Assembly: GCA_029941565.1 (NCBI GenBank)
Contig: JAPYRN010000019.1
Span: 4,228-68,227 of the forward strand
Direction of reading: 5' to 3'
Source: Candidatus Latescibacterota bacterium
GTDB taxonomy: Bacteria > Latescibacterota > UBA2968 > UBA8231
DNA: 64,000 nt
Under the pieces are notes generated by a model. The model was given only the letters and a program-made list of their open reading frames with translations. It was not told the origin of the DNA and did no database searches. A program made the position numbers and the translations under genes. Shown piece after piece: positions 1-64,000 of this stretch. The stretch's first letter is position 1, and each line of letters begins with the position of its first letter.

Positions 1-661
1 TGATGACACCGATAGTGATACCTTTGGGATAACGCCCACCCATACCGGATGAGACGACGAGGTCACCGACCTTAATATCCTTGCTGGCATCCACGTATTC
101 GAGTAGAAAACGATTGCCCGTCGTCGGTGATACCACCCCATGTGCACGGCTGCCTTGGACCACGGCGCTGACACGGGCGTCGAAAATGAGACGCACCACG
201 GAACTATGGTGATCGACCACCTTGATATGTCCCACCAACCCGGCAGCTGTTATCACAGGCCAATCTAGCTCTAGTCCAACGTCCCGACCGGCATTGATGA
301 CGAGGACGTCGAACATCTGGTCCGGGTCGCGGCCGATCACTTCTGCCGGAATCACCTCCCCGGTGGGGTTGCGTTGCCGGAACAGCAATGCCTGTCGTAG
401 CCGTCGGTTCTCCTCTGCCGCCTCCCTCAAGTGCATGTTCGCCAGAGCGAGAGCAACATTCTGTGTCAGCAGATGCTGCGCACGCTGCTCGCCCCGAGCG
501 AAATGAATGACACGGGAAAACACCCACTGCCCCGTCGACCAGGCACTCCGACGCAACTGCCCTGCCACGACTTCTTGACGGTCGTCGGGCAAGCCCAAGA
601 GGGTCAAGGCCGCCAGAATGCAGAGGCCGATGCTGATGAAGTCGCGGTTACGTTGGGCCAA
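1..661 (-). CDS. mreC: Rod shape-determining protein MreC (3' end runs off the window edge)
   Basis: Absent from the ORF track because no stop lies inside the window. My reverse-complement translation from TTG at 661 reads MAQRNRDFISIGLCILAALTLLGLPDD...GHIKVVDHHSSVVRLIFDARVSAVVQGSRAHGVV...DLVVSSGMGGRYPKGITIGVI, with no stop down to position 2. It has a single N-terminal TM and an MreC-like C-terminal SGxGGxxPKGxxIG motif. It lies directly downstream of mreB. The start codon is uncertain. Confidence 0.8.
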   Translation of the reverse strand, partial: MAQRNRDFISIGLCILAALTLLGLPDDRQEVVAGQLRRSAWSTGQWVFSRVIHFARGEQRAQHLLTQNVALALANMHLREAAEENRRLRQALLFRQRNPTGEVIPAEVIGRDPDQMFDVLVINAGRDVGLELDWPVITAAGLVGHIKVVDHHSSVVRLIFDARVSAVVQGSRAHGVVSPTTGNRFLLEYVDASKDIKVGDLVVSSGMGGRYPKGITIGVI

Positions 662-716
662 AATTTAAGCCGGAGGTCGAGGTGTGCCACGGGACTGGCC
701 GGCACTCCCTTTGTTT

Positions 717-1736
717 CTAGTAGAGGACCTTCTGATAGCGCTCGAATTCATCGAGCACACGGGCATTGCCACGGACTACCGCCGACAGCGGATCTTCGCT
801 ATCGAGGTAGGTGGGCAGGCTGGTGGCCTCGATGAGGCACTCACGCAGGCCGCGCAGTTTGCCACCGCCACCGGAGAGCACCATCCCTCGATCCAGGATG
901 TCGGCCGCCAATTCGGGCGGTGTGCGCTCCAGGCTTCGGCGGACGCCGGCGACGATCTGCGCTACAGGACCAGAGAGGGCCTCGCGGATTTCGCGTGAGT
1001 CGATCATAAGCGTCTTGGGAATGGCTGCCACCAGGTCTCGACCGCGCACAGGTGCTTCCTCTTCTGGATCCAGAGGCATGGCGCAGCCGATCTGAAACTT
1101 TAACTGTTCGGCATTCCGTGGGCCGATCAGGAGGTTGTACTTCTTGCGCATCCACTCGATTATGGCACGGTCCATCTCGTCACCGGCAATCCGGATCGAT
1201 TCGGCGGTAACCACGCCGGACAGCGCGATGACGGCGATCTCCGTGGTGCCACCACCTACGTCGATGACCATCGACCCCACCGCTTGCTCCACAGGGAGTC
1301 CGATACCGATGGCTGCAGCCATCGGCTCACTCACCAGATAGACTTCGCGGGCCCCGACTCGTTCGCAGGAATTGCGTACGGCACGCTTCTCGACCTCGGT
1401 ACTGCCAGAGGGTACCGAAACGACGATGCGTGGACGCACAAACAGCTTGTTCTTCTGTACTTTGCGGATGAAATGCCGGATCATCTCTTCGGTGACTTCG
1501 AAGTCGGCGATGACACCGTCTTTGAGGGGGCGGATGGTCTCGATCTCCGAGTTCTCCCGCCCCATCATCTCCTTCGCTTCCATGCCGACGGCGATGAGTT
1601 TCTTCGTCATGACGTGGCGGGCGACGATGGAGGGCTCGTTGAGCACGATCCCCTCCCCCTTTACATAGATCAGGGTATTCGCTGTGCCGAGATCGATACC
1701 GATATCGTTGGAGAAAAAACGCGACAGAAATGCCAT
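717..1736 (-). CDS. mreB: Rod shape-determining actin homologue MreB
   Basis: 339-aa ORF. The N-terminus FSNDIGIDLGTANTLIYVKGEGIVLNEPSIVA and the DVGGGTTEIAVI phosphate-binding motif are typical of MreB. Confidence 0.95.
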   Translation of the reverse strand: MAFLSRFFSNDIGIDLGTANTLIYVKGEGIVLNEPSIVARHVMTKKLIAVGMEAKEMMGRENSEIETIRPLKDGVIADFEVTEEMIRHFIRKVQKNKLFVRPRIVVSVPSGSTEVEKRAVRNSCERVGAREVYLVSEPMAAAIGIGLPVEQAVGSMVIDVGGGTTEIAVIALSGVVTAESIRIAGDEMDRAIIEWMRKKYNLLIGPRNAEQLKFQIGCAMPLDPEEEAPVRGRDLVAAIPKTLMIDSREIREALSGPVAQIVAGVRRSLERTPPELAADILDRGMVLSGGGGKLRGLRECLIEATSLPTYLDSEDPLSAVVRGNARVLDEFERYQKVLY

Positions 1737-1787
1737 TCACTCGCCCTTCGCGCGGCACGCCGTATTCGGGGCCGCTCCATAGCTTGA

Positions 1788-1934
1788 TTACTTGCGCTCT
1801 TGATCTTGCTGCAGCCAGGCTTTCACCATTTTTGCTGCATCTTCGCTCTTCTCGCTGAGCAGGTGCCTGATTCGCTCTGCCCGTGCCTCGCGAGACTCTG
1901 CGTCGTTCTTGTCGGAATCCTTTTCCTCTGCCAT
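1788..1934 (-). CDS. Small hydrophilic hypothetical protein (48 aa)
   Basis: Below the ORF-track size cut-off. Hand translation gives MAEEKDSDKNDAESREARAERIRHLLSEKSEDAAKMVKAWLQQDQERK. A GGAGG sits 5 nt upstream of the ATG (minus strand reads tgGGAGGgagccATG). It lies 51 nt upstream of mreB on the same strand. No family recognised. Confidence 0.35.
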   Translation of the reverse strand: MAEEKDSDKNDAESREARAERIRHLLSEKSEDAAKMVKAWLQQDQERK

Positions 1935-2108
1935 GGCTCCCTCCCACCGACGATTCAGGGGCTGAACCGCGCTAAGATAACGGTGCCCTTCACATTCTGT
2001 CCACTCACTGAGCCTTTCGTGCCTTCTGCGCTAAACGTATATTCCAGAAGGGCATACAGGAGCCTGAGAGAAGCATCGAACATTGGACCCGGAGGCAATT
2101 GAGAAGAG

Positions 2109-2615
2109 ATGAACAGAGCGGCCAAGAACGTGTTACGGAAGCTGGGCGAGGATATAGATCTAGACGAGGAACGGGAGCAACTGGCGACGCGCGAACAGGA
2201 GGACGCCCAGAAGCGACAGATCGACACAGAGTCGCAGCGCATGGCGGATCGTAACCGCGATGCAGGGCTTTCATCGGTGCCAGAAGAGATGCGCTCCGCA
2301 TCCGAGCACCGCCACGACCACTATCGCAGACGTCAGGCCATGGGCGGGCAGTTCACTCCGGCGGCCGAACGGTTGCCGATCATGACCGCCGCCGAACGCA
2401 AGTCCCGTGACAAGGACCGGCCCAAATACCATGCTACCGAGTTCGAGGGACCGATCGAAAAATTGCTCGAAAAGTACCCCGATCTGGCCGAGGTGCAGAG
2501 GCATCTCACGCTGGGGCAGTCGATGAAGTATGAATTCACTGAGGACGGGCGGGTTCTCGATCGCGATGGCAATATGATCTTTGACGGCGAAAAAGTCGTC
2601 TCCGCAAAGAAGTGA
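2109..2615 (+). CDS. Hypothetical highly charged protein (168 aa)
   Basis: This is the only long ORF here that is not antisense to a recognisable gene. It is K/R/E/D-rich with no TM segment or signal peptide. No family recognised. Confidence 0.5.
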   Translation: MNRAAKNVLRKLGEDIDLDEEREQLATREQEDAQKRQIDTESQRMADRNRDAGLSSVPEEMRSASEHRHDHYRRRQAMGGQFTPAAERLPIMTAAERKSRDKDRPKYHATEFEGPIEKLLEKYPDLAEVQRHLTLGQSMKYEFTEDGRVLDRDGNMIFDGEKVVSAKK

Positions 2616-2713
2616 ATTCCCTCAAACAGGCCAGCCCTCTTCACCTTTTCCCCACCCCCCCCCACCCCTCTCGGCCACTGATCCAACGCAGCCTGCGCCA
2701 TCGGTGGCCAGCC

Positions 2714-3412
2714 ATGGCGCTGATGCTGGCGCTCGTCGCTTGTGGTTCGACCCCAGAGCCGGCGGCGGATACGACAACCAGGCAGTTGCTGGAGTGGGCG
2801 ACAGAACAGGCCGCCGAGGGCGCTCTCGGTGAAGCCACCATAGGCTATCGTCGAGTCCTGCAGCGTGATAGTCTCGAGGTCACTGCGCTACTTGGGTTGG
2901 CCCAGATCTACAAACTTCAGGAACGGGATGGCCCTGCGGATCTCTATCGTAGACGGGCGTTCCACGTGCATTATGCTGAGGGGCTTGCATGGGCTGCCAA
3001 GGATGTCCCGGACAGCGCCCTCATGGCACTGGAAAATGCCGCTCGTATCATGCCCCTACATCCACTCGCCCACCTGCGCCTGGGAGAGTTGAAGATGGCT
3101 GCCGGACAGACGGCCAGCGCCATCGAGAATTTCGAACGCGCCGTCGAGGCGAATCCACGATTTGCGGAAAGTTTGATCACCCTCGGCCAGGCGTATGCGG
3201 CCAGCGATCGTCTCACGGACGCTACAGCCGCCTTCGAGCGCGCGATCGATGCCAACATCAACGCACTGGAAGCCTACTTGGGGTTGGGTCGAATATTTGA
3301 CGGACAGCAGGAGTGGGCGGCGGCGGCTGATCATTTTTCCAAGGCACTGCTCATCAACCCTCAGTCTGAGCCTGCCCTCCGGGGCCTCGACCGGGCGCGT
3401 GCCCACCTGTAA
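2714..3412 (+). CDS. TPR-repeat lipoprotein
   Basis: The ORF 2612..3412 probably starts at the internal ATG at 2714. This gives MALMLALVACGS, a signal peptide with an LVAC lipobox. The rest of the protein consists of repeated TPR-like A/L/Y-rich helices (e.g. AIENFERAVEANPRFAESLITLGQAY). Confidence 0.75.
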   Translation: MALMLALVACGSTPEPAADTTTRQLLEWATEQAAEGALGEATIGYRRVLQRDSLEVTALLGLAQIYKLQERDGPADLYRRRAFHVHYAEGLAWAAKDVPDSALMALENAARIMPLHPLAHLRLGELKMAAGQTASAIENFERAVEANPRFAESLITLGQAYAASDRLTDATAAFERAIDANINALEAYLGLGRIFDGQQEWAAAADHFSKALLINPQSEPALRGLDRARAHL

Positions 3413-3472
3413 TCGCTGTGCCGTTGGCGACAGGGAACTTGCCAATCGTTTTAGAAGAAAGGTGTCGACACT

Positions 3473-4039
3473 TTGCTACGATCCCGCGTCCCTGCCCTCC
3501 TGTTGTTTGCCCTCTTCGCCACCGCCTGTGGCAAAACCGATGAAAAAGCGTCCGCCGAGACTCAGCCTCCGACCGTCGACATGACGGCAGCGACGGCTTA
3601 CGGAAGTGTCGCCGAGGTCTCCGCTTATCTGCAAACCATCAATCCCCACATCACCACCTTCAGTAAAATGCAGCAGGAGTATGAAGAGGCCCTGGCCAGT
3701 ACCAAACAGGGCAACGCCGACCGGCGCGGAACCGGGCGGAATCTTGCGGCAGCCGTGCGGCCGGGGTTGCAGTCGGTGCTGGAGGAACTCGACAACATCG
3801 AACCACCTCCCCTGCTGGCCCCATTTCATCGCGACACGCGCAAGATGCTGGTGACCCGGATCGATGCGCTCGCACGCACCATCGAGGGCTGGGAGGTCGA
3901 GCAGGCTGAGGGTGGCTTCGAGGCCATTTATCAGGACGCCGAGACCAAGTACGAATCCGCCAACCAACTCATCCTGCAGTTGAATCGGCAGATGGACAGC
4001 ATCAACACCACAGTGCAGGAGGCGGCAGGCTCTCCCTGA
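3473..4039 (+). CDS. Hypothetical lipoprotein
   Basis: 188-aa ORF with a TTG start. The N-terminus MLRSRVPALLLFALFATACGK has a signal peptide and a lipobox-like ATAC. The remainder is helical and hydrophilic. No family recognised. Confidence 0.6.
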   Translation: MLRSRVPALLLFALFATACGKTDEKASAETQPPTVDMTAATAYGSVAEVSAYLQTINPHITTFSKMQQEYEEALASTKQGNADRRGTGRNLAAAVRPGLQSVLEELDNIEPPPLLAPFHRDTRKMLVTRIDALARTIEGWEVEQAEGGFEAIYQDAETKYESANQLILQLNRQMDSINTTVQEAAGSP

Positions 4040-4065
4040 TCACCTGTCGAGCCTGGTATTGCGCC

Positions 4066-5097
4066 GTGCTCGGATGGCTGCTCCTGGTGCATGCGGGCTG
4101 TGCTGAGGTCGGCTACTATCTGCATCTGGCGCGTGGGCAGGTCAGAATCACACTCGCGCGTCGCTCTTTGAACGACGTGCTCGCCGATTCGACCACATCG
4201 TACGAACTACGGGACAAGCTCCTGCTCGTGGAGGAGATACGACGCTTCGCCGGCGACGAAGTCGGTCTCCATGGCGCCACCTCAAATTATACCGACTACT
4301 ATGACACGGGCGGACAACCGATCGCCTGGAACGTGTCGGCGAGTCCACCCGATCGCTTCGAATCCTATCGTTGGTCCTTTCCCCTCGTCGGCGCACTTCC
4401 GTACAAAGGGTACTTCCAACGACAACACGCCGTCGCCGAGCGGGATCGCCTCGTCGAACTCGGGTACGATGCGATCGCCAGCGGCGTGCCCGCCTATAGC
4501 ACGCTCGGGTACCTCTCCGACCCGGTCCTGAGCACCATGATCGATGGGCCCGAGGATCGTCTCGTGGAAGTCGTGCTGCACGAACTAACCCATGCCACGG
4601 TATACGTAGAGGACGAGACCGATTACAATGAGAGTGTCGCCTCCTTTGTCGGCAAAGTCGGCTCCCTCACCTTCCTGGCACAGCGATACGGTGAGAATTC
4701 AGAGCAGGTTGAGCAAACCAGGCTCAGGCGCGCCGATGCCTCCGCCTTCCAGAGCTTTCTGCGGGTCGTAACCGCGCAGCTCGACAGTCTCTATGAGAGT
4801 GGCTTACCCCGCCCTCAGATTCTGCTGCAGCGGGTACGGCTGTTCGACGAGGCCAAACAGCAATACAGCAACCGCAGGCAGACTCTCGGTGGTGGGCGTT
4901 ATGACGGCTTCCTCAACTGGGAACTGAACAACGCCCGACTGCTCTCCTATCGGCGTTATCACAGTCACTTCGATCGTTTTGATGCCGTTCTCACGCGAGT
5001 TCATGGGAAACTCGCTACGGCGGTAATCGCCTTCGTCACCTGTGGCGACGCCGAGGACCCGTGGACGTGCCTCGATGAGGCCGGGACCGCCGAGTAA
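4066..5097 (+). CDS. Putative zinc aminopeptidase ('putative aminopeptidase' family), lipoprotein-like
   Basis: 343-aa ORF. The N-terminus MLGWLLLVHAGCAE is lipobox-like. It has an HExxH zinc motif in VVLHELTHATVY. Overall it resembles the bacterial predicted-aminopeptidase family as I recall it. Confidence 0.65.
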   Translation: MLGWLLLVHAGCAEVGYYLHLARGQVRITLARRSLNDVLADSTTSYELRDKLLLVEEIRRFAGDEVGLHGATSNYTDYYDTGGQPIAWNVSASPPDRFESYRWSFPLVGALPYKGYFQRQHAVAERDRLVELGYDAIASGVPAYSTLGYLSDPVLSTMIDGPEDRLVEVVLHELTHATVYVEDETDYNESVASFVGKVGSLTFLAQRYGENSEQVEQTRLRRADASAFQSFLRVVTAQLDSLYESGLPRPQILLQRVRLFDEAKQQYSNRRQTLGGGRYDGFLNWELNNARLLSYRRYHSHFDRFDAVLTRVHGKLATAVIAFVTCGDAEDPWTCLDEAGTAE

Positions 5098-5121
5098 CCT
5101 TGCAGGCGACGCGGCCACGTA

Positions 5122-6729
5122 TCACCTCGCTCTTTCGGCAAGCATCCGCGCCAGTCCCCGCGTGGCTTCCAGGTGGCTTGGCTCGTATTGGAGGACCTCT
5201 CTATAGGCTGCCTCTGCCTCCGGGTCGTCAAGTGCCACACGCAGGGTGGCGACCGCAAAAAGCGCCTGCACGAATCCGGGGCGAGCGGTGCTGGCGGCTA
5301 CGTAACTGGACAGCGCTTCGGGGAGACGGTTGAGATTCAACAGCGCCGCTCCCTGGTTGTAGAGTGCATCGGGATATCGTGGGTGGATGCGCAACGCCTC
5401 CCGGTAGGCGGCGAGCGCTCCTTCGTGATCGCCCAGTTGCTGCAACCAGCCGCCGCTTCCATAATGTGCCCTCGCGCTCCTCGGACTCACCCTCAGTGCA
5501 CTCGCAAACAGGGTACCATCATCCCGCCAATCGGCAGTGCGCTGCCGCACCAAACAGACACACAACAACAGCCAGCAGCCGACGATGACGACGCCCACGC
5601 CACGACGACATCGACGATGCAGATCTGCCAACAGCGTCGCCGCACCGATTCCGCCAGCAGCCAGCACCGGGTAGGCGAGTCGCTCAGCGTACATGGTGCC
5701 GACGGGGACCACAACATGAGTGGCCAGAGCAAGCATCGAGAGCGAAGCTGCAGCCCAGAGGGTTGCCTGAGGCTGACGACGAATCAGGATCCAGAGGAAG
5801 ACGACCAAAGAGAGGCATAACATGAGTGGTGGCAACCAGGACAGCAGATCCCTGGTGATGATCACCGGGATCGCATCGTAGGAATAATCCGCCGACAGTG
5901 GCCACGGAAAGATGACGAGTAGCAGATACCGAATCACCAGCGCCGGCGCGTTGAGCCAGCGCGTTACGATGTCGGCGAAGGCGAGGGGATTGTCGAGGAA
6001 GCCGATGCCTCCGGGATCGAGGTGTCCGGTGAGCAATCCGCGTACTGCGACGGGCACCACCAGAGCCATGACACCACCGAACAATGGCAGGCGCCGTCTG
6101 TCGTGGAACAGCAGTGCAGCGACTGCACCGACGGCGAATACCGCAGCATTCTCTTTGGCCAATGACGCCAGGGCGAGTACGATGGTTGCCATGATGATCG
6201 TGCGCGCCGTCCGCGCGGTGACGAGGAAGGCCGCTCCCGTGACCCCGGCGATGAAGGACAACAGATCGGCCATGCCAACGACGGCGTTGACGACCTCTGA
6301 TCCGGCGGGATGGACACACAACAGTGCGCCCGCCAACCAAGCGACCCGCACCGATAGACCCGTGCGCAGCGCCGCGGTTGCCAGCGCCAGACCCGCGAGC
6401 CCATGCAGCGCCAGGGAGACGACGTGGTAGGGCGCGGGGCGCAGACCGAACAGCAGGCGCTCCAGTGTGATGAGATGAAGCGTGAGAGGGCGGTAGAGCC
6501 CCCCTGTGGTGCCGGTCACGCCTTGCCAGTAACTCGTCTGCCACATCTGGCCCCAGGCAGCTTCAGCGACAAAACGATTGGCGCCAACCATCCCTGAGTC
6601 ATCGAGGCAGAATCCGTTATCGATGACACCGGCATAGGCTGCAATCGTCAGTACCGGAAACAATAACCAGGGGGTAGGAGCAAGCCGCAGAAACCGCGAG
6701 CGTGCAGTCGGAGTCCTACCTATGAGCAT
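5122..6729 (-). CDS. Polytopic membrane protein with C-terminal TPR repeats, GT-C/TMTC-like putative glycosyltransferase
   Basis: ORF 5122..6843. I prefer the internal ATG at 6729 (MLIGRTPTARSRFLRLAPTPWLLFPVL). The first ATG overlaps the divergent tatT ATG within the 4-mer CATG. There is a first-loop GFCLDDSG acidic DD motif, about 10 hydrophobic segments, then TPR repeats (AHYGSGGWLQQLGDHEGALAAYREALRIHPRYPDALYNQG). Confidence 0.7.
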   Translation of the reverse strand: MLIGRTPTARSRFLRLAPTPWLLFPVLTIAAYAGVIDNGFCLDDSGMVGANRFVAEAAWGQMWQTSYWQGVTGTTGGLYRPLTLHLITLERLLFGLRPAPYHVVSLALHGLAGLALATAALRTGLSVRVAWLAGALLCVHPAGSEVVNAVVGMADLLSFIAGVTGAAFLVTARTARTIIMATIVLALASLAKENAAVFAVGAVAALLFHDRRRLPLFGGVMALVVPVAVRGLLTGHLDPGGIGFLDNPLAFADIVTRWLNAPALVIRYLLLVIFPWPLSADYSYDAIPVIITRDLLSWLPPLMLCLSLVVFLWILIRRQPQATLWAAASLSMLALATHVVVPVGTMYAERLAYPVLAAGGIGAATLLADLHRRCRRGVGVVIVGCWLLLCVCLVRQRTADWRDDGTLFASALRVSPRSARAHYGSGGWLQQLGDHEGALAAYREALRIHPRYPDALYNQGAALLNLNRLPEALSSYVAASTARPGFVQALFAVATLRVALDDPEAEAAYREVLQYEPSHLEATRGLARMLAERAR

Positions 6730-6759
6730 GCGGCAGATCTGCCGCGCATCCAGTCCTCC

Positions 6760-6788
6760 TTGACGGTCCTTCGTGGGGCTCGTGATAT
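6760..6788 (+). promoter_or_regulatory. Candidate sigma70-type promoter for the tatT-TRAP operon
   Basis: TTGACG (6760-6765), a 17-nt spacer, then TGATAT (6783-6788). It lies in the 112-bp divergent intergenic region upstream of the tatT ATG at 6842. This is a pattern match only. Confidence 0.3.
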
Positions 6789-6841
6789 TAGCCACCTTCT
6801 GCCTACCCTCTTCCTCGCCGCAATCGATAACGGATGTTCCC

Positions 6842-7720
6842 ATGGACCGACGGGCAGCCTTGCATCTCCGCTACCTCCTGATCAGCCTCGTGGTGGCTGG
6901 CGCGCACGGAGGTTGCTCCTATATCCGCACGACGGCAACGGGTGGTCTCGTCGAGGACGTTTCGCTCGCGGCGCTCAAACACGACGACGTCGATCTCGTA
7001 TTACAGGGCATGCCCACCTATCTGCTGCTCTTGGAAGGTCTGATCGAAGGCGATCGGAAGAACGCAGAACTGTTGCGCCAGGCGGCTGAAGCATACACCG
7101 GCTACGCCACCTTGATCGAGGCCGCGGAGTCACAGCGTGCGGCGGCATTGCTCACCCATGCCAGAGAATACGGCATGGCGGCCCTCGTCGCCCGGCGACC
7201 TGCCGTGGCTGGACTGGTCGCCGGGCCATTCTCCGAGTTCGAAGATATCGACCGTCACTTGCACAAAGCTGACCTGCCCTACGTATTCTGGGCGGCCAGT
7301 TCCTGGGGCGCCTGGATCGGGGCAAACCTCAACTCCATCGCCGCCCTGGCCGACCTGCCGCGGGTCATACATCTGATGCGCTGGGTCATCGAACGGGATG
7401 AGCACTTCCGACATGGCGCCCCCCACGTGTTCCTCGGCGTCTACCATGCCGCCCTACCACCGGTCCTGGGTGGCGAACCAGAGCGTTCCCTGTTTCACTT
7501 TGAACGAGCCCTGGAAATAACCGATGGACAGGATCATATGGTCCGCATCCAGATGGCGCGCTTCTATGCTCGCCAGATCTTTGATCGCGAACTCTATGTG
7601 GAACTCCTCGAGCAAGTGCTCTCCTCCCCGGCCGATGTGGTCGCAGAATTCACACTGCAGAACAACGCCGCAAAACGCCTGGCCGAAACAATGCTTCAGG
7701 ATGTCGATGTTTACTTCTAA
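6842..7720 (+). CDS. tatT: TRAP transporter TatT-component family protein (TPR-like periplasmic/lipoprotein)
   Basis: ORF 6773..7720, with the likely start MDRRAALHLRYLLISLVVAGAHGGCS. The helical-repeat protein contains MPTYLLLLEGLIEGD. It lies directly upstream of, and overlaps, a DctP-type receptor gene, as in TPR-protein-associated TRAP (TPAT) systems. Confidence 0.65.
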   Translation: MDRRAALHLRYLLISLVVAGAHGGCSYIRTTATGGLVEDVSLAALKHDDVDLVLQGMPTYLLLLEGLIEGDRKNAELLRQAAEAYTGYATLIEAAESQRAAALLTHAREYGMAALVARRPAVAGLVAGPFSEFEDIDRHLHKADLPYVFWAASSWGAWIGANLNSIAALADLPRVIHLMRWVIERDEHFRHGAPHVFLGVYHAALPPVLGGEPERSLFHFERALEITDGQDHMVRIQMARFYARQIFDRELYVELLEQVLSSPADVVAEFTLQNNAAKRLAETMLQDVDVYF

Positions 7721-8732
7721 CCTGCTTGGGAGAGGCGTTGGCATCGCCCTGTTTGTGCTCACCCTTGTCGCACCAACCACCGCAAAGACGGTACTCAAGA
7801 TCGGTACGCTTGCGCCAGATGGGAGCAGTTGGATCACCGCTCTGCGAGCGATCGATGACGAGATCCGCAGCGCAACCCAGGACCAGGTTCGGCTCAAGAT
7901 TTACCCTGGCGGCGTCCAGGGTGACGAGGATGTCATGCTGCGCAAGATTCGCATCGGCCAACTCCACGGTGCAGGCCTCGCCGGTACCGGCATCAGCCAC
8001 GTGCTACCTGACATGCTCGCCTTGCAGATGCCGTTCTTGTTCGATAATTATGCCGAGGTCGATTACGTACTGGAACAGATGGAAAGTTACTATCAACAGG
8101 CCTTTCTCGAAGCCGGTTTCACTGTGCTCGGATGGTCCGATATCGGCTTCGTCTACCTGATGACACAACAACCCGTGGCCAGCGTGGCGGACATTCGTGG
8201 ACACAAGGTCTGGCGACTACAGGATGAACCGATCACCGGTGTCCTGTTCAAGGAGGCGGGGGTTACCTCCATTCCTCTCGCCATCCCTGATGTGTTGCTC
8301 GGTCTGCAGACGAATCTGATCGATGTCGTCTACGCCTCACCAGCGGCGGCGATCGTGTTGCAGTGGTTTACTCGGGTCAAATACTACACGAACGTTCCCA
8401 TCAACTACTCGCTCGGCGCTTTCGTCATACAGCAGAAGGCCTTCGAACAGATCACGGCGACGCAGCAACAACAGTTGCTTGAGATCTCAAGACGCCACAT
8501 CAGGACACACAATCAGAAGGGCCGAGCCGATAACGAGGATGCTCTGCAGATCATGCAGCGAGAGGGAATTGCTGCCGTTGATTCTTCGCCAGATGCGATC
8601 GCCAGTTTCCAACAGCTTGTGCGTGACGTGACACCACACTTGGTAGGTGAAGCTTTCAGTGCGCAGGTGTATGAGCAGATACTGAGACACTTGGCCGACT
8701 TTCGCGCCAAGGCAGAATCCGAGACGCCGTGA
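7701..8732 (+). CDS. dctP: TRAP transporter substrate-binding protein, DctP family
   Basis: ORF 7524..8732. The realistic start is ATG 7701 or 7707 (MSMFTSNLLGRGVGIALFVLTLVAPTTAKTVLKIGTLAPDGSSW), giving a signal peptide and a DctP-like fold signature. It is followed by dctQ and dctM. Confidence 0.85.
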   Translation: MSMFTSNLLGRGVGIALFVLTLVAPTTAKTVLKIGTLAPDGSSWITALRAIDDEIRSATQDQVRLKIYPGGVQGDEDVMLRKIRIGQLHGAGLAGTGISHVLPDMLALQMPFLFDNYAEVDYVLEQMESYYQQAFLEAGFTVLGWSDIGFVYLMTQQPVASVADIRGHKVWRLQDEPITGVLFKEAGVTSIPLAIPDVLLGLQTNLIDVVYASPAAAIVLQWFTRVKYYTNVPINYSLGAFVIQQKAFEQITATQQQQLLEISRRHIRTHNQKGRADNEDALQIMQREGIAAVDSSPDAIASFQQLVRDVTPHLVGEAFSAQVYEQILRHLADFRAKAESETP

Positions 8733-9250
8733 CGGCAGCCACCCCCGACTCCGGCTCCGAGGCCGACCACCGGCCATGGTACCACCACGTCGAAGAGGGG
8801 CTCCTCGTGCTACTCGTCGGTGCCCTTCTCCTGCTCGCATTCGGCCAGATCCTGTTGCGAAATTTCCTTGGTGTCACCTGGGTCTGGAGCGAACCCCTGG
8901 TCCGCCATCTCGTACTCTGGTCCAGCTTTCTCGGCGCCCTGATCGCCACCCGCGACAATCGACACATTCGCATCGACGCCGCCCTGCGGTTGCTGCAGCC
9001 GCGCCTGCGCCTGATCGCAACCGCCGTCGGCAACGTCATCTCCGCCACGGTCTGCCTGTTGCTGGCGCCATTGGCTGCACGCTTCGTCCTGGATGAGTAC
9101 AACTACGGGGGGAGTGCATTTCTGAGTCTGCCGCGGTGGACGCTGCTGCTGGTTTTCCCTGTGGTCTTCTGCGGCATGGGCCTTCGTTTTGCCGGGCACG
9201 GCGTGGCGCAACTGCGCAACGCTGTCTGCCGACAATCCCCGGGTAACTGA
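8729..9250 (+). CDS. dctQ: TRAP transporter small permease, DctQ family
   Basis: 173 aa with four hydrophobic segments. Its GTG start overlaps the dctP stop (GTGA), and it abuts dctM. Confidence 0.8.
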   Translation: MTAATPDSGSEADHRPWYHHVEEGLLVLLVGALLLLAFGQILLRNFLGVTWVWSEPLVRHLVLWSSFLGALIATRDNRHIRIDAALRLLQPRLRLIATAVGNVISATVCLLLAPLAARFVLDEYNYGGSAFLSLPRWTLLLVFPVVFCGMGLRFAGHGVAQLRNAVCRQSPGN

Positions 9251-10509
9251 TGGCACCACTTACGACGTTGGCCGGCGTGCTACTGGCATGCCTGGGTACG
9301 CCACTGTTCGTCATCATCTGCGTCCTGGCCCTGGTCTCCTTTGCCAGCGACGGGGTCGACCTGACCATTCTTTTCATCGAGATGTATCGTCTCGCTGACA
9401 CACCGGCACTCACGGCGATCCCCCTGTTCGCATTCTCCGGGTTCCTCCTCGCCGAAAGTGGCGCCGCCCGACGTCTGGTGAGGATCTCGGAGGCTTTGTT
9501 GTGGTGGCTTCCAGGGGGGCTTGGCATCATGGCTCTGACCATCTGCGCCCTGCTGACAGCCTTTACGGGTGCCTCCGGTATGACGATCGTCGCTGTCGGT
9601 GGCCTGCTGCTGCCGGCGCTGTTGCAGGCTGGTTATCCGGAAGATTTTTCTCTGGGCCTGTTGACGACATCGGGCAGCCTTGGACTGCTGTTCCCACCCA
9701 GCATCCCGTTGATCGTCTACGGAATCGTCTCGGCAACACCGGTAGATCAGTTGTTCATTGCCGGCATCGCTCCAGGCGTGTTGCTGGTGGTGGCACTCTC
9801 GGCTTACACCTACATCGTCGGCGGCGGCACGAGTGCCCGAAAAGTACGCGAGCCGGACAACACCCCGATGCAGGCGCTCCGTGAGGGGATCTGGGAATTG
9901 CTGCTGCCCGCCGTGGTCATGACCGGGATCTACTCCGGCTTCATCGCCGTCAGCGAGGCGGCGGCATTGAGCGCGCTGTATGTGATCATCCTCGAGATGT
10001 TGGTTCATCGGGAGATCACGTTACGTCAACTCCCTGGCATCATCCGAGAGACCATGGTCCTCGTAGGCGGCATTCTCATGATACTCGCTGCTGCCATGGC
10101 GTATACCTCCTACTTGATCGACGCCGAAATCCCCGCCAGTCTGCTCGAGCTCATCCGTGGTCAGGTGGAGAGCCGGTTCGTTTTCCTCATCCTGCTGAAT
10201 CTGTTCCTGCTGGTCGTGGGCTGCATGATCGACATGTTCTCCGCTCTCGTCGTCGTGGTACCATTGATTCTCCCGATCGCGGCGGCATACGACATTCATC
10301 CCGTGCACCTTGGTATCATCTTTCTCGCCAACCTTGAGATCGGTTACTCGACACCACCGGTCGGCCTCAATCTGTTCATCGCCAGCGCCCGATTCGAACG
10401 TCCCCTGCTGAGTCTCTATCGCGCCTCTCTCCCCTTCCTCGCCATCCTTCTCGCCTGTCTTCTCATCATCACCTACGTTCCCGCTCTCAGCTTATTCGCC
10501 CTCGACTAG
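9250..10509 (+). CDS. dctM: TRAP transporter large permease, DctM family
   Basis: 419-aa polytopic protein with typical DctM length and motifs (ALTAIPLFAFSGFLLAESGAARRLV, FLANLEIGYSTPPVGLNLF). Confidence 0.9.
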   Translation: MAPLTTLAGVLLACLGTPLFVIICVLALVSFASDGVDLTILFIEMYRLADTPALTAIPLFAFSGFLLAESGAARRLVRISEALLWWLPGGLGIMALTICALLTAFTGASGMTIVAVGGLLLPALLQAGYPEDFSLGLLTTSGSLGLLFPPSIPLIVYGIVSATPVDQLFIAGIAPGVLLVVALSAYTYIVGGGTSARKVREPDNTPMQALREGIWELLLPAVVMTGIYSGFIAVSEAAALSALYVIILEMLVHREITLRQLPGIIRETMVLVGGILMILAAAMAYTSYLIDAEIPASLLELIRGQVESRFVFLILLNLFLLVVGCMIDMFSALVVVVPLILPIAAAYDIHPVHLGIIFLANLEIGYSTPPVGLNLFIASARFERPLLSLYRASLPFLAILLACLLIITYVPALSLFALD

Positions 10510-10532
10510 ACTACAGAGGAATCGAACCACAC

Positions 10533-11741
10533 TTGGCCAAAATCCAGGACATCCGCGTCATCCGTTCCCGCCCCGGCGGTAGTTGGGCCATCGTCAAAGT
10601 CATCACCGATCAGCCAGGTCTGTGGGGCATCGGATCGGCCAATGACGTGCACCATGCCGAGACGGTGACAACCGCCATCGAGCAAGTGATCGGCCCCCGC
10701 CTCATCGGCCGGGATGCGGCCCAGATCGAGGACATCTGGCAGTCCGTCTACACCGCCGCCTACTGGCGCAATGGCTCGATCCTGAATACCGCTCTGGGTG
10801 GCATCGACATGGCCCTCTGGGACATCAAGGGCAAGGAGGCGGGACTACCGCTGTATCAACTGCTCGGTGGTAAGTGCCGGGACGCAGTTCCCTGTTACGG
10901 ACACGCATCCGGCAAAAATCTGGAAGCCCTTGCAGAAGACGTGCAACGCTGGATGGAGCAGGGGTTTCCCGTGGTGCGCTGCCAGTTGGGCGCCTACGGT
11001 GGGGGTGGTTTTCTCGACGCCGATTCCGTATCGAGGCCCAAGAATGGGCGCCAGATGGAGAATGTCTTTGACGACGAGACATATCTGGAGAACGTCCCGC
11101 GAATGTTCACTTTCCTGCGCGAGCGCCTCGGTTTCGGCCCGAAGCTGACACACGACGTTCATGAGCACCTCAAGCCGCACAACGCCGTGACCCTGTCGAA
11201 GTTGCTGGAGCCACACCGGCTGTATTTCCTTGAGGATGTCCTGCCGCCGGAGCAGATCGACTGGTTCCGCCTGATCCGTGCCCAGTGTACGACGCCACAG
11301 GCGATGGGTGAATTGTTCGTCAACCCGCACGAATATGTGCCCCTGATCAGCGAACGACTCATCGACTACGTACGCGTGCGTGTATCGAAAGCAGGGGGCA
11401 TCACCCCCTGCCGAAAAATCGCTGCTCTGTGCGAATTCTACGGTGTGCAGACTGCATTTCAGGAGGGCGGTGACAACGATCCCGTGAACCAGGCTGCGGC
11501 GATGCACCTCGACCTCGCCTCGACGAGTTTCGGTATCCAGGAAGAGAACCAGTTCTCCGAAGTCGAACGAGATGCCTTTCCCGGTGCCGCTGTGCTTGCG
11601 GGTGGGCATCTGTATCCAAATGACAATCCCGGTCTCGGTGTCGATATCGACGAAGAGAAGGCGGCCAGTCTGTATCGTGACCGCGCACCCTCTGGTACGG
11701 CCCAAGACCGGCGGGCCGATGGCAGCGTCGTGCGTCCTTGA
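10533..11741 (+). CDS. Enolase-superfamily dehydratase, D-mannonate dehydratase (ManD/RspA)-like
   Basis: 402 aa with a TTG start. It has MAKIQDIRVIRSRPGGSWAIVKVITDQPGLWGIGSAN and WDIKGKEAGLPLYQLLGGKCRD, typical of the ManD subgroup of the mandelate racemase/muconate lactonizing enzyme family. Confidence 0.85.
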   Translation: MAKIQDIRVIRSRPGGSWAIVKVITDQPGLWGIGSANDVHHAETVTTAIEQVIGPRLIGRDAAQIEDIWQSVYTAAYWRNGSILNTALGGIDMALWDIKGKEAGLPLYQLLGGKCRDAVPCYGHASGKNLEALAEDVQRWMEQGFPVVRCQLGAYGGGGFLDADSVSRPKNGRQMENVFDDETYLENVPRMFTFLRERLGFGPKLTHDVHEHLKPHNAVTLSKLLEPHRLYFLEDVLPPEQIDWFRLIRAQCTTPQAMGELFVNPHEYVPLISERLIDYVRVRVSKAGGITPCRKIAALCEFYGVQTAFQEGGDNDPVNQAAAMHLDLASTSFGIQEENQFSEVERDAFPGAAVLAGGHLYPNDNPGLGVDIDEEKAASLYRDRAPSGTAQDRRADGSVVRP

Positions 11742-12714
11742 TTGGATCCCGATGCATCCTCACGCTGGTGCTGTTGGCCTTCGCCCTTATCGCACCCGTA
11801 CAGCTCGCAGCGCAGAAAGACGGCTTCGCCGCATGGCTGCAGGCCTTGCGCCAGGACGCCCTCAAGAAGGGGATTTCGACTCAGACTCTGGACGTCGCTC
11901 TTGCCGACGCCGCCCCGATCGAGCGGGTACTACAGTTACAGGAGAGACAGCCTGAGTCGAGACTCTCCTGGGCCGAATACGGCAAGCGGGTCGTCTCCCA
12001 GGATCGTATCCTGCGCGGGCGACGTCAGATGGAACAACAGCGGGAACTGCTGCACGCCATCGCCGAGAAATATGGCGTGCAGCCACGGTTTCTCGTGGCA
12101 CTATGGGGTGTCGAAAGTGATTTCGGTCATCACACCGGAGATACACCGGCAGTCTCGGCGCTGGCGACGCTGGGTTGGGCTGGACGTCGCGGCACCTATT
12201 TTCGCAGTGAGCTGCTCGAACTGCTCACCGCAGTCGAGTCGGGATACGCACAACCGGTCGGGCTTTACAGTTCCTGGGCTGGAGCCCTCGGTCAGTGTCA
12301 ATTCATGCCATCCAACTTCAAGCGCTTTGCCGTGGACTACGATGGCGACGGGGTACGTGACATCTGGACCTCGACGGGTGACGTCCTGGCGTCGATGGCC
12401 CGCTTCCTGTCGCATCTGGCTGGAATCCAGACCAGACTTGGGGTCGTGCCGTGTTGCTGCCCACCGGCTTCGATACTCGACTGGCGGGTCGGGATACGAA
12501 GATGCGACTCGCCAAGTGGGATGAACTGGGAATCCGCCGACTCAATGGCGGGAAGCTGCCGCGACGCGACGACCTGTGGGCGACTCTGGTGTTGCCTGAC
12601 GGACCGAGGGGGGATGCATTCCTCGTCTATGACGACTTCTTCACCCTCATGCGTTGGAATCGCTCCTACCACTTCGCCCTCTCAGTGGGCACACTCTCCG
12701 ACCACTTTCGCTAA
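11738..12714 (+). pseudogene. mltB: Lytic murein transglycosylase B, apparent 1-nt frameshift near 12418-12420
   Basis: The N-terminal frame (ORF 11738..) has a signal peptide plus WGVESDFG and GALGQCQFMPSNF motifs, up to ASMARFLSHLAG. The MltB C-terminus continues in another frame: (G)WNPDQTWGRAVLLPTGFD...GDAFLVYDDFFTLMRWNRSYHFALSVGTLSDHFR, stopping at 12714. After the junction the N-terminal frame gives Cys/Pro/Ser-rich nonsense. Confidence 0.75.
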
Positions 12715-12720
12715 GCCGAA

Positions 12721-14130
12721 GTGACTGCCAGCACCGCCAACCTCAACGGGCAAGCCGGTTGGATCGTCGTCGCCCTCGGCTGCTTGGGGCTCGGTTGGTG
12801 GGGGCCTGTGCCGGGACTATCCGACGGGGAGCAACTCGCCCTCGGTGTCACCCTCTTCGCCCTGATCCTGTGGACGACTCAGGCCGTCTCGGTGGAGTCT
12901 TCCTCCTTCACCATTCTGCTGCTGCTGCCGCTCACCGGACTGCTTTCCTTCGCTGACACCTTTGCCCCCTTTGCCGAGCCAACGATCTGGCTCATCTTCG
13001 CCGGTATGGTCCTCAGCCTCTTGCTCACGGAAACGGGTCTGGAACTACGACTGGCCCACACCGCCCTACCATGGCTCGCCGGCGGCAGCAGGCTGCGATT
13101 GCTGGCAGGGCTGCACCTGCTGGGTCTGGCGACGGCTTTCCTGGTGCCTTCAGGCCTGGTTCGTGTGCTGCTGCTGATGCCGGTGGGGATCGCTCTGTGC
13201 CAAGCGCTCGACCCCGACCGGCGCGATCCTGTGCTGCCCGTCGCAGTCTCCCTCTCCATCGTCTGCGGCACATACTACGGTGGCTGTGCGGTCCTCACCG
13301 GCGCCGTGCCGAATCTCGTGGTGGCAGGGCAACTGGAGGGCGAAACCGGGCAGATCGTGTACTGGGGAGAATGGATTCTATGGATGTTCCCCGTCGTCGG
13401 GCTGCTGCGCACGGCGATGTCCATTGTCGTGATCTGGAGTATCTGGGGTCGTCGATTACAGCTCTTGCGACAGCCTCCAAAGACCGATTCCGTGGACCCG
13501 GAGAGTGGCCTGTCAGCAGACCAGCGCAACACGTTGCTCTTGCTACTGCTCGGCATCGGTCTGTGGGCGACGGACGTACTGCATGGCCAGGCACCTGTGT
13601 CAGTCGGCCTCGGGCTTGTCTTCTTTGCGATTCTGCCCCGCTGGGGACCGCTACCCGTTCGGCGCCTTCGTCACGTCAACTTCCCATTCTTTTTCTACAT
13701 CGCCGCCCTCTTTGGCATCGGTGCAATTCTCGATATCACAGGATTCAATTCCCGCATGGTGCAAGCCGTCATCAGTGCTCTGCCCGCAGCCGACGGTGAC
13801 TGGTTCGCACAACACATGAGACTGACATTGGCGACCCTTCCCCTCGACTTTCTCATGGATATCGCCGCCGTCGCCGCCGTCGCCACACCGAGTCTGTTGG
13901 TGGTGGGCACCGACGCGGGATTGACCCCTCTAGCTTCGGCCATGAGTGTCGCCATGGCGACAACCGTCGCATTCCTGCCATACCAGGCGGCGCCCTTCAT
14001 GGTCGCTCTCGGCTTCGGTACCGTGCGAGCCCGCGATCTGTCATTCGCCATGTTGCTGATCTCGACGCTATCCATCCTGATTCTGTGCCCGCTCAACATT
14101 CTCTATTGGCGCGCATTGGGGCTCATCTGA
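12721..14130 (+). CDS. Ion-transporter-superfamily permease (SLC13/DASS or ArsB/NhaD-like anion permease)
   Basis: 469-aa polytopic protein with a GTG start. The two-halves architecture and segments such as EPTIWLIFAGMVLSLLLTETGL resemble the citrate/arsenite/DASS permease superfamily. The subfamily is not resolved. Confidence 0.7.
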   Translation: MTASTANLNGQAGWIVVALGCLGLGWWGPVPGLSDGEQLALGVTLFALILWTTQAVSVESSSFTILLLLPLTGLLSFADTFAPFAEPTIWLIFAGMVLSLLLTETGLELRLAHTALPWLAGGSRLRLLAGLHLLGLATAFLVPSGLVRVLLLMPVGIALCQALDPDRRDPVLPVAVSLSIVCGTYYGGCAVLTGAVPNLVVAGQLEGETGQIVYWGEWILWMFPVVGLLRTAMSIVVIWSIWGRRLQLLRQPPKTDSVDPESGLSADQRNTLLLLLLGIGLWATDVLHGQAPVSVGLGLVFFAILPRWGPLPVRRLRHVNFPFFFYIAALFGIGAILDITGFNSRMVQAVISALPAADGDWFAQHMRLTLATLPLDFLMDIAAVAAVATPSLLVVGTDAGLTPLASAMSVAMATTVAFLPYQAAPFMVALGFGTVRARDLSFAMLLISTLSILILCPLNILYWRALGLI

Positions 14131-14313
14131 CAATCGATCACCCAGATCCACATTCTGCGTGGAATTGTTCGACGCACCGACTCCGCATTCAGCAGTGAGC
14201 CGTACCCAAGTACTGACGAATCGGTAACGAGCCGCTGTTGCCTAGAACCCATGAGAGTGCGAGTGTAGGAGCGTCGCCAATGATCTTCCACCCGAGCCAA
14301 CCCAGGAGCCCTC

Positions 14314-15057
14314 TTGTCCCCTCCCAACAGTTGGCCTGACGGTTGCAAGGCCGCCGTGAGTCTCACCTTCGATGACGGTGCCCGCAGTCAGTTGCAGGAA
14401 GCCGTGCCCCGTCTCGACGACGCGGGACTGGCTGGCACGTTCTATCTCAATCCATACCGGGGAGAGTGGGAGACGGTCGCTGACCAATGGCGTCAGGTCG
14501 GTCTCAACGGCCATGAATTGGGTAACCACACGACCCGGCATCCGTGCTCCTGCAATTACCACTTTAATGATGCGTTCTGCCTTGAGAAGATCAGCCTGCA
14601 GGAAATGGCGGATACCATCGATGCGGCGCAAGTCGCACTCGACCAACTGCACCCGGAGGGGCGGGACAAACGGTCTTTCTGCTATCCCTGCTACCAGAGT
14701 TTCGTTGGCGCCGGCGCCAACCGTCAGTCGTATGTGCCCGTCGTCGCCGAGCGTTTCCGTGCCGCCCGCGCGGGCGGGGAACGGCCCAATGACCCGAGCA
14801 TCACCGATCTGCATTGCCTCATGAGTTATGCCGCCGAGGGCGCTGACGCCGACGATCTCATCGGCTACGCTCAGACCGCCGCGCAAGACGGCGCCTGGGC
14901 GATCTACACCTTCCATGGTGTTGGCGGTGACCATCTCTCAGTGCAGGCGGAAGCCTTCAGTGATCTGACCCGCTATCTGGTCGACCAGCGGCACAGATTT
15001 TGGACTGCTTCCATTATCGACGTTGCAGATCATGTCCACGCGCGTCGAAATGCCTGA
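14314..15057 (+). CDS. Polysaccharide deacetylase (NodB homology / CE4) family protein
   Basis: 247 aa. It has WPDGCKAAVSLTFDDGARSQ (the TFDDG motif) and NGHELGNHTTRH (the HxxxxH-type second motif). Confidence 0.8.
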   Translation: MSPPNSWPDGCKAAVSLTFDDGARSQLQEAVPRLDDAGLAGTFYLNPYRGEWETVADQWRQVGLNGHELGNHTTRHPCSCNYHFNDAFCLEKISLQEMADTIDAAQVALDQLHPEGRDKRSFCYPCYQSFVGAGANRQSYVPVVAERFRAARAGGERPNDPSITDLHCLMSYAAEGADADDLIGYAQTAAQDGAWAIYTFHGVGGDHLSVQAEAFSDLTRYLVDQRHRFWTASIIDVADHVHARRNA

Positions 15058-15169
15058 CGATCCGTGGCGGATGCCGAGTGGAATCCTTATGCTATGAACA
15101 CACCCGGACAACCGGGTTCGCAAACCGCCCAAGCGCGCGTGCGCGCCACACCCTGACGCCGACAGACTT

Positions 15170-16603
15170 TTGAGCCAAACGCCGGACTCGAGCCCCAATG
15201 TCCTGGCCAGCCGTTACGCCAGTCCCCTCATACGGCAGGTGTGGTCGGAAGAGGGCAGGATCCGCCTGGAACGGCGCCTCTGGGTGGCTGTCCTCAAGGC
15301 GCAGCGGGATCTGGGTATCGAGGTTCCCGCCGCCGCCATCGAAGCCTACGAGAGCCACCTCGACGATGTCGATCTCGCTTCGATCGCAGAGCGCGAGGCC
15401 CGCACGCGGCACGACGTAAAGGCCCGTATCGAAGAGTTCTGTGACCTCGCCGGATACGAGCATGTCCACAAGGGCATGACGAGTCGTGACCTGACGGACA
15501 ACGTCGAGCAGTATCAGATCCTGACATCCATGCGGGCCCTCGCACCCAAGTACGTCCACCTCATCGATCGATTACGCCAGCGTGCCGTCGAATGGCGTGA
15601 CCTCGTCATCGTCGCCCGTACCCACCATGCCGCGGCGCAACCCACGACGATGGGCAAACGTCTGGCCATGTATGGCCAGGAGATGATCGTCGCCTTGCGT
15701 CGTCTCGAAAGCCTCATCGCCACCTATCCCCTCCGCGGCCTGCAGGGCGCCGTCGGCACGGGCCTCGACCAACTCACCCTGTTCGAAGGTGACGAGGACA
15801 AGGTGAACGAACTGCAGCAACGGTTCATGCAACACCTCGGCTTTGAGCATCCTTTAGGGGCTGTGGGCCAGGTCTATCCGCGAAGCCTCGACTTCGACGT
15901 CATCACCTGCCTCTTCCAACTGGGGGGTGGTGTCGCCAACCTGGCGCGCACGATCCGTCTGATGGCGGGCGCCGAGACGGCGACGGAAGGTTTCGCCCGC
16001 GGTCAGGTCGGGTCATCGGCGATGCCGCACAAGATGAACACACGCAGTACCGAACGCATCAATGGTCTACAGGTCATTCTCGGCGGCTACGCACATATGG
16101 CGGGGGGCCTCGTTGGTGACCAGTGGTTTGAGGGTGATGTCTCCTGTTCCGTCGTTCGCCGGGTCGCTTTGCCTGACAGCTTTTTTGCCTTCGATGGTCT
16201 GTTGGAAACAGCGCTGCATGTGATCGACGACATGGGCGTCTATGAAGAGATCCTGGCACGCGAACTTGAGCGCTACCTCCCCTTCCTGGCGACAACAACA
16301 CTGCTCATGGAAGGCGTGCGTCGAGGGGGTGGACGCGAGCAGGTGCACGAGGCGATCAAGGAACACGCCATCGCAGCAGCGCTGGCGATGCGGGAGGAGG
16401 CTGCTGACAACGACCTCGCCCAGCGTCTCGGGACGGACGACCGCATGCCACTGCAGACGGCACAAGTCATGGAAGTGTTGTCCCGCAGCGCCGACTTAAT
16501 CGGTCTGGCGGGCCCTCAGGTCGATGCATTTTCCCGCCAGGTCGATGACCTGGTGGAGCGATACCCCGAAGCCAGCACCGTCGTTAAGAGCCGCCTCCTC
16601 TGA
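15170..16603 (+). CDS. purB: Adenylosuccinate lyase
   Basis: 477 aa, a fumarate-lyase-superfamily protein with a PurB-type N-terminus (LASRYASPLIRQVWSEE) and the GSSAMPHKMNTR signature loop. Confidence 0.9.
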   Translation: MSQTPDSSPNVLASRYASPLIRQVWSEEGRIRLERRLWVAVLKAQRDLGIEVPAAAIEAYESHLDDVDLASIAEREARTRHDVKARIEEFCDLAGYEHVHKGMTSRDLTDNVEQYQILTSMRALAPKYVHLIDRLRQRAVEWRDLVIVARTHHAAAQPTTMGKRLAMYGQEMIVALRRLESLIATYPLRGLQGAVGTGLDQLTLFEGDEDKVNELQQRFMQHLGFEHPLGAVGQVYPRSLDFDVITCLFQLGGGVANLARTIRLMAGAETATEGFARGQVGSSAMPHKMNTRSTERINGLQVILGGYAHMAGGLVGDQWFEGDVSCSVVRRVALPDSFFAFDGLLETALHVIDDMGVYEEILARELERYLPFLATTTLLMEGVRRGGGREQVHEAIKEHAIAAALAMREEAADNDLAQRLGTDDRMPLQTAQVMEVLSRSADLIGLAGPQVDAFSRQVDDLVERYPEASTVVKSRLL

Positions 16604-16616
16604 GGCGGCTTTTTTT
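16590..16616 (+). terminator. Rho-independent terminator after purB
   Basis: A perfect 8-bp GC-rich stem, gccgcctc (16590-16597) pairing with gaggcggc (16602-16609). It has a 4-nt loop and is followed by T7 (16610-16616). The purB stop codon spans the loop and the start of the 3' stem arm. Confidence 0.7.
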
Positions 16617-16649
16617 AGTTTTTTGCGTGCCCAGGAAGGTTTAAAGCCG

Positions 16650-17393
16650 ATGCGTTACCAACGAGTCACCCTCAAGCTGAGTGGCGAAGCCGTCTCGGGA
16701 AATGATGACTTCGGGTTTGACCCGGATGCACTCGAGCACATCGCTGGCGAAATTCTCGGGCTACATGCTCAGGGCGTACAGGTGTCCGTTGTTATCGGCG
16801 GCGGCAACATCTTTCGCGGCGGTGTGTCCTCACAATGGGGGATCGAAAGGGCCGAGGCGGACAACATCGGCATGATGGGCACCGTGGTAAACAGCCTGCT
16901 GCTTCGCGGTGTGCTTACCGCAAAGTCCGACGGTCAGGTTGAGGTGCGGGTGATGACGTCCATCGAGATCAATACCGTCGCCGAGCCCTTCATCCGCCTG
17001 CGTGCCATTCATCACCTGGAACAGGGTTATATCGTCATCTTCGCCGGCGGTACCGGGCAGCCATACGTGACCACCGACTACACCGCTGCCCAACGCTCCC
17101 TCGAGATCCGGGCAGAGGCGATCCTATTCGCCAAGAACAAGGCGCGAGGCATCTTCACCTCCGATCCACGTACCGATGCATCAGCGCGAATGTACGAGCG
17201 CATGCACTACAGTACGATCCTGACCAACAATCTCACCGTCATCGACCAGACGGCGATCATTCTCGCCCGCGATCACGGCCTGCCCATTCACGTCTTCGAC
17301 TTTGATGAGACGGGCACCAGCCAGCAGATATGCGCCGGGCAGGATACGGGAACGCTGGTGGCGGATGTCAACGAGGACGTGCTCGAAGCCTGA
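16650..17393 (+). CDS. pyrH: UMP kinase
   Basis: ORF 16524..17393. The realistic start is ATG 16650, after the purB terminator: MRYQRVTLKLSGEAVSG...VVIGGGNIFRG, which is canonical PyrH. Confidence 0.9.
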   Translation: MRYQRVTLKLSGEAVSGNDDFGFDPDALEHIAGEILGLHAQGVQVSVVIGGGNIFRGGVSSQWGIERAEADNIGMMGTVVNSLLLRGVLTAKSDGQVEVRVMTSIEINTVAEPFIRLRAIHHLEQGYIVIFAGGTGQPYVTTDYTAAQRSLEIRAEAILFAKNKARGIFTSDPRTDASARMYERMHYSTILTNNLTVIDQTAIILARDHGLPIHVFDFDETGTSQQICAGQDTGTLVADVNEDVLEA

Positions 17394-17409
17394 CGACGAA
17401 AAAGCTCGC

Positions 17410-17437
17410 TTGACCTTTCCCGAAGCTCACGTAATTT
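17410..17437 (+). promoter_or_regulatory. Candidate sigma70-type promoter upstream of cysC
   Basis: TTGACC (17410-17415), a 16-nt spacer, then TAATTT (17432-17437). It lies about 60 nt upstream of the cysC TTG start, which itself is preceded by AGGAG (17483-17487). This is a pattern match only. Confidence 0.3.
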
Positions 17438-17495
17438 CCTGTATTCACTGAAATTTCGCACGATTTCTCCAGATCCATGGACAGGAGCCAGGCGC

Positions 17496-18107
17496 TTGGC
17501 GCAGAAAGCGGATCACATCCGCTGGCACGAGGGCAACGTCGATCGCCCGCGCCGGGAGGCCCTGCTCGCCCAGCAGGGCGTCGTCCTCTGGTTCACAGGG
17601 CTTTCTGGCTCGGGCAAGAGCACGATCGCCTTCGCCGTAGAACATGCCCTCACGGAGCGTGGGCGCCTCGCCTACGTTCTCGATGGTGACAACATCCGTC
17701 ACGGTCTCAACAACAACCTCGGTTTCTCTGCCACAGATCGCACGGAGAATATTCGGCGCATCGGCGAGGTCAGCAGGTTGTTCGCCGATGCCGGCCTCAT
17801 CACGCTCGCCAGTTTCGTCAGCCCCTACAGGTCAGATCGAGACAAGGTCCGAACCCTTCTTGATGAGGACGACTTTGTTGAAATTTTCGTCAACACACCG
17901 TTGGCATTGTGTGAGCAGCGTGATCCCAAAGGTCTGTACAAGAAAGCCAGGTCCGGAGAAATTCCAAACTTCACCGGCATTTCCGATCCATATGAACCCC
18001 CCACCACCCCGGAGCTCGAGATCCGCACCGCCGAGCTTACTGTGGAAGCGGCAGCGAGCCTGGTACTCGACCTGCTCGAACAACGTGGAAAGATCGCGAC
18101 AGCATGA
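17496..18107 (+). CDS. cysC: Adenylylsulfate (APS) kinase
   Basis: 203 aa. It has VVLWFTGLSGSGKSTIAFAVEHAL (P-loop) and FVSPYRSDRD, typical of CysC. TTG start with an AGGAG 8 nt upstream. Confidence 0.9.
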   Translation: MAQKADHIRWHEGNVDRPRREALLAQQGVVLWFTGLSGSGKSTIAFAVEHALTERGRLAYVLDGDNIRHGLNNNLGFSATDRTENIRRIGEVSRLFADAGLITLASFVSPYRSDRDKVRTLLDEDDFVEIFVNTPLALCEQRDPKGLYKKARSGEIPNFTGISDPYEPPTTPELEIRTAELTVEAAASLVLDLLEQRGKIATA

Positions 18108-18487
18108 ACTTTGTCGATGAACTGATCTTCGGCAGTGACGGTCTGCTCCCGGTGGCCGTCACCGATCATGACACGGACCGTCTACTCGTGCTCTGCTTCC
18201 TCAACCGGGAAGCCCTCGTAAAGACCGTCGAAGAGGGCATCGTCCACGTCTTCCGACGCTCAAAGGGAATTATCGTCGCCAAGGGCACAGACTCGGGGCA
18301 CGTACAGCGGCTGCGCGAGATCCGCGTCAATTGCGACAAGAACTCTCTCGAGATCCGCGTCAAGCAGGAGATCGCCGCCTGCGCCCACGGCTACTACTCA
18401 TGTTACTACCGACGCTGGAACGAAGCAGAGGAGAACTGGGATGTGATCGACGAAAGAATCTTTGATCCAGAAGAGGTGTACAGCTGA
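18104..18487 (+). CDS. hisI: Phosphoribosyl-AMP cyclohydrolase (monofunctional)
   Basis: 127 aa. It has LLPVAVTDHDTDRLLVLCFLNREAL and CAHGYYSCYYR, HisI-like metal-binding Cys residues. The start overlaps the cysC stop (ATGA). Confidence 0.8.
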   Translation: MNFVDELIFGSDGLLPVAVTDHDTDRLLVLCFLNREALVKTVEEGIVHVFRRSKGIIVAKGTDSGHVQRLREIRVNCDKNSLEIRVKQEIAACAHGYYSCYYRRWNEAEENWDVIDERIFDPEEVYS

Positions 18488-18495
18488 AGTCGTTC

Positions 18496-19515
18496 GTGCG
18501 CCTTGCCATCAGTCTGGGATTGATGGCGGCTTTCCTCTACTGGGCATTTGGTGACATCAAAGCGGGCTCGCTGTGGGCGGCAACCACCGGCGTTTCGGGA
18601 TGGTGGCTGGGCGCGGCGGTGGTCACGATCCTCATCACCGCAGTGCTGCGCGCCTGGCGCTGGAATGTCCTGCTGCGGCCCGTTGCCCCCAACGTCACGC
18701 TCGTCGATGCAACGTTGGCATTGTGCATTGGCTATGCGGTCAACCTCGTCAGCCCCATCCCGCGCGGTGGCGAGGCAGCCCGCGCCTTGAGCTTGCGGTG
18801 GACCCGGGGCGCGAACATCAGCGCCGTCGTTGGCACCATCGTCGTGGAACGCGTCATCGACATGCTCTGGCTGCTGCTCTTCATCGCCGTCTCGGCTGCT
18901 CTTCTTCCCGGGCAGATCGAGCAGCTCTTCCCCTGGATGCGCGCGGCAACGATGATAACTCTCGCCCTCGCGATTCTGGCCGTCGCCGGTATGGTTGTCG
19001 TGTCCTTCTACAAGGATCGTGGTGTCGCCTTCGTCCACCGCCTTCTCGCCCACCTGTCGGAACGACTGGCGCAGACCGTCGCCGACCTGTTGTCACAATT
19101 TATCCACGGCTTGGTCGCATTGCGGACGCCATCTGCCTATCTGGAGATTCTGCTCAGTTCCCTGCTGCTCAATGCGGGATACATTCTTATCACCTACTTC
19201 TCCTTCGCCGCCTTCAACTTTCAGCATAGTCCTTGGCACCTGGGTGGCGAAGCGGCGCTGGTAGTCATGGCGGTCTCATCGATCGGCTTCGTGCTGCCCG
19301 CCCAGGGAGGGATCGGCACCTATCACTTCTTTTATGGGACCTCCCTGAACAAACTGTTTGCCATTCCCCAGGCATCGGCTATGGCATGTGCCACCGTCGT
19401 GCATGCGGTTTCGAGTTTGACCTACTTCGTTGTGGGCGCCCCCGCCCTGTTGCTGCTGCGCCACCGTCACGGCAAACGTGGCACTCTCAAGGAAGAACTC
19501 GAGCAGGCCTCCTAA
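18496..19515 (+). CDS. Membrane protein, lysylphosphatidylglycerol-synthase TM-region / flippase-like (UPF0104) family
   Basis: 339 aa with a GTG start and about 8 TM segments. The N-terminal pattern WWLGAAVVTILITAVLRAWRWNVLLRPV is characteristic of this family as I recall it. Confidence 0.65.
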   Translation: MRLAISLGLMAAFLYWAFGDIKAGSLWAATTGVSGWWLGAAVVTILITAVLRAWRWNVLLRPVAPNVTLVDATLALCIGYAVNLVSPIPRGGEAARALSLRWTRGANISAVVGTIVVERVIDMLWLLLFIAVSAALLPGQIEQLFPWMRAATMITLALAILAVAGMVVVSFYKDRGVAFVHRLLAHLSERLAQTVADLLSQFIHGLVALRTPSAYLEILLSSLLLNAGYILITYFSFAAFNFQHSPWHLGGEAALVVMAVSSIGFVLPAQGGIGTYHFFYGTSLNKLFAIPQASAMACATVVHAVSSLTYFVVGAPALLLLRHRHGKRGTLKEELEQAS

Positions 19516-19531
19516 GAGTTTCGGCGGGGCT

Positions 19532-22231
19532 TTAGTATTGCAGCGCAGATACGGCTTTGCTGACCATGGCCAGGGCAGCGCAGAACATGCCGATCAGCGA
19601 CATGCCGACGCCGAAACCGACGGCGAGCACCATCGCGTATCGACGCCATTCCTGCTTGCCATAACGCTTCCAGAAATAGAACCGAGCCAACAAGGCACCG
19701 AGGATCTGCGGCAGCAGATTGTGCGGGATGCCGAGCACACTCTGTACATACCCCCAGATGAGAAACACGGGCATCCCCAGGAAAGACATGGAGAAGTACA
19801 CGAACAGGCCAAAGCCGCCGCCGATGAGGATGATCGGCCACTTCCAGCCTTTCAGTGGATGGCGAATATCCTCATCGACCGCACCGTCGCCATCGTCATC
19901 ACGATTGTTGACGAGCTCCTCATCGATGCGGCCATCCCCGTCATCGTCACGCCCGTCGCCCGTGTAGGTCAGGTCACGCCACAACGTCTCGAACAGCAAT
20001 GGCCGATCCGCCGACCTCTGCAGAAACTCGCCATCGAAGGTGATGAGGCGGTCCACTTCGAAGAAGAAGTCGACCGAATCCGCAGCCGTCCCGGCAATGG
20101 CTCGAAAATTCGGATTCGCCGTGACCACAACGATTCCCGGCTCGGGCCACACTCTCTGTACCGTCGTCACATCTTCCACGGGTGGGCCTCGAAGACTGTC
20201 CCTTTTGGCCGCTGATTGGCGAGCGATGTCCAGCGCCACCAGCATTGCGCCCGGTACTTCTTCGGGCACCTTGCCATCACCAAAATTCGTGTAGAAGTGC
20301 CCGACGTCCGACCACGCACCATACTGCCGTTTGTTGGGGTCAGGGATCTCGACGTCCAGCGTCGCCTTCACGCGCCAGTACCACCACTGCTCATCCTGTA
20401 GATTGGATGGACTCCAGACCGCCTCTCCCGGTGATACGAGAGCGCCCTCCACCTCCTCCCCGCCGCGCCACATTCGGCTATACATCGTACTCGAGAAAAA
20501 CAGGGCTCGGTCGAAGGCCTGCAGCGGCCACATGAGTTGTGCGTATGGATAACTCTCTGACGGGATCGGTCCCATGCGCCAGAGGAAACTCCAGTACATC
20601 AGGCTGACGACGAAGACGATGGGCAACATGAAGAGCTCCGCCTTCAGCAGACTCGTAAAGCGCATGCCCGTGAGTTCGACGACTCGAAAACCCTCTGCGT
20701 GTCCGCCATAGTTGCGTGTCGGAAATGGCACGAACCAGATGTCGACGCCACGGTAACCGGTGAGGAAGATGATCGCTTCATTGATGTATGGAATCGACAC
20801 TTCTCTGCCGATGAGGCCATCAAGTCGTGCCGACACGAAGGACATGATCGGCGCGTAGATGAAGGCGATGCCGAAGAACAAGACCAGCAGCCCCGTGGTC
20901 ACCAGCGTCGGAAAGAGCGTCTTGGCGAGCACGATCGGGTAGACGGCAGCGACGGAAAAAAGGATGACACAGATCCAGAGATTGAAGTCGCCACGACCGA
21001 GGTGTTTGATACAATATCCCCGCACCTCGGAGTGGGAATTACAGCCCTCGTGCTGACAGGTGTCCGGGTAGGTGCGCTCGTCACCACGCAGCGAGTCCCG
21101 CACCTGTAGACGCCGTTGGCGTGCCGTCGTCAGCAACTGATAGAAACTGATGACGGTGACGGCAAGGGTGATGCCGATGGAGAAGGCACGCCAGAAATCG
21201 ATCCCCGTCACGATCTGTGTTCTGATCGTATCCATGCCCGAGGACCAGCTGGGCAGCAGCCCGGCATCATATAGGAATGGGCTCGCAAAGGTGTGAGCCA
21301 TGACCCCACAGAAAGAACCTACGACACCCCAGAATGGCATCAGCAGGCCACCGAAGATGATGCCAAGATTGAGTGTGATCCCCAACGGCGTTGCCGGCAG
21401 CAGGTTGCCAAAATAGGGTGTCAGGTCCCAGAACGGGATGGGAATGAGGGATACCCTGGCGGCGGCACCACCAATGACTTCGGTGATCGTGGGAATCCCC
21501 ACGTAGAGCATGCCAAAGACGGCGCCGATGACACCCCCAACGGCGAAGACCGGCCATTTCCAGGTCTCCTCTTCGTCGCCACTTTCTTCGGCCAGAGCCA
21601 TGGCCGACAGGGCCGACATGGGCGCCGTCGGGAAGGGCAGGCGTTCGCGATCGGAGGTCAGGCGAAAGAGCAGGTAGCCACTGGTAAACCAGGTGATACG
21701 CCCGACGATGGTGCCCGACACGAGCAGGACCATGGGCCACAGCCAGTCCCGATGCAGGAAGGTACGAGCCGCCAGCGCCGGTGAGTCAGGAGATGGCACC
21801 CACCACCACGGCAACAGCCGCGCGACGCCAAATTGCGCCGCCTCGGCGGAGCGCACGAAATACTGACGGAATAGCAGATCGAGGAAGGCGCCCTCTTCCC
21901 TGGCGACCAATGCCGAAGCGACATAGACGAGCAGGTATATCTCCTGTCGCCGGAGAGAGGTGAAGGAACGTTTGGCGACTTCCAGGAACAGGATCACGGT
22001 CACCCACTGTGCCGCCGCACCGATGGATCCACCCGTGACGAGGCCGAGATACATCTCTCCCGGGGTCATGATCAGCGAAATGAACAACACGCCGATCACC
22101 GTACGCAGGGTGAATCCCTCTTCGAATCGCTCTGGAGGTTCCAGCAGCGACCGGTACTCCTCGACCTCCTCCCATTGCTTGCGCCGCAGTCGCCGGCGCC
22201 AACCAAACAAGCCGCGTTCGGACTCAGCCAT
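19532..22231 (-). CDS. System gene C: 899-aa polytopic membrane protein with an OPT-like N-terminal core, a Cys/His knuckle loop, and a ~210-aa insert carrying two DxDxDG-type acidic loops
   Basis: Uninterrupted 899-aa ORF starting 12 nt after the stop of gene B. The N-terminal FTLRTVIGVLFISLIMTPGEMYLGLVTGGSIGAAAQW resembles the first TM pair of OPT-family transporters. CQHEGCNSHSEVRGYCIKH lies at aa 392-410. GDGRDDDGDGRIDEELVNNRDDDGDGAVDEDI lies at aa 758-789. The C-terminal motif ARFYFWKRYGKQEWRRY is shared with gene A. Confidence 0.85.
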   Translation of the reverse strand: MAESERGLFGWRRRLRRKQWEEVEEYRSLLEPPERFEEGFTLRTVIGVLFISLIMTPGEMYLGLVTGGSIGAAAQWVTVILFLEVAKRSFTSLRRQEIYLLVYVASALVAREEGAFLDLLFRQYFVRSAEAAQFGVARLLPWWWVPSPDSPALAARTFLHRDWLWPMVLLVSGTIVGRITWFTSGYLLFRLTSDRERLPFPTAPMSALSAMALAEESGDEEETWKWPVFAVGGVIGAVFGMLYVGIPTITEVIGGAAARVSLIPIPFWDLTPYFGNLLPATPLGITLNLGIIFGGLLMPFWGVVGSFCGVMAHTFASPFLYDAGLLPSWSSGMDTIRTQIVTGIDFWRAFSIGITLAVTVISFYQLLTTARQRRLQVRDSLRGDERTYPDTCQHEGCNSHSEVRGYCIKHLGRGDFNLWICVILFSVAAVYPIVLAKTLFPTLVTTGLLVLFFGIAFIYAPIMSFVSARLDGLIGREVSIPYINEAIIFLTGYRGVDIWFVPFPTRNYGGHAEGFRVVELTGMRFTSLLKAELFMLPIVFVVSLMYWSFLWRMGPIPSESYPYAQLMWPLQAFDRALFFSSTMYSRMWRGGEEVEGALVSPGEAVWSPSNLQDEQWWYWRVKATLDVEIPDPNKRQYGAWSDVGHFYTNFGDGKVPEEVPGAMLVALDIARQSAAKRDSLRGPPVEDVTTVQRVWPEPGIVVVTANPNFRAIAGTAADSVDFFFEVDRLITFDGEFLQRSADRPLLFETLWRDLTYTGDGRDDDGDGRIDEELVNNRDDDGDGAVDEDIRHPLKGWKWPIILIGGGFGLFVYFSMSFLGMPVFLIWGYVQSVLGIPHNLLPQILGALLARFYFWKRYGKQEWRRYAMVLAVGFGVGMSLIGMFCAALAMVSKAVSALQY

Positions 22232-22243
22232 CGATCACACTTT

Positions 22244-25200
22244 TCACGAGCCCTCCGAAGCCATGGAGAAGATCTCGTCGCCGGCTTTGATCATGTCCAT
22301 GGCGATCTCACTGTGATACTTCTTCGACGCCTCATCGAGGGTATGCCAGATGAGGAACTCCTTGCGCAGGTGGTTGACGAACCCTCCATTCACCCGTTGC
22401 CAGTAGGTGTCCTGGCCACTCAGACGTTGAATGAAGACCTCGACGGCGAAGGCACCACGCGTCGAACTTGCAGCGCACTCGATCTGCACGAACTGGCTCA
22501 CACCCATGTCAAATGGCGCCAGCCATAGAAGGAGCTGCACCGCATACTCCAACCTCCCCGTGTCGTCTGTCTCGCACACAACACGCACCTTGTCAGCATA
22601 GAAGTCCCCGATCGACTCCTCGCCATAGGCCTGGAAAAAGCTGGCAAGAAAACCGCACAACCCCTCTACCTCTTTCTCTGACACCATGAAGGGGAAGGAG
22701 AATTCCCAACGGTCCCCATCGGGTGGCGGCGGGCGCCACCGACGTACGGTGTCCGGTACCGCCGAGCGAGCCGCCACCCGTGCCGGATAAATCGTCGATA
22801 GCAGGACGACGCCCATCACCATCAATGCCGACATGATCGCAGCCAGGGAGGAATAGTTGAGATTCATGCCCCCAAGCCAGCCGAAATGGACGAGTGCTTT
22901 TCCCAGCCCCTGGCCCAACAGATACCCCATGGTGACACCGATGACGGCATAGACACAGGCCTCGGCGACAAACAACAGAGCAATGTGCATCGGCGCCAGA
23001 CCAACCGATGAATAGATCCCGATCTCGCGAAAACGTTCGTACACGGCGCCCATCATGGCATTGAGAACGATGAGAGACGCGATCAGCATCGGCACGATCA
23101 GTGCCGCCATACCCTCCACAGAGGTCACACCGAGTGAAGTAAAGGAGGAGACGACGATCTCGCCGTTCCCCGGGTCTCGAAGGCCTGCAAACAAGGTGCC
23201 GGAAATGCGTAGGAGAAAGTCTTCGATGAGCGTCTCGGCGTCGGCGTCTTCGTCAAAGCGCACCGCCACGGAACGCAGTCCGCCGAAAAGCTCCTGCAAC
23301 GTCCCATAGGGCAGGATGAGGACATTCTCTGCCGACAGATGTACGAAGGGGCGTACCTCGTAGGCCTGCGCCTCCTCCACAACGACCATCTGCGCCGAGG
23401 CGACGGGTCCAAGGGCGGCGTTGCTCGACATTTGAAAATCAGCCGGTGTCAGTGGCTCGTCATCAAGATCATGAACGTCACTGAATCTCTCCGCATCGAA
23501 CACACCCGCTACGGTGAATCGTTTACCAAAAATCTGCACGGTCGCCGAACCGACGTCATCAGGGCGGATACCGAGGGTGGCGGCCATCTCACCTGAGAGC
23601 AGACACGCCACCTCGTCGTCGTCAACAAACCACCGGCCCCACAACAAGCTGTTGGCGGCACCGGTGACATCCTTCTCCCCCACGGTCAACCCCAACAGAC
23701 CGGTGGCGCGGACACTGATGCTGTCGTGCCGAACATCGGTAAACTTCTTCTCCTCATCGTCGTAGGCGATATACCAATTGCGCGGTGCCACGACGCCCTC
23801 ATCGCCGAAGTGTGACCTGGCGTATTCCAGCGTTGACGGTGACAACTCCCCCCAGCCTCGGTCACGAATGAGGACCCCTTCATAGGGGCCCTCGTGATCG
23901 AGGGAGAACACGAGGAAACGCACATCCGGGCGAAAGGAGGTGAAGGACAGAACCGTGAAGGTCAACAATGTCAACGTCAGCAGCGTCAGAGCCGTACGCA
24001 ACCGTCGTCTGCGCATATTCGAGATGCCGAGGATGAACGCAGTGTAGGCGGCGCTGACGCGACTGATGTCGGTCTGGTGAATCTTGGCCTGCTCCGCCTG
24101 GTATTCGCGCAGAAACCGGTTGAAGCGACTCGTCACCATCACCAGAACGAAGACGGCCATGGCCATGATCGCGAAGGCGAGCAGGATGATGAGGGGATGG
24201 GCGATATCGAAGGCGGGATGCACCTGAGAGATCAACGCCCAGATCAGCAACAGCAAGCCGAGGAAGCCGGCGATCTGCCAGCGCACATCGGAGGATGCGA
24301 ACAACAGCCGTTCACCGAAGAATGCCGTTGGAATCACCAGGGCGAGGAAGAAGACGATGCCACGGATCACGTCGTTCAGGGTGCCCACGACTTCCGGATA
24401 GGCCAGCATGGTGACGCCGAGACCGGCCCGTACTTCAGCGATGTATTCTTCCCAGTGCAGCGAGTCGTAGGCGGTCTGCCCCGCCTGCAGGTGATCTCGG
24501 CCAGCTTCGTGCAGGCGGCTGAGACGTTGGTTTTCGATGGCATGACGACGCATCGTCGCCAGGCGTGCGTCGTTCAATCTCCACATGTCTCGCAGGGCGT
24601 GGATGTCGGCTGGCATCACGTCGTTGTTCAACAGATCGTAGCCGCTGCCCTTGGCCTCGTCCTCATTCTCTCCGCCAGGACTGTTGATCAACAGCAACGA
24701 GCCGAAGAGCATCTTCAGGGCCCCGCCCTGTCGGCCGCCCTCGCGAGAAGAGAAAACGACGCAGAGATTGCTGCTCATGCTGCCGCCGAAGCTGTAACCA
24801 AACTGGCGTGGCGCGATGCCACCGGGATCGATCAGCGTGAGTTTTCTCAGTCCCACAAGAAGATTGGGGTTTGTCAGGCCATAAAGCGTGCGCCCCACCG
24901 CCGGAAACATTACGAGGGTCCGGGTCTCCTGGTTCCACCGTATGCTCCAGTTCAGACGTCCGGATGGCGTCGGGGAGCCATGGAACTTCTGCGCTCTCAC
25001 ACTCAGATCCGGAGCGTAGGTAATCTCCCCCGTCTCCCGTTCCATGGCGTACGCTGTCAGTGCCTCCCCGCCGACCGTCAATCCAGGGACCAGTACCTCC
25101 CCCTTGTCATCGGTGAGGTGGTATTTCGCCAGGTGCACACCCTTGTGGCTGCCGGCGCCGATAATCACTAAGGCGTCATCGATCTGGCGATCGGGGGTCT

Positions 25201-26740
25201 GACTCCGACGTGGAAAGGCACGTAGCCTGACTTTGTGGGTCCGCAATTCATCCTTGAGCACCGGAGAAAAATCCTCCAGTCCCTGGAATAGCGCCGTGTC
25301 CGCAAAGGATCGACTCAGGATGCCGTTGAGGAAGCTCGACTGCCGGTGCAGATTGTCCATATCGACGCGCGCCGGCGTGTCGAGTGGTGTATTGACCGGA
25401 AAGCGTGCATCATGGATGGTGACAAAGGCGAGAGCCACTTGCCCCGCCGCCATCGCCATCTCGGAGTCAACGCTAACCCCGTCGGGGACGAAGGTCGACC
25501 AATCCATGCCTCGAATCGGACTGATGCCGTTGACCATGGCCTGCTCCGGATCACGTCCCTGGTCGGTGGCGACCTGTTGGGCGTATGCGGTAAAGCGTCG
25601 ACCGAAGGGGACGAAGAAACGCTTCAGGTCGAAGCTGAAGGTGTTGTTCCAGATGCCGACCTGGTCCGTCTTTGTCGACAGATCGAGGCTGATGAAGAGA
25701 TTGGGATGCAGCGGCTCTTCCATACGTTTGGCATAAAAGTCCGAGGCACGGGCATGCCGATCGAGAAAGTCGACGGCGCCACTCAGTGCCTGGAAATGAG
25801 CCCCGGCGAAGAGCAGTGTGATGTTACGCTCCGGGGGATGCTGGCGCAGATGGTGGGCCAATTCCAGTAGCGCCGCCGCACTGGAGGCTACCTCCGCGGA
25901 TGGCGCCAGGGAGGGTGCGATCGAAATTCCATCGTAATAGGCTTCGACGATGATTCGCTGTGACGACAGGACCGAATCGGCGGCGGCAGCGGGCACATCA
26001 ATCCAGATATTCCACGCCGGTCTCTCAACCCAGTCCATGCGCGAGTGCAGCTGTACGGCCAATTCCTCCCCATCGGCCAATCGTCGGCGCAGACGGTCGC
26101 CGTCCTTGCTGCCAACCCAGAAGCGCGGCACGTCTACGGGAGCAAAGAGATACTTGTCGATGGACTGTCGATAGGAGGTATCCTCCGGTTCGATGAAGAG
26201 GATCGCCCGCGCCCCCAAGCCGGCGAGGCGGACCCAGTGATCCCAGGAGTTGAATTCCATGAGCACGATGCGGCCATCGATGGCGCGACCGTCGAAGTCG
26301 GCATATTCACCGCCACCCGCCCAGGTTAACGGCGCCTCTAATCCTCCAGGAGGTACCGTCGTCGTCCGTGGACCATTCGGCCACAACCCGAAGAGCTCGA
26401 CACTCTCACCCCATTCCTCGATGTGGAGACGACTGGCGCCGATTTCGACCGGGACCGTTACCGGAAAACTTTCTCGGCGAACGGGGCCGCCCAGGTCCAG
26501 AGCCTGCAGTTGCGCTTCGAGCCAGTCTGCAACAAGGGCAGTCCCTGGCTGCCCCGTCATGCGGGAATCGTGGGAGGCCAGATACTCAATGCTGCTGCGC
26601 AGCCGCTGCTTGCTGTCGGCCATGGTGAGCAGATCGGGACCACCAGCGCCGGCAGGCAGACACCTCAGGGCGACACTTATGCAGACCAGAAAACCGGTCT
26701 GACGCAACATATATAGGCTCTTCTTCTTCATCGACGCCAT
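22244..26740 (-). CDS. System gene B: ~1498-aa fusion of a signal anchor, a PA-domain/M28-like ectodomain (ligands substituted), a beta-rich linker, 3 TM segments, an FtsX/MacB-type permease module, and an unrecognised C-terminal cytoplasmic domain
   Basis: ORF 22244..26806. The likely start is ATG 26740 (MASMKKKSLYMLRQTGFLVCISVAL), 1 nt after the gene A stop. It has an M28-like scaffold (IEYLASHDSRMTGQPG...IIVEAYYDGIS...APSAEVASSAAALLELAHHL...LLFAGAHFQALSGAVDFL) with an inserted PA-like domain. The FtsX-type TM1 is MRRRRLRTALTLLTLTLLTFTVLSF, followed by a large ectodomain. The FtsX TM2-4 signature is LIVLNAMMGAVYERFREIGIYSSVGLAPMHIALLFVAEACVYAVIGVTMGYLLG. Confidence 0.85.
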   Translation of the reverse strand: MASMKKKSLYMLRQTGFLVCISVALRCLPAGAGGPDLLTMADSKQRLRSSIEYLASHDSRMTGQPGTALVADWLEAQLQALDLGGPVRRESFPVTVPVEIGASRLHIEEWGESVELFGLWPNGPRTTTVPPGGLEAPLTWAGGGEYADFDGRAIDGRIVLMEFNSWDHWVRLAGLGARAILFIEPEDTSYRQSIDKYLFAPVDVPRFWVGSKDGDRLRRRLADGEELAVQLHSRMDWVERPAWNIWIDVPAAAADSVLSSQRIIVEAYYDGISIAPSLAPSAEVASSAAALLELAHHLRQHPPERNITLLFAGAHFQALSGAVDFLDRHARASDFYAKRMEEPLHPNLFISLDLSTKTDQVGIWNNTFSFDLKRFFVPFGRRFTAYAQQVATDQGRDPEQAMVNGISPIRGMDWSTFVPDGVSVDSEMAMAAGQVALAFVTIHDARFPVNTPLDTPARVDMDNLHRQSSFLNGILSRSFADTALFQGLEDFSPVLKDELRTHKVRLRAFPRRSQTPDRQIDDALVIIGAGSHKGVHLAKYHLTDDKGEVLVPGLTVGGEALTAYAMERETGEITYAPDLSVRAQKFHGSPTPSGRLNWSIRWNQETRTLVMFPAVGRTLYGLTNPNLLVGLRKLTLIDPGGIAPRQFGYSFGGSMSSNLCVVFSSREGGRQGGALKMLFGSLLLINSPGGENEDEAKGSGYDLLNNDVMPADIHALRDMWRLNDARLATMRRHAIENQRLSRLHEAGRDHLQAGQTAYDSLHWEEYIAEVRAGLGVTMLAYPEVVGTLNDVIRGIVFFLALVIPTAFFGERLLFASSDVRWQIAGFLGLLLLIWALISQVHPAFDIAHPLIILLAFAIMAMAVFVLVMVTSRFNRFLREYQAEQAKIHQTDISRVSAAYTAFILGISNMRRRRLRTALTLLTLTLLTFTVLSFTSFRPDVRFLVFSLDHEGPYEGVLIRDRGWGELSPSTLEYARSHFGDEGVVAPRNWYIAYDDEEKKFTDVRHDSISVRATGLLGLTVGEKDVTGAANSLLWGRWFVDDDEVACLLSGEMAATLGIRPDDVGSATVQIFGKRFTVAGVFDAERFSDVHDLDDEPLTPADFQMSSNAALGPVASAQMVVVEEAQAYEVRPFVHLSAENVLILPYGTLQELFGGLRSVAVRFDEDADAETLIEDFLLRISGTLFAGLRDPGNGEIVVSSFTSLGVTSVEGMAALIVPMLIASLIVLNAMMGAVYERFREIGIYSSVGLAPMHIALLFVAEACVYAVIGVTMGYLLGQGLGKALVHFGWLGGMNLNYSSLAAIMSALMVMGVVLLSTIYPARVAARSAVPDTVRRWRPPPPDGDRWEFSFPFMVSEKEVEGLCGFLASFFQAYGEESIGDFYADKVRVVCETDDTGRLEYAVQLLLWLAPFDMGVSQFVQIECAASSTRGAFAVEVFIQRLSGQDTYWQRVNGGFVNHLRKEFLIWHTLDEASKKYHSEIAMDMIKAGDEIFSMASEGS

Positions 26741-26741
26741 G

Positions 26742-28898
26742 TCATATCCAGAAGATCGGATTGCCCACTTTGCCAGTAAAGTAATCGACGATGAGCCAGA
26801 GACCATTGCATATCGTCTGACCGGCGATCAAGCCGAGGAAAAATCGCTGGCTGTGCCGATACGCGGTGGCGCCACCGTAACGCAGAACAACACGCTTGAT
26901 GAGCCACGCGAGAAAAACATTGAACCAGACGAAGTTCATCATCTGGTTGGCGCCAATGGGAAAGCCGAGAGGATGCAGTGGCCACCAAGGTAGTCGTTGG
27001 CGCAGCCACATCATGGTACTCATCACGACAGCCCCGCCAGCGAAGAAGCCCATTCCCGGCCAATACGTGTCCTCGATTTCGAGATTGCGCAACGCCTGAT
27101 TGTAGGTGTCGGCGGGCAGGCCCTTAAAAAACCAGCCATTCAGATTGATCCCCCCATGCCGGTAGGACATGTGGAAAATCATCCACAGTGATCCCGCAAT
27201 GCCGATGAAGAGTGCCAGGATCATGGCCCAGAAAACGATGCGCCGATTTCTCGGTTCCATCTCCTCGATCATCTTCAGCGCATTCGTCGCCGTCGCCATG
27301 ACAAATACGCGAATATCTGCAGCCCAGACATGGGCGAGGGACAGATTGACAACTCCAGTAGGTCCCACCAGGCCTGCCCCCATGCTGTGCACGACGAGAT
27401 CACTGGCAATCATCGGCGAGCGCACCGCCGCCAGCCCCGCCTCGGCGACGATACGGGTGACGCCAAGAAAGATGAGTATCGCCAGCAGAATGAAGAGGGC
27501 GGCAACCCACAGGGGGGTCCCCATGAGCCACAACCACAACGACATGACGATGATTCCACCAAGCAAACCGGTGACGGCGCCCCGATACGGCAGGATCTCA
27601 TCGGCATCAGAAATCTCGGGGGCCAGTCCCAGGGCTTTGGCGAATACAGCTCGATAATGTTCGCGACCCACCCATAGACCGATGAGGACCATCGCCAACA
27701 GCGCGCCAACTCCCTGGTACCCAAGGAAGGGATAATCCATCACTCCGAAGCTGAGCTTCTGTGTCGACTTCAGACCGGTGAGGATGAACACTTCCTTCTC
27801 CACCCGGGAGAAGAGGTGGAAGAACCAGATTCCAGCGCCGATGTTGGCATTGATAAAGTATGAAAAGCCAAGCATCGCAAAACTGATACTGATCTGTAGT
27901 GGCTGTTGCCCAAAGAATGGCAGCGCCCACTTGAGTGGCGGTACGGGCACCCCGGGAGAGTAGCGATGTAGCGCCACCAGACTACCAGCGATCAACGGCA
28001 GCGCCGCACCCATCCACATGCCCGGTTGGCGAAAGAAACCGTTGACGATGTTGTCGGAACTCTCCGATCGGATCATAGACAAGCCGACCTGGGCGATCGG
28101 ATAGGCGAGTCGTTCCCGCTCCATCCACTGGCGGCGCACAATGATGGCGACGCAGACCATCGTCACGTACAGGGCAAGCAGAAATACCCCCCACCAGATG
28201 AGTGGCTCCACCCAGCTTGCATACGGAATGCGATCCCCTGTCAGAGACAACCCTTCGTAGAACAACCGGCTGCCCGTGCCATCGTCCACCATCGCCTGTT
28301 CGGGCAAGTGTGGGATCAGTTTCTCCTGCCACTTGTTCTCCGGTGAGGCAAAGTAGAAAATGGCGGTGATGATCGGCAGAATCTGCTCGCTCAATCCCAT
28401 CGTACATACGGCGGAGACGATGAGTAGCATGGCATAAACGAGAACGAGCTCGGACCGATTCAGCGCCAGGCTGCTGCCGCGAACCACAAGTGGCAGATTG
28501 ATCCACGAAGTGATGACGAGAAAGCTTGTCAACAGCAGACCCGGTGAGTAAGGATCCAGGGGTGTACCCAGATACCAAGAGAACCACAGACCGGTGGCTG
28601 AGAGGGCGACTGCGACGCCAGCGAGGGGGCCACCACGGGCGACCAGCTTGAACAGGCTGTTGAGGATACCGATGAGGAACAGAAACAGGAAGATGGCGCC
28701 CGGCGTTGAGAAATCGAGGGCCATATACGAGCCCCTGATAATCATATTGCCATAGGGCGCGCCAATGGCTAGAAAGAAGGAGAGGAATCCACCGATCCAG
28801 AATGCTCGTACGGACAGTCCGTCGGCGCCGGAGCCGAGCACAGAGTCTCTGCGGGTCGCCAGGTAGCTGGAGTATGCTCGGGGGATCCCGCGTTGCAA
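26742..28898 (-). CDS. System gene A: ~718-aa polytopic membrane protein, paralogous to gene C in its C-terminal module
   Basis: ORF 26742..29066. The 5' extension would overlap the divergent peptidase gene. I prefer the TTG at 28898, which is preceded by AAGGAGG (minus strand reads aaGGAGGccaaTTG). There are more than 14 hydrophobic segments. The N-terminal LSVRAFWIGGFLSFFLAIGAPYGNMIIRG is OPT-like. The C-terminal AWLIKRVVLRYGGATAYRHSQRFFLGLIAG parallels gene C. Confidence 0.8.
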   Translation of the reverse strand: MQRGIPRAYSSYLATRRDSVLGSGADGLSVRAFWIGGFLSFFLAIGAPYGNMIIRGSYMALDFSTPGAIFLFLFLIGILNSLFKLVARGGPLAGVAVALSATGLWFSWYLGTPLDPYSPGLLLTSFLVITSWINLPLVVRGSSLALNRSELVLVYAMLLIVSAVCTMGLSEQILPIITAIFYFASPENKWQEKLIPHLPEQAMVDDGTGSRLFYEGLSLTGDRIPYASWVEPLIWWGVFLLALYVTMVCVAIIVRRQWMERERLAYPIAQVGLSMIRSESSDNIVNGFFRQPGMWMGAALPLIAGSLVALHRYSPGVPVPPLKWALPFFGQQPLQISISFAMLGFSYFINANIGAGIWFFHLFSRVEKEVFILTGLKSTQKLSFGVMDYPFLGYQGVGALLAMVLIGLWVGREHYRAVFAKALGLAPEISDADEILPYRGAVTGLLGGIIVMSLWLWLMGTPLWVAALFILLAILIFLGVTRIVAEAGLAAVRSPMIASDLVVHSMGAGLVGPTGVVNLSLAHVWAADIRVFVMATATNALKMIEEMEPRNRRIVFWAMILALFIGIAGSLWMIFHMSYRHGGINLNGWFFKGLPADTYNQALRNLEIEDTYWPGMGFFAGGAVVMSTMMWLRQRLPWWPLHPLGFPIGANQMMNFVWFNVFLAWLIKRVVLRYGGATAYRHSQRFFLGLIAGQTICNGLWLIVDYFTGKVGNPIFWI

Positions 28899-28994
28899 TT
28901 GGCCTCCTTCTTTGGGTGTCAGACAAGATACATACACCCTTCCTGACGTGGCAATCACCTTGACCGGGAAGTCGGCCTGAACTGTATTGGAAAG

Positions 28995-30152
28995 ATGTCC
29001 GAAACCTATCTTGATATCCTCCACCGCCTGCTGCCACTGCCCACCGCACCCTTTTACGAACAGCATGTTATGGCCGAGATCCTGCGTTTTGCCGCGGAGA
29101 GATCATTGCCATGCGCGGCAGACGACTTCGGCAATCTCATGCTGACAGCCGGCGGCAGTGAGGCGAAGCCAGAGCTCTGCCTGACGGCGCACATGGACCA
29201 TCCTGCGTTGGGTTTTGCGGTGCACGAATCCTCTCGCGACCTGCTCTTCGAGAGACTCGGTGGGGTTCCCTCGGCTCTTACACGAGATGCCAGAGTCCTG
29301 TTGTACGATCGCACACCGGCTGCAGGCGCCAGAGCCGTACCCGTCGGCGCCGGTTCGGTGACAAGTTTTCTTGAAGAAGGCGTGCCTGGTTCGCCAAATC
29401 CCTCCGCCCCCGCTTTCCGGGTCCGCATCGACGATGAGGTCCCGGAGGAGGGTGATCTGTTCGCAGTTTGGGACCTCACCCCCTGTGCCCTCAAGGGCGA
29501 ACAGATCGTCGGCAGAGCCTGCGACGACCTGGCGGGTGTCTGCGTCGCGCTGGCTACCATGGACTGCTGTCTTGCAGAGGGCGTTTCCCTGTCGGTCCTG
29601 CTCACCCGTGCTGAGGAGACCGGCTTCGGCGGCATGCTCGCGGCGCTTGCGGCCGATGGACTCGATCGCGAGGCAATCTATGTCAATATCGAATGCTCCT
29701 CCTGCCGCTCGGGTGCGCCCCTCGGGGCAGGACCCGTAATTCGCGTCGGCGACCGCCGCTGGATTTTTGACGCCGGTGTGACCGAAGCCCTGTGCCGTTG
29801 TGCTGCCGAACTGGCGCAAAGACTGGACGGATTCAGCGTGCAGCGCCGACTGATGGATGGTGGCGTCTGCGAGGCGACCCCACTCTCTCGTAGTGGCCGC
29901 GCCACTGGCGCAGTCGCCCTGCCACTCGACAATTATCACAACGACGGCGGGCAGCGCCTGCGGTCCGAGGCGGTGCATCTGCGGGATGCAGAAAATCTCG
30001 TCTCCCTGCTGACTGACCTGGCCCGCCAACGACGCGGTGCCAACGCCATGGTTGCCGAATCCTTGGCCACTCTCGACGACATGCTGCGGTCGCGGCATAT
30101 CTCCCAGGTCGATCGTCTACGGCGAACGACGAATCCCATGTCACAGCCATAA
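28995..30152 (+). CDS. M42/M20-fold metallopeptidase-like protein
   Basis: 385 aa. Its motif order matches the M42 aminopeptidase/endoglucanase-like family: TAHMDHPALGF, GRACDDLAGVCVAL, LTRAEETGFGG, NIECSS, GAGPVIRVGD, MDGGVCEAT, PLDNYHN. It is divergent from gene A across 96 bp. Confidence 0.65.
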   Translation: MSETYLDILHRLLPLPTAPFYEQHVMAEILRFAAERSLPCAADDFGNLMLTAGGSEAKPELCLTAHMDHPALGFAVHESSRDLLFERLGGVPSALTRDARVLLYDRTPAAGARAVPVGAGSVTSFLEEGVPGSPNPSAPAFRVRIDDEVPEEGDLFAVWDLTPCALKGEQIVGRACDDLAGVCVALATMDCCLAEGVSLSVLLTRAEETGFGGMLAALAADGLDREAIYVNIECSSCRSGAPLGAGPVIRVGDRRWIFDAGVTEALCRCAAELAQRLDGFSVQRRLMDGGVCEATPLSRSGRATGAVALPLDNYHNDGGQRLRSEAVHLRDAENLVSLLTDLARQRRGANAMVAESLATLDDMLRSRHISQVDRLRRTTNPMSQP

Positions 30153-30165
30153 CACGGAGACTCCG

Positions 30166-30936
30166 ATGATCGATGAAGTAGCTCTTGGTGAGACCGGATT
30201 GCGCGTCTCTCGTCTGTGCTTCGGCACCGGTACCCAGGGTTGGCGAGGTCGCTCCGATCAGAGCGATCTGGGTCTCGACGGACTGTCTCAGCTACTGCAC
30301 TTTGCCCATGACCTAGGTGTCACCTTCTGGGATACGGCAGATCAGTATGGCACCCACGCGCATGTGGCAAAGGCGCTGACGGAAGTCGGCCGAGACAAGG
30401 TGACGATCACAACCAAAACCGTCTCCCGTACCGCTGCAGAGGTCGAGGCAGACGTAACTCGATTCTTGCGCGAACTGCACACCGACTACATCGATATTCT
30501 GCTACTGCACTGCCTCACTGAAGCGGACTGGCCGGAGAAGATGCAGGGCCCGATGGACGTGCTCAGTCGGCTGAAAGAACAGGGCGTGATACGCGCCGTG
30601 GGCTGTTCCTGTCATGACTTCGGCGCCCTGCAGGCGTCGGCGGAGACGGACTGGACAGACACCAACCTGGTGCGCATCAACTACGCGGGAGACACCATGT
30701 GCGCAGGTCCGGAGCTCGTGCGCCCCGAAATCGACAAGATGGTAACCGCTGGCAAGGGGGTGTATGGCATGAAGGTCGTCGGTGGCGGTGGCGACCTGAC
30801 ATCGGATCCCGAAAAGGCCATACGCTACGTCTGCAACCAGACGGAGATCCACGCCCTGGTCATGGGCATGGTCAACGAAGAGCAGATCCTGGAGAATACG
30901 GGTCTCGTGAGTGACGCCGTCAGCACCTTGGCATGA
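30166..30936 (+). CDS. Aldo/keto reductase family oxidoreductase
   Basis: ORF 30037..30936. The realistic start is ATG 30166 (MIDEVALGETGLRVSRLCFGTG), preceded by GGAGA. It has AKR motifs FWDTADQYG and DILLLHC. Confidence 0.85.
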   Translation: MIDEVALGETGLRVSRLCFGTGTQGWRGRSDQSDLGLDGLSQLLHFAHDLGVTFWDTADQYGTHAHVAKALTEVGRDKVTITTKTVSRTAAEVEADVTRFLRELHTDYIDILLLHCLTEADWPEKMQGPMDVLSRLKEQGVIRAVGCSCHDFGALQASAETDWTDTNLVRINYAGDTMCAGPELVRPEIDKMVTAGKGVYGMKVVGGGGDLTSDPEKAIRYVCNQTEIHALVMGMVNEEQILENTGLVSDAVSTLA

Positions 30937-30938
30937 TC

Positions 30939-31715
30939 TCAGACCATCGTCCAGCCACCATCGACGACGAGCGTGTGTCCCGTGATCATGCTCGCCGCTG
31001 AAGAGGCAAGAAAGATGACTGGCGCCGAGATCTCCTCGGGTTCAGCAAGGTCACCACGCAACAGATTCTTGGTCTTCACCGCATCGGCAAATGCCTGGCT
31101 GTCCTGCATGGCCGCTTCCGCCATTGGCGAGCGCGTCACCGTGGGTGCCACCGCGTTGACGCGAATACCGAACTCCGCCCACTCCGCCGCCATCGTTCTG
31201 GTGAGGTTGTTCACGCCACCCTTGGCACCCGAGTAGGGTCCTCTCTCCGGCGCACCGACAACACCAGCTTGAGAGGAGATGTTGACGATATTTCCGCGGA
31301 CACCTCGAGCGATCATCTGCCTCGCCATCGACTGGCTGCAGAAGAACACATTCTTGAGATTGGCGTCAACGATTTGATCGTAGAGTTCTTCGTCGTAGTC
31401 GACGATCCGCCCAAGTTTGTTATATCCGGCATTGTTGACGAGCACATGGACATCACCGTAGTGAGATTCGACGGCGGTAAAAAAGGTCCGAATCGAAGCA
31501 ACATCGGTGACGTCGAGGGGGTGGATGAAACATTCACCACCCATGCCCTCGATTTCGATCTTCAAACTTTCCAGTTCCGTCGTCGTCCGGCTGCCCACCG
31601 CCACACGTGCCCCTGAATGAATGACATCCAGTGCGATCGTGCGCCCAATGCCCCGCCCTGCCCCGGTAACGATGACCGTCTGCCCAACCAATTCAAAACA
31701 GGTCAAATGTGACAA
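30939..31715 (-). CDS. Short-chain dehydrogenase/reductase (FabG-like SDR)
   Basis: 258 aa with TGAGRGIG (cofactor-binding motif), NNAG, and the YSGAKGG (YxxxK) catalytic motif. Confidence 0.9.
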   Translation of the reverse strand: MSHLTCFELVGQTVIVTGAGRGIGRTIALDVIHSGARVAVGSRTTTELESLKIEIEGMGGECFIHPLDVTDVASIRTFFTAVESHYGDVHVLVNNAGYNKLGRIVDYDEELYDQIVDANLKNVFFCSQSMARQMIARGVRGNIVNISSQAGVVGAPERGPYSGAKGGVNNLTRTMAAEWAEFGIRVNAVAPTVTRSPMAEAAMQDSQAFADAVKTKNLLRGDLAEPEEISAPVIFLASSAASMITGHTLVVDGGWTMV

Positions 31716-31765
31716 GCTGCCTCTCCTCTTTCATGCTATATATAGGTGCGCCTGCAGTCAGATCC

Positions 31766-32953
31766 TCATGATGCAGACATCTGCAGAGCACCTGCGGGGA
31801 ATACGGCGACACGCGCCTTCTCTCCGTGCAGGTGCTGCAACGCCGATATCATTAAATCCCATTCGCGGAACAGGGTGACGTGGGATCCATATAGTGACTC
31901 ACAGTCGAAGCGGTTTACGCCTGGGGAGAATAAGAATGTTCGCTTGCGCGGCGCACTCGGCTTGCCCCGCAACGCAGTTCCTGGTCCCAGGACGGAATGC
32001 CACCCCAAGCCCTCCGGGCAGGCGCTGATTATGACGATCGTTCCCTCTTCCACCATAGGGTCATGGGCGCAGGTATTCAACGGCACGAGGGCCAAACCGG
32101 CCTGGCACAACTCGGTATCCTTCGGGAAAGCGTTGAAGACACCGATATCGACTGATGCCGCCGGCGGCATGTCAGTGCCGTAGCGCGCCGCTCCCAGTTC
32201 GCAGCCGCGTTCGAAAGCCTGGTCGGTATCGCCGGCGACGAGATCGATAATCTCGAGCTCTTCATTGAGCAGGGGGTTGACGATATAGCCCACACCCGCC
32301 ATGCGGGCCACTTCCGCTAGATGGGGGCGAAAGGGTTCACCACGGACATGTCGGTGGTTGAGCATGATCGTCTGCTGTCCGCAGGCACCCGGAAGCAGCA
32401 ACTTGGCGCCACCGCCGAACATGCCACCGCGCGGGGTGATCATGCCCATGGCGATACGAATCTGGCAACCCATCAGGTCGCGGTTGACGAAGACGGGAAT
32501 GCCCAGACTGGAAGTGCCGAGGAATTCGAGATTTTCGTAGGCATTGTGGTTGACGACCCGATAACGATCCACCACCTCAGCGCCAACCTTCTTGACAAAA
32601 TCCTCCCGCGTCATCGGCCGATGCGCCGCCAATGCGCCGATAATCGTAATCCCCTCATCCTGAAGTCCCGCCGCAGCCAGTTCCTCGAGTACGTACGGCA
32701 GCAGTCGGAAGGCGGGCGTCGGCCGCGACAGGTCATCGACAAGGATCGCCGCCGTGGAGGCGCCGGCGGCGTACTCCCTCAAGGGGGGTGCGCCAATAGG
32801 CTCGGCCAGTACCTTGCGGATGCCGGCGTCCCCGATGTCGTCACCTCCCTGCATACGGAACGTGTCGACCTGCCAGCTACCAGGAAAGCGCAAGGTCAGC
32901 GGTTTGCTACCGTACCATGCGGCCCAGGGGACGTTGAGTTCAGTCATATCCAT
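31766..32953 (-). CDS. LarA-like (lactate racemase N-terminal domain, DUF2088) family protein
   Basis: 395 aa. It has AAILVDDLSRPTP and IIGALAAHRPMTREDF, with later His- and Gly-rich segments arranged as in nickel-pincer-dependent LarA-type racemases/epimerases. Confidence 0.75.
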   Translation of the reverse strand: MDMTELNVPWAAWYGSKPLTLRFPGSWQVDTFRMQGGDDIGDAGIRKVLAEPIGAPPLREYAAGASTAAILVDDLSRPTPAFRLLPYVLEELAAAGLQDEGITIIGALAAHRPMTREDFVKKVGAEVVDRYRVVNHNAYENLEFLGTSSLGIPVFVNRDLMGCQIRIAMGMITPRGGMFGGGAKLLLPGACGQQTIMLNHRHVRGEPFRPHLAEVARMAGVGYIVNPLLNEELEIIDLVAGDTDQAFERGCELGAARYGTDMPPAASVDIGVFNAFPKDTELCQAGLALVPLNTCAHDPMVEEGTIVIISACPEGLGWHSVLGPGTALRGKPSAPRKRTFLFSPGVNRFDCESLYGSHVTLFREWDLMISALQHLHGEKARVAVFPAGALQMSAS

Positions 32954-32956
32954 GAC

Positions 32957-33721
32957 TCAATGCAGACCCATGGCGCGTAGATTGTCGAGACTCAGCTTGA
33001 GACTGTCGAATGGATCGCGCTGGCAACGGTCCTGCTCGATGAGATACCACTCGATGTCGGCATCGCTGCACGCCGCAAGGATCGGTTCCCATTCGAGGTT
33101 GCCCTCGCCGACTTCGGCGAACAGCTGCTCGCTGCCTTTCATCGCCATGTCTTTAAGGTGCACGACGTACATACGCTCCCGTAGCTGTCGTAACCAGGTC
33201 ACTGGATTGCCACCACCGTGCTGAATCCAATACGTGTCGACTTCAAAGGAGAATGCTTCCGCGTCGCTCTCCTCAGCCAGGATCTGCAGGCCCGTGCGGT
33301 CGCCGATCCGCTCCAGTTCGAAACTATGGTTGTGATAGCTGAAGGTGAGACCCGCGTCGATCAAAGGACGCACTGCTGTCGACGCCTCCCTGGCGAACCT
33401 GGCAAAACCTGTGCTGTCGCGATACTCGGCTGGCATACCACCGATGGCGACATGCCGACAACCCCAGAGTTTGTGCTCGTCGATGACGGACTGCGGTTCG
33501 TCGCGGATCCGGTCGAAGCCGATGTGGGTCGCCACGATCTTCAATCCCGCCTCTGCGGCGACTTGCTTCAACTCCAGCGGCTCGATCGGTCCCAGCCCAG
33601 AACACTGAACCGCTTCGTAGCCCATGTCCCTGACACGGCCGAAGGTCGTGCGGATCTCTGCCGGTGTCTTGAGAAAGTCTCTGAGGGTGTAGAGCTGGGC
33701 ACCGATGACGGAGGCACTCAT
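32957..33721 (-). CDS. Sugar phosphate isomerase/epimerase (xylose-isomerase-like TIM barrel)
   Basis: 254 aa. It has GAQLYTLRDFL...GYEAVQ...LKIVATHIGF...FSYHNHSFE...VHLKD, typical of this family. Confidence 0.8.
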   Translation of the reverse strand: MSASVIGAQLYTLRDFLKTPAEIRTTFGRVRDMGYEAVQCSGLGPIEPLELKQVAAEAGLKIVATHIGFDRIRDEPQSVIDEHKLWGCRHVAIGGMPAEYRDSTGFARFAREASTAVRPLIDAGLTFSYHNHSFELERIGDRTGLQILAEESDAEAFSFEVDTYWIQHGGGNPVTWLRQLRERMYVVHLKDMAMKGSEQLFAEVGEGNLEWEPILAACSDADIEWYLIEQDRCQRDPFDSLKLSLDNLRAMGLH

Positions 33722-33793
33722 ACTGGGCTTCTCTCAATGAACGGGTTATTGGGAGGCATGAAGCCGAAAGCGTAGCCTATGACGCAGGTAGGG

Positions 33794-35047
33794 TCAACGA
33801 GGCGGGCGACCAGATGACGTCGGAAGAAAACCGCGTAATAGCCAAGCGACAGCGAGGATCCCCGCGGCGGCGGAAAGAGCCATGGACCCGAGCGCGAGGG
33901 GTGCGCCCCAGGCAGCCGCCATGGCACCCCCCTGTACGCGCCCGATGGGACCGGAGCCAATCGCGAGAACCAGCGCACCCATGGCCCGGGAACGCATCTC
34001 ATCGGTTGCTTCCACGAGGATGATCGAACTCTGCATGATGCTGAATCCCGCCAAGCCGACGCCGGATATGACCAGAGCCGCAAGGGACCACGGAAAGGAA
34101 GTCGATAAGGATAAGCCAAGCAGACCGATACAACCCAGGAGCGAACCGCCGGCAAATATCGCCTCATTGCTACGCCGGTCCCGGCTCCAGTTGACGAGCA
34201 TCAACCCCGCCATGGCACCGACACCGTTGGCAGCGCCCAGCATACCGAGACCCATAGGACCTTGTCCGAGCACGTCGCGGGCGATGACAGGCAACAGCGC
34301 CTGGAATGGGAATGCCCAGGCATTCATGATCACCGTGATCACCAATGTGCCAAGGATGGCGGGCTGGCGGCGGACATAGGCCAAGCCTTCACGCAGACGA
34401 AGCCAGGCGGCGGCGATCCCCCGTGGCGGCGATGGCGATCGGGAATCGGTACGCAGTCCGGCAAGGAGGATGGCTCCTATGCCACTGGTGCAGACGAGGA
34501 GTCCAAGCGCGCCGGTGGCACCCAACCGTTCCATACTCGCCCCTGCCAGCAAGGGTCCGGTGAAGCGTGTCAGACCTTGTAGTACGTTCTCCAACACCAT
34601 GCCATCGACCACACGATCGCGCCCCACCAGGTCTGGAACCAGGGCCCGACGCGTGGGCCAGTCCAGCGACCAGGCGGCACCATTGATTAGAGCCACCGCC
34701 GCCAGGTGCCAGTATTGCAGTCCATCCGTCACATGCAACAACAGCAACAGACCTGCCCCGGCAAGGTTGACACTCTGCAGGACCAGAACGAGTCGCCGAC
34801 GCAGAAACCGCTCACCCCAAACGGGTCCAAAGAGTCCAACAATGGGAAGCGGCACGGATCGGCAGAAGGCGACGACGGCGACCCACCATGCGGAGTCCGT
34901 CATCTGCAGAGCGATCCAGCCCATGATAACCTGCTCCATCCACATCGATTGCCACCACAGTCCATTGGCCAACCAGAGTCGCAGGTAGTCCGGGTTTCGT
35001 AATGGGGCGAACAACCCCCCACGCGGTGCTTGCGCCTGTGTCGTCAT
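33794..35047 (-). CDS. MFS transporter
   Basis: ORF 33794..35152. The likely start is ATG 35047 (MTTQAQAPRGGLFAPLRNPDYLRLWLANGLWW). It has about 12 TM segments and the organisation of enterobactin-exporter-like MFS proteins. Confidence 0.8.
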   Translation of the reverse strand: MTTQAQAPRGGLFAPLRNPDYLRLWLANGLWWQSMWMEQVIMGWIALQMTDSAWWVAVVAFCRSVPLPIVGLFGPVWGERFLRRRLVLVLQSVNLAGAGLLLLLHVTDGLQYWHLAAVALINGAAWSLDWPTRRALVPDLVGRDRVVDGMVLENVLQGLTRFTGPLLAGASMERLGATGALGLLVCTSGIGAILLAGLRTDSRSPSPPRGIAAAWLRLREGLAYVRRQPAILGTLVITVIMNAWAFPFQALLPVIARDVLGQGPMGLGMLGAANGVGAMAGLMLVNWSRDRRSNEAIFAGGSLLGCIGLLGLSLSTSFPWSLAALVISGVGLAGFSIMQSSIILVEATDEMRSRAMGALVLAIGSGPIGRVQGGAMAAAWGAPLALGSMALSAAAGILAVAWLLRGFLPTSSGRPPR

Positions 35048-35094
35048 ATATTGTGTCCGGGAAGATTGCAACGAAGGACACAAGAGAGGATCTG

Positions 35095-35553
35095 ATGGGA
35101 GCCCTTGGGAAACTGCAAGAACTGGGACTGGAGTTGCCGCAACCGCCGCCACCCGCCGGGGCCTACACGCGCGCCGTGCGTAGCGGTAACCTCGTCTTCA
35201 TCTCCGGGCAGTTGCCGTTGGCCGACGGCGCCATGCTCTGCGAAGGTTCGATTGGTGAGCAGGGAGCCTCCGAGAAGGAGGGCTACGCTGCGGCGCGCCA
35301 GTGTGCTCTCAACGCACTCGGTGTGCTCGCCGCTGAAGGGCATGACCTGGATCGTCTGCGAATCGTCAGAATGACCGGATATGTCTGCAGTGCCACAGGC
35401 TTTACCGGCCAGGCCCAGATCGTCAACGGCGCCTCGGAACTGATGGCCGCCGTACTCGGCGATGCCGGAGTTCACGCCCGCGTCGCCGTAGGCGTCAGTT
35501 CCTTACCCCTCAATGCAGCGGTTGAACTTGAGGTGATTGCAGAGATAAATTGA
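35095..35553 (+). CDS. RidA/YjgF/Rid family protein
   Basis: ORF 35002..35553. The likely start is ATG 35095 (MGALGKLQELGLELPQPPPPAGAYTRAVRSGNLVFISGQLP). The C-terminus ARVAVGVSSLPLNAAVELEVIAEI is typical of the Rid fold. Confidence 0.85.
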   Translation: MGALGKLQELGLELPQPPPPAGAYTRAVRSGNLVFISGQLPLADGAMLCEGSIGEQGASEKEGYAAARQCALNALGVLAAEGHDLDRLRIVRMTGYVCSATGFTGQAQIVNGASELMAAVLGDAGVHARVAVGVSSLPLNAAVELEVIAEIN

Positions 35554-35569
35554 GCGTCGGGGGGCCACG

Positions 35570-37549
35570 CTAACTCGTCGAACTGCCGCCGTCGGTGTCG
35601 GTAGTGTCATCCTCCGACGCCGTACTTCCACCAGCCACCTCGGTGCCGCCAGCCTCCAGGTTTGGGGCCCCATTGTCGGCCACCGTGTTGTCGTGATCGG
35701 CGGTGCTACCGTTGCCCGAGGCGGAACTGAGGTCACCGTCGGCGGGTGCCTTGCCGAGCAGGCGGCGCAGTTGTTCCCCTTCCATGATCTCTTTCTCAAA
35801 GAGAATGACCACCACCTCTTCGAGAGTGTCACGCTTTTCCTTGAGAGTCTGCAGAGCGCGGCGATAACTTGCGGCGATGATTTCACCGACCTCTTCATCG
35901 ATGCGCCGTGCGGTCTCCTCGCTGTAATCGCGGTCGGAGCCACCCATCCCCAGGAATTGGCTCTGATTGCGATCATCGCGATGCGCGACCAGTCCCAGCG
36001 TCTCGCTCATGCCATACTCCTTGACCATGCTTTCCGCCAGTTGCGTGGCTCGCATCAGGTCATTGGCGGCCCCCGTGGAATTCTCGTTGAAGACCAGATC
36101 CTCCGCCGCACGCCCACCCAGCAGGCCACAGATCCGACCGAGCAACTCCGGCTTCGTCATCAGGTAACGATCTTCGATGGGGCTGTTCAGCGTATACCCA
36201 AGTGCCCCCACGCCACGAGGGATGATGGAGATCTTCTGCACAGGATTCGTGTCATCAATCATTTCCCCAACGATCGCGTGACCCGCCTCATGGTAGGCGA
36301 CGATGCGGCGTTCTTTTTCGTTGAGGACGCGACTCTTGCGCTCCAACCCGGCCACTGCCCGCTCCACAGCCTCGGTCAGTTCGTCCATCGTGATGGCAGT
36401 TTTGTTACGCCGCGCCGCCAGCAGGGCGGCTTCGTTGATGATATTGGCCAGGTCGGCGCCGGAGAACCCTGGCGTACGCACCGCCATGCGGTGGAGGTCG
36501 ACCTCGTCTGCGAGTTTCACATCCTTGGCATGGATTCGCAGAATCGCGTCGCGACCCTTCACGTCGGGACGATCGACGGTGACGGTTCGGTCGAAACGAC
36601 CGGGACGTAACAAGGCCGGATCGAGAATCTCAGGCCGGTTTGTCGCCGCCATGAGAATGACGCCGGCATTCGTGTCGAAACCGTCGAGTTCGGTCAACAA
36701 CTGGTTCAGCGTCTGTTCACGCTCGTCATGGCCGCCAAAGGAACCGACCCCCCGAGCCTTTCCGAGAGCATCCAACTCGTCGATGAAAATGATTGCCGGC
36801 GCATGTTTCTTGGCCTGCTCGAACAGGTCGCGCACCCGGGCGGCACCAACCCCGACAAACATCTCAACGAAATTCGATCCGCTGATTGAAAAGAACGGGA
36901 CCCCCGCCTCCCCGGCTACGGCCTTGGCCAGCAGCGTCTTGCCTGTTCCTGGAGCGCCGACGAGCAGAACCCCACGGGGGATCTTGCCACCGAGGGCCTG
37001 AAAACGCTCCGGTGTTTGTAGGAATTCTACGACTTCCTCCAGCTCTTCTTTCGCTTCGTCGATCCCGGCAACATCGTCGAAGGTGATCCCCGTCCCCTTC
37101 TCCATGTAGACCTTGGCTTTGCTCTTGCCGATCGACATGAGCCCACCCGACCCACCTGACATGCGGCGCGCCATGAACATCCAGATGCCGACGAAGAACA
37201 CAGCAGGCAGGATCCAACCCAATAACGACGTCAGCCACGTAGGTTCACGCTTGCCGTCGTAGTCGGGAACATGCTTCTGTAGCAGTTCGACAAGACCGGG
37301 ATCCTCCATCTTGTTCACGGAGAAGGTCCGCAACCCCTGCTCGGAGGAGCCCTCGGCATAGTACTTGCCGGAAATGTCGTCAGAGCCGACGTAGGCCTCG
37401 GCAACCTGGCCATCCTCCACCCATTGGCGGAAGTCGCTGTACCTCGCCGAGTCGACCTGACCTTCGAAGTAGCTCTGCATGACGAGGAGCAGGAGAATGG
37501 TGAGAATCGCGTACGCGATTGACAGTTGGGTCTTTCGGTCCAGTCGCAT
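35570..37549 (-). CDS. ftsH: ATP-dependent zinc metalloprotease FtsH
   Basis: It has Walker [20 protein letters not shown], Walker [10 protein letters not shown], the SRH region, and the zinc motif HEAGHAIV. The start is chosen at ATG 37549 ([22 protein letters not shown]). It has an unusual ~60-aa G/S/T/D-rich C-terminal tail. Confidence 0.95.
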
Positions 37550-37717
37550 GTGGAGCCTTCTGATGGGAGCGAACCCGAGCTTGCGCCGAGGGGACGCAAG
37601 CCGCACGTCACAACGTCCAACAGACCGTGTGCGCATGCCGCTAACATGTTGAAGAAGAATCAGTTATGCATAATTAGGGAGAGTGCAGTGCGAAGATAAC
37701 CGGCCAGACATCGCCGG

Positions 37718-37906
37718 TCAAGGTTCAGGCGCCGTCCCCCGCGCCGTTGCATCGCCATCGATGTCGGAGCAATCCTCACCGAGTGCCATCAGCAGGTCGC
37801 CAATGAGCATTGCAGAGGGTTTCCCCTCGACGACGAGGTAGCGTCGTTCGAGAAACGACTCCACCACATCCCGGTCGGCGTGGGATGTCTGATTACGCAT
37901 CGTCAT
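37718..37906 (-). CDS. Hypothetical small protein (62 aa)
   Basis: An ORF between the methyltransferase and ftsH on the same strand. It has no Shine-Dalgarno sequence and no recognised family. Confidence 0.2.
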   Translation of the reverse strand: MTMRNQTSHADRDVVESFLERRYLVVEGKPSAMLIGDLLMALGEDCSDIDGDATARGTAPEP

Positions 37907-37980
37907 GGCATGGCCAAGGCTGGTCTGCCTCCTGCGGGAACATCGACGACGTGTTGCGTCCTCCCCGTTCAGCTCTTGGT

Positions 37981-38817
37981 CTATAGGCTATCGGCTGGTT
38001 CGGCTAGCTCTCCGGTTTTTTCCGCGACAAAGAAGCGTTCGCCATCGGCGAAGATCGACCACGCACGTGGCGGTTGACGCTGCTCGATACGTGTTCGCGT
38101 ATTGCAGTAGAGTATCCGAAAGCCAGCGGCACGGAGCATTCTACGCCAACTCCAGGGAGGTAGGATCTGCAGATACCGAGCCTCCTCGAGTTCATCATCG
38201 ATAAATCGCTCTCCCAATTCCCGCTCGCGCACAGGCAGACCGCACTGGCCCAGCAGGAACCGGACAAAGGCCCGCATCCGCATCGGTGCGTAGCGGTTGA
38301 GAGCGAGCAGGGAATGGGTGCAGAATATCAGACGTCCTCCTGGCCGCAGGACCCGATATACCTCGGACAGCACGCGTCGTTTGCCGGCGATGCCGGGCAC
38401 GAGTTCAAGCCCGTTATACGAATAGAGTGCACCGTCGAAACCTTCATCATGGATCCCCTTGAGTCGACGGGTGTCCATGACGGCAAACTCCGTCAGCTCC
38501 TCAACGCCGAGTTGCCGAGCCTGCTCCCGGGCAACATCAATCATCAACTCGCTGATATCGATGCCGAAGGCGGGCAGTCCGATTTCGGCGAGAGCGACGG
38601 TCGTGCGTCCGGCGCCACAACCAAGGTCCAGAATTCGCGCTTCGTCAGGAAAATAGTCGAGGATGAGACTCTCTTCCGAGGGCCATAATCCGACGGAGGC
38701 ATAACGGGAGACGATTTCGGGCGACTCGTACGCAGTGCGGACCAGTTGCAGGATCGCCAAATCCCGGTCGTCCTGCGCATCCTCTGAGTGAGGGACTTCA
38801 CCGCGGGGAGATGTCAT
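37981..38817 (-). CDS. Class I SAM-dependent methyltransferase
   Basis: 278 aa with motif I ILDLGCGAGRTTVALAEIG and the post-I GIDISELMI. Confidence 0.8.
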   Translation of the reverse strand: MTSPRGEVPHSEDAQDDRDLAILQLVRTAYESPEIVSRYASVGLWPSEESLILDYFPDEARILDLGCGAGRTTVALAEIGLPAFGIDISELMIDVAREQARQLGVEELTEFAVMDTRRLKGIHDEGFDGALYSYNGLELVPGIAGKRRVLSEVYRVLRPGGRLIFCTHSLLALNRYAPMRMRAFVRFLLGQCGLPVRERELGERFIDDELEEARYLQILPPWSWRRMLRAAGFRILYCNTRTRIEQRQPPRAWSIFADGERFFVAEKTGELAEPADSL

Positions 38818-38847
38818 CTAGTGCCGTGTCTCGGAAATAGCCTTGTA

Positions 38848-38999
38848 GAATTCGGGCGTCGCGGCGCCCGGTTCGCAAGGCGCGAGAGGGATGCATATTG
38901 GTGAAATACACAGAGCGAGCGCAACGCCGCGAGCCGGGATGCCCCGACGGCCGAATACAAGGATTGTTCCAAGACAGGCAACTATTGTCCAGTCGCAGG
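38848..38999. repeat. Intergenic repeat element, copy 1 (diverged, partly deleted)
   Basis: Hand alignment to 41584-41763. Shared features, in order, are gaattc..gcg, gcccgg...caaggcgcg, and a 41-nt core. The core cacagagcgagcgcaacgccgcgagccgggatgccccgacg (38909-38949) matches 33 of 41 positions in copy 2. Further shared features are gaata and ttcc..gacagg, then ctattgtccagtcgcagg (38982-38999) versus ctattgtcctgtcgcaga in copy 2. Confidence 0.5.
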
Positions 39000-39012
39000 C
39001 TCGGCGCAGGGG

Positions 39013-40218
39013 TCAGGCCAGCAGGCCAGGATTCTCGAGGATATCCTTGAGTCGCTGCAGGAAACGGGCAGCCATGGCGCCATCGATAGCGCGATGATCG
39101 GCGGACAGGGTGAGGCGCAACACAGGCCGTATCGCCATGCTGTCACCGAGGGCGACGACGGTCCGCTCAATGGCGCCGACGGCGAGAATTGCCACCTGCG
39201 GCGGGTTGATGATTGCGGTGAATCGAGTGATACCGAACATGCCGAGATTCGATATTGTGAAACTTCCCCCCGTGAGGTCGTCGACGCTCAAGCGGTTGTG
39301 ACGCGCGCCATCGATAAGACGACGCGACTCTGCGGCAATATCGTCGATATTCAGTGCTGCCACGTTGCGCACGATGGGCACCATCAGCCCCTGTGGGGTA
39401 TCGGTGGCGATGCCGATGTCGACGGCGGCGTGCTGGTGAATGCGACCGTCCAACAGGTGGCTGTTCAGCCGTGGATGTTCCTGCAGGACGGTTCCCGTCG
39501 CCTTGAGAATTAGATCGTTGTAGGAAACCTTGGTGCCCTCGGCAACATATCCGGCGCGGAACTGCTCGAGCCAGACGGCAGAGACCACTGTCTCCAGATA
39601 GATGTGCGGCGCCTGTTGATAACTGGTTGTCAGGCGCTCAGCTGCAATCCGCTGAGGCCGAGTCAGTTCCACCACCTGTGTGGTGTCGGCCACCTGTGCG
39701 GTGTCGATTGCTGCAAGCCTCGGGGCGCCGTCAGACTGGATGCGGGCATCGATGTCGGCGCTGACGATTCGACCGGAGGGGCCGGTGCCTATGACAGTCG
39801 CCAGATCAACTTCGTGCTCGGCAGCGATTCTGCGGGCCTTGGGCGAGGCCCGATGGGGCCGGCCATTGCCACGATTTTCTACAGGAACTCTTTCGGCTGG
39901 AGGTAACGGCGCATCCCTTCGAGGCGCCGGGGCTGCGTCAGGCATGGGGACAGCGGTTTCGAAACCACTGATGTCCTCGTCAGCAGTGGCGATGACACCG
40001 ATCGGGGTGGCCACATCAACTTCCGCCCCGGCCTCGACAAAAATCCGGCGCAGGATGCCGTCTGATTGGGCCTCAACCTCCATCGTCACCTTGTCAGTCA
40101 CGACCTCAAGAAGCGGTTCTCCTCGTTGAACCGTCTCTCCTTCGGCCTTCAACCACACACCGATCGTGCCACGCTCCATCGTCAGTCCCAGTTTGGGCAT
40201 GACCACTTCCGTCGCCAT
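39013..40218 (-). CDS. 2-oxoacid dehydrogenase complex E2 (dihydrolipoamide acyltransferase)
   Basis: 401 aa. It has an N-terminal lipoyl domain (LLEVVTDKVTMEVEA), a peripheral-subunit-binding domain (ASPKARRIAAEHEVDL), and a catalytic domain with the DHRAIDG motif. Confidence 0.9.
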   Translation of the reverse strand: MATEVVMPKLGLTMERGTIGVWLKAEGETVQRGEPLLEVVTDKVTMEVEAQSDGILRRIFVEAGAEVDVATPIGVIATADEDISGFETAVPMPDAAPAPRRDAPLPPAERVPVENRGNGRPHRASPKARRIAAEHEVDLATVIGTGPSGRIVSADIDARIQSDGAPRLAAIDTAQVADTTQVVELTRPQRIAAERLTTSYQQAPHIYLETVVSAVWLEQFRAGYVAEGTKVSYNDLILKATGTVLQEHPRLNSHLLDGRIHQHAAVDIGIATDTPQGLMVPIVRNVAALNIDDIAAESRRLIDGARHNRLSVDDLTGGSFTISNLGMFGITRFTAIINPPQVAILAVGAIERTVVALGDSMAIRPVLRLTLSADHRAIDGAMAARFLQRLKDILENPGLLA

Positions 40219-40241
40219 GAATCAACCGCCCTCTAGCCAAC

Positions 40242-40436
40242 TCACCGCTTGTTCTTACGCGGTGAGTTGCCCGCCGGATTCTCTACACTCGCAGAATCCT
40301 CGGTGCCGGTGTCAGCGCCCCCTACGGGTGCGCCATTCTGCACAAACTTATGGTATGCGACACTACCCCAGATGGCGACGAGGCCCATGATGGACACGAT
40401 CAGGATCGTGCGGTCCGGTTCCACCATTTCTTGCAT
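40242..40436 (-). CDS. Small single-pass membrane protein (64 aa), hypothetical
   Basis: It has one hydrophobic segment (ILIVSIMGLVAIWGSVAY). A GAGG lies 7 nt upstream of the ATG. It sits between the GT9 and E2 genes on the same strand. Confidence 0.4.
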   Translation of the reverse strand: MQEMVEPDRTILIVSIMGLVAIWGSVAYHKFVQNGAPVGGADTGTEDSASVENPAGNSPRKNKR

Positions 40437-40491
40437 TTTGCTTCCTCTCTAAGTGGTACTGACTCGGCGAAGATCCCCACCTTGGGACACG

Positions 40492-41580
40492 TTAGTCCAC
40501 ACTCTCGACCGGCGACTCATGCAGAGCTCGATCCAATGCCGAAACGACCTGCGTGATGCTGATAGCGTAGATGTCTCGGTGCTGCACAATTTCGACCCAG
40601 TCCTTGCGACGGGGTACCCAACGATGGACATCCTCGTCGAAGATTGCTACGCAGGGCAACTGCAGCGAGATCGCCAGGTGCAGGACATCGGTGTTGCAGG
40701 AGATCAAGGCCTGACAGCCTTCGAGCAAGGCTGCAACACGGGAGAGGTCGTCTTGTTCGAAGGGGAGGACCCGGTTGCCATGCGTCTTTTTAAGATAGTT
40801 GACCTGCTTGCGCTGGGCGAATGAAAAGAACAATACCGCCCTTGCGCCCCGTTCGATCACACGGCCGACAATGTCGTCAAGTTGACTGCCACCGAATCCT
40901 TGTCCCTCACCGGAAGACAGATCAATCCCAATGACGTTGCCAGTGGCAAAGTCGCCGTCCAGATAACGCTCCCGCAGCTGACGGCCCCTGGCGTCACCGA
41001 TGGTCCATTGAACCTCACCGCAGACATCGAGACCCAAAATGCGCAGCATGCCCTGATATTGATCGGCTTCGTATTCCCCTTCCGAGCGGCTGACAATTTC
41101 GAGATTGTAGGGCGACAGACTCTCTCGTTGGAACCCGATCCTGAGTCGAGCTCCACAGAGGCCGCACAACTGCGCCATGCGGTAGCTGCAGTCGGGTCCA
41201 AGACATAAAGCCAAGTCGTAGGACTGCTCACGCAACTGCTTGACGAAGCCGCGAAATTCAGCTGACCAGAGCTTCAGCGATTCGGAGGTGACGACGACAT
41301 TGTCGACAAAAGGGATCTGCCGGGCGAGCGCCGCCCAACGCTCACTTGTGAGCAGATTGATTTCTGCTTCGGGGTATTGCTGGCGAATCGATTGGTAGAT
41401 GGTGGCACCGAGGAACAGACCGCCGACGCGATCGTTGGGCATCAGCAATAGTTTCTTTGCGCGGCGCAGTTCCCCGAAGATATCGAGCCGCTCGTCAGGC
41501 GCCGGCTGCAATCCACGCCAGTGCATGGCGAGACGTTCGGCAACTGTGCCACGCAACCACTTGCCGTTCACGAAGGGCAA
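40492..41580 (-). CDS. Glycosyltransferase family 9 (heptosyltransferase-like)
   Basis: 362 aa. KKLLLMPNDRVGGLFLGATIYQSIRQQYPEAEINLLT and the C-terminal LISCNTDVLHLAISLQLPCVAIF are typical of GT9. The TTG start abuts an AGGAG, so the GTG at codon 4 is an alternative start. Confidence 0.8.
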   Translation of the reverse strand: MPFVNGKWLRGTVAERLAMHWRGLQPAPDERLDIFGELRRAKKLLLMPNDRVGGLFLGATIYQSIRQQYPEAEINLLTSERWAALARQIPFVDNVVVTSESLKLWSAEFRGFVKQLREQSYDLALCLGPDCSYRMAQLCGLCGARLRIGFQRESLSPYNLEIVSRSEGEYEADQYQGMLRILGLDVCGEVQWTIGDARGRQLRERYLDGDFATGNVIGIDLSSGEGQGFGGSQLDDIVGRVIERGARAVLFFSFAQRKQVNYLKKTHGNRVLPFEQDDLSRVAALLEGCQALISCNTDVLHLAISLQLPCVAIFDEDVHRWVPRRKDWVEIVQHRDIYAISITQVVSALDRALHESPVESVD

Positions 41581-41583
41581 CTC

Positions 41584-41763
41584 CTATTGTCCTGTCGCAG
41601 AGATAGGTTAATGAATTCAGACGGCGAGACGCCCGGGGCACCCACCGCGGGTGGGTCGGTACAAGGCGCGCGATCGATGTGGGTCAGTGGACCCACAGAG
41701 TGAGCGCAACGCAGTGAGCACGGATGGCTCGGCGTCTGAATATTGACGAATTCCTGCGACAGG
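41584..41763. repeat. Intergenic repeat element, copy 2 (terminal inverted repeats plus internal hairpins)
   Basis: The outer inverted repeat is cctgtcgcag (41591-41600) and ctgcgacagg (41754-41763). The inner inverted repeat is ttcagacg (41616-41623) and cgtctgaa (41733-41740). A gaattc sits in each arm. The internal hairpins are cccaccgcgggtggg (41641-41655) and gtgggtc-agtg-gacccac (41679-41696). The core contains agtgagc-gcaacgc-agtgagc. Confidence 0.55.
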
Positions 41764-41766
41764 ACA

Positions 41767-42550
41767 CTAGCGCCATTGAGCAGAAAGAATTGGTTGGCGG
41801 GGCGGCTGCGCGCGCGACGGCAAGCCGGGGGCATTACCAGAACTTGGCCTCCGCCTTGGCGACTTGGGACAGTCACGTGGTTCGAAACGATGCAGACGAT
41901 CGCTGACACCGAGACCATTCATGATGACGCTGTACAGATCGAGAGCGGCTCCGGACTTTGGCGCATTGAGCACGACGGGACGTCGTTTTTCGCACGCATC
42001 GAGCATCTTGTCGTCATTGCGCACGTAGCCAACGTATTCAACTTCCGTAGATAGATACTGGCGCACGAGTTGGATGAAGCGATGCACTTCGGCGATGTGC
42101 CGCCTAGCGTGGACGCGATTGAGAATCAGCTTTGGGCGATAATCGCCCAACATGACCCGAGCCTCCTGCCCAGGCTATCGACCTCGCGCGTCAAGAACGT
42201 GCTCTCTTCGGCGGTGACACCTGGTCGAAGAATAGATGTAGATCAGCGCCCCCGAGATCACCATCGACAATGATTACTTTGTAGCCAAGAAGAGACGGAC
42301 CGACGCCGATATTGGCCGTCAGTGTGGACTTTCCGGTCCCCCCCTTGCCACCTGGCCAGATTACGGTTTCCGGCACTTTGCAGTCGAGATCGATAACGTT
42401 GGCGTGAGCGGCGGCCGGGACGAGGCGCGTCGGTCGAAGCTCGGTCTCAAGCTGTGCCGTCATGTGGCTTGGGGACCCTACGCTTGGAAATGGGGAGTGG
42501 TAACGGTACTGCCGACCCGATTCGGGTGTCAAGACCCGGACGGCCGGCAT
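41767..42550 (-). pseudogene. MinD/ParA-type P-loop ATPase remnant with an internal deletion
   Basis: The N-terminal fragment (42191..42550) ends WPGGKGGTGKSTLTANIG...GYKVIIVDGDLGGADLHLFF and then reaches a stop. The C-terminal fragment (41767..42153) begins PKLILNRV...VEYVGYVRNDDKMLDACEKRRPVVLNAPKSGAA. Only 37 nt separate them. About 120 aa are therefore missing, including switch I/II and Walker B. Confidence 0.6.
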
Positions 42551-42645
42551 CTATTCTGTCGGCAATCGGCATGACCTCTGCAGTGGCTCGGCCAGTTGCC
42601 GCCCCGCGTCTGGCCTGTACATTTGGAACCCATCCTCGCAATCAG

Positions 42646-43137
42646 ATGATTTGGCGGACCGTGTCCCATCCACCCCCGACAACTACACGTGATTTCACCG
42701 CCACTACATTCGTGGTACGAGATAAGTCCACCTTGTTGTTGTGGCACAATAAGATAGGGGCATGGTTCCCACCCGGGGGGCATATCGACCCTAACGAACT
42801 TCCGGAGGAGGCCGCGCTGCGAGAAGTCGCGGAGGAAAGCGGTTTGAAAGTGGAACTTGTCACCACCGGCACCGTCGCCGGAACTATGGGACATGTACGT
42901 CTGCTGCACTCCCCGGTCTGTATCCTACTCGAGGATATCGAGCCCGGTCACCAGCACATTGACCTGATTTACTTCGCCAGAACAATAGACGACCGGGCAC
43001 CGAGTCTGAACCTGCGTGAGGCGGCGCGACTGCGCTGGTGCACCTGGGAAGAGTTGGGAGCCGACGACATCGCCCAGGACATTCGTGTCCTCGGCCGTCA
43101 GGCGATCGAGATCGTCAGCGGAGCACGTGACACGTGA
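42646..43137 (+). CDS. NUDIX hydrolase
   Basis: The Nudix box is [24 protein letters not shown] (GX5EX7REUXEEXGU). The start is chosen at ATG 42646, and upstream in-frame ATGs are possible. Confidence 0.8.
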
Positions 43138-44072
43138 CCACCCTTGTGCTGAACTCGGCCCGATACCTTGACCACGACATGGGGGATGGGCACCCGGAGC
43201 GACCCCAGCGCCTGCAAGCGATTCGGGCCGGCCTCGAGGTCGCCCCCATTTCAGGTCTCGAGTGGCAGGAGTCGACACCGGCGCCGCTCGAGGCCCTGCA
43301 TACCAACCACAGCGAGGAGCATGTGAGTCTGATCCGGCGTCTCAGTGACGGGGGTGAAATTCGCGCGATCACCGCAGACACCGCAGTGGGCCCCGCCACT
43401 TGGGACGCGGCGCGACTCGCTTCGGGTGGGGCCCTGGCAGCGGCCGATTCCGTGCTGTCCGGGCGCGCCCACAATGCCTTCTGCCTGCACCGTCCCCCAG
43501 GCCACCACGCCGAGCGGAATCAGGGGATGGGATTCTGCTTCTTCAACCATGTCGCCATCGCCGCCCGTCATCTCCGATCTCGAGGCATCGGTCGCGTTGC
43601 CATCATTGACTGGGACGTCCATCACGGCAATGGCACACAGAACGCCTTCTACCACGACCCGGATGTATTCTTCTTCAGCGTACATCAGTCCCCCCACTAC
43701 CCCGGTACGGGGGACAGACAGGAAACGGGGGCCGGAGCCGGCATCGGCACGACGCTCAATGTGCCCATCGCCGCGGGCCAGGGCGACGACGAGTATGCTG
43801 CGATTGTAGATCAGCAACTTCGACCAGCGCTGGAACGGTTCCGGCCCGACTTCCTGTTGTTATCGGCAGGCTTCGACGCCCACCGGCTGGATCCGTTGGG
43901 TGACATGGAGTTAACCGAGCAGGGATTCGCCCGTCTTACGACACAAGTTGCCGAGATGGCCCACGATCTGTGCGAGGACAGACTGGTCAGTATGCTGGAA
44001 GGCGGCTACGACCTGGATGGGACGGCGGCGGCGGTGCGAGCGCACCTTGAGGTGCTCGCCACCGCGGGCTAG
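43134..44072 (+). CDS. Histone deacetylase-family amidohydrolase (AcuC/HDAC-like)
   Basis: 312 aa with [41 protein letters not shown] and GGYD motifs. The GTG start overlaps the NUDIX stop. Confidence 0.9.
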
Positions 44073-44088
44073 ACTCAGCTCTCTGTTA

Positions 44089-44787
44089 TCATCTGAGACT
44101 AGTGAAAATGTGAATATCGACGGCGTGGTCGAGAGCATTCCACTGCACCTCGATCTGATCCTGCCGATGGTCGTATCCTGCCCGAGCCATCGCCTCGAGA
44201 AAGGGACGCGCCGCGGGCCGTCCCGGGTCGCTGAGGATAAAGCGGCCACCAGGCGCCAGTAGGCCCCGGACCGTGCGTTGCAGATACGGATGTAGACTCT
44301 TTTCGTAGGCCACATCCGAACCGACCAAGACGGGGTTGGGCATACCGACAGGATGGCTCCAGTCGAGATAGGAGACGGTATGCCGGCTGCCAACGCCATT
44401 GCGTTCGGCGTTGTGGGCGGTGAAGACCAACGCGTCTTCGACAAAATCGGTGGCTTCCACCATCCACCCGAGGCTGGCCAGGGTAACGCCCACGAGCCCC
44501 AAACCACAGCCCAACTCCAGGGCCCGTGCGGGAGGCTGCTCTGCCAGGGCCAACCATCGTGATAGGGCCAGGGATGCCGGCCAGATCTCAGCCCAGTAGG
44601 GAAACCGCGTAACCCTGTCGCGAGTGCCGGACTCCTGCTCCTGTTCGATGAGCCTGTCGAGCAGTTCATAGGCGTCCGTCGTCTCGACCATCGACAGCTT
44701 CAGGTCGTCATCGATGCCGACATCCACCTCCTTCGTGTCGTACTTCCTCAGGGTTCGGGAAATCTGCCGGCGGGAATAGCGCTTCAC
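44089..44787 (-). CDS. Class I SAM-dependent methyltransferase (lysine-methyltransferase/Methyltransf_16-like)
   Basis: It has FPYWAEIWPASLALSRWLA and ALELGCGLGLVGVTLASLG. The ORF is open up to 44874, but that stretch overlaps the upstream gene. I chose the GTG at 44787, with ATG 44691 as an alternative. Confidence 0.7.
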   Translation of the reverse strand: MKRYSRRQISRTLRKYDTKEVDVGIDDDLKLSMVETTDAYELLDRLIEQEQESGTRDRVTRFPYWAEIWPASLALSRWLALAEQPPARALELGCGLGLVGVTLASLGWMVEATDFVEDALVFTAHNAERNGVGSRHTVSYLDWSHPVGMPNPVLVGSDVAYEKSLHPYLQRTVRGLLAPGGRFILSDPGRPAARPFLEAMARAGYDHRQDQIEVQWNALDHAVDIHIFTSLR

Positions 44788-44797
44788 GAAAGTGCCG

Positions 44798-45364
44798 TTA
44801 TTGTCCCCGAAGTCCTCGTCCCCCCCCCCGCCCTGGCAGCCCCTCGCTCCCGGGGCGGCCCTCTGGGCCACCACCTCTCATGCGACGGACGATATCGACC
44901 AGATCGGTGCGAAAAGTAGAATCGAAAAGCAACAGGCGCGCCTGTTGTCGTGGTGTCAGCAGTTTATCAAGCTTCCTGTGGAATGCCTTCTTGGACTGCG
45001 CGATCACCTCTTCGATGTCCCGTACTTTGACCATCGTCGACTGCAGAGCCTCATCGTCGGCTTGTTCTTTGAGTTGTCTGGTGATGACGCCCAACAGGGC
45101 GCGCCGACGCTGTTCGAGAGAATCGGTCTGCGCCCGTTGTCGGCGAAACGCCGGAAACACACGCGTCGCCTGCTGCTCGTCGATTTCAAGTTCATCGACA
45201 AGCCGCCACATGCGAAGCAACTCGAGATGCTGCTTTCTGCCCTCCATCTCGAGCATCGGCATCTGCGCGTCTGCGCGTCGTGGCCCTGCCATCCAGATCG
45301 TCGTCACCAGCATGGCCAGCAAAAGGCCCAGCATCCCTCGCCGGTACTGTGGGCACCATTGCAT
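44798..45364 (-). CDS. Periplasmic LTxxQ-motif (Spy/CpxP-like) protein
   Basis: 188 aa. It has a signal peptide (MLGLLLAMLVTTIWMAGPRRADA), helical repeats with LTPRQQARLLLF (LTxxQ), and a Gly/Arg-rich tail. It lies downstream of the ECF sigma and anti-sigma genes. Confidence 0.6.
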   Translation of the reverse strand: MQWCPQYRRGMLGLLLAMLVTTIWMAGPRRADAQMPMLEMEGRKQHLELLRMWRLVDELEIDEQQATRVFPAFRRQRAQTDSLEQRRRALLGVITRQLKEQADDEALQSTMVKVRDIEEVIAQSKKAFHRKLDKLLTPRQQARLLLFDSTFRTDLVDIVRRMRGGGPEGRPGSEGLPGRGGGRGLRGQ

Positions 45365-45391
45365 CTACACCCCCTCCAATCTCTCTCTGCG

Positions 45392-45925
45392 CTACTCTTC
45401 CAGCAGCGCGTAGTATTCGTCGTCTGACAGTTCGTCGAGTTCCAGCAGCAATTCGTCAGCCGACGCCGTCTCCATCAGATAGGTCTCGATCATCTCAGCT
45501 ATTTCTGTGTCCTCAACCTGTTCGGTGACCACCCCTTCGGTGACCACTTCCTCCGTATCAAGCGGCTCCCAGGCCAATTCCTCTGTCGCCACTTCAAAAA
45601 CCAATTCAGGCGCCAGGTCCCGGGTCCCCATAACGAACATCAGGCCAGCCGCCACCACCACCGTCACGACTGAACCCCCGAGGGCGGGTTGCCAGGCGGG
45701 ACGGTGCGATCCACGCTGATCGCGAAGACGACGGCGCACTCGATGCACGAGCGTTTCCCCACGCAAGGAACTCCACACAACCGCCGGCATCTTGCTGGCA
45801 AGTGTCAATGTTGCCGCAAATTCTGCGTGCCGGGAACGGCAGGCACTACAAGCGGACAAGTGCTCGTGGGAGATTCCGTCGTCGACCAAGACAATCAGTT
45901 CGTCATCAGTCAGATGTGTGTTCAC
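45392..45925 (-). CDS. Anti-sigma factor (zf-HC2 type), single-pass membrane protein
   Basis: The N-terminal HEHLSACSACRSRHAEF gives the H-x3-C-x2-C motif. There is a central TM segment (ALGGSVVTVVVAAGLMFVMG). Its start overlaps the sigma gene stop by 4 nt. Confidence 0.7.
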   Translation of the reverse strand: MNTHLTDDELIVLVDDGISHEHLSACSACRSRHAEFAATLTLASKMPAVVWSSLRGETLVHRVRRRLRDQRGSHRPAWQPALGGSVVTVVVAAGLMFVMGTRDLAPELVFEVATEELAWEPLDTEEVVTEGVVTEQVEDTEIAEMIETYLMETASADELLLELDELSDDEYYALLEE

Positions 45926-46521
45926 AACTCTCCCCCCACAGAAAACAGGCCCGCCTTGCTCGCCGCAGCCCGCAGCTTGCGCACGGCGTGAAAATAACCA
46001 GCGCGGATCGCCCCTTCAGAACGACCGACGACCTGGGCGATCTGAGCATGACTCATGCCCTCGTAATGACGCATGACGAAGATCCCACGCTGCCTGGGTG
46101 GCAAGGTCTCGATGGCAGCCTCGATATGTCGTAGTAGATCAACTTCCTCTACCTTGGCGGCTACGTCGTATGTCTCGACCAACTGCAATTCCACCCCTTC
46201 GCTGTACTCGTCCTCGCGATCCAGGCGCAGAAACCGACGCACACGCCGGCGCCGCAGCAGGCTGATGGCCTGATTGTAGGCGATACGATAGAGCCAGGTG
46301 TAAAGAGTCGACCCACCACGAAATTCGGCGATTCGTTCGTACGCCCGAATGAAGGTCTCCTGAGCGACATCACTAGCATCGTCGAGGTCGCCGACAAGAC
46401 GCTGGGCGAAACGCACCAGCGGTTCCTGGTGTTGCCGTACAATTTCCTCAAAGGCCGTGTCATCCCCTGCCTGCAGGCGCGCGATAAGTACCGCCTCGGG
46501 GTCGGTCCGGTCATCGGACAT
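45922..46521 (-). CDS. ECF-family RNA polymerase sigma-70 factor
   Basis: Region 2 is DVAQETFIRAYERIAEFRGGSTLYTWLYRIAYNQAI. Region 4 is LPPRQRGIFVMRHYEGMSHAQIAQVVGRSEGAIRAGYFHAVRKLR. The start is chosen at ATG 46521. Confidence 0.9.
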   Translation of the reverse strand: MSDDRTDPEAVLIARLQAGDDTAFEEIVRQHQEPLVRFAQRLVGDLDDASDVAQETFIRAYERIAEFRGGSTLYTWLYRIAYNQAISLLRRRRVRRFLRLDREDEYSEGVELQLVETYDVAAKVEEVDLLRHIEAAIETLPPRQRGIFVMRHYEGMSHAQIAQVVGRSEGAIRAGYFHAVRKLRAAASKAGLFSVGGEL

Positions 46522-46641
46522 GGGTCTCGATTTCAGCGCGAGGGTCATAATAACAGGCGGTTCGAATGTGTGAGACCGGGTCAGGCAGCGCCCGGATGCG
46601 ATGTCACCTTACCCTATGGACGCCTGGGCTCGTCGTAGCGT

Positions 46642-47655
46642 TTAATCCTGCCCCGGCCATCGTTTTCGTGCCAAGGTCATGGCTGCCTCGTTGTCGTCGA
46701 CTGTCTGTCCTGCCCCTGATGGGTGCGTTCCCGGTGGAAAAACAGTCCGGGAATAGAGTGGGTAGGCCTCGGTGCGCAGGTGGGAGCGCATATCGTGGCC
46801 ACGGCGACGGGCACGCTCGTGGCGGAGACTGGCAACGTCGATCGTGGTAACGACGATCTTTTCTCCGGGGCCGGGATCAGCCTGGGCCAGCAACCGACCG
46901 TCGAAGTCAACGACCATACTCCCTCCGGGCCACGAAAATGGCGCGTACCGAGACAGTGCGGCGCCCTGGTTGGCGGCCACGACATACGCCGTATTCTCGA
47001 GGGCCCGGCAACGATTGACAACCGTCCACCAATCCATCGGCTCCGTCGCCCCCCAGGGATCCATATAGGCAGAAACCCGAATCAGGATCTCTGCACCATT
47101 CGCCGTCAGCTGGCGGAGTGGTTCGGGGAACATCCAGTCGTAACAGATGGCAACGCCGATGTTACCGATGGGTGTGCGGGCCACTGGAAACAGTTCCTCG
47201 TCGTATCCAGGCAGATCGTGAGGACTCGAGTGCACCTCCCATGGAATCCATGGGTTTACCTTTCGATACTTGCTTAGAATTCCTTCCGGCCCGATCAGAC
47301 AGGTCGTATTGAAGACCTTTCCCGGCCACTTCGGATCTTCCTCCAGGAATGTGGCCGTCTGAATGTAGACGCCCAGTTGCCGCGCCTTGGCGACATATTT
47401 CTCCGTGTGCTCGTTTGGAATTGGCACCGTGAGCTTCGCTCGCAGCCCCTGTGTCGTCGGATAGATGGGGGCGGCATGACCGAATTCTGGAAAGGCGAGC
47501 AGCTTGACGTCGCAGAATGGCGCGTAGCCCTCGACGGCCATGTCGATCATCTCCAACATGCGCGCCGTGTTGCGGCCGATCTGCGAACGGTCTTCAGGAT
47601 TGGGCTGATCGACCTGGCAAGCAGCGACTGCGTAGCGCAGCCTGTCGTCACTCAT
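46642..47655 (-). CDS. Carbon-nitrogen hydrolase (aliphatic amidase/formamidase-like)
   Basis: 337 aa. The E-K-C triad context is AFPEFG, SKYRKVNPW and GVAICYDWMFPE. Confidence 0.85.
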   Translation of the reverse strand: MSDDRLRYAVAACQVDQPNPEDRSQIGRNTARMLEMIDMAVEGYAPFCDVKLLAFPEFGHAAPIYPTTQGLRAKLTVPIPNEHTEKYVAKARQLGVYIQTATFLEEDPKWPGKVFNTTCLIGPEGILSKYRKVNPWIPWEVHSSPHDLPGYDEELFPVARTPIGNIGVAICYDWMFPEPLRQLTANGAEILIRVSAYMDPWGATEPMDWWTVVNRCRALENTAYVVAANQGAALSRYAPFSWPGGSMVVDFDGRLLAQADPGPGEKIVVTTIDVASLRHERARRRGHDMRSHLRTEAYPLYSRTVFPPGTHPSGAGQTVDDNEAAMTLARKRWPGQD

Positions 47656-48727
47656 CCGTGGCGACAGCGGATGCCGTGTTCGTACGCTTCGTCTTCCACT
47701 TCTTCTTGGCCCCTCGCCGGACCTGGATCATCTCTCCAACGACACAGATGGCGATCTCTTCGGGCGTATCGGCACCGATATTGAACCCTACGGGTGCATA
47801 CACCTCGTCGAGTTTCGACCGGCAGCCACCGCGGGCCTCGATCCGATTCCACAGAGTCAGCTTCTTGCGCTCGCTGCCGAGCATGCCGACATAACACGCC
47901 GGTGTGCGGATGGCCTGTTCCACCACGACCTCATCGTTGACGTGCCCACGTGTGGCGGCGACGATATACGTATGTTCATCGATGGGGATCCGTGCGAAGA
48001 TGGCCTCCGTCTCGTCCGCCAGGCATTCATCGACATCGGGGTGACGCTCAGCATTGGCGAAATAGGATCGGTCATCGACGATGACGACGTAGAAACCGGC
48101 ATTGTGGGCCAGCTTCGCGATCTGTCCGCCCACGTGCCCGCCGCCGAAGACGTAGAGCAATGGTGGTGGTGCGAAGGGTTCAACAAAGAGCCCGCGAGCC
48201 GCCTCGCCTGTAGCGTGCAGAGCCGGGCTCTCGCGTTGAAGACAATCCTGCACCCACGGCAGGACCTCGTCGTTGAGATCGGCGCCAAGACTGCCGCGGC
48301 GCTTGCCTTGCGAACCAAAAAAGAGCCTGGCGCTGTCGTCGAGAGCCGTCACCAGCACACAGGAGGCGCGGCATTTTCTGGCGCTGTCAATGTCGGCGTA
48401 GAACCGGCCCACCGTCGCATCGACGAGTTCGCTGAAAATCTTCACCGTGCCGCCACAATTGAGCCCATGTTCGCCGGCTTGCTTTTCGGTCATCGTGTAG
48501 GACGTGATCTGCGGTCGTCCACCACCACGCACATCTCCGGCGACGGCGAGAATCTCTGCTTCGAGGCAACCCCCGCCGATCGTGCCCAGCACGGTACCGT
48601 CCGCCGCCACCAGCATCTTGGCGCGCGCACTCATGGGGATGGAGCCACTACTGGCGACCAACGATGACAACACGGCAGTCTCATTTGAATCGGCCAGCGA
48701 GGCGACGGCGGCGATCACGTCATCCAT
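47648..48727 (-). CDS. XdhC/CoxI-family molybdoenzyme maturation protein
   Basis: 359 aa. The N-terminal domain is SGSIPMSARAKMLVAADGTVLGTIGGGCLEAE. The Rossmann-like domain is LLYVFGGGHVGGQIAKLAHNAGFYVVIVDDR. Confidence 0.85.
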   Translation of the reverse strand: MDDVIAAVASLADSNETAVLSSLVASSGSIPMSARAKMLVAADGTVLGTIGGGCLEAEILAVAGDVRGGGRPQITSYTMTEKQAGEHGLNCGGTVKIFSELVDATVGRFYADIDSARKCRASCVLVTALDDSARLFFGSQGKRRGSLGADLNDEVLPWVQDCLQRESPALHATGEAARGLFVEPFAPPPLLYVFGGGHVGGQIAKLAHNAGFYVVIVDDRSYFANAERHPDVDECLADETEAIFARIPIDEHTYIVAATRGHVNDEVVVEQAIRTPACYVGMLGSERKKLTLWNRIEARGGCRSKLDEVYAPVGFNIGADTPEEIAICVVGEMIQVRRGAKKKWKTKRTNTASAVATDE

Positions 48728-49329
48728 CAGCCGTGTGCTCCGGCGCGCTCGATCTCACGAGCGTAGTCGCTGGGGGTATCCATGTCATCGAGTATCAGCT
48801 CGTCGTCGAGGGCGACTTCGATGGTGTCCTGCGCGTGGGCACGTGTCACTGCGTTCAGACCAACCCTCTGCGGATCGAGACCGAGGATCTCAGAGCGATA
48901 CCGTCGATGGATAAAAACGGGATGCCCTCGCTGTCCGTCGAAGGTGGGAATCACGATGCCTGCCGCACCCACAGAGGCCCGCACAACAGCATCGATTGCA
49001 GCTCCGCGCAAAGAGGGTTGGTCACCAAGGCAGATCAGATAACCACGACCGTGGTTGGCGGCGAGAATCCCGGCCTGTACGGAGGACAGCATCCCGCGAT
49101 CGACATTTTCATTGATGGCGAGAGTGATGTCCAATGCACTCAACATGGCCGCCACCTGGCCACCTACGTGACCGACAACGACGACGAGGCTGGAGACATG
49201 TGGCCGTATCTGATGGGCGACGACTTCAACGACGGTCTGCAGACCGGCAAGTGGGAGCAACTGCTTGGGCTGTCCCATCCGGCGTGAACGCCCCGCCGCA
49301 AGCAGAATGCCGATGACACCGTCTCTCAT
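48727..49329 (-). CDS. MobA/MocA-like molybdenum cofactor nucleotidyltransferase
   Basis: ORF 48727..49413. The realistic start is ATG 49329 (MRDGVIGILLAAGRSRRMGQPKQLLPL), which avoids overlap with the upstream gene. It has the LAAGxSxRMG motif. Confidence 0.8.
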   Translation of the reverse strand: MRDGVIGILLAAGRSRRMGQPKQLLPLAGLQTVVEVVAHQIRPHVSSLVVVVGHVGGQVAAMLSALDITLAINENVDRGMLSSVQAGILAANHGRGYLICLGDQPSLRGAAIDAVVRASVGAAGIVIPTFDGQRGHPVFIHRRYRSEILGLDPQRVGLNAVTRAHAQDTIEVALDDELILDDMDTPSDYAREIERAGAHG

Positions 49330-49361
49330 GTGGTTGAGCCTACGGGGGCTGAAGGTTGATG

Positions 49362-50606
49362 TCAACGCGTCGCCACCTGGCCGCCAGCAACGAAACCACT
49401 CGACCACGCCCACTGGAAATTGTAGCCGCCAAGATCGCCGTGCACATCGACCATCTCACCGGCGAAGTACAGACCGGGAGCGACATACGACTGCAGGGTA
49501 TGCGGATCGATTTCATCGGTACGGATCCCACCGATAGTGACCTCAGCATAGTCGAAATTTCGTGGCCCCGTAACTCGAATCGGCAGGGCGGTTATGAGCG
49601 CAGCCAATTCCCTGCGCTGCCGCTTGGACACCCCTGCCACGAGTGCCGACGCCTCGAGACCTGCCCTGGCGAGCAGGACGCGAGCCACCTTGGCATGGAG
49701 CAACCCCGCCAGACTTAAGCCCAATTCTCGGTGCGGGTGTCGTTGCCAACGCGTCTGCAACAGTTCGCCCACCTCTTCTGCTGACTTGTCCGGTAGCAGA
49801 CTGACCAGCAGGGAAAGAGGACCCTCCTCTCGCAGATGCCGCACGATGCGGGCACTGAGGTTCAGGATTGTGAACCCCGACACGCCGTACTTGGCAAAGA
49901 GCAAGTCGTCGGTATCAACGACGGTCGCCTTGCCCAGGCCTTGCGCCTCGACTCTGGCCCAGACTTTCACCCCCTGCAGATCCCGTATCCATCGATCGTC
50001 GCTCTCCAACGCAACGAGGCCCGGATACAACGCGGTGCGAGTGTGTCCGAGGCTTTCCACAAGAGCCAGACCACTGTCGTCGGCGCCGAGTTTTGGCAAA
50101 CTGAGGCCACCGGAACAGGCGATCACTTGTTCAGCCCGCCACAGCGAACCATCCGAGCCTCGTACGTCGAAGCCACCGACGCCATGACGCTGTAACTGGT
50201 CAACACGCACATCCGTGTGCACTTCGACACCAAGGACGGTCAGTTCATCGGCGAGCACATCGACGACGGATCGAGCCTGGTCGGATCTTGGAAAGAGTCG
50301 CCCACGCTTTTCCTGCTTGGTCTCAATTCCGAGTTCGGTGAAGAACTTGAGCGCCTCCTGCACTGGAAAGGTGGCCAAGGAGGGACGCACAAAACGAGGA
50401 TTGCTCCCGTGATAGTGCGTTGGGTCATCACCATCGACGTTGAGCAGATTGCAGCGGCCATTGCCCGAGACCAGGATCTTGCGACCCAATTCTCTGCTAC
50501 CCTCGAGCAACACGACGCGTGTCCCAGCCCGTGCAGCCCGGATTGCAGCCATCATCCCAGCGGCACCGCCGCCGATGACGAGGCACTGAGGGAATGCATC
50601 ACTCAT
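49362..50606 (-). CDS. HI0933/BaiN-family NAD(P)/FAD-dependent oxidoreductase
   Basis: 414 aa. It has VIGGGAAGMMAAIRAA...KILVSGNGRCNLLN and the C-terminal LYFAGEMVDVHGDLGGYNFQWAWSSG. Confidence 0.85.
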   Translation of the reverse strand: MSDAFPQCLVIGGGAAGMMAAIRAARAGTRVVLLEGSRELGRKILVSGNGRCNLLNVDGDDPTHYHGSNPRFVRPSLATFPVQEALKFFTELGIETKQEKRGRLFPRSDQARSVVDVLADELTVLGVEVHTDVRVDQLQRHGVGGFDVRGSDGSLWRAEQVIACSGGLSLPKLGADDSGLALVESLGHTRTALYPGLVALESDDRWIRDLQGVKVWARVEAQGLGKATVVDTDDLLFAKYGVSGFTILNLSARIVRHLREEGPLSLLVSLLPDKSAEEVGELLQTRWQRHPHRELGLSLAGLLHAKVARVLLARAGLEASALVAGVSKRQRRELAALITALPIRVTGPRNFDYAEVTIGGIRTDEIDPHTLQSYVAPGLYFAGEMVDVHGDLGGYNFQWAWSSGFVAGGQVATR

Positions 50607-50781
50607 GGTGTATCCAATTGTTTTACAACCAGTTATGAACCGGCAACATCGACCGGAGCAAGCTGCTTCTACCTTGACACTCCACAGTAGATCCGCTACC
50701 TTTTACGGTTTATATCTACTGGAATATAGGTTCCAAATAACGCACTGCTCTTTTATGGAACTCCCGAACTCAGAGGATGTT

Positions 50782-53598
50782 ATGACCGTTTCCCAAGTTG
50801 ACGAGGAGGTGGTTTCGGAGACGATCTCCGAGGTCACGCCCTCGACGGGGCCCGACTCCGATCCCCGAATTACCACCCTTCCCGACCTGTCCGACTGGCA
50901 GGTAACATTTCGCGAGGGACTCGCCGGCGAAGCCAGCACCAACGACGAAGGACATCTCGTCGTCAACGTCTCCGGCACTGGCGATGCCGTCATCACTGCA
51001 CCTGTGCCCATCCCCGTCCCGGCTGATGCCAGCGCCCTGCAGGTGACCGTTGAGTCCAGTCTGCTGAGCGAAACAGAGCCGACGGGTGAACTGATCCTGC
51101 AACTGGGCAGCGGTCAGGAACTTCGCATGGGCGCCCTCGATTTCAATGGCAGTCACCTGCTGCGCCACACACTACCACGCGGCAGCAGCATCACCGGCCT
51201 TGTCGCCCGCGGGCTCCTGCACCGAGATCCATCTGATTTCGTCGTCTGCAAGATCGCTTTCGAGCGTACCTCTGCTGCTCAACAAGTGGCGGCCACCCTC
51301 CCCGCTCCCTACGGCGACATGCCGTCCATGCTGCCCGTCACCGAGGAAGAGGTGACCAATTCAATCGAGAAAGACGGTATCTCCTTCATTCTCGAGGCAC
51401 GCTCGCTATCGGCTGTGGTGCGTTACATCTACACACCGATCGAAGGCAATCTGTCCGACATCGAAGTCGAGATCAACAACGCCGACGCCATCAAGCTGGC
51501 CGAAGATGGCGGCATCATCGTCCTCATGGAAGGTACGCAGTGGGCGGCTGCCGACGAGGAGATCGAGCGTCATTTCGTCTCCGGCGAGCAGGTCGGTGAT
51601 GCCATCGAGGCCCGCTGGCAATTCCGCCGCGGCAGCGAACTGGCCGATTTCCTGTTCCGTCTGCGGATTGAGGGCAAGTCTCTCATCGTCGAACTCGAAG
51701 GGGGCGCTGGCAAGGTAGCTGGGATCGATCTCGGATACGTCTCCGGCGCCATCCACCCGCGTCCCGTCCGTGTGCCATATTTCAGCTTCGGCGATGATCA
51801 GCCCGTCATCCTATCGACTTCGGGCGTGTTCATCTCCAGCTTGCTCGACTGGTATCACTCACAGGCCTCGTCCATGCAAGGCGTCGTCTCGGGTGTCGCC
51901 GATCAAGTCATGCATCTCAATGGGGGCTGCCGCTACGAGCAGACCTCCGATGGCCGCCGAGTCGCCCTCCGCGACCGTTGGGTGTTGACCGTCTCCCGTC
52001 GTTTTGAAGAAGTGTTGCCCACCCAACCGACAATCGGCGAGCACAAGGCTATGCCCCTGTCCCCCGAGTTGCTCTGGTGTCGGCTTCCCGATATGGCCGC
52101 CGGAGAAGAGGCGTATATCGAGGCCTACGAACAGCTCCGCATGTTTCGCCAGGCCGGTCTCAACGATCTGCTCATCCTCCATCCCGACTCTACCTGGCAT
52201 GACGGTGTGGGAGGTGCGCCAACTCTGGACACCATAGGCGCCGAGTCCAAGGGAGGTGACGATGCGTTCCACGAATACCTGGACGCCGTCAAGGATCTCG
52301 GATACGGATACGGTCTACAAGCCTCGTTCCGCGACATCACCCCCCACGATACGTCCTGGTCATCAGATCGCGTCGCCCTCGATGGCGAGGGTGAGTTCGC
52401 CGTCACAGGCCCGGGTCGGTATCTGCTGAAGCCCAGCCAAACTGCTGAGATTTCCGGTAGTCGTATCAAACGCCTCGTCGATGAGTATGGGGCTGCTTTC
52501 GTCTATCTGAGTGATCATGCCGAAAGACCTCCCTGGGAGCGCGTGGACTTCGACGCCGATTCGGCCGCCCCATCCAGCTTCGCTGCCACCTTGCGCTCGG
52601 AGCAGGCTTTGTTGTCGTCATTGGCTAGTAGCCACGGCGTGCCCGTCGTCGGCAACGGCGGCAGCCATTGGTTGTATAGCGGTCTTCTCAGTGGTTGTGT
52701 GGCCGGCATTGGCGGGGAGCGGCCAGCCGCTCAGCCACTGTTAGTCGATTTCGCCCTGAGTCAGCTGCGTGAGGGTTACATCAATGCCGGTCTCGGCACG
52801 CCGGAACAGTACTTCGGGCTTGAAATTCCAGCGGAGGAACGGGACAGCCGCAGCCAGTGGCTGGACCGCTATCTCGCGGCGACGTTGGCTTTCGGGCATG
52901 CCGGATTTCTCCCCGACTTGGAACAATGGGGGTTGCCGGCGGTGGCCAAGACCTACTACCTGTTGCGCAGACTACAGCCTCACTATCTGGGCGTGCCGGT
53001 TGACTCCATCCACTACCAGCGCGGTGGCAACCTGCTCGAGACAACAGAGGCACTCGTGGCGGGTGCCCACGAGCTCAGCCAGGTGCGTGTCAACTATCGC
53101 AATGGGCTGCAGCTGCACGTCAACTGTTCGCCTGACGAGGACTGGACTGTCAATATTGACGAGGAGACTCACTACCGCCTGCCTCCGGGATCCTTTCTCG
53201 CTCGCGGGCCTGGCGACTTGCTCGTCTACAGTGCCGACACAGGATCAGGTCGAATCGACTATGCCGGCTGCGACGAGTATGTGTACTGTGACACACGTGG
53301 TCAGCGTCTCACACTGGGCGCCCTGACACTCACCGGCGCCGCGGTCCTGACTCACGAAGACTGGGTTATCGACGTCTACCCGCTGGATTGCAGCGATACG
53401 ATTGAGATCGACCCGGCGCAGCTGTGGCAGGGCCGGCGTATGCCGCCGTTGCGGGTTCTCGCCTTTCGTGATGAGATGGACAAACCGGAATCGCTGTCGG
53501 CAACCGCCGCGGAGGGACCCGTCACGATCCGTCCGCAAGATGATGTCTATCGTTATCGTATCACCCTTCCGGAATGGATGGTGGAACCCGGCAAGTGA
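50782..53598 (+). CDS. Large orphan protein (938 aa), no family recognised
   Basis: Uninterrupted ORF 50605..53598. The likely start is ATG 50782 (MTVSQVDEEVV), with GAGGA 5 nt upstream. ATG 50755 is an alternative. It has an acidic N-terminus and no signal peptide or TM segment. Confidence 0.8.
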   Translation: MTVSQVDEEVVSETISEVTPSTGPDSDPRITTLPDLSDWQVTFREGLAGEASTNDEGHLVVNVSGTGDAVITAPVPIPVPADASALQVTVESSLLSETEPTGELILQLGSGQELRMGALDFNGSHLLRHTLPRGSSITGLVARGLLHRDPSDFVVCKIAFERTSAAQQVAATLPAPYGDMPSMLPVTEEEVTNSIEKDGISFILEARSLSAVVRYIYTPIEGNLSDIEVEINNADAIKLAEDGGIIVLMEGTQWAAADEEIERHFVSGEQVGDAIEARWQFRRGSELADFLFRLRIEGKSLIVELEGGAGKVAGIDLGYVSGAIHPRPVRVPYFSFGDDQPVILSTSGVFISSLLDWYHSQASSMQGVVSGVADQVMHLNGGCRYEQTSDGRRVALRDRWVLTVSRRFEEVLPTQPTIGEHKAMPLSPELLWCRLPDMAAGEEAYIEAYEQLRMFRQAGLNDLLILHPDSTWHDGVGGAPTLDTIGAESKGGDDAFHEYLDAVKDLGYGYGLQASFRDITPHDTSWSSDRVALDGEGEFAVTGPGRYLLKPSQTAEISGSRIKRLVDEYGAAFVYLSDHAERPPWERVDFDADSAAPSSFAATLRSEQALLSSLASSHGVPVVGNGGSHWLYSGLLSGCVAGIGGERPAAQPLLVDFALSQLREGYINAGLGTPEQYFGLEIPAEERDSRSQWLDRYLAATLAFGHAGFLPDLEQWGLPAVAKTYYLLRRLQPHYLGVPVDSIHYQRGGNLLETTEALVAGAHELSQVRVNYRNGLQLHVNCSPDEDWTVNIDEETHYRLPPGSFLARGPGDLLVYSADTGSGRIDYAGCDEYVYCDTRGQRLTLGALTLTGAAVLTHEDWVIDVYPLDCSDTIEIDPAQLWQGRRMPPLRVLAFRDEMDKPESLSATAAEGPVTIRPQDDVYRYRITLPEWMVEPGK

Positions 53599-53606
53599 CG
53601 CAACTG

Positions 53607-53927
53607 ATGGCGACGCGCGACAACAACGCGACCGATATCCTGTCGGATCCTGGCCCGGTGGAACCACTTCCGTCTGCAGCGGAGGATGGCGAGCCGACGC
53701 GTAATTTTGTGTTGTCGTTGGCTCATCGCATCACCAGTCTGGTAGACGACAGCGAAGACGTCGAGCTCGAGGATCCCGATCTGAGTCATCGGCTCGCCCT
53801 TTCGGTCAAGCCCTATGTTGACCGACTCGTAACGCTGCGGCATCTGCTGGACCCCGTGAGTCGATCATCGAAAGGCGCGGGCGCATGGCATCACCAGTGC
53901 CGAGGAGGCGAGCCAGGATCTGGGTGA
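53607..53927 (+). CDS. Hypothetical acidic protein (106 aa)
   Basis: The ORF begins 9 nt after the orphan gene stop. It has no convincing Shine-Dalgarno sequence, and its tail (SSKGAGAWHHQCRGGEPGSG) looks non-native. See the finding on frame switching. Confidence 0.3.
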   Translation: MATRDNNATDILSDPGPVEPLPSAAEDGEPTRNFVLSLAHRITSLVDDSEDVELEDPDLSHRLALSVKPYVDRLVTLRHLLDPVSRSSKGAGAWHHQCRGGEPGSG

Positions 53928-54068
53928 TAGCGTTGACGTGAAGCTGATTGCGGAGCTGCAGACCGAACTGGCTGCCGTCAAACGCGGTCGCAAACTCTTT
54001 GCTGACGAGATCGTGAGCGGAGGACGCAGCCCCGACGCCGACAGAAGACGAGAACGTCGACGAACGGC

Positions 54069-54425
54069 ATGTTGTCGACCCAAGTGCCGGCCCCAGGATG
54101 GGCGCTTATCACCATGGAGTCACCGCGCGAGAGCGTCAACAGGAACTATATGCAGCAGGATCAGTTTCTCCGCCAGTTGTCGCTGTCCCTGTCGATCCCC
54201 TCCCACCTCGTCAGGCGCCGATCCATGGTCGAGTCCCTCTATGATCTGATCGTTGGTGAAGTCGTGCTGGGCCAGCAGCTGCAGCGCGCAACCCTGGACT
54301 GGACATCATCGACACCGACCAAGAACGACTACGTCTGCGTCTACTATCCGGAAGAAGGCATCCGGGGCAGGGATCTGTCACGAATCACACGTCACCAGTC
54401 CCTTGGGGTCACTCCCAACTGGTAA
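54069..54425 (+). CDS. Hypothetical protein (118 aa)
   Basis: Its stop TAA (54423-54425) lies 1 nt before the hemE ATG (54427), suggesting translational coupling. The N-terminal boundary is uncertain. Confidence 0.4.
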   Translation: MLSTQVPAPGWALITMESPRESVNRNYMQQDQFLRQLSLSLSIPSHLVRRRSMVESLYDLIVGEVVLGQQLQRATLDWTSSTPTKNDYVCVYYPEEGIRGRDLSRITRHQSLGVTPNW

Positions 54426-54426
54426 T

Positions 54427-55458
54427 ATGACGACGGACGAACCACTATTTCTCGCCGCCTGTCGAGGCCAGGTGACGCCACGACGTCCGATCTGGTTGAT
54501 GCGTCAGGCTGGACGAATTCTGGCGCCTTATCGGCAACTCAAGGAGCAGGTCGGCAGCATCGAGCGCATGTTCCGAGATCCTGAGATTGCCACCAAGGTA
54601 ACCCTCATGCCGGTGGAAATGCTTGGGGTTGACGCGGCGATTCTGTTCGCCGACATCTTCACACCCGTCGACCCCATGGGCTGCAGCGTTACCTTCAATC
54701 CCGGGCCGGTGCTCGAATTTCACGTCTCCGGGCCAGAGGATGTGGCACGCCTGAGCACCTTCGACTCGGAGAGTGAGTTGTCACACGTGGCCGACACGAT
54801 CGGTCGCATCCGCAGTCAACTGCCGGACTCCGTTCCCCTCATAGGCTTCGCCGGTTCGCCCTTTACACTGGCCACATACATGGCCGAGACCGGGGATCGC
54901 GGGCGGGAATTCACCGGCCTGCAACGATTGCTGCACACCGACTCAGCCACCGCCCTCGCCCTCATCGACAAACTTACCGAGGTCGCCATCGACTACCTGT
55001 CGATGCAGGTCAGCGCCGGTGCCCAGGCATTGCAGTTGTTCGACACCTGGATCGGCAGCCTGTCTTTGCCAGACTTCGAGAGCATTGCCTTGCCGCGGCT
55101 GCAACGAATCTTCAGCCACCTGTCAACCCTAGGCGTGCCCACCATCTATTACGCCAATAATGCCGCCCATCTGATCACCGCCCTCGATCGGGTTGGTGCC
55201 GATGTACTCAGTGTTGACTGGCGTGTCGATCTGGAGGACCTGTTTGCGCGCAAGCCAGGTCGTGCGGTGCAGGGAAACCTCGATCCTCTGGCATTGTTCG
55301 GTCATCCAGACGCCGTCGAGACTACGGCTCGAGAGCTGCTACATCGTACCGACGGACATCCCCATATCTTCAACTTGGGCCACGGGGTACATCCCGAAAC
55401 ACCATACGACAACGTCGTCCGGCTGGTGAACACCGTGAAGGGTCACTGCCCGGGTTAG
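54427..55458 (+). CDS. hemE: Uroporphyrinogen decarboxylase
   Basis: ORF 54253..55458. The realistic start is ATG 54427 (MTTDEPLFLAACRGQVTPRRPIWLMRQAGRILAPYR), the canonical HemE N-terminus. Confidence 0.9.
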   Translation: MTTDEPLFLAACRGQVTPRRPIWLMRQAGRILAPYRQLKEQVGSIERMFRDPEIATKVTLMPVEMLGVDAAILFADIFTPVDPMGCSVTFNPGPVLEFHVSGPEDVARLSTFDSESELSHVADTIGRIRSQLPDSVPLIGFAGSPFTLATYMAETGDRGREFTGLQRLLHTDSATALALIDKLTEVAIDYLSMQVSAGAQALQLFDTWIGSLSLPDFESIALPRLQRIFSHLSTLGVPTIYYANNAAHLITALDRVGADVLSVDWRVDLEDLFARKPGRAVQGNLDPLALFGHPDAVETTARELLHRTDGHPHIFNLGHGVHPETPYDNVVRLVNTVKGHCPG

Positions 55459-55480
55459 GACAATAGGCGAGGAGTGTAAC

Positions 55481-55771
55481 GTGCCCGAAAAGAGCGACGG
55501 TAGTCCGGAGAGGGGCGACGAGAAAGATGGGCGCAAGCGTCCACCGGAACCCATTGAAAAGGGTGTCACACGACGCCACACGTTCTTCTGTGTAGACCGC
55601 AAACGTCACGCCGAAAAAACGGTGATGATCGAGGCGCTGCCGAAGACGATTTCCGTTTTCGGGCGCAAGGTGGAAGGATGGATCATCACGACGGAAGTTC
55701 CCGTCATCGACAAGACGATCACTCTCGCCGAATCGCTGGAAGGCGTCGGCCTCCAGCACGACACTGAGTAG
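55481..55771 (+). CDS. Hypothetical protein (96 aa)
   Basis: GTG start with GAGGAG 6 nt upstream. The globular-looking C-terminal half is HTFFCVDRKRHAEKTVMIEALPKTISVFGRKVEGWIITTEVPVIDK. No family recognised. Confidence 0.45.
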   Translation: MPEKSDGSPERGDEKDGRKRPPEPIEKGVTRRHTFFCVDRKRHAEKTVMIEALPKTISVFGRKVEGWIITTEVPVIDKTITLAESLEGVGLQHDTE

Positions 55772-55834
55772 CCCTAGCGGTCCGTGATAAAGTCGCTCTG
55801 ATGGCCATAGCCCGCAGGGCTCATTAACGGACTG

Positions 55835-56308
55835 CTATGGGTGCCAGCTCCATTCGAGCGTCTCTTCTCGCCAGCGCGCCCAACGCTCCGGTTCCGAGTC
55901 CAACTCAACGCCGGGTGTCATGAACTCCCCCTTGAAGTCACGGCGACCGTCATATCGAGGAGACAGCACGGGGAACTCCTTGCCGATCATATCGGCAACG
56001 CGCTTCTGGATCCCCTTTGCATGATAGGCAAGGATTCTCTCCGTCTCCTCGCGACCCGCATCCGACAGATGCTGTGCCATGGGTGAACTGATCCAGAACT
56101 CAAAGCGGACCTGGTTGCTATCGGTAAGGGCTACCGACACTCGATAGGCGGGATAACTGAGTCCCAGGCCAAGGATTTGCAGGCGCAGGTCGAGCCAGCC
56201 CCCCTCCGTGACCTGACGGGGCAACGCCAGATCGTCCCCACGCAGCTCGGCCAGCGTCGGTGTCGAGGCCAACAACAGCAGGACACCCGCCAGCATAGCA
56301 GCGACCAT
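55835..56308 (-). CDS. Secreted hypothetical protein
   Basis: ORF 55835..56386. The likely start is ATG 56308 (MVAAMLAGVLLLLASTPTLAELRG), giving a signal peptide. The ATG overlaps the upstream CBS gene stop by 1 nt (TGATG). Confidence 0.55.
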   Translation of the reverse strand: MVAAMLAGVLLLLASTPTLAELRGDDLALPRQVTEGGWLDLRLQILGLGLSYPAYRVSVALTDSNQVRFEFWISSPMAQHLSDAGREETERILAYHAKGIQKRVADMIGKEFPVLSPRYDGRRDFKGEFMTPGVELDSEPERWARWREETLEWSWHP

Positions 56309-56865
56309 CAACCTGCCTCGGGCCGGGCGAAATTCTCTTCCATGAAGTGAATGATATCTCGTAGCGATACGATACCGACCGGGCACCCATCGTCGTCGAC
56401 GAGAGGTACATGACGAAAACCGTGGATCGCCATCAGATGCAGAGCACGGCTGATGGGATCGGCCGGCCTCAGGGCCGTCGGTTGCGACGTCATCAGACTC
56501 TCCACGGGAACATTGTCGAGATTCTCGATGAGACCCGCAACTTTATAAAGTACATCCCGCTCGGTGAAGATACCGGCGAGCTCCCCACCAAGACCAGTGA
56601 CCAGGACGCAGCCGACGTTACGGCCCTTGAGACGGGCAATCGCTTCACCGAGGCTGGCGCCACGCTCGATGGTTTCCGGCAGTCTCGGACTCAGGCACAG
56701 CAAGGGCTGCATCAGAGCCGTGGACTCACCCTCTGCGAGAACTGCGTCGTCGACGATGATACTCTGACCGCATTCCTCACAGACGTCCGCACCCGCCATA
56801 TTGTCATGGCCGCAGGCCAGACATTGCACATCATCACTTGTGATATCGCTGGTTCTCGACTCCAT
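56308..56865 (-). CDS. Zinc-ribbon plus CBS-pair domain protein
   Basis: The N-terminal CLACGHDNMAGADVCEECG is a CxxC-x10-CxxC ribbon. It is followed by two CBS motifs (GCVLVTGLGGELAGIFTERDVL and HVPLVDDDGCPVGIVSLRDII). Confidence 0.8.
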   Translation of the reverse strand: MESRTSDITSDDVQCLACGHDNMAGADVCEECGQSIIVDDAVLAEGESTALMQPLLCLSPRLPETIERGASLGEAIARLKGRNVGCVLVTGLGGELAGIFTERDVLYKVAGLIENLDNVPVESLMTSQPTALRPADPISRALHLMAIHGFRHVPLVDDDGCPVGIVSLRDIIHFMEENFARPEAG

Positions 56866-56880
56866 TCTCTCCTTCTTTCG

Positions 56881-57897
56881 CTACTCGACGACCCAGGTAT
56901 CGCTGCTGTGTAACAGGCCGGCGAGGTCAGCGTCTCGGGCGGAGCGTGCCTCTGTCACTTGCTCTGTTAACATCTCGGTGTATGACGGGCGATCTACGGA
57001 CCGAAGAATGCCGAAAGGTTGTGGAAACTCCGGGTGCAACATGCGACTGAGCATGTAGGCGTAGCTCGTGTTCTCCATATCTTGCCGATGCACGGCCAAC
57101 TCCGACTCGTCGACGCCATTGCCCAGTTGCACAATTTCGGGAATCATGCCACGGACGCGCACCCCCTTGTCCCGATCCTTGCCAAAGATCAACGGCTCAC
57201 CGTCTTCCAGGAACAACGTATTGTCGTCACGCACCTCGCGCTCTGTCGTGGGTTCCCAGGCCGTCGGGTTGTAGACGACGCAGTTCTGGAAGATTTCGAC
57301 AAAGGCGGTGCCACGATGCGCTGCGGCTTGCCGCAGGATCTCCTGCAGATGTTTGGTGTTCGTATCCTGCGTACGGGCGACGAATGTGGCCTCGGCGCCG
57401 ATGGCGACGGAGAGGGGGTTGAGCGGATAATCGATGGAACCCATGGGTGAGGACTTGGTCCGGTGTCCACCCAACGAGGTAGGAGAATACTGGCCCTTTG
57501 TCAGACCGTAAATCCGATTGTTGAAGAGGATGATCTTGACGTCCACGTTGCGCCGGATGCAATGCATCAGGTGATTGCCACCGATGGAAAGACCGTCACC
57601 GTCCCCGGTGATGACCCAAACCGACAGATCCGGGTTCACGCACTTGAGACCGGTAGCGATCGTTGGCGCGCGTCCATGGATCGAATGCACCCCATAGGTA
57701 TTCATGTAGTATGGAAATCGACTCGAGCAGCCAATTCCCGAGATAAAGACGATCTGCTCACGCGCAACGCCGATCTCGGGTAGCACTTTCTGCATCTGTG
57801 CCAGAATCGCATAGTCACCACACCCCGGGCACCAGCGGACCTCTTGGTCGGAGACAAAATCCTTGCGCGAGAGTGCGGCTTCGGCGGTCTGCGTCAT
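56881..57897 (-). CDS. korB: 2-oxoacid:ferredoxin oxidoreductase, beta (TPP-binding) subunit
   Basis: 338 aa with RWCPGCGDYAIL, GIGCSSRFPYY and GDGDGLSIGGNH, the TPP-binding GDG motif. Confidence 0.9.
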   Translation of the reverse strand: MTQTAEAALSRKDFVSDQEVRWCPGCGDYAILAQMQKVLPEIGVAREQIVFISGIGCSSRFPYYMNTYGVHSIHGRAPTIATGLKCVNPDLSVWVITGDGDGLSIGGNHLMHCIRRNVDVKIILFNNRIYGLTKGQYSPTSLGGHRTKSSPMGSIDYPLNPLSVAIGAEATFVARTQDTNTKHLQEILRQAAAHRGTAFVEIFQNCVVYNPTAWEPTTEREVRDDNTLFLEDGEPLIFGKDRDKGVRVRGMIPEIVQLGNGVDESELAVHRQDMENTSYAYMLSRMLHPEFPQPFGILRSVDRPSYTEMLTEQVTEARSARDADLAGLLHSSDTWVVE

Positions 57898-57930
57898 CGG
57901 GTTGGTTTCTGTCTTTGCGTTATGTATGGG

Positions 57931-59823
57931 TCAATCAAGGATGGAGCGGATCTTGTCGACGATCTCGCGAATCTTAAATGGCTGGCCCTGGACCTTGTTC
58001 AATGGCACCACACGAATCGGGAATTTCGCCTGCAACAGAAGCGACAACTGGCCCAGGTTGAGTTCGGGTACCAGAACCTGACGATATCGTCCAAGGACAT
58101 TGCCAAGATTTCGGGGAAATGGGTTCAGATAGCGCAGATGGGCACTGGCGACGGAGTGCCCTTCCCGCTGCATAAGCTCTGTGGCGGAGCGGATTGCACC
58201 ACAGGTCCCCCCCCACCCCATGACGAGGAGATCCCCCTGCTCGGGGCCGTTGACCTCAAGCTCAGGAATGAAATCGGCAATTCGTGCGACCTTCTCGGCT
58301 CGCGTCTTGATCATATGCTCGTTGTCTATCGGATCATAGGAGACATTGCCACTGCCGTCCTGTTTTCCGAGGCCACCGATCCTGTGCTCCAGACCCGGCG
58401 TACCAGGCACGACCCAAGGCCGGGCCAACGTCTCCGGATCACGCATGTACGGCTGGTATCCCTTCGGGTCGGTTCGATGTTCGATCTCGATTGGTGGGAT
58501 CGCATCGACATCGGGAATCTGCCACGGTTCGGAATTATTGGCCACGTAACCGTCGGAGAGCAGATAGACGGGCGTCATCGAACGCAGGGCGATGCGGCAT
58601 GCCTCGATGGCCATATCAAAGCAGTCCCCCGAAGTAGCGGCGGCAACGATGGGCACAGGACACTCGCCATTGCGCCCAAAGAACATCTCCAGCAGATCCG
58701 CCTGTTCTGTCTTGGTCGGCAAACCGGTACTAGGTCCGCCGCGTTGCACATTGACGATCACCATCGGCAATTCGAGCACGACGGCGAGACCGATTCCCTC
58801 GCTCTTCAACGCGATCCCTGGCCCACTCGATGCCGTCGCCGCCAAGGCGCCACCGAAAGCACCACCGATAACGGAACCGATGGCGGCGATCTCGTCCTCG
58901 GCCTGGAATGTGCGCACGTCAAAATGTTTGAGTGCAGCCAATCCCTCAAGGATGGGACTGGCAGGTGTGATGGGGTAGCTGCCGTAGAACAGTGGTTTGT
59001 TCGCCTTGCGAGCGGCCGTGACCAGCCCCAGCACGATCGCCTCGTTGCCGGTGATTCGCCGGTATGTCCCTGGCGGCACTTCGGTACGACTCGGTACCGA
59101 GATTCGCCCAGAGAATGACTCGGTGGTCTCGCCGTAGGCGTATCCGGCTTTCAAGGCTCGCGTATTTGCTTCGACCACCTGTGGCCGTTTGGCGAACTTC
59201 TTCTGGTAGAAATTGAGTGTGCTGTCGAGGGGCCGATCGAAGAGCCAGAACACGAGCCCAAGGGCGAAGCCGTTCTTGCAGAGATCCTTCTGCTGGTTTG
59301 TCATGTCCTCGACACCCTGCAGGGCGGCACGCGTCAGCGTCGTCAGTGACACACGGTGCACTTCATACCCCCGCAATGCATCCGGGTTGTCGAGTGGATT
59401 CCCTTCGTACCCCGCCTTGCGCAGATTGTTGCGCGTGAAGGCATCGTCATTGACGATGATCACCCCACCAGGCTGAAGATCTTCGAGATTGGCCGCCAGC
59501 GCTGCCGGGTTCATCGCCACCAGCACCTGTGGCTCATCTCCGGAGGTGTAAATGTCGTTGGAAGAAAAATTTACCTGAAACCCTGACAGGCCTGGGATGG
59601 TCCCCACAGGCGCCCGGATTTCGGCGGGAAAGTCAGGAAAGGTGGAGACATCGTTGCCAAGAATAGCAGACGTGTTGGTGAACTGGTCTCCCGTGAGTTG
59701 CATGCCATCGCCGGAATCTCCAGAAAATCGAATGACCACGGACTCTTGCTCACTGAGAGTCTGTTGGTGAATCTCACTCCGTTCACTCACGTCGGGCTTG
59801 TCGCTGGCCGGTGTTTCGGCCAT
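57931..59823 (-). CDS. korA: 2-oxoacid:ferredoxin oxidoreductase, alpha subunit (fused gamma-alpha type)
   Basis: 630 aa. The N-terminal gamma-like domain has VVIRFSGDSGDGMQLTG. The alpha domain has GNEAIVLGLVTAA...YPITPAS and TSGPGIALKSE. Confidence 0.9.
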   Translation of the reverse strand: MAETPASDKPDVSERSEIHQQTLSEQESVVIRFSGDSGDGMQLTGDQFTNTSAILGNDVSTFPDFPAEIRAPVGTIPGLSGFQVNFSSNDIYTSGDEPQVLVAMNPAALAANLEDLQPGGVIIVNDDAFTRNNLRKAGYEGNPLDNPDALRGYEVHRVSLTTLTRAALQGVEDMTNQQKDLCKNGFALGLVFWLFDRPLDSTLNFYQKKFAKRPQVVEANTRALKAGYAYGETTESFSGRISVPSRTEVPPGTYRRITGNEAIVLGLVTAARKANKPLFYGSYPITPASPILEGLAALKHFDVRTFQAEDEIAAIGSVIGGAFGGALAATASSGPGIALKSEGIGLAVVLELPMVIVNVQRGGPSTGLPTKTEQADLLEMFFGRNGECPVPIVAAATSGDCFDMAIEACRIALRSMTPVYLLSDGYVANNSEPWQIPDVDAIPPIEIEHRTDPKGYQPYMRDPETLARPWVVPGTPGLEHRIGGLGKQDGSGNVSYDPIDNEHMIKTRAEKVARIADFIPELEVNGPEQGDLLVMGWGGTCGAIRSATELMQREGHSVASAHLRYLNPFPRNLGNVLGRYRQVLVPELNLGQLSLLLQAKFPIRVVPLNKVQGQPFKIREIVDKIRSILD

Positions 59824-59858
59824 CCATCCTCCTCTTATTGGTCGGATTGAGCATCAGG

Positions 59859-60329
59859 TCAGGCCCCCTCCCGAGTACGTGGAATCATCTCAGGATCGGG
59901 GGGCAGGTTGTAGACTTCGCGGGGAAAATGATCGGTCAGAAAACGAATCACGGCGTGTTGGCCGAGGTTGCCTGCAGTCCGCCCATCGGCGTCGAGCACG
60001 GGCACATGACGAAAGTGTCCGGCATTCATGAATTGAAGCGCGTGACCCACCGTGTCGTCCGGGAAGACGGTCTGGGGCTGAGCCGTCATGTGATTACGAA
60101 CCGCGTCCCGCAGACGGGAGGGTTCGTCGGCGATCTTTAGCAGGACATCACGCTCGGTGAAGATTCCGATCAGATGGCCATCCTCGTCCTCGATGAGGGC
60201 GGCGGAGGCGCGCTCATCGCGCATGCGGGCCAGTACATCGCTGACGGAAACATCGGCGAGAATACCGATGGAACCACTCAGGTCCAAATGCGAGATTCGC
60301 GCTTCGTGCAACGCCTGTACGAGACTCAT
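59859..60329 (-). CDS. CBS-pair domain protein
   Basis: 156 aa with two CBS motifs (ALIEDEDGHLIGIFTERDVLLKI and HVPVLDADGRTAGNLGQHAVIRFL). Confidence 0.8.
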   Translation of the reverse strand: MSLVQALHEARISHLDLSGSIGILADVSVSDVLARMRDERASAALIEDEDGHLIGIFTERDVLLKIADEPSRLRDAVRNHMTAQPQTVFPDDTVGHALQFMNAGHFRHVPVLDADGRTAGNLGQHAVIRFLTDHFPREVYNLPPDPEMIPRTREGA

Positions 60330-60380
60330 TCCACCCCCTGGAAGATCACTCTACAAAATATAACTGGCCCCTTGTAATCG

Positions 60381-62552
60381 TCAAGAAAACGATGCGTCAA
60401 GAGAGACGATTGCGTCGGCATGCCGGGCCAACCTGCCAGGGGCATCGGTGATGAGGACGCTCGCACCAAGCGCCACCAATCTGTGCAGAGTATTGATGAC
60501 ATGTACCACAGCCACTTCGTCACAGCCGGCAACGGGACGATCGACGAGTACCAGGTCACCATGACGCACACCTGCCTGGTGCCGTGTCAGACGCGCCAAC
60601 AACCGCTCAACGGGATCCAGATCCGCAGATACGGTATCGAGAGGGCGTCTGCCCAACCCGCAACGTGATGCGAGCTTGAGAAGCTGACTTATGGCGCGCT
60701 CGCGGCCAAAGTGGGCACCCGCCTCGGTGACCGTCATCGAATACGCTTCAGCGATGGAGAGGCCGTGAGCGGTCACAGCCAAGATCTCGTCACGGAAGCG
60801 CCGGCCCCGGCACCGGGCGCAGACCACCTCGACATCCTCCACGAGATCCAGTCTATGGCGGATCAGCCCCAACCCTTGGCAACCTTCGCAACGACCACCC
60901 GGTTTTTGCAGCAGAAAGTGGTCGGTGCCCAATCCGGCTTCGCGGGCAACGGGTGCGTCGGCAAATAGACGCGCCAGCGCTCGTGGCAATCCCATCAGAT
61001 CGGCCAGACCACTTCCCTCCTGCCTACTTTTCGACTCGTCATCTGTCACTTCGATGACACGGCGCACGGCTGGCGCCCCGACACGACGCAGAGCGGACCG
61101 CTTACCTGACAGCTGCGCAGAGATCAGCTGCAACAGCCGCGTTTTTCCAGTACCACTGCTGCCGGTGACGACGACCAGCCTGTTCAGTGGCACGACGATC
61201 CGGGCGGCCGGAACTGGGACCTCATTCTCAGCCGCTGGTGCGACGATGAGGTCTTCGATGCCGCCGTCCACAGGTGCGGGTCCCACACCGGCCAGCAGGG
61301 CATCGGCGGGACCTGCCGTGCCAAGGCCGACCACCTCGTCGGCCCACGCTGCGGTGCTTGTGTCACCATCGACGACGACGACGGAAGCGCCCTCATCGAC
61401 GAGCATCCGCAAGCCCTTCTGCACGAGACGACTGGTGGCCTCGTCGAGGGCGGAGGGTGGGGAGAGCACGACATGGAGTACTCCAGTCAGTCCCGTCACC
61501 CGGGTGGCGGCGATATCGAGCAACAACTGCTCGCCATGGGCGAGGTCGGTGAGCGAACGCCACAGAGGAAGCGCCCCCAAAGACAGTTCCTGGCAGATTT
61601 CACCTGCACGGCGCAGGCGCCTGCCTTCGCCACTCTCGGTCTGATCCAGTACGCCGCCGACGAGATCGCGCAGTCGCAACCCGGCCATGGCAACCATATC
61701 GTCGCTGCCATGCAACTCAACCGACGTGCCGATCGATTCACCACGAACCAGACGGTCCCAATCCGGCTCGTCGCTGGGCCGTCCGCAGTCGACACACGCG
61801 CGGCGGGAATCGATCCAGACCTGATCGGTTTCACCCACCAACAACGTGCGACCCGCCGCGATCGCCCTCGCCGTCCGCACCGCCTCTCCCAGTCTGCTGC
61901 GAGTGCGCCCCGATGGCGACAGCCGGTCAACGACGACCTGCAGGAGGCCATCCGTCGTCCACGTTGCACCCTCTTCAGGCGCGTCCAGCCGGCGGACCTG
62001 CCCATCGATCCGAAGTCTGAGGAAACCGGCACGCTCGAGCTCGCCAAGCACACCTTCAACGGCCTCCGGTTCGAGCGCCATGGGCGCCACGACAAGGACC
62101 GACTCGCCTGCGAAACGCAGTTCGACGAGGTCCTGGACATCCTCTTCATGAAAAGCGATACAAGAGCCATTGCAGTGCTCGCATGAGACTCGTGAACTGG
62201 CACGCAAGACACGCGCCATGTCGGCGGGCAAATGTAGCCGCGAGGCGACGGTCGCCGCACCGCCGAAGGGCGCTGGCAGTGGTTGCGCCGGGGGCAGTCC
62301 GAGGATGCCGTCGACGGCGGCTTGCGTACCGATACCGCCGATGCGCTCCCTCTCAAAGGGTGTCAGAGACAACAGATATCGACGACGACTCTCGCCCAGC
62401 AAGACCCGCTCGGCGAGAGCTCGTGCACCAGATCCGGTGGCACCCGCGAGACAGACGAGGCGGCGTAGGGGCAGTCGCACATCGATTCCGTCCAGGCCTG
62501 CCTCCCGCACGCCGAGCAGTTCGATCCTGGCTCCGGTTCCGTTCGTCGTCAT
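60381..62552 (-). CDS. UvrA-like ABC-fold protein with degenerate ATPase motifs (short paralogue)
   Basis: ORF 60381..62720. The likely start is ATG 62552 (MTTNGTGARIELLGV). It is collinear with UvrA. GATGSGARALAERVLLGESRRRYLLSLTPFERE compares with UvrA [33 protein letters not shown]. The C-terminal zinc module CEGCQGLGLIRHRLDLVEDVEVVCARCRGRRF is retained. It has about 723 aa, against roughly 940 in UvrA. Confidence 0.75.
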   Translation of the reverse strand: MTTNGTGARIELLGVREAGLDGIDVRLPLRRLVCLAGATGSGARALAERVLLGESRRRYLLSLTPFERERIGGIGTQAAVDGILGLPPAQPLPAPFGGAATVASRLHLPADMARVLRASSRVSCEHCNGSCIAFHEEDVQDLVELRFAGESVLVVAPMALEPEAVEGVLGELERAGFLRLRIDGQVRRLDAPEEGATWTTDGLLQVVVDRLSPSGRTRSRLGEAVRTARAIAAGRTLLVGETDQVWIDSRRACVDCGRPSDEPDWDRLVRGESIGTSVELHGSDDMVAMAGLRLRDLVGGVLDQTESGEGRRLRRAGEICQELSLGALPLWRSLTDLAHGEQLLLDIAATRVTGLTGVLHVVLSPPSALDEATSRLVQKGLRMLVDEGASVVVVDGDTSTAAWADEVVGLGTAGPADALLAGVGPAPVDGGIEDLIVAPAAENEVPVPAARIVVPLNRLVVVTGSSGTGKTRLLQLISAQLSGKRSALRRVGAPAVRRVIEVTDDESKSRQEGSGLADLMGLPRALARLFADAPVAREAGLGTDHFLLQKPGGRCEGCQGLGLIRHRLDLVEDVEVVCARCRGRRFRDEILAVTAHGLSIAEAYSMTVTEAGAHFGRERAISQLLKLASRCGLGRRPLDTVSADLDPVERLLARLTRHQAGVRHGDLVLVDRPVAGCDEVAVVHVINTLHRLVALGASVLITDAPGRLARHADAIVSLDASFS

Positions 62553-62737
62553 GGGTGGAGTTGACGCGGGGACCCATTCACCCGCTTCTTGGCGCTGTCC
62601 TGGAAAAGGAGTTCGTGATGATGATGACAATGAATTGCGGGATGTGGCTGATCCTGTTCGGGTTGATCGTACCCCAAGCACGGATCGACGCAGCGACAAT
62701 GGTCCCTTCCGCCACGACATTCTCGACAGCGTGTTGA

Positions 62738-63204
62738 CGCAGCGCGTGGACGACTCGTTTGAGTCTCAATGATATCGAGAATCGAATTGTCCGACCTGAA
62801 TTTCACGATCCCCGCGTGCACTTTGCCCTTAATTGCGGCGCCGCCAGCTGCCCTGCGCTGGACAATCGTGCTTTTCACGGGGCGAAACTCGAAACCCATC
62901 TCGACCGGCAGACCAAGATTCGCCGCCGATCCCGCCCACGTGCTGGCAGCAGGGCCGTCTGTATCTGTCCAGTATCCTCGACTGGTATGGCCAGGACTTC
63001 GTCGATTGGTTCCCGAGCGATGCCGTAGCCGAAGAAGGCCTGACCGAAGAAGACCGGGACTGGACGGTAGTCGATTATCTGCGGTTGTACGGGCCTCAAA
63101 AGTTGGTCCGACAATTGCCGGACAACGCCGACGGCACCATCGAGTTCAACGAATACGACTGGGCTCTGAACGCGTGTGTCCTTCAGAGGAAGAAGGGGTT
63201 GTGA
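62738..63204 (+). pseudogene. DUF547-family gene remnant with one or more frameshifts
   Basis: Frame A reads LSLNDIENRIVRPEFHDPRVHFALNCGAASCPALDNRAFHGAKLETHLDRQTK. A second frame reads FAADPAHV. A third frame reads GRLYLSSILDWYGQDF...IEFNEYDWALN and stops at 63204. Together these reproduce the DUF547 motif order. Possible N-terminal remnants lie upstream (about 62610-62737) in other frames. Confidence 0.6.
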
Positions 63205-64000
63205 GCCAGTTCTTCGGCCACCGTCGTTGCCGGTCCGTGCCCTGGGTACAATGTCGTCTCCGGCGCCAGCGACAGTAGCCCCCCAGCGACCGCTGCCTGC
63301 TGGCCGGAATAGGCTGTGCGACTTCTTGTGCCTCCAAGCGAACCGGCAAACAGCGCGTCGCCGACGAAGGCAATGCCCTCGGGATGCAGCAGAGAGACGC
63401 CACCCGGCGTATGGCCACCGGTGGCCCGAATGTCGAACATCTGATCGCCAACGCCCACCTGCTCGCCGGGGACCAATCGTTGCCCTATATGCCGCGCCCT
63501 GTCCCCCGTCAACTCCAGATCGGCGGCGCAGATCGCCGTGTCGACGCCCGTGGCGGCAACGACACCGTCGAGGGCATCCACATGATCATGGTGCCCATGG
63601 GTCAGCCAGATGCTGGCAACCTCCGCATCGGCCTCACGCAGGGCCTGCAGAATGCGCTCGGCCTGAAATCCTGGATCGATGACGGCGGCACGACGGGTGC
63701 GTCGACAGATTGCCACATACCCATTCATCAGGAAGTCGGTACCCAATACCAGCATGCGCACTTCGAGCCCGTCCGTCCGCTCCCCTTCAGGATGCGGCTG
63801 TGCCGGAAAGAAGGTCGCCGCTGCGCTGGCCTGAAGCTTGCGCTCGTGCAGACCAAGAGCTTCGGCCAGGCCCCGCACGACGCCCTCATCGGTGGGTCCC
63901 TCGTAGGCTTCGATCGCTTCGAGATCCCGAGCCTCGACCTTCATACGCTCCGCTAGATCGTCGATCGAAAGTTCCTGTCCCCGTCGGGCCTTGCCGACGA
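63183..64000 (-). CDS. XRE-type HTH fused to an MBL-fold metallo-hydrolase (5' end beyond the window)
   Basis: The MBL motifs are WLTHGHHDHVDAL, GGHTPG and LFAGSLGG. My in-frame translation upstream of the listed ATG (63944) has no stop up to position 64000. It reads VGKARRGQELSIDDLAERMKVEARDLEAIE, which is XRE helix-turn-helix-like. Confidence 0.75.
   Translation of the reverse strand, partial: VGKARRGQELSIDDLAERMKVEARDLEAIEAYEGPTDEGVVRGLAEALGLHERKLQASAAATFFPAQPHPEGERTDGLEVRMLVLGTDFLMNGYVAICRRTRRAAVIDPGFQAERILQALREADAEVASIWLTHGHHDHVDALDGVVAATGVDTAICAADLELTGDRARHIGQRLVPGEQVGVGDQMFDIRATGGHTPGGVSLLHPEGIAFVGDALFAGSLGGTRSRTAYSGQQAAVAGGLLSLAPETTLYPGHGPATTVAEELAHNPFFL

Follow-up and report, generated by a model that had tools for sequence, protein, structure and literature searches.

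How a giant permease of the MacB/LolE type might work between two OPT-like membrane proteins, with no ATPase gene beside it, is the question raised by three adjoining genes, A, B and C, of a Candidatus Latescibacterota bacterium. These genes lie in a 64-kb stretch of DNA (64,000 nucleotides; GCA_029941565.1, JAPYRN010000019.1:4228-68227), referred to here as the window. An earlier note, made from the sequence alone, had proposed that they form a self-contained operon for an envelope system of a composition not characterised before, and its claims are considered below together with the domain content, conservation and possible function of the locus.

Organization of the locus

Gene A occupies positions 26742-28898, gene B 22244-26740 and gene C 19532-22231, all on the minus strand, as do the features of these genes described below (open reading frame (ORF) listing and sequence reads). 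The TGA stop of A (26742-26744) and the ATG start of B (26740) leave a gap of 1 nt, and the TGA of B (22244-22246) and the ATG of C (22231) leave one of 12 nt, so that the tight packing first described is exact to the base. The mechanical ORF of A reaches an ATG at 29066. The TTG at 28898 is nevertheless the better supported start, because the candidate Shine-Dalgarno sequence GAAGGAGG (28903-28910) lies upstream, the resulting 718-aa protein agrees in length with its orthologues (718-721 aa), and A then stays clear of the divergent plus-strand gene beginning at 28995. The candidate expression signals of the operon (28903-28954), recognized by sequence reading and a consensus scan, sit within a 96-nt divergent intergenic region and include a promoter-like -35/-10 pair (28925-28954), which is a weak match (9/12 positions), such sites being no more numerous than in shuffled sequence.

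Plus-strand genes bound the trio on both sides, as had been stated: a divergent M42/M20-type aminopeptidase gene (28995-30152; Pfam Peptidase_M42, 1.3e-18) and an LPG_synthase_TM gene (18496-19515). At 42 related loci the M42 gene is found 5' of the operon in divergent orientation; as a neighbour it is conserved in Latescibacterota only and is missing from loci of other phyla. It may reflect plain synteny, since its conservation is confined to one phylum in which flanking housekeeping genes are conserved too.

The OPT-like proteins A and C

Protein A (718 aa) is a polytopic membrane protein that matches DUF6785 (PF20581) at 4.7e-111 over aa 126-582 (372.2 bits; gathering threshold 25) and DUF6784 (PF20580) at 3.9e-30 over aa 617-710 (104.4 bits; gathering threshold 26.4). 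In A the two domains lie in this N-to-C order, and both are present in 120/120 listed homologues. The OPT model PF03169 is not matched directly by A; a diverse A profile aligned by hhalign with the C/OPT-like profile gave 99.2% and E 9.2e-20 over 587 columns, covering A at full length, whereas narrower profiles produced only weak matches. A is thus a divergent member of the OPT superfamily.

Protein C, a divergent polytopic protein of 899 aa, is the most conserved of the trio, with orthologues at least 66% identical. It matched no NCBIfam family and, at E<=1, no Pfam family, including PF03169, DUF6785 and DUF6784. Its profile retrieves 1065 clusters, and Pfam OPT is matched by 20 of 50 sampled relatives, several of them along almost the entire model and with scores that exceed the gathering threshold. 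Two relatives found by the C profile at 4e-198 (P0362) and 1e-67 (P0438) score 33.9 and 64.2 bits, respectively, with PF03169 (threshold 25.8), and the source names of orthologues and relatives include 'OPT family', 'peptide transporter' and 'OPT/YSL family transporter'. C is thereby recognizable as an OPT-superfamily protein, detectable as such only via intermediate relatives. The passing of the Pfam OPT threshold by relatives of C and the alignment of A with the C/OPT profile bear out the earlier description of A and C as OPT-like paralogues, and when the two profiles are aligned, the C-terminal motif said to be common to both occupies matching columns. The suggested resemblance to DUF6784/DUF6785 proteins proved right for A, which matches both Pfam models, but not for C, which matches neither and whose kinship to A is visible at the profile-profile level only.

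C carries two further elements. A zinc-finger-like motif, C-x4-C-x9-C-x2-H, spans aa 392-410 (21002-21058), its residues C392, C397, C407 and H410 being invariant in 34 orthologues; Pfam Zf_WRKY19 matches it weakly, and the loop that bears it is predicted to be cytoplasmic. A soluble insertion (aa ~585-795; 19847-20479), apparent from the translation and from invariant Asp/Gly columns, is presumably periplasmic and bears two DDDGDG-x-(I/V)DE acidic repeats (aa 762-788) that look calcium-binding. Approximately one quarter of the sampled orthologues (~40% of the best matches) have two PDZ domains between these repeats, and Pfam matches in orthologues, mapped onto C, place the pair after residue 766. 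The AF2 model of C (pLDDT 44) is unusable as structural support for an OPT fold.

Domain architecture of protein B

Protein B is a giant MacB/LolE-type protein of 1498 aa without a nucleotide-binding domain (Pfam, PDB, Foldseek and PADLOC comparisons). It begins with a signal peptide or signal anchor, MASMKKKSLYMLRQTGFLVCISVALRCLPAGAGG (aa 1-34; 26639-26740), recognized from the translation and from hydropathy, which peaks at aa 16-34; the topology of this segment is a prediction. A PA-domain/M28-fold ectodomain follows (aa ~45-470; 25331-26608). The B profile matches the PA-M28 aminopeptidases 2ek8 (8e-13) and YwaD (5.7e-10) in alignments that cover the PA domain and the N-terminal half of the catalytic domain, and more weakly nicalin and the transferrin receptor (TfR), while the single sequence of B scores 19.2 bits with Pfam M28, below the 21.3-bit threshold. 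B has neither the co-catalytic zinc ligands of M28 peptidases (H, D, E, D, H) nor their catalytic Glu. YYD replaces HxD, E283 the bridging Asp, H315-F316 the Glu-Glu pair and D444-x-R446 the DH, with LDLS as a further element of the site. These substitutions are conserved in every B clade, the first His being kept by only two relatives. Because conservation across phyla extends to the replacing residues (Y-Y-D, E, H-F, D, D-x-R), they may form a novel site for binding or catalysis; the ectodomain is predicted to be periplasmic, and its putative M28-type metal site conserved but non-canonical. The rest of the periplasmic ectodomain (aa ~471-790; 24371-25330) is conserved among orthologues and has no Pfam match at E<=10 and no PDB match.

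Three extra transmembrane (TM) helices (aa 791-876; 24113-24370), supported by hydropathy, AF2 helices and invariant columns, contain the invariant motif QVHPAF-IAHP (aa 839-849), in which HPAF is kept across clades and which served as the scan pattern for B loci. In the MacB/LolE-type module (aa ~905-1328; 22757-24028; Pfam, AF2 and Foldseek), an elbow helix and TM1 precede a periplasmic core domain (aa ~937-1207), which is followed by TM2-TM4. Pfam recognizes a single FtsX domain at 8.6e-12 over aa 1212-1325 (45.6 bits; threshold 25.5) and MacB_PCD at 4e-6 over aa 916-1101 (27.7 bits; threshold 27). The core domain is modelled by AF2 with pLDDT >90. Foldseek places MacB (2.7e-8), LolCDE and 5xu1 at the top, with E 8e-6 and TM 0.53-0.60 against crystal structures of the MacB periplasmic domain, and the PDB sequence matches are MacB, YtrF, LolC and LolF. 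With the Pfam matches and the profile match to PA-M28 proteins, the proposed fusion of a PA/M28-like ectodomain with an FtsX/MacB module stands.

In MacB-type transporters, the coupling helix between TM2 and TM3 docks the ATPase, as seen in MacB and LolCDE structures. The corresponding cytoplasmic segment of B (aa 1229-1252; 22985-23056) bears the motif MGAVYERFREIGIYSSVGLAPMHI, with invariant residues E1235, R1236, I1240, Y1243 and G1247-P1250; YERFREIGIYSSVGLAP (the ERxxEIG...G motif) is invariant among B orthologues and conserved in all clades. The protein ends in a cytoplasmic alpha/beta tail domain (aa 1330-1498; 22247-22753), delineated by AF2 and Foldseek, with the topology beta-alpha-beta4-alpha2 (pLDDT ~80-86), which is not Rossmann-like. 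Foldseek returns many weak SRPBCC/START/Bet v 1 matches to this domain (E ~5e-3 to 3e-2), and when searched alone against Pfam and PADLOC it gave no match; the tail of some B relatives aligns partly to the region of PDLC01991 that follows LolE_TM. It is kept in all clades and in fusions of B with A (B::A).

Conservation and gene order

Among 80 Latescibacterota loci, the order A-B-C is found in 35, A-A-B-C in 5, B-C in 10 and A-B in 12, and B::A fusions in 8 (plus 3 probable). A adjoins B or is fused to its C-terminus in 69 of the 80 loci, and C is present in 54. At one locus (L004), 4-nt overlaps of start with stop codons join A to B and B to C, and another (L002) has overlaps of 4 nt at A-B and 17 nt at B-C. 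The fusion proteins, ~2100 aa long, consist of full-length B, including the tail domain, and A from residue ~19-31. Outside Latescibacterota, the B-C pair occurs in Caldisericota and Omnitrophota, among other phyla. At 52 of 80 metagenome loci, a distant C-like gene (40-50% identity) directly follows a full-length B-like gene, and the B-C adjacency is kept across phyla although every other neighbour changes. Where the order is rearranged (B-C-A, B-A-C or C-A-B), the genes stay together. The trio thus recurs in other genomes, and its description as one unit is right as regards conservation and translational coupling but not as regards invariance: the recurrent pairs are A-B (B::A fusions included) and B-C, and many loci have only one OPT-like partner.

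Distribution of the ATPase

As had been claimed, none of A, B and C contains a G-x4-GK[ST] P-loop, and the window holds no ABC ATPase other than a UvrA-like protein: its six-frame translation has no LSGGQ-type ABC signature, and its only UvrA-like ORF lies at 60381-62720 on the minus strand. At 85 related Latescibacterota loci (~22 kb each), no MacB-type ATPase was found within 10 kb. The absence therefore holds for the operon, the window and these 85 loci, but not for the family as a whole. In one B clade from other phyla, the operon of B and C also encodes a further module: a LolD-type ATPase (1e-67 to 1e-70 with NCBIfam LolD), a mini-FtsX of 206-211 aa with four TM helices and no periplasmic domain, a PqqD/RRE-type peptide chaperone-like protein and a Cys-rich protein, in two gene orders, both tightly packed. 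ABC ORFs do occur in the flanks of some Latescibacterota loci and do not look partner-like: the one at L053 is of the MalK/TOBE type, and those at L054, L055, L057, L060 and L073 match the module ATPase weakly (E 1e-26 to 1e-48), compared with 1e-118 or better for its orthologues.

Relationship to known systems

Both sequence and fold comparisons match B best to MacB, LolC/E/F and YtrF. B shares with MacB, LolCDE and FtsEX an FtsX-type TM module of four helices, in which the periplasmic core domain separates TM1 from TM2, as well as the elbow helix at the N-terminus and the coupling-helix motif ERxxEIG. Its relatives in one clade further resemble LolCDE, as their operon also encodes a LolD-type ATPase and a small additional FtsX subunit. 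Unlike in these systems, no such ATPase is fused to B, adjoins it or occurs in the window; B is larger by three TM helices, by an N-terminal ectodomain of ~750 aa and by a cytoplasmic tail of ~170 aa, and its partners are OPT-superfamily proteins instead of a membrane-fusion protein, lipoprotein or amidase activator. NCBIfam scores lie far below the cut-offs (MacB 28.2 versus 966 bits, LolC 17.6 versus 473, FtsX 18.8 versus 250). The TM helices of characterised MacB/LolE-type proteins carry no substrate and transmit movement to the periplasmic domain; to our knowledge, the characterised machines of this type export, extract or activate, and we know of none that feeds an importer. Acidobacterial duplicated orphan permeases (ADOP, TIGR03434) are FtsX-domain permeases whose genes also lack an adjacent ABC ATPase. 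They have two FtsX domains, no M28/PA ectodomain and no OPT partners, whereas B has one FtsX domain and, with 14.6 bits, stays far below the cut-off of 622.3.

With OPT/YSL transporters (PF03169, TC 2.A.67), A and C have in common the motif E-R-L-P-(F/Y)-P, and relatives of C exceed the Pfam threshold over nearly the whole model. C differs from them in its ~210-aa insertion (acidic repeats or PDZ domains) and zinc-finger-like loop, and both proteins in being coupled or fused to a MacB-type protein. Characterised OPT transporters use the proton-motive force and, as far as we know, work alone.

The strongest family-level match to the membrane module of B is the PADLOC model CARF_m8--CARF_LolE_TM (PDLC01991/01990 family; 8.2e-55), in which B aa 805-1376 align with profile positions 87-602 of 810; B-like proteins of other phyla match PADLOC CARF/LolE_TM models at 1e-48 to 4e-62 (or 7e-48 to 4e-62). 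The CARF_m8 models reportedly derive from the CARF census that Makarova et al. published in 2020 (NAR 48:8828). A further model, CARF_m8--CARF_Beta-galactosidase_LolE_TM, implies a plan similar to that of B, with a large ectodomain, a LolE-like module and a cytoplasmic C-terminal region. In all six proteins compared, the C-terminal ~130-200 profile positions, which presumably represent the CARF domain, are unmatched, and B differs from CARF_LolE_TM in a tail that has no match of its own and no Rossmann-like topology, and in having no defence genes nearby. The LolE-like module of B is thus not wholly new, being already represented in PADLOC; no publication on the combination of A, B and C was found in the literature, in keeping with the view that no characterised system is built in this way.

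TfR and nicalin likewise have PA and M28 folds without the canonical co-catalytic zinc ligands. The likeness of B to EnvC with FtsEX is conceptual; in B, a fold that has lost these ligands is attached to a membrane machine. B differs from all three in that its replacement residues are conserved across phyla and the domain is fused in cis to a MacB-type module; the pseudo-peptidase is thus not a separate coiled-coil activator docked on the FtsX periplasmic domain as in FtsEX-EnvC, and neither an FtsE nor a conserved periplasmic partner gene was found in 165 loci.

Proposed function and alternatives

The reading we tentatively place first, though at rather less than even probability, is that A, B and C act as the subunits of a single assembly in the inner membrane, in which periplasmic peptide capture is coupled to OPT-type translocation; the function, including substrate and direction, we purely infer. 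In the periplasm, peptides or protein termini would be captured by the periplasmic domains of B and the loop of C and passed on to the OPT-like channels A and C. Like characterised OPT transporters, these would use the proton-motive force to move them across the inner membrane. In the Latescibacterota lineage there would be no cis supply of ATP; in the related clade, B may form an ATP-driven, LolC/LolE-like heterodimer, as suggested by the operon that B and C share there with a LolD-type ATPase, a four-TM FtsX and a PqqD-like protein. A is linked to the cytoplasmic tail of B by covalent fusion in some species, and C is translationally coupled to B. A peptide theme runs through the M28/PA fold of B, the PDZ pairs of many C orthologues and the OPT family itself, and further through the PqqD/RRE-type chaperone of related operons and the M42 aminopeptidase of 42 loci. 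Nevertheless, the PqqD-like cytoplasmic binder fits ribosomal-peptide export at least as well as import, and the conserved coupling helix of B suggests that ATP may be needed after all.

A less probable alternative, to which we would give about one chance in four, keeps an ATPase encoded in trans in play because B retains the FtsX coupling-helix motif. B would then pair with a small FtsX-type subunit, in the manner of LolC and LolE, and together with two LolD-type ATPase subunits form a type VII ABC machine. Driven by ATP, the periplasmic domains of B would extract, expel or process a periplasmic or outer-leaflet substrate, which could be a peptide that the OPT-like proteins bring to it. The clade with the ATPase-containing operon is its precedent, and the coupling-helix motif is kept equally in B with and without the cis module and in mini-FtsX, which, lacking a periplasmic domain, looks incomplete alone. 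Against it, no homologue of the module ATPase, mini-FtsX, PqqD-like or Cys-rich protein was found in the 64-kb window or the 85 Latescibacterota loci, and on the B tree the module is limited to one clade, with about five others lacking it in cis.

That most B clades have no cis ATPase, and that A so often adjoins or is fused to the C-terminus of B, could also mean that an OPT-like partner replaces the ATPase, the transport cycle of A and/or C (proton-motive force or substrate) driving the periplasmic domains of B via the tail and TM helices. Consistent with this, 10/10 module-bearing loci whose upstream flank is long enough lack A, and the module is missing from 6/6 loci of other phyla that carry A and have a sufficient downstream flank. 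This complementarity, however, amounts to roughly one evolutionary event on the B tree; L086 has both A and the module, and the module locus L092 also has an A-like ORF, far upstream of B. Since we know of no precedent, and since an ATPase explains the conserved coupling helix more simply, this arrangement is improbable.

Equally doubtful is the view that B is a sensor or regulator, not a transporter, whose pseudo-peptidase ectodomain binds or controls a periplasmic hydrolase or ligand. B would then be gated by a ligand or transduce a signal at the envelope, comparable to FtsEX acting on EnvC or to the CARF-LolE_TM proteins listed as defence candidates. The degenerate yet conserved M28 site follows the pseudoenzyme pattern of EnvC, TfR and nicalin, the PADLOC CARF_m8--CARF_LolE_TM model matches at 8e-55, and the tail weakly resembles ligand-binding SRPBCC folds; but the CARF part of that model is unmatched, the tail, not Rossmann-like, has no match alone, no conserved hydrolase, sigma/anti-sigma, kinase or CRISPR/CBASS gene lies near the loci, and the obligatory partners of B are transporter-like. 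Since M42, SDR, LarN, AP endonuclease-like and FtsH genes of the wider neighbourhood are also conserved in the phylum, synteny alone is weak evidence here, yet the B::A fusions, the 1-12 nt spacing or overlaps, the B-C adjacency amid changing neighbours and the clustering of rearranged orders make it very unlikely that three independent membrane proteins are together by inherited gene order only.

Judged from the sequences, the most likely explanation is that A, B and C constitute an undescribed complex that recurs in several phyla and would probably handle peptides at the cell envelope.

Organization of the operon and its surroundings

Genes A (26742-28898), B (22244-26740) and C (19532-22231) lie head to tail on the minus strand. 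The TGA stop of A (26742-26744) is separated by one base from the ATG of B (26740), and the stop codon of B (22244-22246) by 12 bases from the ATG of C (22231). The ORF listing and direct reading of the sequence show the three reading frames and their tight packing exactly as the earlier note described them, including the plus-strand genes that bound the operon on both sides. The longest mechanical ORF of A reaches an ATG at 29066, from which public gene calls also begin (774 aa; P0241, 99% identical); this start would overlap the divergent M42 aminopeptidase gene (28995-30152, plus strand) by 72 nt. A TTG at 28898, preceded by GAAGGAGG at 28903-28910, gives A the length of its orthologues (718-721 aa) and leaves a divergent intergenic region of 96 nt, in which a weak promoter-like site is found, before the plus-strand gene starting at 28995. 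Judged by orthologue lengths, the TTG with its GGAGG Shine-Dalgarno sequence fits better than ATG 29066 as the probable start of A.

In the window and in 42 Latescibacterota loci, the M42 aminopeptidase gene is transcribed divergently from the operon. Its value as functional evidence was downgraded, as no locus from another phylum has it and other housekeeping neighbours are conserved as well. It belongs to a block (29000-37700) that is collinear with a contig labelled 'Handelsmanbacteria' (locus L002, 1-7800) and comprises the M42 peptidase, an aldo/keto reductase, an SDR, a LarA-N-like protein, an AP-endonuclease-2-like protein, an MFS protein and FtsH. On the 3' side of C, the L002 contig and locus L004 carry a cluster of DnaJ, YbjN-like, PspA/IM30, amine oxidase, spermine-synthase-like, DUF4178 and DUF350 genes; this cluster is absent from the window, where C abuts LPG_synthase_TM. 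Elsewhere in the window, the plus strand encodes a TRAP DctM subunit (9250-10509), an enolase-superfamily enzyme (10533-11741) and a CitMHS/Na-sulfate-type symporter (12721-14130), all unrelated to A-B-C. The largest unannotated ORF outside A-B-C (50605-53598, plus strand) encodes 997 aa and matches no Pfam family at E<=1e-4.

Protein B

B begins with a signal anchor, followed by an ectodomain whose profile matches PA-domain M28 aminopeptidases (2ek8, 8e-13; YwaD, 5.7e-10) and, weakly, nicalin and the transferrin receptor. These matches, together with a MacB-type membrane module, bear out the fusion of a PA/M28-like ectodomain to an FtsX/MacB module that had been read from the sequence. In the M28 alignment the canonical residues are substituted: HxD is replaced by YYD, the bridging Asp by Glu283, the Glu-Glu pair by His315-Phe316 and the last Asp-His by Asp444-x-Arg446. 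Identical substitutions occur in all B clades examined, across phyla, a pattern indicative of a conserved non-canonical site as opposed to random decay, and this site may constitute a new binding or catalytic center.

Residues ~471-790 could be assigned to no family, and are followed by three TM helices with an invariant QVHPAF-IAHP motif. The MacB-type module consists of an elbow helix, TM1, a periplasmic core domain (AF2 pLDDT >90) and TM2-4, and carries the ERxxEIG coupling-helix motif of its family. The cytoplasmic tail of ~170 aa is predicted by AF2 to adopt a beta-alpha-beta4-alpha2 topology (pLDDT ~80-86); weak though consistent Foldseek matches to SRPBCC/START proteins are the basis of its tentative assignment as a putative SRPBCC domain. 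A separate clade is formed by B-like proteins of ~1700 aa, with ~200 additional residues (L101, L104, L108, L110 and L119), and these related loci contain neither A nor an ATPase module within their flanks.

Among known proteins, the closest counterpart of the membrane module is the LolE_TM module of the PADLOC CARF_m8 models: CARF_m8--CARF_LolE_TM fits it at 8.2e-55, far better than Pfam FtsX. A CARF domain is not demonstrable in B: neither B nor B-like proteins of other phyla match the final ~130-200 model positions, which presumably represent the CARF domain, and the tail of B alone has no PADLOC match. A role in anti-phage defence is not supported: PADLOC matches are limited to the LolE_TM model, A and C have none, and the neighbourhood contains no defence genes.

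Proteins A and C

A is composed of DUF6785 (4.7e-111) and DUF6784 (3.9e-30) according to Pfam, whereas C matches neither Pfam nor NCBIfam; the earlier suggestion that both are DUF6784/DUF6785-type proteins thus stands for A and fails for C. The C profile nevertheless retrieved 1065 clusters from 1.8 billion representative proteins, and 20 of 50 sampled relatives match Pfam OPT. Individual relatives exceed the OPT gathering threshold, such as P0362 (33.9 bits; C profile match at E 4e-198) and P0438 (64.2 bits; model positions 99-620 of 623), and orthologues and relatives of C bear the public names "OPT family", "peptide transporter" and "OPT/YSL family transporter". In hhalign comparisons, a diverse A profile aligns with the C/OPT-like profile at 99.2% probability (E 9e-20, 587 columns). 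This result is secure with diverse profiles only, which gave 87% in one comparison and 99.2% in another, as opposed to 1% and 14% for narrow A and C profiles. On the strength of the diverse alignment, A and C are two very divergent paralogues of the OPT superfamily that fall outside the Pfam OPT model. Their OPT-like character and the C-terminal motif common to both, which lies in aligned columns, had already been recognized from the sequence alone, and two Pfam DUFs, DUF6785 and DUF6784, are now placed in the superfamily. No PDB sequence was matched by A, C or the C/OPT-like profile in single-sequence and profile searches, and an AF2 model of C built from 34 close orthologues was unusable (pLDDT 44, pTM 0.26).

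Of the three proteins, C shows the highest conservation: its 120 best hits have identities of 66% or more, compared with 55% or more for A and 47% or more for B. C features an invariant C-x4-C-x9-C-x2-H motif (aa 392-410) and an insertion of ~210 aa with two DDDGDG-type acidic repeats, between which two PDZ domains sit in many orthologues. The insertion site is a hot spot: in other OPT-like relatives (e.g. P0362), WD40/beta-propeller or Reg_prop domains replace the acidic repeats or the PDZ pair.

Distribution and gene arrangement

A scan of one genome per species detected 336 loci with B relatives, with up to three paralogous B loci on single chromosomes. Gene arrangements were counted by a local HMM census of the best 80 of these 336 loci, all of them from Latescibacterota-type MAGs, some of which carry the label Gemmatimonadetes or Handelsmanbacteria. 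The order A-B-C occurs in 35 of the 80, A-A-B-C in five, A-B in 12, B-C in ten (five truncated upstream) and a B::A fusion, a single gene joining the C-terminus of B to A, in eight, with three more probable; B-A, B-C-A and similar orders make up the remainder. The trio proposed in the earlier note therefore recurs as such, but its description as self-contained has to be qualified by the A-B, B-C and B::A loci. In gene-caller output, neighbouring start and stop codons overlap by 4 nt at each junction of L004; in L002 the overlap is 4 nt at A-B and 17 nt at B-C.

The B::A fusions contain full-length B, including the tail domain, and A from about residue 19-31, an arrangement that puts the N-terminus of A in the cytoplasm. 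Fusions of this kind are classical evidence for a physical complex, in this case a predicted one between A and B; that A, B and C are joined by mere synteny is highly improbable. The neighbours of fusion loci offered no functional clue, being variable (TonB-dependent receptor, FG-GAP/ASPIC, PhyH, T9SS cargo) with nothing consistent among them. DUF6785-type genes are expanded around B-C in L061 (1627-19256) and in L007, L009-L011, L053 and L056; these loci carry tandem A-A upstream and divergent A' copies (HMM score ~170-185 vs ~1200), with up to four A-like genes in one of them (A'-A'-B-C-A-A).

Distant C-like proteins of ~640 aa, 40-50% identical to C and lacking the insertion, served as seeds for a metagenome scan. 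A full-length B-like gene lies directly upstream of the C-like gene in 52 of the 80 loci returned; the others are mostly truncated contigs, and in at least four the C-like gene stands by itself. Exact-sequence look-ups assigned two loci to Caldisericota and Omnitrophota. In 31 of the 80, B-C is contiguous with a same-strand, tightly packed module of four genes, positioned either downstream of C (e.g. L157, 11935-14816) or upstream of A/B (L086, 183-2956; L087). The module encodes X, a Cys/His-rich protein of ~300-340 aa with invariant C135, C138, H168, C299 and C329 and nearly invariant H330, which has no Pfam, NCBIfam or PDB match; a PqqD/RRE-like peptide-binding protein; a mini-FtsX of 206-211 aa with an FtsX domain, four TM helices and no periplasmic domain; and an ATPase best matching LolD (1e-67 to 1e-70), MacB, DevA and FtsE. 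All-against-all clustering of neighbours revealed no further conserved partner in the other-phyla loci.

The ATPase question

As the earlier note stated, none of the three proteins has a P-loop (Walker A) motif. A scan of all frames of the window found no ABC signature motif. The UvrA-like protein that the note mentioned (60381-62720, minus strand) is a 779-aa paralogue shorter than canonical UvrA, in which Pfam detects the UvrA interaction domain alone (2.1e-11) and a Walker A sequence, GSSGTGKT, lies near 61163. The window contains no MacB-type ATPase, and neither do the ~10-kb flanks of B in 85 Latescibacterota loci. An ABC ORF in L053 is of the unrelated MalK/TOBE type, and ABC-like ORFs in L054, L055, L057, L060 and L073 match the module ATPase weakly (E 1e-26 to 1e-48), compared with 1e-118 or better for its orthologues. 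Since the loci were drawn from numerous independent assemblies, closed long-read chromosomes among them, the missing gene is no assembly artefact. The claim that the system lacks an ATPase accordingly holds in cis for the window and the 85 loci, but not for the one related clade that has the LolD-type enzyme.

On a neighbour-joining tree of B, module-bearing proteins form one clade, and about five other clades, Latescibacterota included, have no module in cis. By counts, the mutual exclusion of A and the module looks striking; with the module confined to a single clade, it represents roughly one event and is weak evidence. The coupling-helix motif is conserved to the same degree in every B clade and in mini-FtsX. 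Given the module clade and the conserved coupling helix, the B-C core can share an operon with a type VII ABC engine, which suggests that B and mini-FtsX may form a LolC/LolE-like heterodimer. The PqqD-like peptide chaperone beside that engine hints at a ribosomal-peptide substrate. The lineage of the window either encodes such an engine at another site or lacks one. An ATP-driven type VII machine with its engine in trans, possibly exporting or expelling a peptide, is a possible though rather unlikely account of the system.

Proposed mechanism

The reading tentatively preferred here, at somewhat less than even confidence, is a single complex that couples periplasmic peptide binding to OPT-type translocation. 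A, B and C would assemble in the inner membrane, where the PA/M28-fold and MacB-type periplasmic domains of B, together with the acidic-repeat/PDZ loop of C, may bind peptides or protein termini, and the OPT-like subunits would move the bound peptides by proton-motive force, like characterized OPT transporters. Peptides are a common thread of the M28/PA fold, the PDZ domains, the OPT family, the PqqD-like protein that related operons encode and the neighbouring M42 gene.

That B and A/C operate as a MacB-type mechanotransmission machine without an ABC ATPase is improbable. In such an ATP-free version, proton-motive force or substrate would power the OPT-like partner through its cycle, and this cycle would move the pseudo-peptidase and periplasmic core domains of B, and the ATP-driven version of the sister clade would be an alternative engine. 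Slightly more doubtful still is the proposal that the OPT-like partner serves as a non-ATP motor of the MacB-type module, and a sensor or regulator role for the B-A/C assembly is to be regarded with equal doubt.

Relation to known systems and significance

B is homologous to MacB, LolC/E and FtsX and would work alike, but it has no cognate ATPase alongside and scores below all equivalog cut-offs. It resembles the ADOP family in being an "orphan FtsX permease", but is no member of it. Literature searches found no published account of an OPT-like/MacB-like pairing or of DUF6785/6784 function, and nothing relevant on FtsX with M28 in Latescibacteria, orphan FtsX permeases or CARF_m8/LolE_TM, in agreement with the earlier statement that no characterized system has this composition. 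The A-B-C system is real, conserved and apparently undescribed, and the pairing is a new, widespread architecture made from known folds.

Current understanding casts proteins of the MacB/LolCDE/FtsEX type as mechanical devices powered by ATP, and OPT proteins as proton-coupled importers that act alone. In the system described here, MacB-type and OPT-like proteins form an obligatory pair, at times as one fused protein, in hundreds of genomes across several poorly known phyla, and in most cases no ATPase gene is close by. If functional, the pairing would represent a new transporter architecture and raise the question of whether a type VII membrane module can have a driver other than an ABC ATPase; the chance that the assembly embodies a new energy-coupling mode for this fold is modest. 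Latescibacterota probably feed on polymers and proteins, and an abundant peptide-handling envelope machine, encoded at as many as three paralogous loci in one genome, would matter for their ecology.

What the first reader, a model, noticed from the sequence alone, without database searches (positions are those of the whole stretch)
22244..24016. FtsX/MacB-type permease module of gene B lacks any ATPase partner and instead carries a ~175-aa unrecognised cytoplasmic tail
The module runs from MRRRRLRTALTLLTLTLLTF (TM1) through a ~260-aa ectodomain to the FtsX TM2-4 block (ERFREIGIYSSVGLAPMHIALLFVAEACVYAVIG...LSTIYPARVAARSAVP). After TM4 comes an extra domain: DTVRRWRPPPPDGDRWEFSFPFMVSEKEVEGLCGFLASFFQAYGEE...LIWHTLDEASKKYHSEIAMDMIKAGDEIF. 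It has no Walker motifs and no family I recognise. Three further TM helices precede TM1 (aa ~815-895). If the module still works as a mechanotransmitter, its energy input is unknown. Candidates are the tail, the OPT-like partners, or a distal ATPase.
Basis: partly seen in the sequence, partly recalled or inferred. Interest (0 to 1): 0.65.

Follow-up and report, generated by a model that had tools for sequence, protein, structure and literature searches.

The report
MacB/FtsX-fold membrane module without an ATPase
A very large membrane protein of a marine Latescibacterota-like bacterium contains a genuine MacB/FtsX-type "ABC permease" module with no ABC ATPase encoded near it. Instead it ends in a conserved, previously undescribed cytoplasmic domain, which suggests this normally ATP-driven fold has been rewired to work with two other membrane proteins.

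Summary
Window 22244-24016 (minus strand) encodes aa 931-1520 of a 1520-aa ORF.

- **Module:** the segment runs elbow helix, TM1, a ~270-aa MacB-type periplasmic domain, TM2-4, then a 169-aa tail. It matches Pfam FtsX and MacB_PCD, and Foldseek matches MacB at E 3.7e-14.
- **Tail:** it closes 1,585 protein clusters, almost always after this module. It has no Pfam or PDB sequence match and no Walker or LSGGQ motifs. It folds confidently (pLDDT 91) as an antiparallel beta-alpha-beta4-alpha-alpha domain with only weak START/Bet v1, KA1 or PsbP resemblance, so it is not an NBD.
- **ATPase:** none is found in the 64-kb window. Only 5 of 85 related loci have an NBD within 10 kb, never adjacent and never FtsE/LolD-sized. 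A distal shared ATPase cannot be excluded, and both MacB coupling helices are strongly conserved.
- **Partners:** the conserved neighbours are gene A (DUF6785/6784) and gene C. In 12 loci gene A is fused in frame behind the tail.
- **Closest relative:** PADLOC's uncharacterised "CARF_m8--CARF_LolE_TM" model fits the 3TM+FtsX part but not the tail.

Best reading: an ATPase-independent MacB-fold scaffold or transducer whose tail links it to its partners. It is a new variant of a known kind.

The parts
22244..26806 (-). Gene B. The ORF is 1520 aa, but the likely true start is M23 at 26740, giving 1498 aa. Domain order: signal/anchor, M28/PA-like ectodomain, 3 TM, elbow helix, FtsX/MacB module, C-terminal tail.
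   Evidence: The gene A stop codon (TGA) lies 1 nt before the ATG at 26740.
24407..26641 (-). Extracytoplasmic M28/PA-like domain, aa ~56-800. The canonical di-zinc and catalytic residues are replaced across the whole family: HxD becomes YYD, DD becomes AE, and EE becomes HF.
   Evidence: Pfam Peptidase_M28 scores 19.1 bits, below its cut-off.
24134..24370 (-). Three additional TM helices, aa 813-891, preceding the FtsX module.
   Evidence: Hydropathy. AlphaFold helices H2-35, H41-62 and H71-106. Present in 85 of 85 loci.
23993..24133 (-). Cytoplasmic linker plus the amphipathic elbow helix before TM1, aa 892-938. It ends in RRRRLR.
   Evidence: AlphaFold H116-133 immediately before TM1 H135-155. 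Invariant positions in alignment A2.
23933..23992 (-). FtsX-module TM1, aa 939-958.
23123..23932 (-). Extracytoplasmic MacB-type core domain (Porter/Sabre-like), aa 959-1228.
   Evidence: Pfam MacB_PCD scores 27.7 bits against a cut-off of 27. Foldseek matches the MacB periplasmic domain: 5c59 with TMt 0.54 and 9qgy_M with TMt 0.60.
23039..23122 (-). TM2, aa 1229-1256.
22991..23038 (-). Major coupling-helix loop ERFREIGIYSSVGLAP, aa 1257-1272. It aligns with MacB ERT(R/Q)EIG(I/V)RMAVGAR and is the most conserved segment of the module.
   Evidence: Residue alignment to MacB 5gko and 5nik. Mean top-residue frequency is 0.91.
22772..22990 (-). TM3, the external shoulder loop, and TM4, aa 1273-1345.
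   Evidence: Pfam FtsX hit at aa 1234-1347..
22712..22771 (-). Counterpart of the minor coupling helix (PARVAARSAVPDTVRRW) plus a conserved Pro-rich linker (PPPPDGDRW), aa 1346-1365.
   Evidence: It aligns with the C-terminal PAR.AA...P.DAL of MacB and YtrF, where those proteins end. Invariant P, D, R and W positions.
22337..22711 (-). Tail core domain, aa 1366-1490. It is an antiparallel beta-alpha-beta4-alpha fold with invariant motifs FxFPF, ESIG, WLAPxD, RxSGxxxxWxRxN and LRKxFLxWxT.
   Evidence: Alignment A1. AlphaFold pLDDT 91 and pTM 0.86. Foldseek. 1,585 clusters.
22247..22336 (-). Variable C-terminal helix of the tail, aa 1491-1520. In the fused relatives it runs directly into the first TM helix of the DUF6785 partner.
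   Evidence: Low conservation, 0.34. Sequence of fused protein L033.
26742..29066 (-). Gene A, a polytopic DUF6785 + DUF6784 protein. It is a conserved partner, translationally coupled to gene B.
   Evidence: Pfam E 6.4e-111 and 4.3e-30. Detected by phmmer in 57 of the 85 loci, usually next to B, and fused to B in 12 of those.
19532..22231 (-). Gene C, an 899-aa polytopic protein with no Pfam family. It is a conserved partner and starts 12 nt after the gene B stop codon.
   Evidence: Detected in 69 of 85 loci, usually directly after B. The hhalign link to gene A is weak: probability 56%, E 1e-4. JGI names a 99%-identical protein 'OPT family'.

Best explanation
Gene B is the central subunit of a conserved three-protein inner-membrane system: A (DUF6785/6784), B, and C.

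What is shown:
- The C-terminal 590 residues of B are a true MacB/FtsX-fold module. The module has the amphipathic elbow helix, four TM helices, a MacB-type periplasmic core domain, and both coupling helices.
- B has no dedicated ABC ATPase nearby.
- B continues past the point where MacB, LolC and YtrF end. The continuation is a family-specific cytoplasmic alpha+beta domain, the 'tail'.
- The tail is not an energy source. It has no P-loop and no nucleotide-binding fold.
- In a subfamily the tail is covalently fused to partner A.

What is inferred:
- The tail is a binding or adaptor domain of the beta-alpha-beta4-alpha class.
- The tail sits at the cytoplasmic face next to the coupling helices, where the NBD sits in MacB, and ties the FtsX helix bundle to A.
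- The module acts as an ATP-independent scaffold or transducer. It holds the two ectodomains, the catalytically degenerate M28/PA-like domain and the Porter/Sabre-like domain, over the polytopic partners.
- If the module moves at all, the movement is driven through the tail by the partners' own cycle, presumably ion-coupled transport of peptide-like substrates, or by a ligand bound to the tail. It would not be driven by ATP hydrolysis.
For: - **Module identity:** Pfam FtsX and MacB_PCD. PDB sequence hits to MacB, YtrF, LolC and FtsX. AlphaFold pLDDT 81.8. Foldseek matches MacB at E 3.7e-14 plus the LolCE, HrtB, BceB, YbbP and FtsX structures.
- **The tail is an add-on:** MacB and YtrF chains end 2-10 residues after the aligned PAR.AA motif.
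- **The tail is conserved and module-specific:** it is present in all 120 listed homologues. Mean column identity is 56%. It occurs in 1,585 clusters, at the C-terminus of proteins of 1,450-3,050 aa. Among the best 144, 103 show the full architecture M28-like > 3TM > FtsX > tail, 39 look like fragments and 2 carry gene A after the tail. None has an NBD.
- **The tail is not an NTPase:** it has no Walker A or SGG motif. The confident model is an antiparallel beta meander with helices. Foldseek returns only START/Bet v1, KA1 and PsbP-type binding domains, at TM 0.25-0.39 on the query and up to 0.53 on the shorter target.
- **No ATPase nearby:** none in the window. In 85 loci from many genomes, an NBD lies within +-10 kb in only 5. 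It is never adjacent and is 338-709 aa, not FtsE/LolD-like.
- **Partners:** C is found in 69 of 85 loci and A in 57 of 85. Twelve loci carry an in-frame B::A fusion in which the last tail helix leads into the first TM helix of A.
- **Flanks:** other flanking genes are lineage synteny only.
- **Expression:** the operon is tightly packed. Seawater metatranscriptome contigs cover A, B and C and cross both gene junctions.
- **Sister family:** PADLOC CARF_m8--CARF_LolE_TM matches the 3TM+FtsX part at 184 bits. By its name this is another LolE-type module joined to a sensor domain.
Against: - The major coupling-helix loop is the most conserved part of the module (0.91) and keeps the MacB motif. The minor coupling helix is retained as well. 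In MacB both contact the NBD (PMC5985334), so an NBD docking in trans would explain their conservation at least as well as tail docking does.
- AlphaFold does not place the tail confidently against the TM domain. The pTM is 0.57, and pLDDT is 63-73 for the coupling loop and the TM4-tail linker. No coordinates were available to inspect contacts.
- The transport function of A and C is unproven. Neither gave an OPT or any other transporter HMM hit.
- The fold assignment of the tail is weak. No Foldseek hit reached E<1e-3.
- Whole genomes could not be scanned for orphan NBDs.
Confidence: 0.42

Rival explanations
1. B is an ordinary type VII ABC system whose ATPase is encoded elsewhere. One distal, shared FtsE/LolD-like NBD would serve the two or three A-B-C paralogues per genome. 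This is how MceG serves several Mce permeases and MsiK serves several sugar permeases (precedents from my own knowledge). The tail would then be an accessory domain beside the NBD.
For: - The coupling-helix loop is 91% conserved and keeps the canonical ER.REIG motif, and the minor coupling helix is retained.
- Several paralogous loci occur per genome, for example OX638377.1, OZ242005.1 and CBDCSU01.
- The conserved Pro-rich linker after TM4 could hold the tail to one side.
Against: - No NBD is in the window, and none is adjacent in any of the 85 loci.
- In canonical MacB, Lol and FtsEX systems the NBD is fused or adjacent.
- In the 12 fused proteins the tail is tethered within about 15-25 residues of TM helices at both ends, directly under the membrane, which leaves little room for an NBD.
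- No representative of the 144 best-scoring clusters carries an NBD.
Confidence: 0.22
2. The tail is a cytoplasmic ligand sensor, START/Bet v1-like and analogous to the CARF domain of the PADLOC sister family. B would then be a transmembrane signalling or gating device. Binding of a small molecule or lipid to the tail would reshape the FtsX bundle and its ectodomains, or the signal would run the other way, regulating partners A and C.
For: - Nearly all the listed Foldseek hits for the tail are ligand- or lipid-binding helix-grip proteins: PYR/PYL, Bet v 1, AHSA1/CoxG, Ups1/PRELID and the KA1 domain. The others are PsbP and the catalytic domains of Rieske oxygenases.
- The closest catalogued family by score is named CARF_m8--CARF_LolE_TM.
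- The tail carries an invariant Arg/Trp cluster: R121, W129, R131, N133 and R141.
Against: - TM-scores are 0.25-0.39 on the query (up to 0.53 on the shorter target) and E-values are at or above 2e-3, so the fold match is not established.
- The tail does not match the C-terminal 208 positions of the PADLOC model.
- Its predicted antiparallel meander is not the Rossmann-like CARF fold.
- No ligand pocket could be examined.
Confidence: 0.18
3. The FtsX module is a static relic. It would be only a membrane anchor and dimerisation scaffold for the ectodomains, with no conformational role, and the tail would be a stabilising cap.
For: - No energy source was identified.
- In the AlphaFold model the TM1 and TM2 helices are only 21-25 residues long, so no long periplasmic stalk is visible.
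Against: A relic would be expected to drift. Instead the cytoplasmic coupling loop and the tail core are more conserved than the periplasmic domain: 0.91 and 0.61 against 0.49.
Confidence: 0.15

Closest known systems
MacB / LolCE / FtsX / HrtB / BceB permeases (type VII ABC transporters, Pfam FtsX PF02687 + MacB_PCD PF12704)
   Same: - The core is four TM helices with an amphipathic elbow helix before TM1.
- A Porter/Sabre-type periplasmic domain lies between TM1 and TM2.
- The ER.REIG major coupling helix lies between TM2 and TM3.
- A minor coupling helix follows TM4.

Supporting calls: 6, 51, 53, 73. The defining features are taken from PMC5985334.
   Different: - No NBD is fused or adjacent.
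- Three extra TM helices and a ~780-aa M28/PA-like ectodomain lie upstream.
- A 169-aa conserved cytoplasmic domain follows where those proteins end.
- The partners are polytopic DUF6785 and gene C proteins, not adaptors, OMFs or hydrolase activators.
- NCBIfam scores fall far below the MacB, LolC and FtsX cut-offs: 28 against 966, 18 against 473, and 20 against 250.
PADLOC models PDLC01991 'CARF_m8--CARF_LolE_TM' and PDLC01990 'CARF_m8--CARF_Beta-galactosidase_LolE_TM' (the names derive, as I recall, from the 2020 CARF superfamily classification of Makarova et al., which is not held in the library)
   Same: This is the best-scoring known family for the 3TM + FtsX part, at 184 bits and E 8e-55 over aa 827-1398. 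That is well above the generic Pfam FtsX score of 45.6 bits. The second model also has a very long N-terminal part before the LolE region, as gene B does.
   Different: - The tail alone gives no hit at E<=10, and profile positions 603-810 stay unmatched.
- The predicted tail fold is an antiparallel meander, not Rossmann-like.
- There is no CRISPR, CBASS or other defence context around the locus.
- I could not inspect the model's member sequences. Where its CARF domain lies is therefore my inference from profile coordinates.
SRPBCC (START / Bet v 1 / AHSA1 / CoxG) and KA1 domains. From memory, these belong to the beta-alpha-beta4-alpha 'TBP-like' fold class of SCOP.
   Same: The order of secondary-structure elements in the tail is beta-alpha-beta-beta-beta-beta-alpha(-alpha). 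These are the families Foldseek retrieves most often.
   Different: TM-scores are 0.25-0.39 on the query and up to 0.53 on the shorter target, E-values are at or above 2e-3, and identity is below 16%. There is no sequence or HMM signal. The resemblance is a lead, not a membership.
Shared or orphan ABC arrangements such as MceG with the Mce permeases (PMC9947336 appeared in the search; I did not read it)
   Same: Permease-type genes lack an adjacent ATPase, and there are several paralogous permease loci per genome.
   Different: Those are different ABC folds with a demonstrated distal ATPase. No ATPase is known here, and a dedicated domain occupies the cytoplasmic end of the module.
Inactive M28-fold ectodomains used as receptors (nicastrin, transferrin receptor). 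This comparison is from my own knowledge.
   Same: An M28/PA-like ectodomain with the catalytic residues replaced, attached to a membrane complex.
   Different: This is an analogy only. No homology beyond the M28 fold was tested.

Membership tests
MacB/FtsX permease fold (type VII ABC transporter TMD) | Pfam FtsX domain (TM2-TM4) above its gathering score | tested here: met
   45.6 bits against a cut-off of 25.5, aa 1234-1347.
MacB/FtsX permease fold (type VII ABC transporter TMD) | Four TM helices with a large extracytoplasmic domain of MacB (Porter/Sabre) type between TM1 and TM2 | tested here: met
   Hydropathy. MacB_PCD scores 27.7 against a cut-off of 27. Foldseek matches whole MacB at E 3.7e-14 and the MacB periplasmic domain at TMt 0.54-0.60.
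MacB/FtsX permease fold (type VII ABC transporter TMD) | Amphipathic helix parallel to the membrane before TM1, a major coupling helix between TM2 and TM3, and a minor coupling helix after TM4 (PMC5985334) | tested here: met
   AlphaFold H116-133, H459-467 and H552-556. Residue alignment with MacB ERTREIG...PARNAARLDPVDAL.
ABC transporter (functional membership, type VII) | A cognate ABC nucleotide-binding domain, fused or encoded with the permease | tested here: not met
   Gene B has no Walker A or SGG motif. No NBD is in the 64-kb window. An NBD lies within +-10 kb in only 5 of 85 loci and is never adjacent. None occurs in the 144 representatives. A distal NBD elsewhere in the genome is not testable with these tools.
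FtsEX / MacB / LolCDE (specific orthologous groups) | NCBIfam equivalog or exception model above its cut-off | tested here: not met
   MacB 28.1 against 966, FtsX_actino 20.2 against 250, LolC 17.6 against 473, ADOP 14.6 against 622.
CARF_m8--CARF_LolE_TM (PADLOC PDLC01991) | A match over the whole model, including the non-LolE (CARF) part | tested here: not met
   Only profile positions 87-602 of 810 are matched. The tail alone gives no hit at E<=10.
CARF_m8--CARF_LolE_TM (PADLOC PDLC01991) | Rossmann-like CARF fold of the sensor domain, and a defence-system gene context | tested here: not met
   The tail model is an antiparallel beta meander. The neighbours are metabolic and housekeeping genes, with no cas or CD-NTase genes.
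ABC NBD / P-loop NTPase (for the tail) | Walker A, Walker B and LSGGQ motifs, and a parallel-sheet alpha/beta fold | tested here: not met
   Motif scan. Secondary structure beta-alpha-beta4-alpha-alpha. No NBD appears among the Foldseek hits.
SRPBCC / START / Bet v 1-like (for the tail) | Helix-grip fold match with TM-score above 0.5, or a significant E-value | tested here: inconclusive
   Best E 2e-3, TM 0.25-0.39 on the query and up to 0.53 on the target. No Pfam hit.
Peptidase M28 (N-terminal ectodomain) | Co-catalytic zinc ligands and the catalytic Glu (HxD, D, EE) | tested here: not met
   YYD, AE and HF occupy the aligned positions in the window protein and in all 43 family members shown of the 80-sequence alignment, with a few conservative variants (FYD/YFD; AD, AN or AA; HY or HH). 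The Pfam score of 19.1 is below the cut-off of 21.3.
OPT oligopeptide transporters (partners A and C) | A Pfam OPT match or other significant similarity to a solved or known OPT member | tested here: not met
   No OPT hit for gene A, gene C or their homologues at E<=1-10. No PDB hit with profiles. The only support is a JGI product name on P0274.

The most novel reading that the evidence does not exclude
The MacB/FtsX 'mechanotransmission' fold can operate without any ABC ATPase. In this large family the NBD has been replaced by a dedicated cytoplasmic adaptor or sensor domain. That domain would couple the four-helix bundle to the conformational cycle of an ion-driven polytopic partner (DUF6785 or gene C), or to a bound ligand. 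Periplasmic work would then be powered or gated by something other than ATP hydrolysis.
Probability: 0.25. Interest if true: 0.85.

Novelty: new variant of a known kind. Interest (0 to 1): 0.62.

Why it matters
Every characterised MacB-superfamily member (MacB, LolCDE, FtsEX, HrtBA, BceAB, YbbAP) uses ATP binding and hydrolysis in an NBD to move its periplasmic domain. That dependence is the basis of the 'type VII ABC / mechanotransmission' concept.

This family is widespread and expressed. It spans at least 1,400 clusters at E<=1e-10. The 85 loci examined come from Latescibacterota, Gemmatimonadota and Planctomycetota, and source names on the protein homologues add Omnitrophota and Armatimonadota. 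The family keeps the fold and both coupling helices but has no ATPase nearby. It has its own conserved cytoplasmic domain and fixed polytopic partners.

Two outcomes are possible:
- It reveals an ATP-independent way of driving or using this fold.
- It reveals a hidden shared ATPase.

Either way it defines a testable three-component membrane machine. It also gives DUF6785/DUF6784 their first functional context, and it flags the current 'ABC transporter permease' annotation of these proteins as probably misleading.

Tried and rejected
- **Tail as a degenerate NBD:** rejected. It has no Walker or signature motifs and an antiparallel fold.
- **Tail as a known Pfam, PDB or PADLOC domain:** no hits. 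The designed-propeller SAKe hits (0 stretches) and the ATG8 hits (E 0.2-0.5) are noise.
- **Tail as a stand-alone or promiscuous domain:** rejected. Of the 144 best representatives, 136 also carry the FtsX module. The other 8 show the tail alone, and such short entries look like fragments.
- **ATPase hidden in the window or flanks:** the phmmer and regex scans were negative. The few NBDs in flanks are 338-709 aa proteins of other types at variable distance.
- **A fourth conserved component or a non-ABC ATPase:** all-against-all clustering of flank ORFs gave only antisense shadow ORFs and lineage synteny (RelA/SpoT, RecD2, SDR, M42). One paralogue group has a ~330-aa soluble ORF without a P-loop.
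- **Defence system:** rejected on context, despite the PADLOC hit.
- **Active M28 aminopeptidase feeding peptide transporters:** the canonical catalytic residues are absent family-wide.
- **A and C as close paralogues:** only a weak profile link, probability 56%.
- **Literature:** searches for DUF6785, DUF6784, PF20581 and CARF_m8, and for FtsX with M28, returned nothing. The CARF classification paper is not held.
- **Tail-to-coupling-helix contacts:** they could not be examined because model coordinates are not exposed.
Full report
**Observation**

The finding's coordinates are exact. The minus-strand ORF 22244-26806 encodes 1520 aa. MRRRRLRT starts at residue 931, which is base 24016. ERFREIGIY is at residue 1257, LSTIYPARVAARSAVP at 1336, and the tail DTVRRW at 1352, which is base 22753.

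Hydropathy gives three helices at aa 813-891, TM1 at 940-958 and TM2-4 at 1230-1345. The likely true start is M23 at 26740, one base after the stop codon of the upstream gene. The downstream gene starts 12 nt after the stop codon of gene B.

**The module is a genuine MacB/FtsX-fold permease**

- Pfam gives FtsX at 45.6 bits (cut-off 25.5) and MacB_PCD at 27.7 bits (cut-off 27).
- PDB sequence search finds MacB, YtrF, LolC, Spr0695, FtsX and LolF.
- An AlphaFold model of aa 801-1520, built on 46 homologues (pLDDT 81.8, pTM 0.57), shows these elements in order: three long helices, a disordered linker, an amphipathic helix, TM1, a mixed alpha/beta ectodomain, TM2, a short helix, TM3, TM4 and the tail.
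- Foldseek puts MacB first at E 3.7e-14. LolC/E, HrtB, BceB, YbbP, FtsX and the isolated MacB periplasmic domain (TMt 0.54-0.60) follow.
- Residue alignments show the MacB major coupling helix motif: query ERFREIGIYSSVGLAP against MacB ERT(Q/R)EIG(V/I)RMAVGAR. They also show the C-terminal PAR.AA...P.DAL minor coupling helix. These elements are defined in PMC5985334.
- Specific orthologue models for MacB, LolC, FtsX and ADOP are far below their cut-offs. The module therefore belongs to the fold but to none of the characterised groups.

**The tail**

Solved MacB and YtrF chains end within 2-10 residues of the aligned PAR.AA motif. Gene B continues for 169 residues.

The tail is present at the C-terminus of all 120 listed homologues, at 33-73% identity. 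Its invariant motifs are AVPD..R.W, GD.W.F.FPF, ESIG, WLAPxD, R.SG....W.R.N and LRK.FL.W.T.

A profile search of 1.84 billion representatives finds 1,585 clusters, 1,393 of them at E<=1e-10. The tail lies almost always at the very end of proteins of 1,450-3,050 aa. Of the best 144 clusters:
- 103 show the full architecture M28-like > 3TM > FtsX > tail.
- 39 look like fragments.
- 2 have DUF6785 after the tail.
- None has an NBD.

There is no Pfam, PDB-sequence or PADLOC match and no Walker A or SGG motif.

AlphaFold folds the tail confidently (pLDDT 91, pTM 0.86) as beta-alpha-beta-beta-beta-beta-alpha-alpha. Foldseek finds nothing at E<1e-3. The weak hits (TM 0.25-0.39 on the query, up to 0.53 on the shorter target) are mostly START/Bet v 1/PYL/AHSA1/CoxG helix-grip proteins. 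PsbP, Rieske-oxygenase catalytic domains and a KA1 domain also appear. From memory, this element order is that of the SCOP 'TBP-like' class, which holds Bet v 1-like and KA1 domains. These are binding modules, not NTPases.

The tail core is better conserved (mean top-residue frequency 0.61) than the periplasmic domain (0.49). The coupling-helix loop is the best conserved segment of all, at 0.91.

**No ATPase nearby**

Pfam scans of the flanking genes from 9 to 41 kb and of further ORFs show no ABC_tran domain. A phmmer search with an ABC NBD finds nothing among all window ORFs at E<=10.

A genome scan found at least 568 tail-encoding stretches. I analysed 85 loci, 80 from that scan and 5 from contig look-ups, each with flanks of up to 10 kb. 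The 80 come from Latescibacterota, Gemmatimonadota, Planctomycetota and unclassified MAGs. Several genomes carry two or three paralogous loci. Only 5 of the 85 loci contain any NBD. These sit at variable distance, are never adjacent, and are proteins of 338-709 aa rather than FtsE/LolD-type subunits.

Whole genomes could not be scanned, so a distal shared ATPase remains possible.

**What is conserved instead**

- All 85 loci carry the 3TM + FtsX + tail gene. The M28-like part was detected in 83. In a few loci it is a separate upstream gene, as in L001, L003 and L004.
- Gene C homologues are found in 69 of 85 loci, usually directly after B.
- Gene A (DUF6785+DUF6784) is found in 57 of 85 loci, usually next to B.
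- In 12 loci gene A is fused in frame behind the tail. The variable last helix of the tail then runs into the first TM helix of A. This Rosetta-stone fusion places the tail at the membrane surface next to A.
- Other neighbours are lineage-specific synteny.
- Genes A and C share only a weak profile similarity (hhalign probability 56%), which includes an ERERL.(F/Y)P motif. Neither hits OPT or any solved transporter. JGI nevertheless labels a 99%-identical gene C protein 'OPT family'.
- Seawater metatranscriptome contigs cover A, B and C and span both gene junctions. The operon is therefore transcribed in nature, with the usual caveat about DNA carry-over.

**Closest catalogued relative**

PADLOC's CARF_m8--CARF_LolE_TM model matches the 3TM + FtsX part at 184 bits, E 8e-55. 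A second model, CARF_Beta-galactosidase_LolE_TM, matches at 56 bits. The tail alone matches neither, and profile positions 603-810 stay unmatched.

I infer from the coordinates that in that family a sensor domain follows TM4 where the tail sits here. I could not inspect the model or the paper behind it. The locus has no defence context.

**Interpretation**

Shown:
- The fold is a MacB/FtsX permease fold.
- A conserved non-NTPase tail follows it.
- No neighbouring ATPase exists.
- Partners A and C are fixed, and B::A fusions occur.
- The operon is expressed.

Inferred:
- The tail is an adaptor or sensor that occupies the cytoplasmic face beside the coupling helices and links the module to A.
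- The module works as an ATP-independent scaffold or transducer between two ectodomains and the polytopic partners.

The main rival is a distal shared NBD. The strong conservation of both coupling helices supports that rival. A ligand-sensor role for the tail and a purely static role for the module are further rivals.

**Verdict**

The feature is a new variant of a known kind and is of real interest to ABC-transporter and envelope biologists. The energy-source question remains unresolved.

Noticed in passing
window ~25650-25970 (-), gene B aa ~280-385: The M28/PA-like ectodomain has lost the canonical M28 catalytic set across the whole family: HxD becomes YYD, the bridging DD becomes AE, and the catalytic EE becomes HF. 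The replacement residues are themselves conserved. This suggests a pseudo-peptidase or a re-purposed binding site.
   Followed up: partly
window 19532-22231 (-), gene C; homologues P0271-P0381: A large subgroup of gene C homologues (~1070 aa) carries a PDZ insertion (PF17820/PF00595). At that place the window protein has a soluble insert with two DxDxDGxxD calcium-type motifs at aa ~745-790. Gene C also has a Cys-rich C-x5-C-x10-C-x2-H motif at aa 392-410, which gave a weak Zf_WRKY19 hit.
   Followed up: partly
L033, L034, L037-L039, L042-L045, L048, L059, L077 (ORFs of ~2,090 aa, e.g. L033:6182-12448): Gene B and gene A (DUF6785/6784) are fused in frame into a single polypeptide of about 2,090 aa. 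No gene C was detected in these loci.
   Followed up: yes
L057:12824-13960 (+) and 27 similar loci: One paralogue group has an additional conserved ~330-aa soluble ORF just after gene C. It has no Pfam family and no Walker A motif. It may be a fourth component in that group.
   Followed up: partly
window 26742-29066 (-) and 28995-30152 (+): The longest ORF of gene A overlaps the divergent M42 aminopeptidase gene by about 70 nt. Homologues suggest that the real gene A start lies further downstream. The M42 gene is syntenic only in the closest relatives (13 loci).
   Followed up: partly
window 50605-53598 (+): A 997-aa ORF has no Pfam family at E<=0.001.
   Followed up: no
window 60381-62720 (-): A 779-aa ORF hits only the UvrA interaction domain in Pfam. 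It was not picked up by the NBD phmmer scan. It may be a divergent or partial UvrA-like protein.
   Followed up: no
window 19400-29200: Near-identical DNA occurs in hydrothermal-vent plume and seawater metagenomes. Four seawater metatranscriptomes hold contigs across A, B and C, so the organism is marine and the operon is expressed at a low level.
   Followed up: yes
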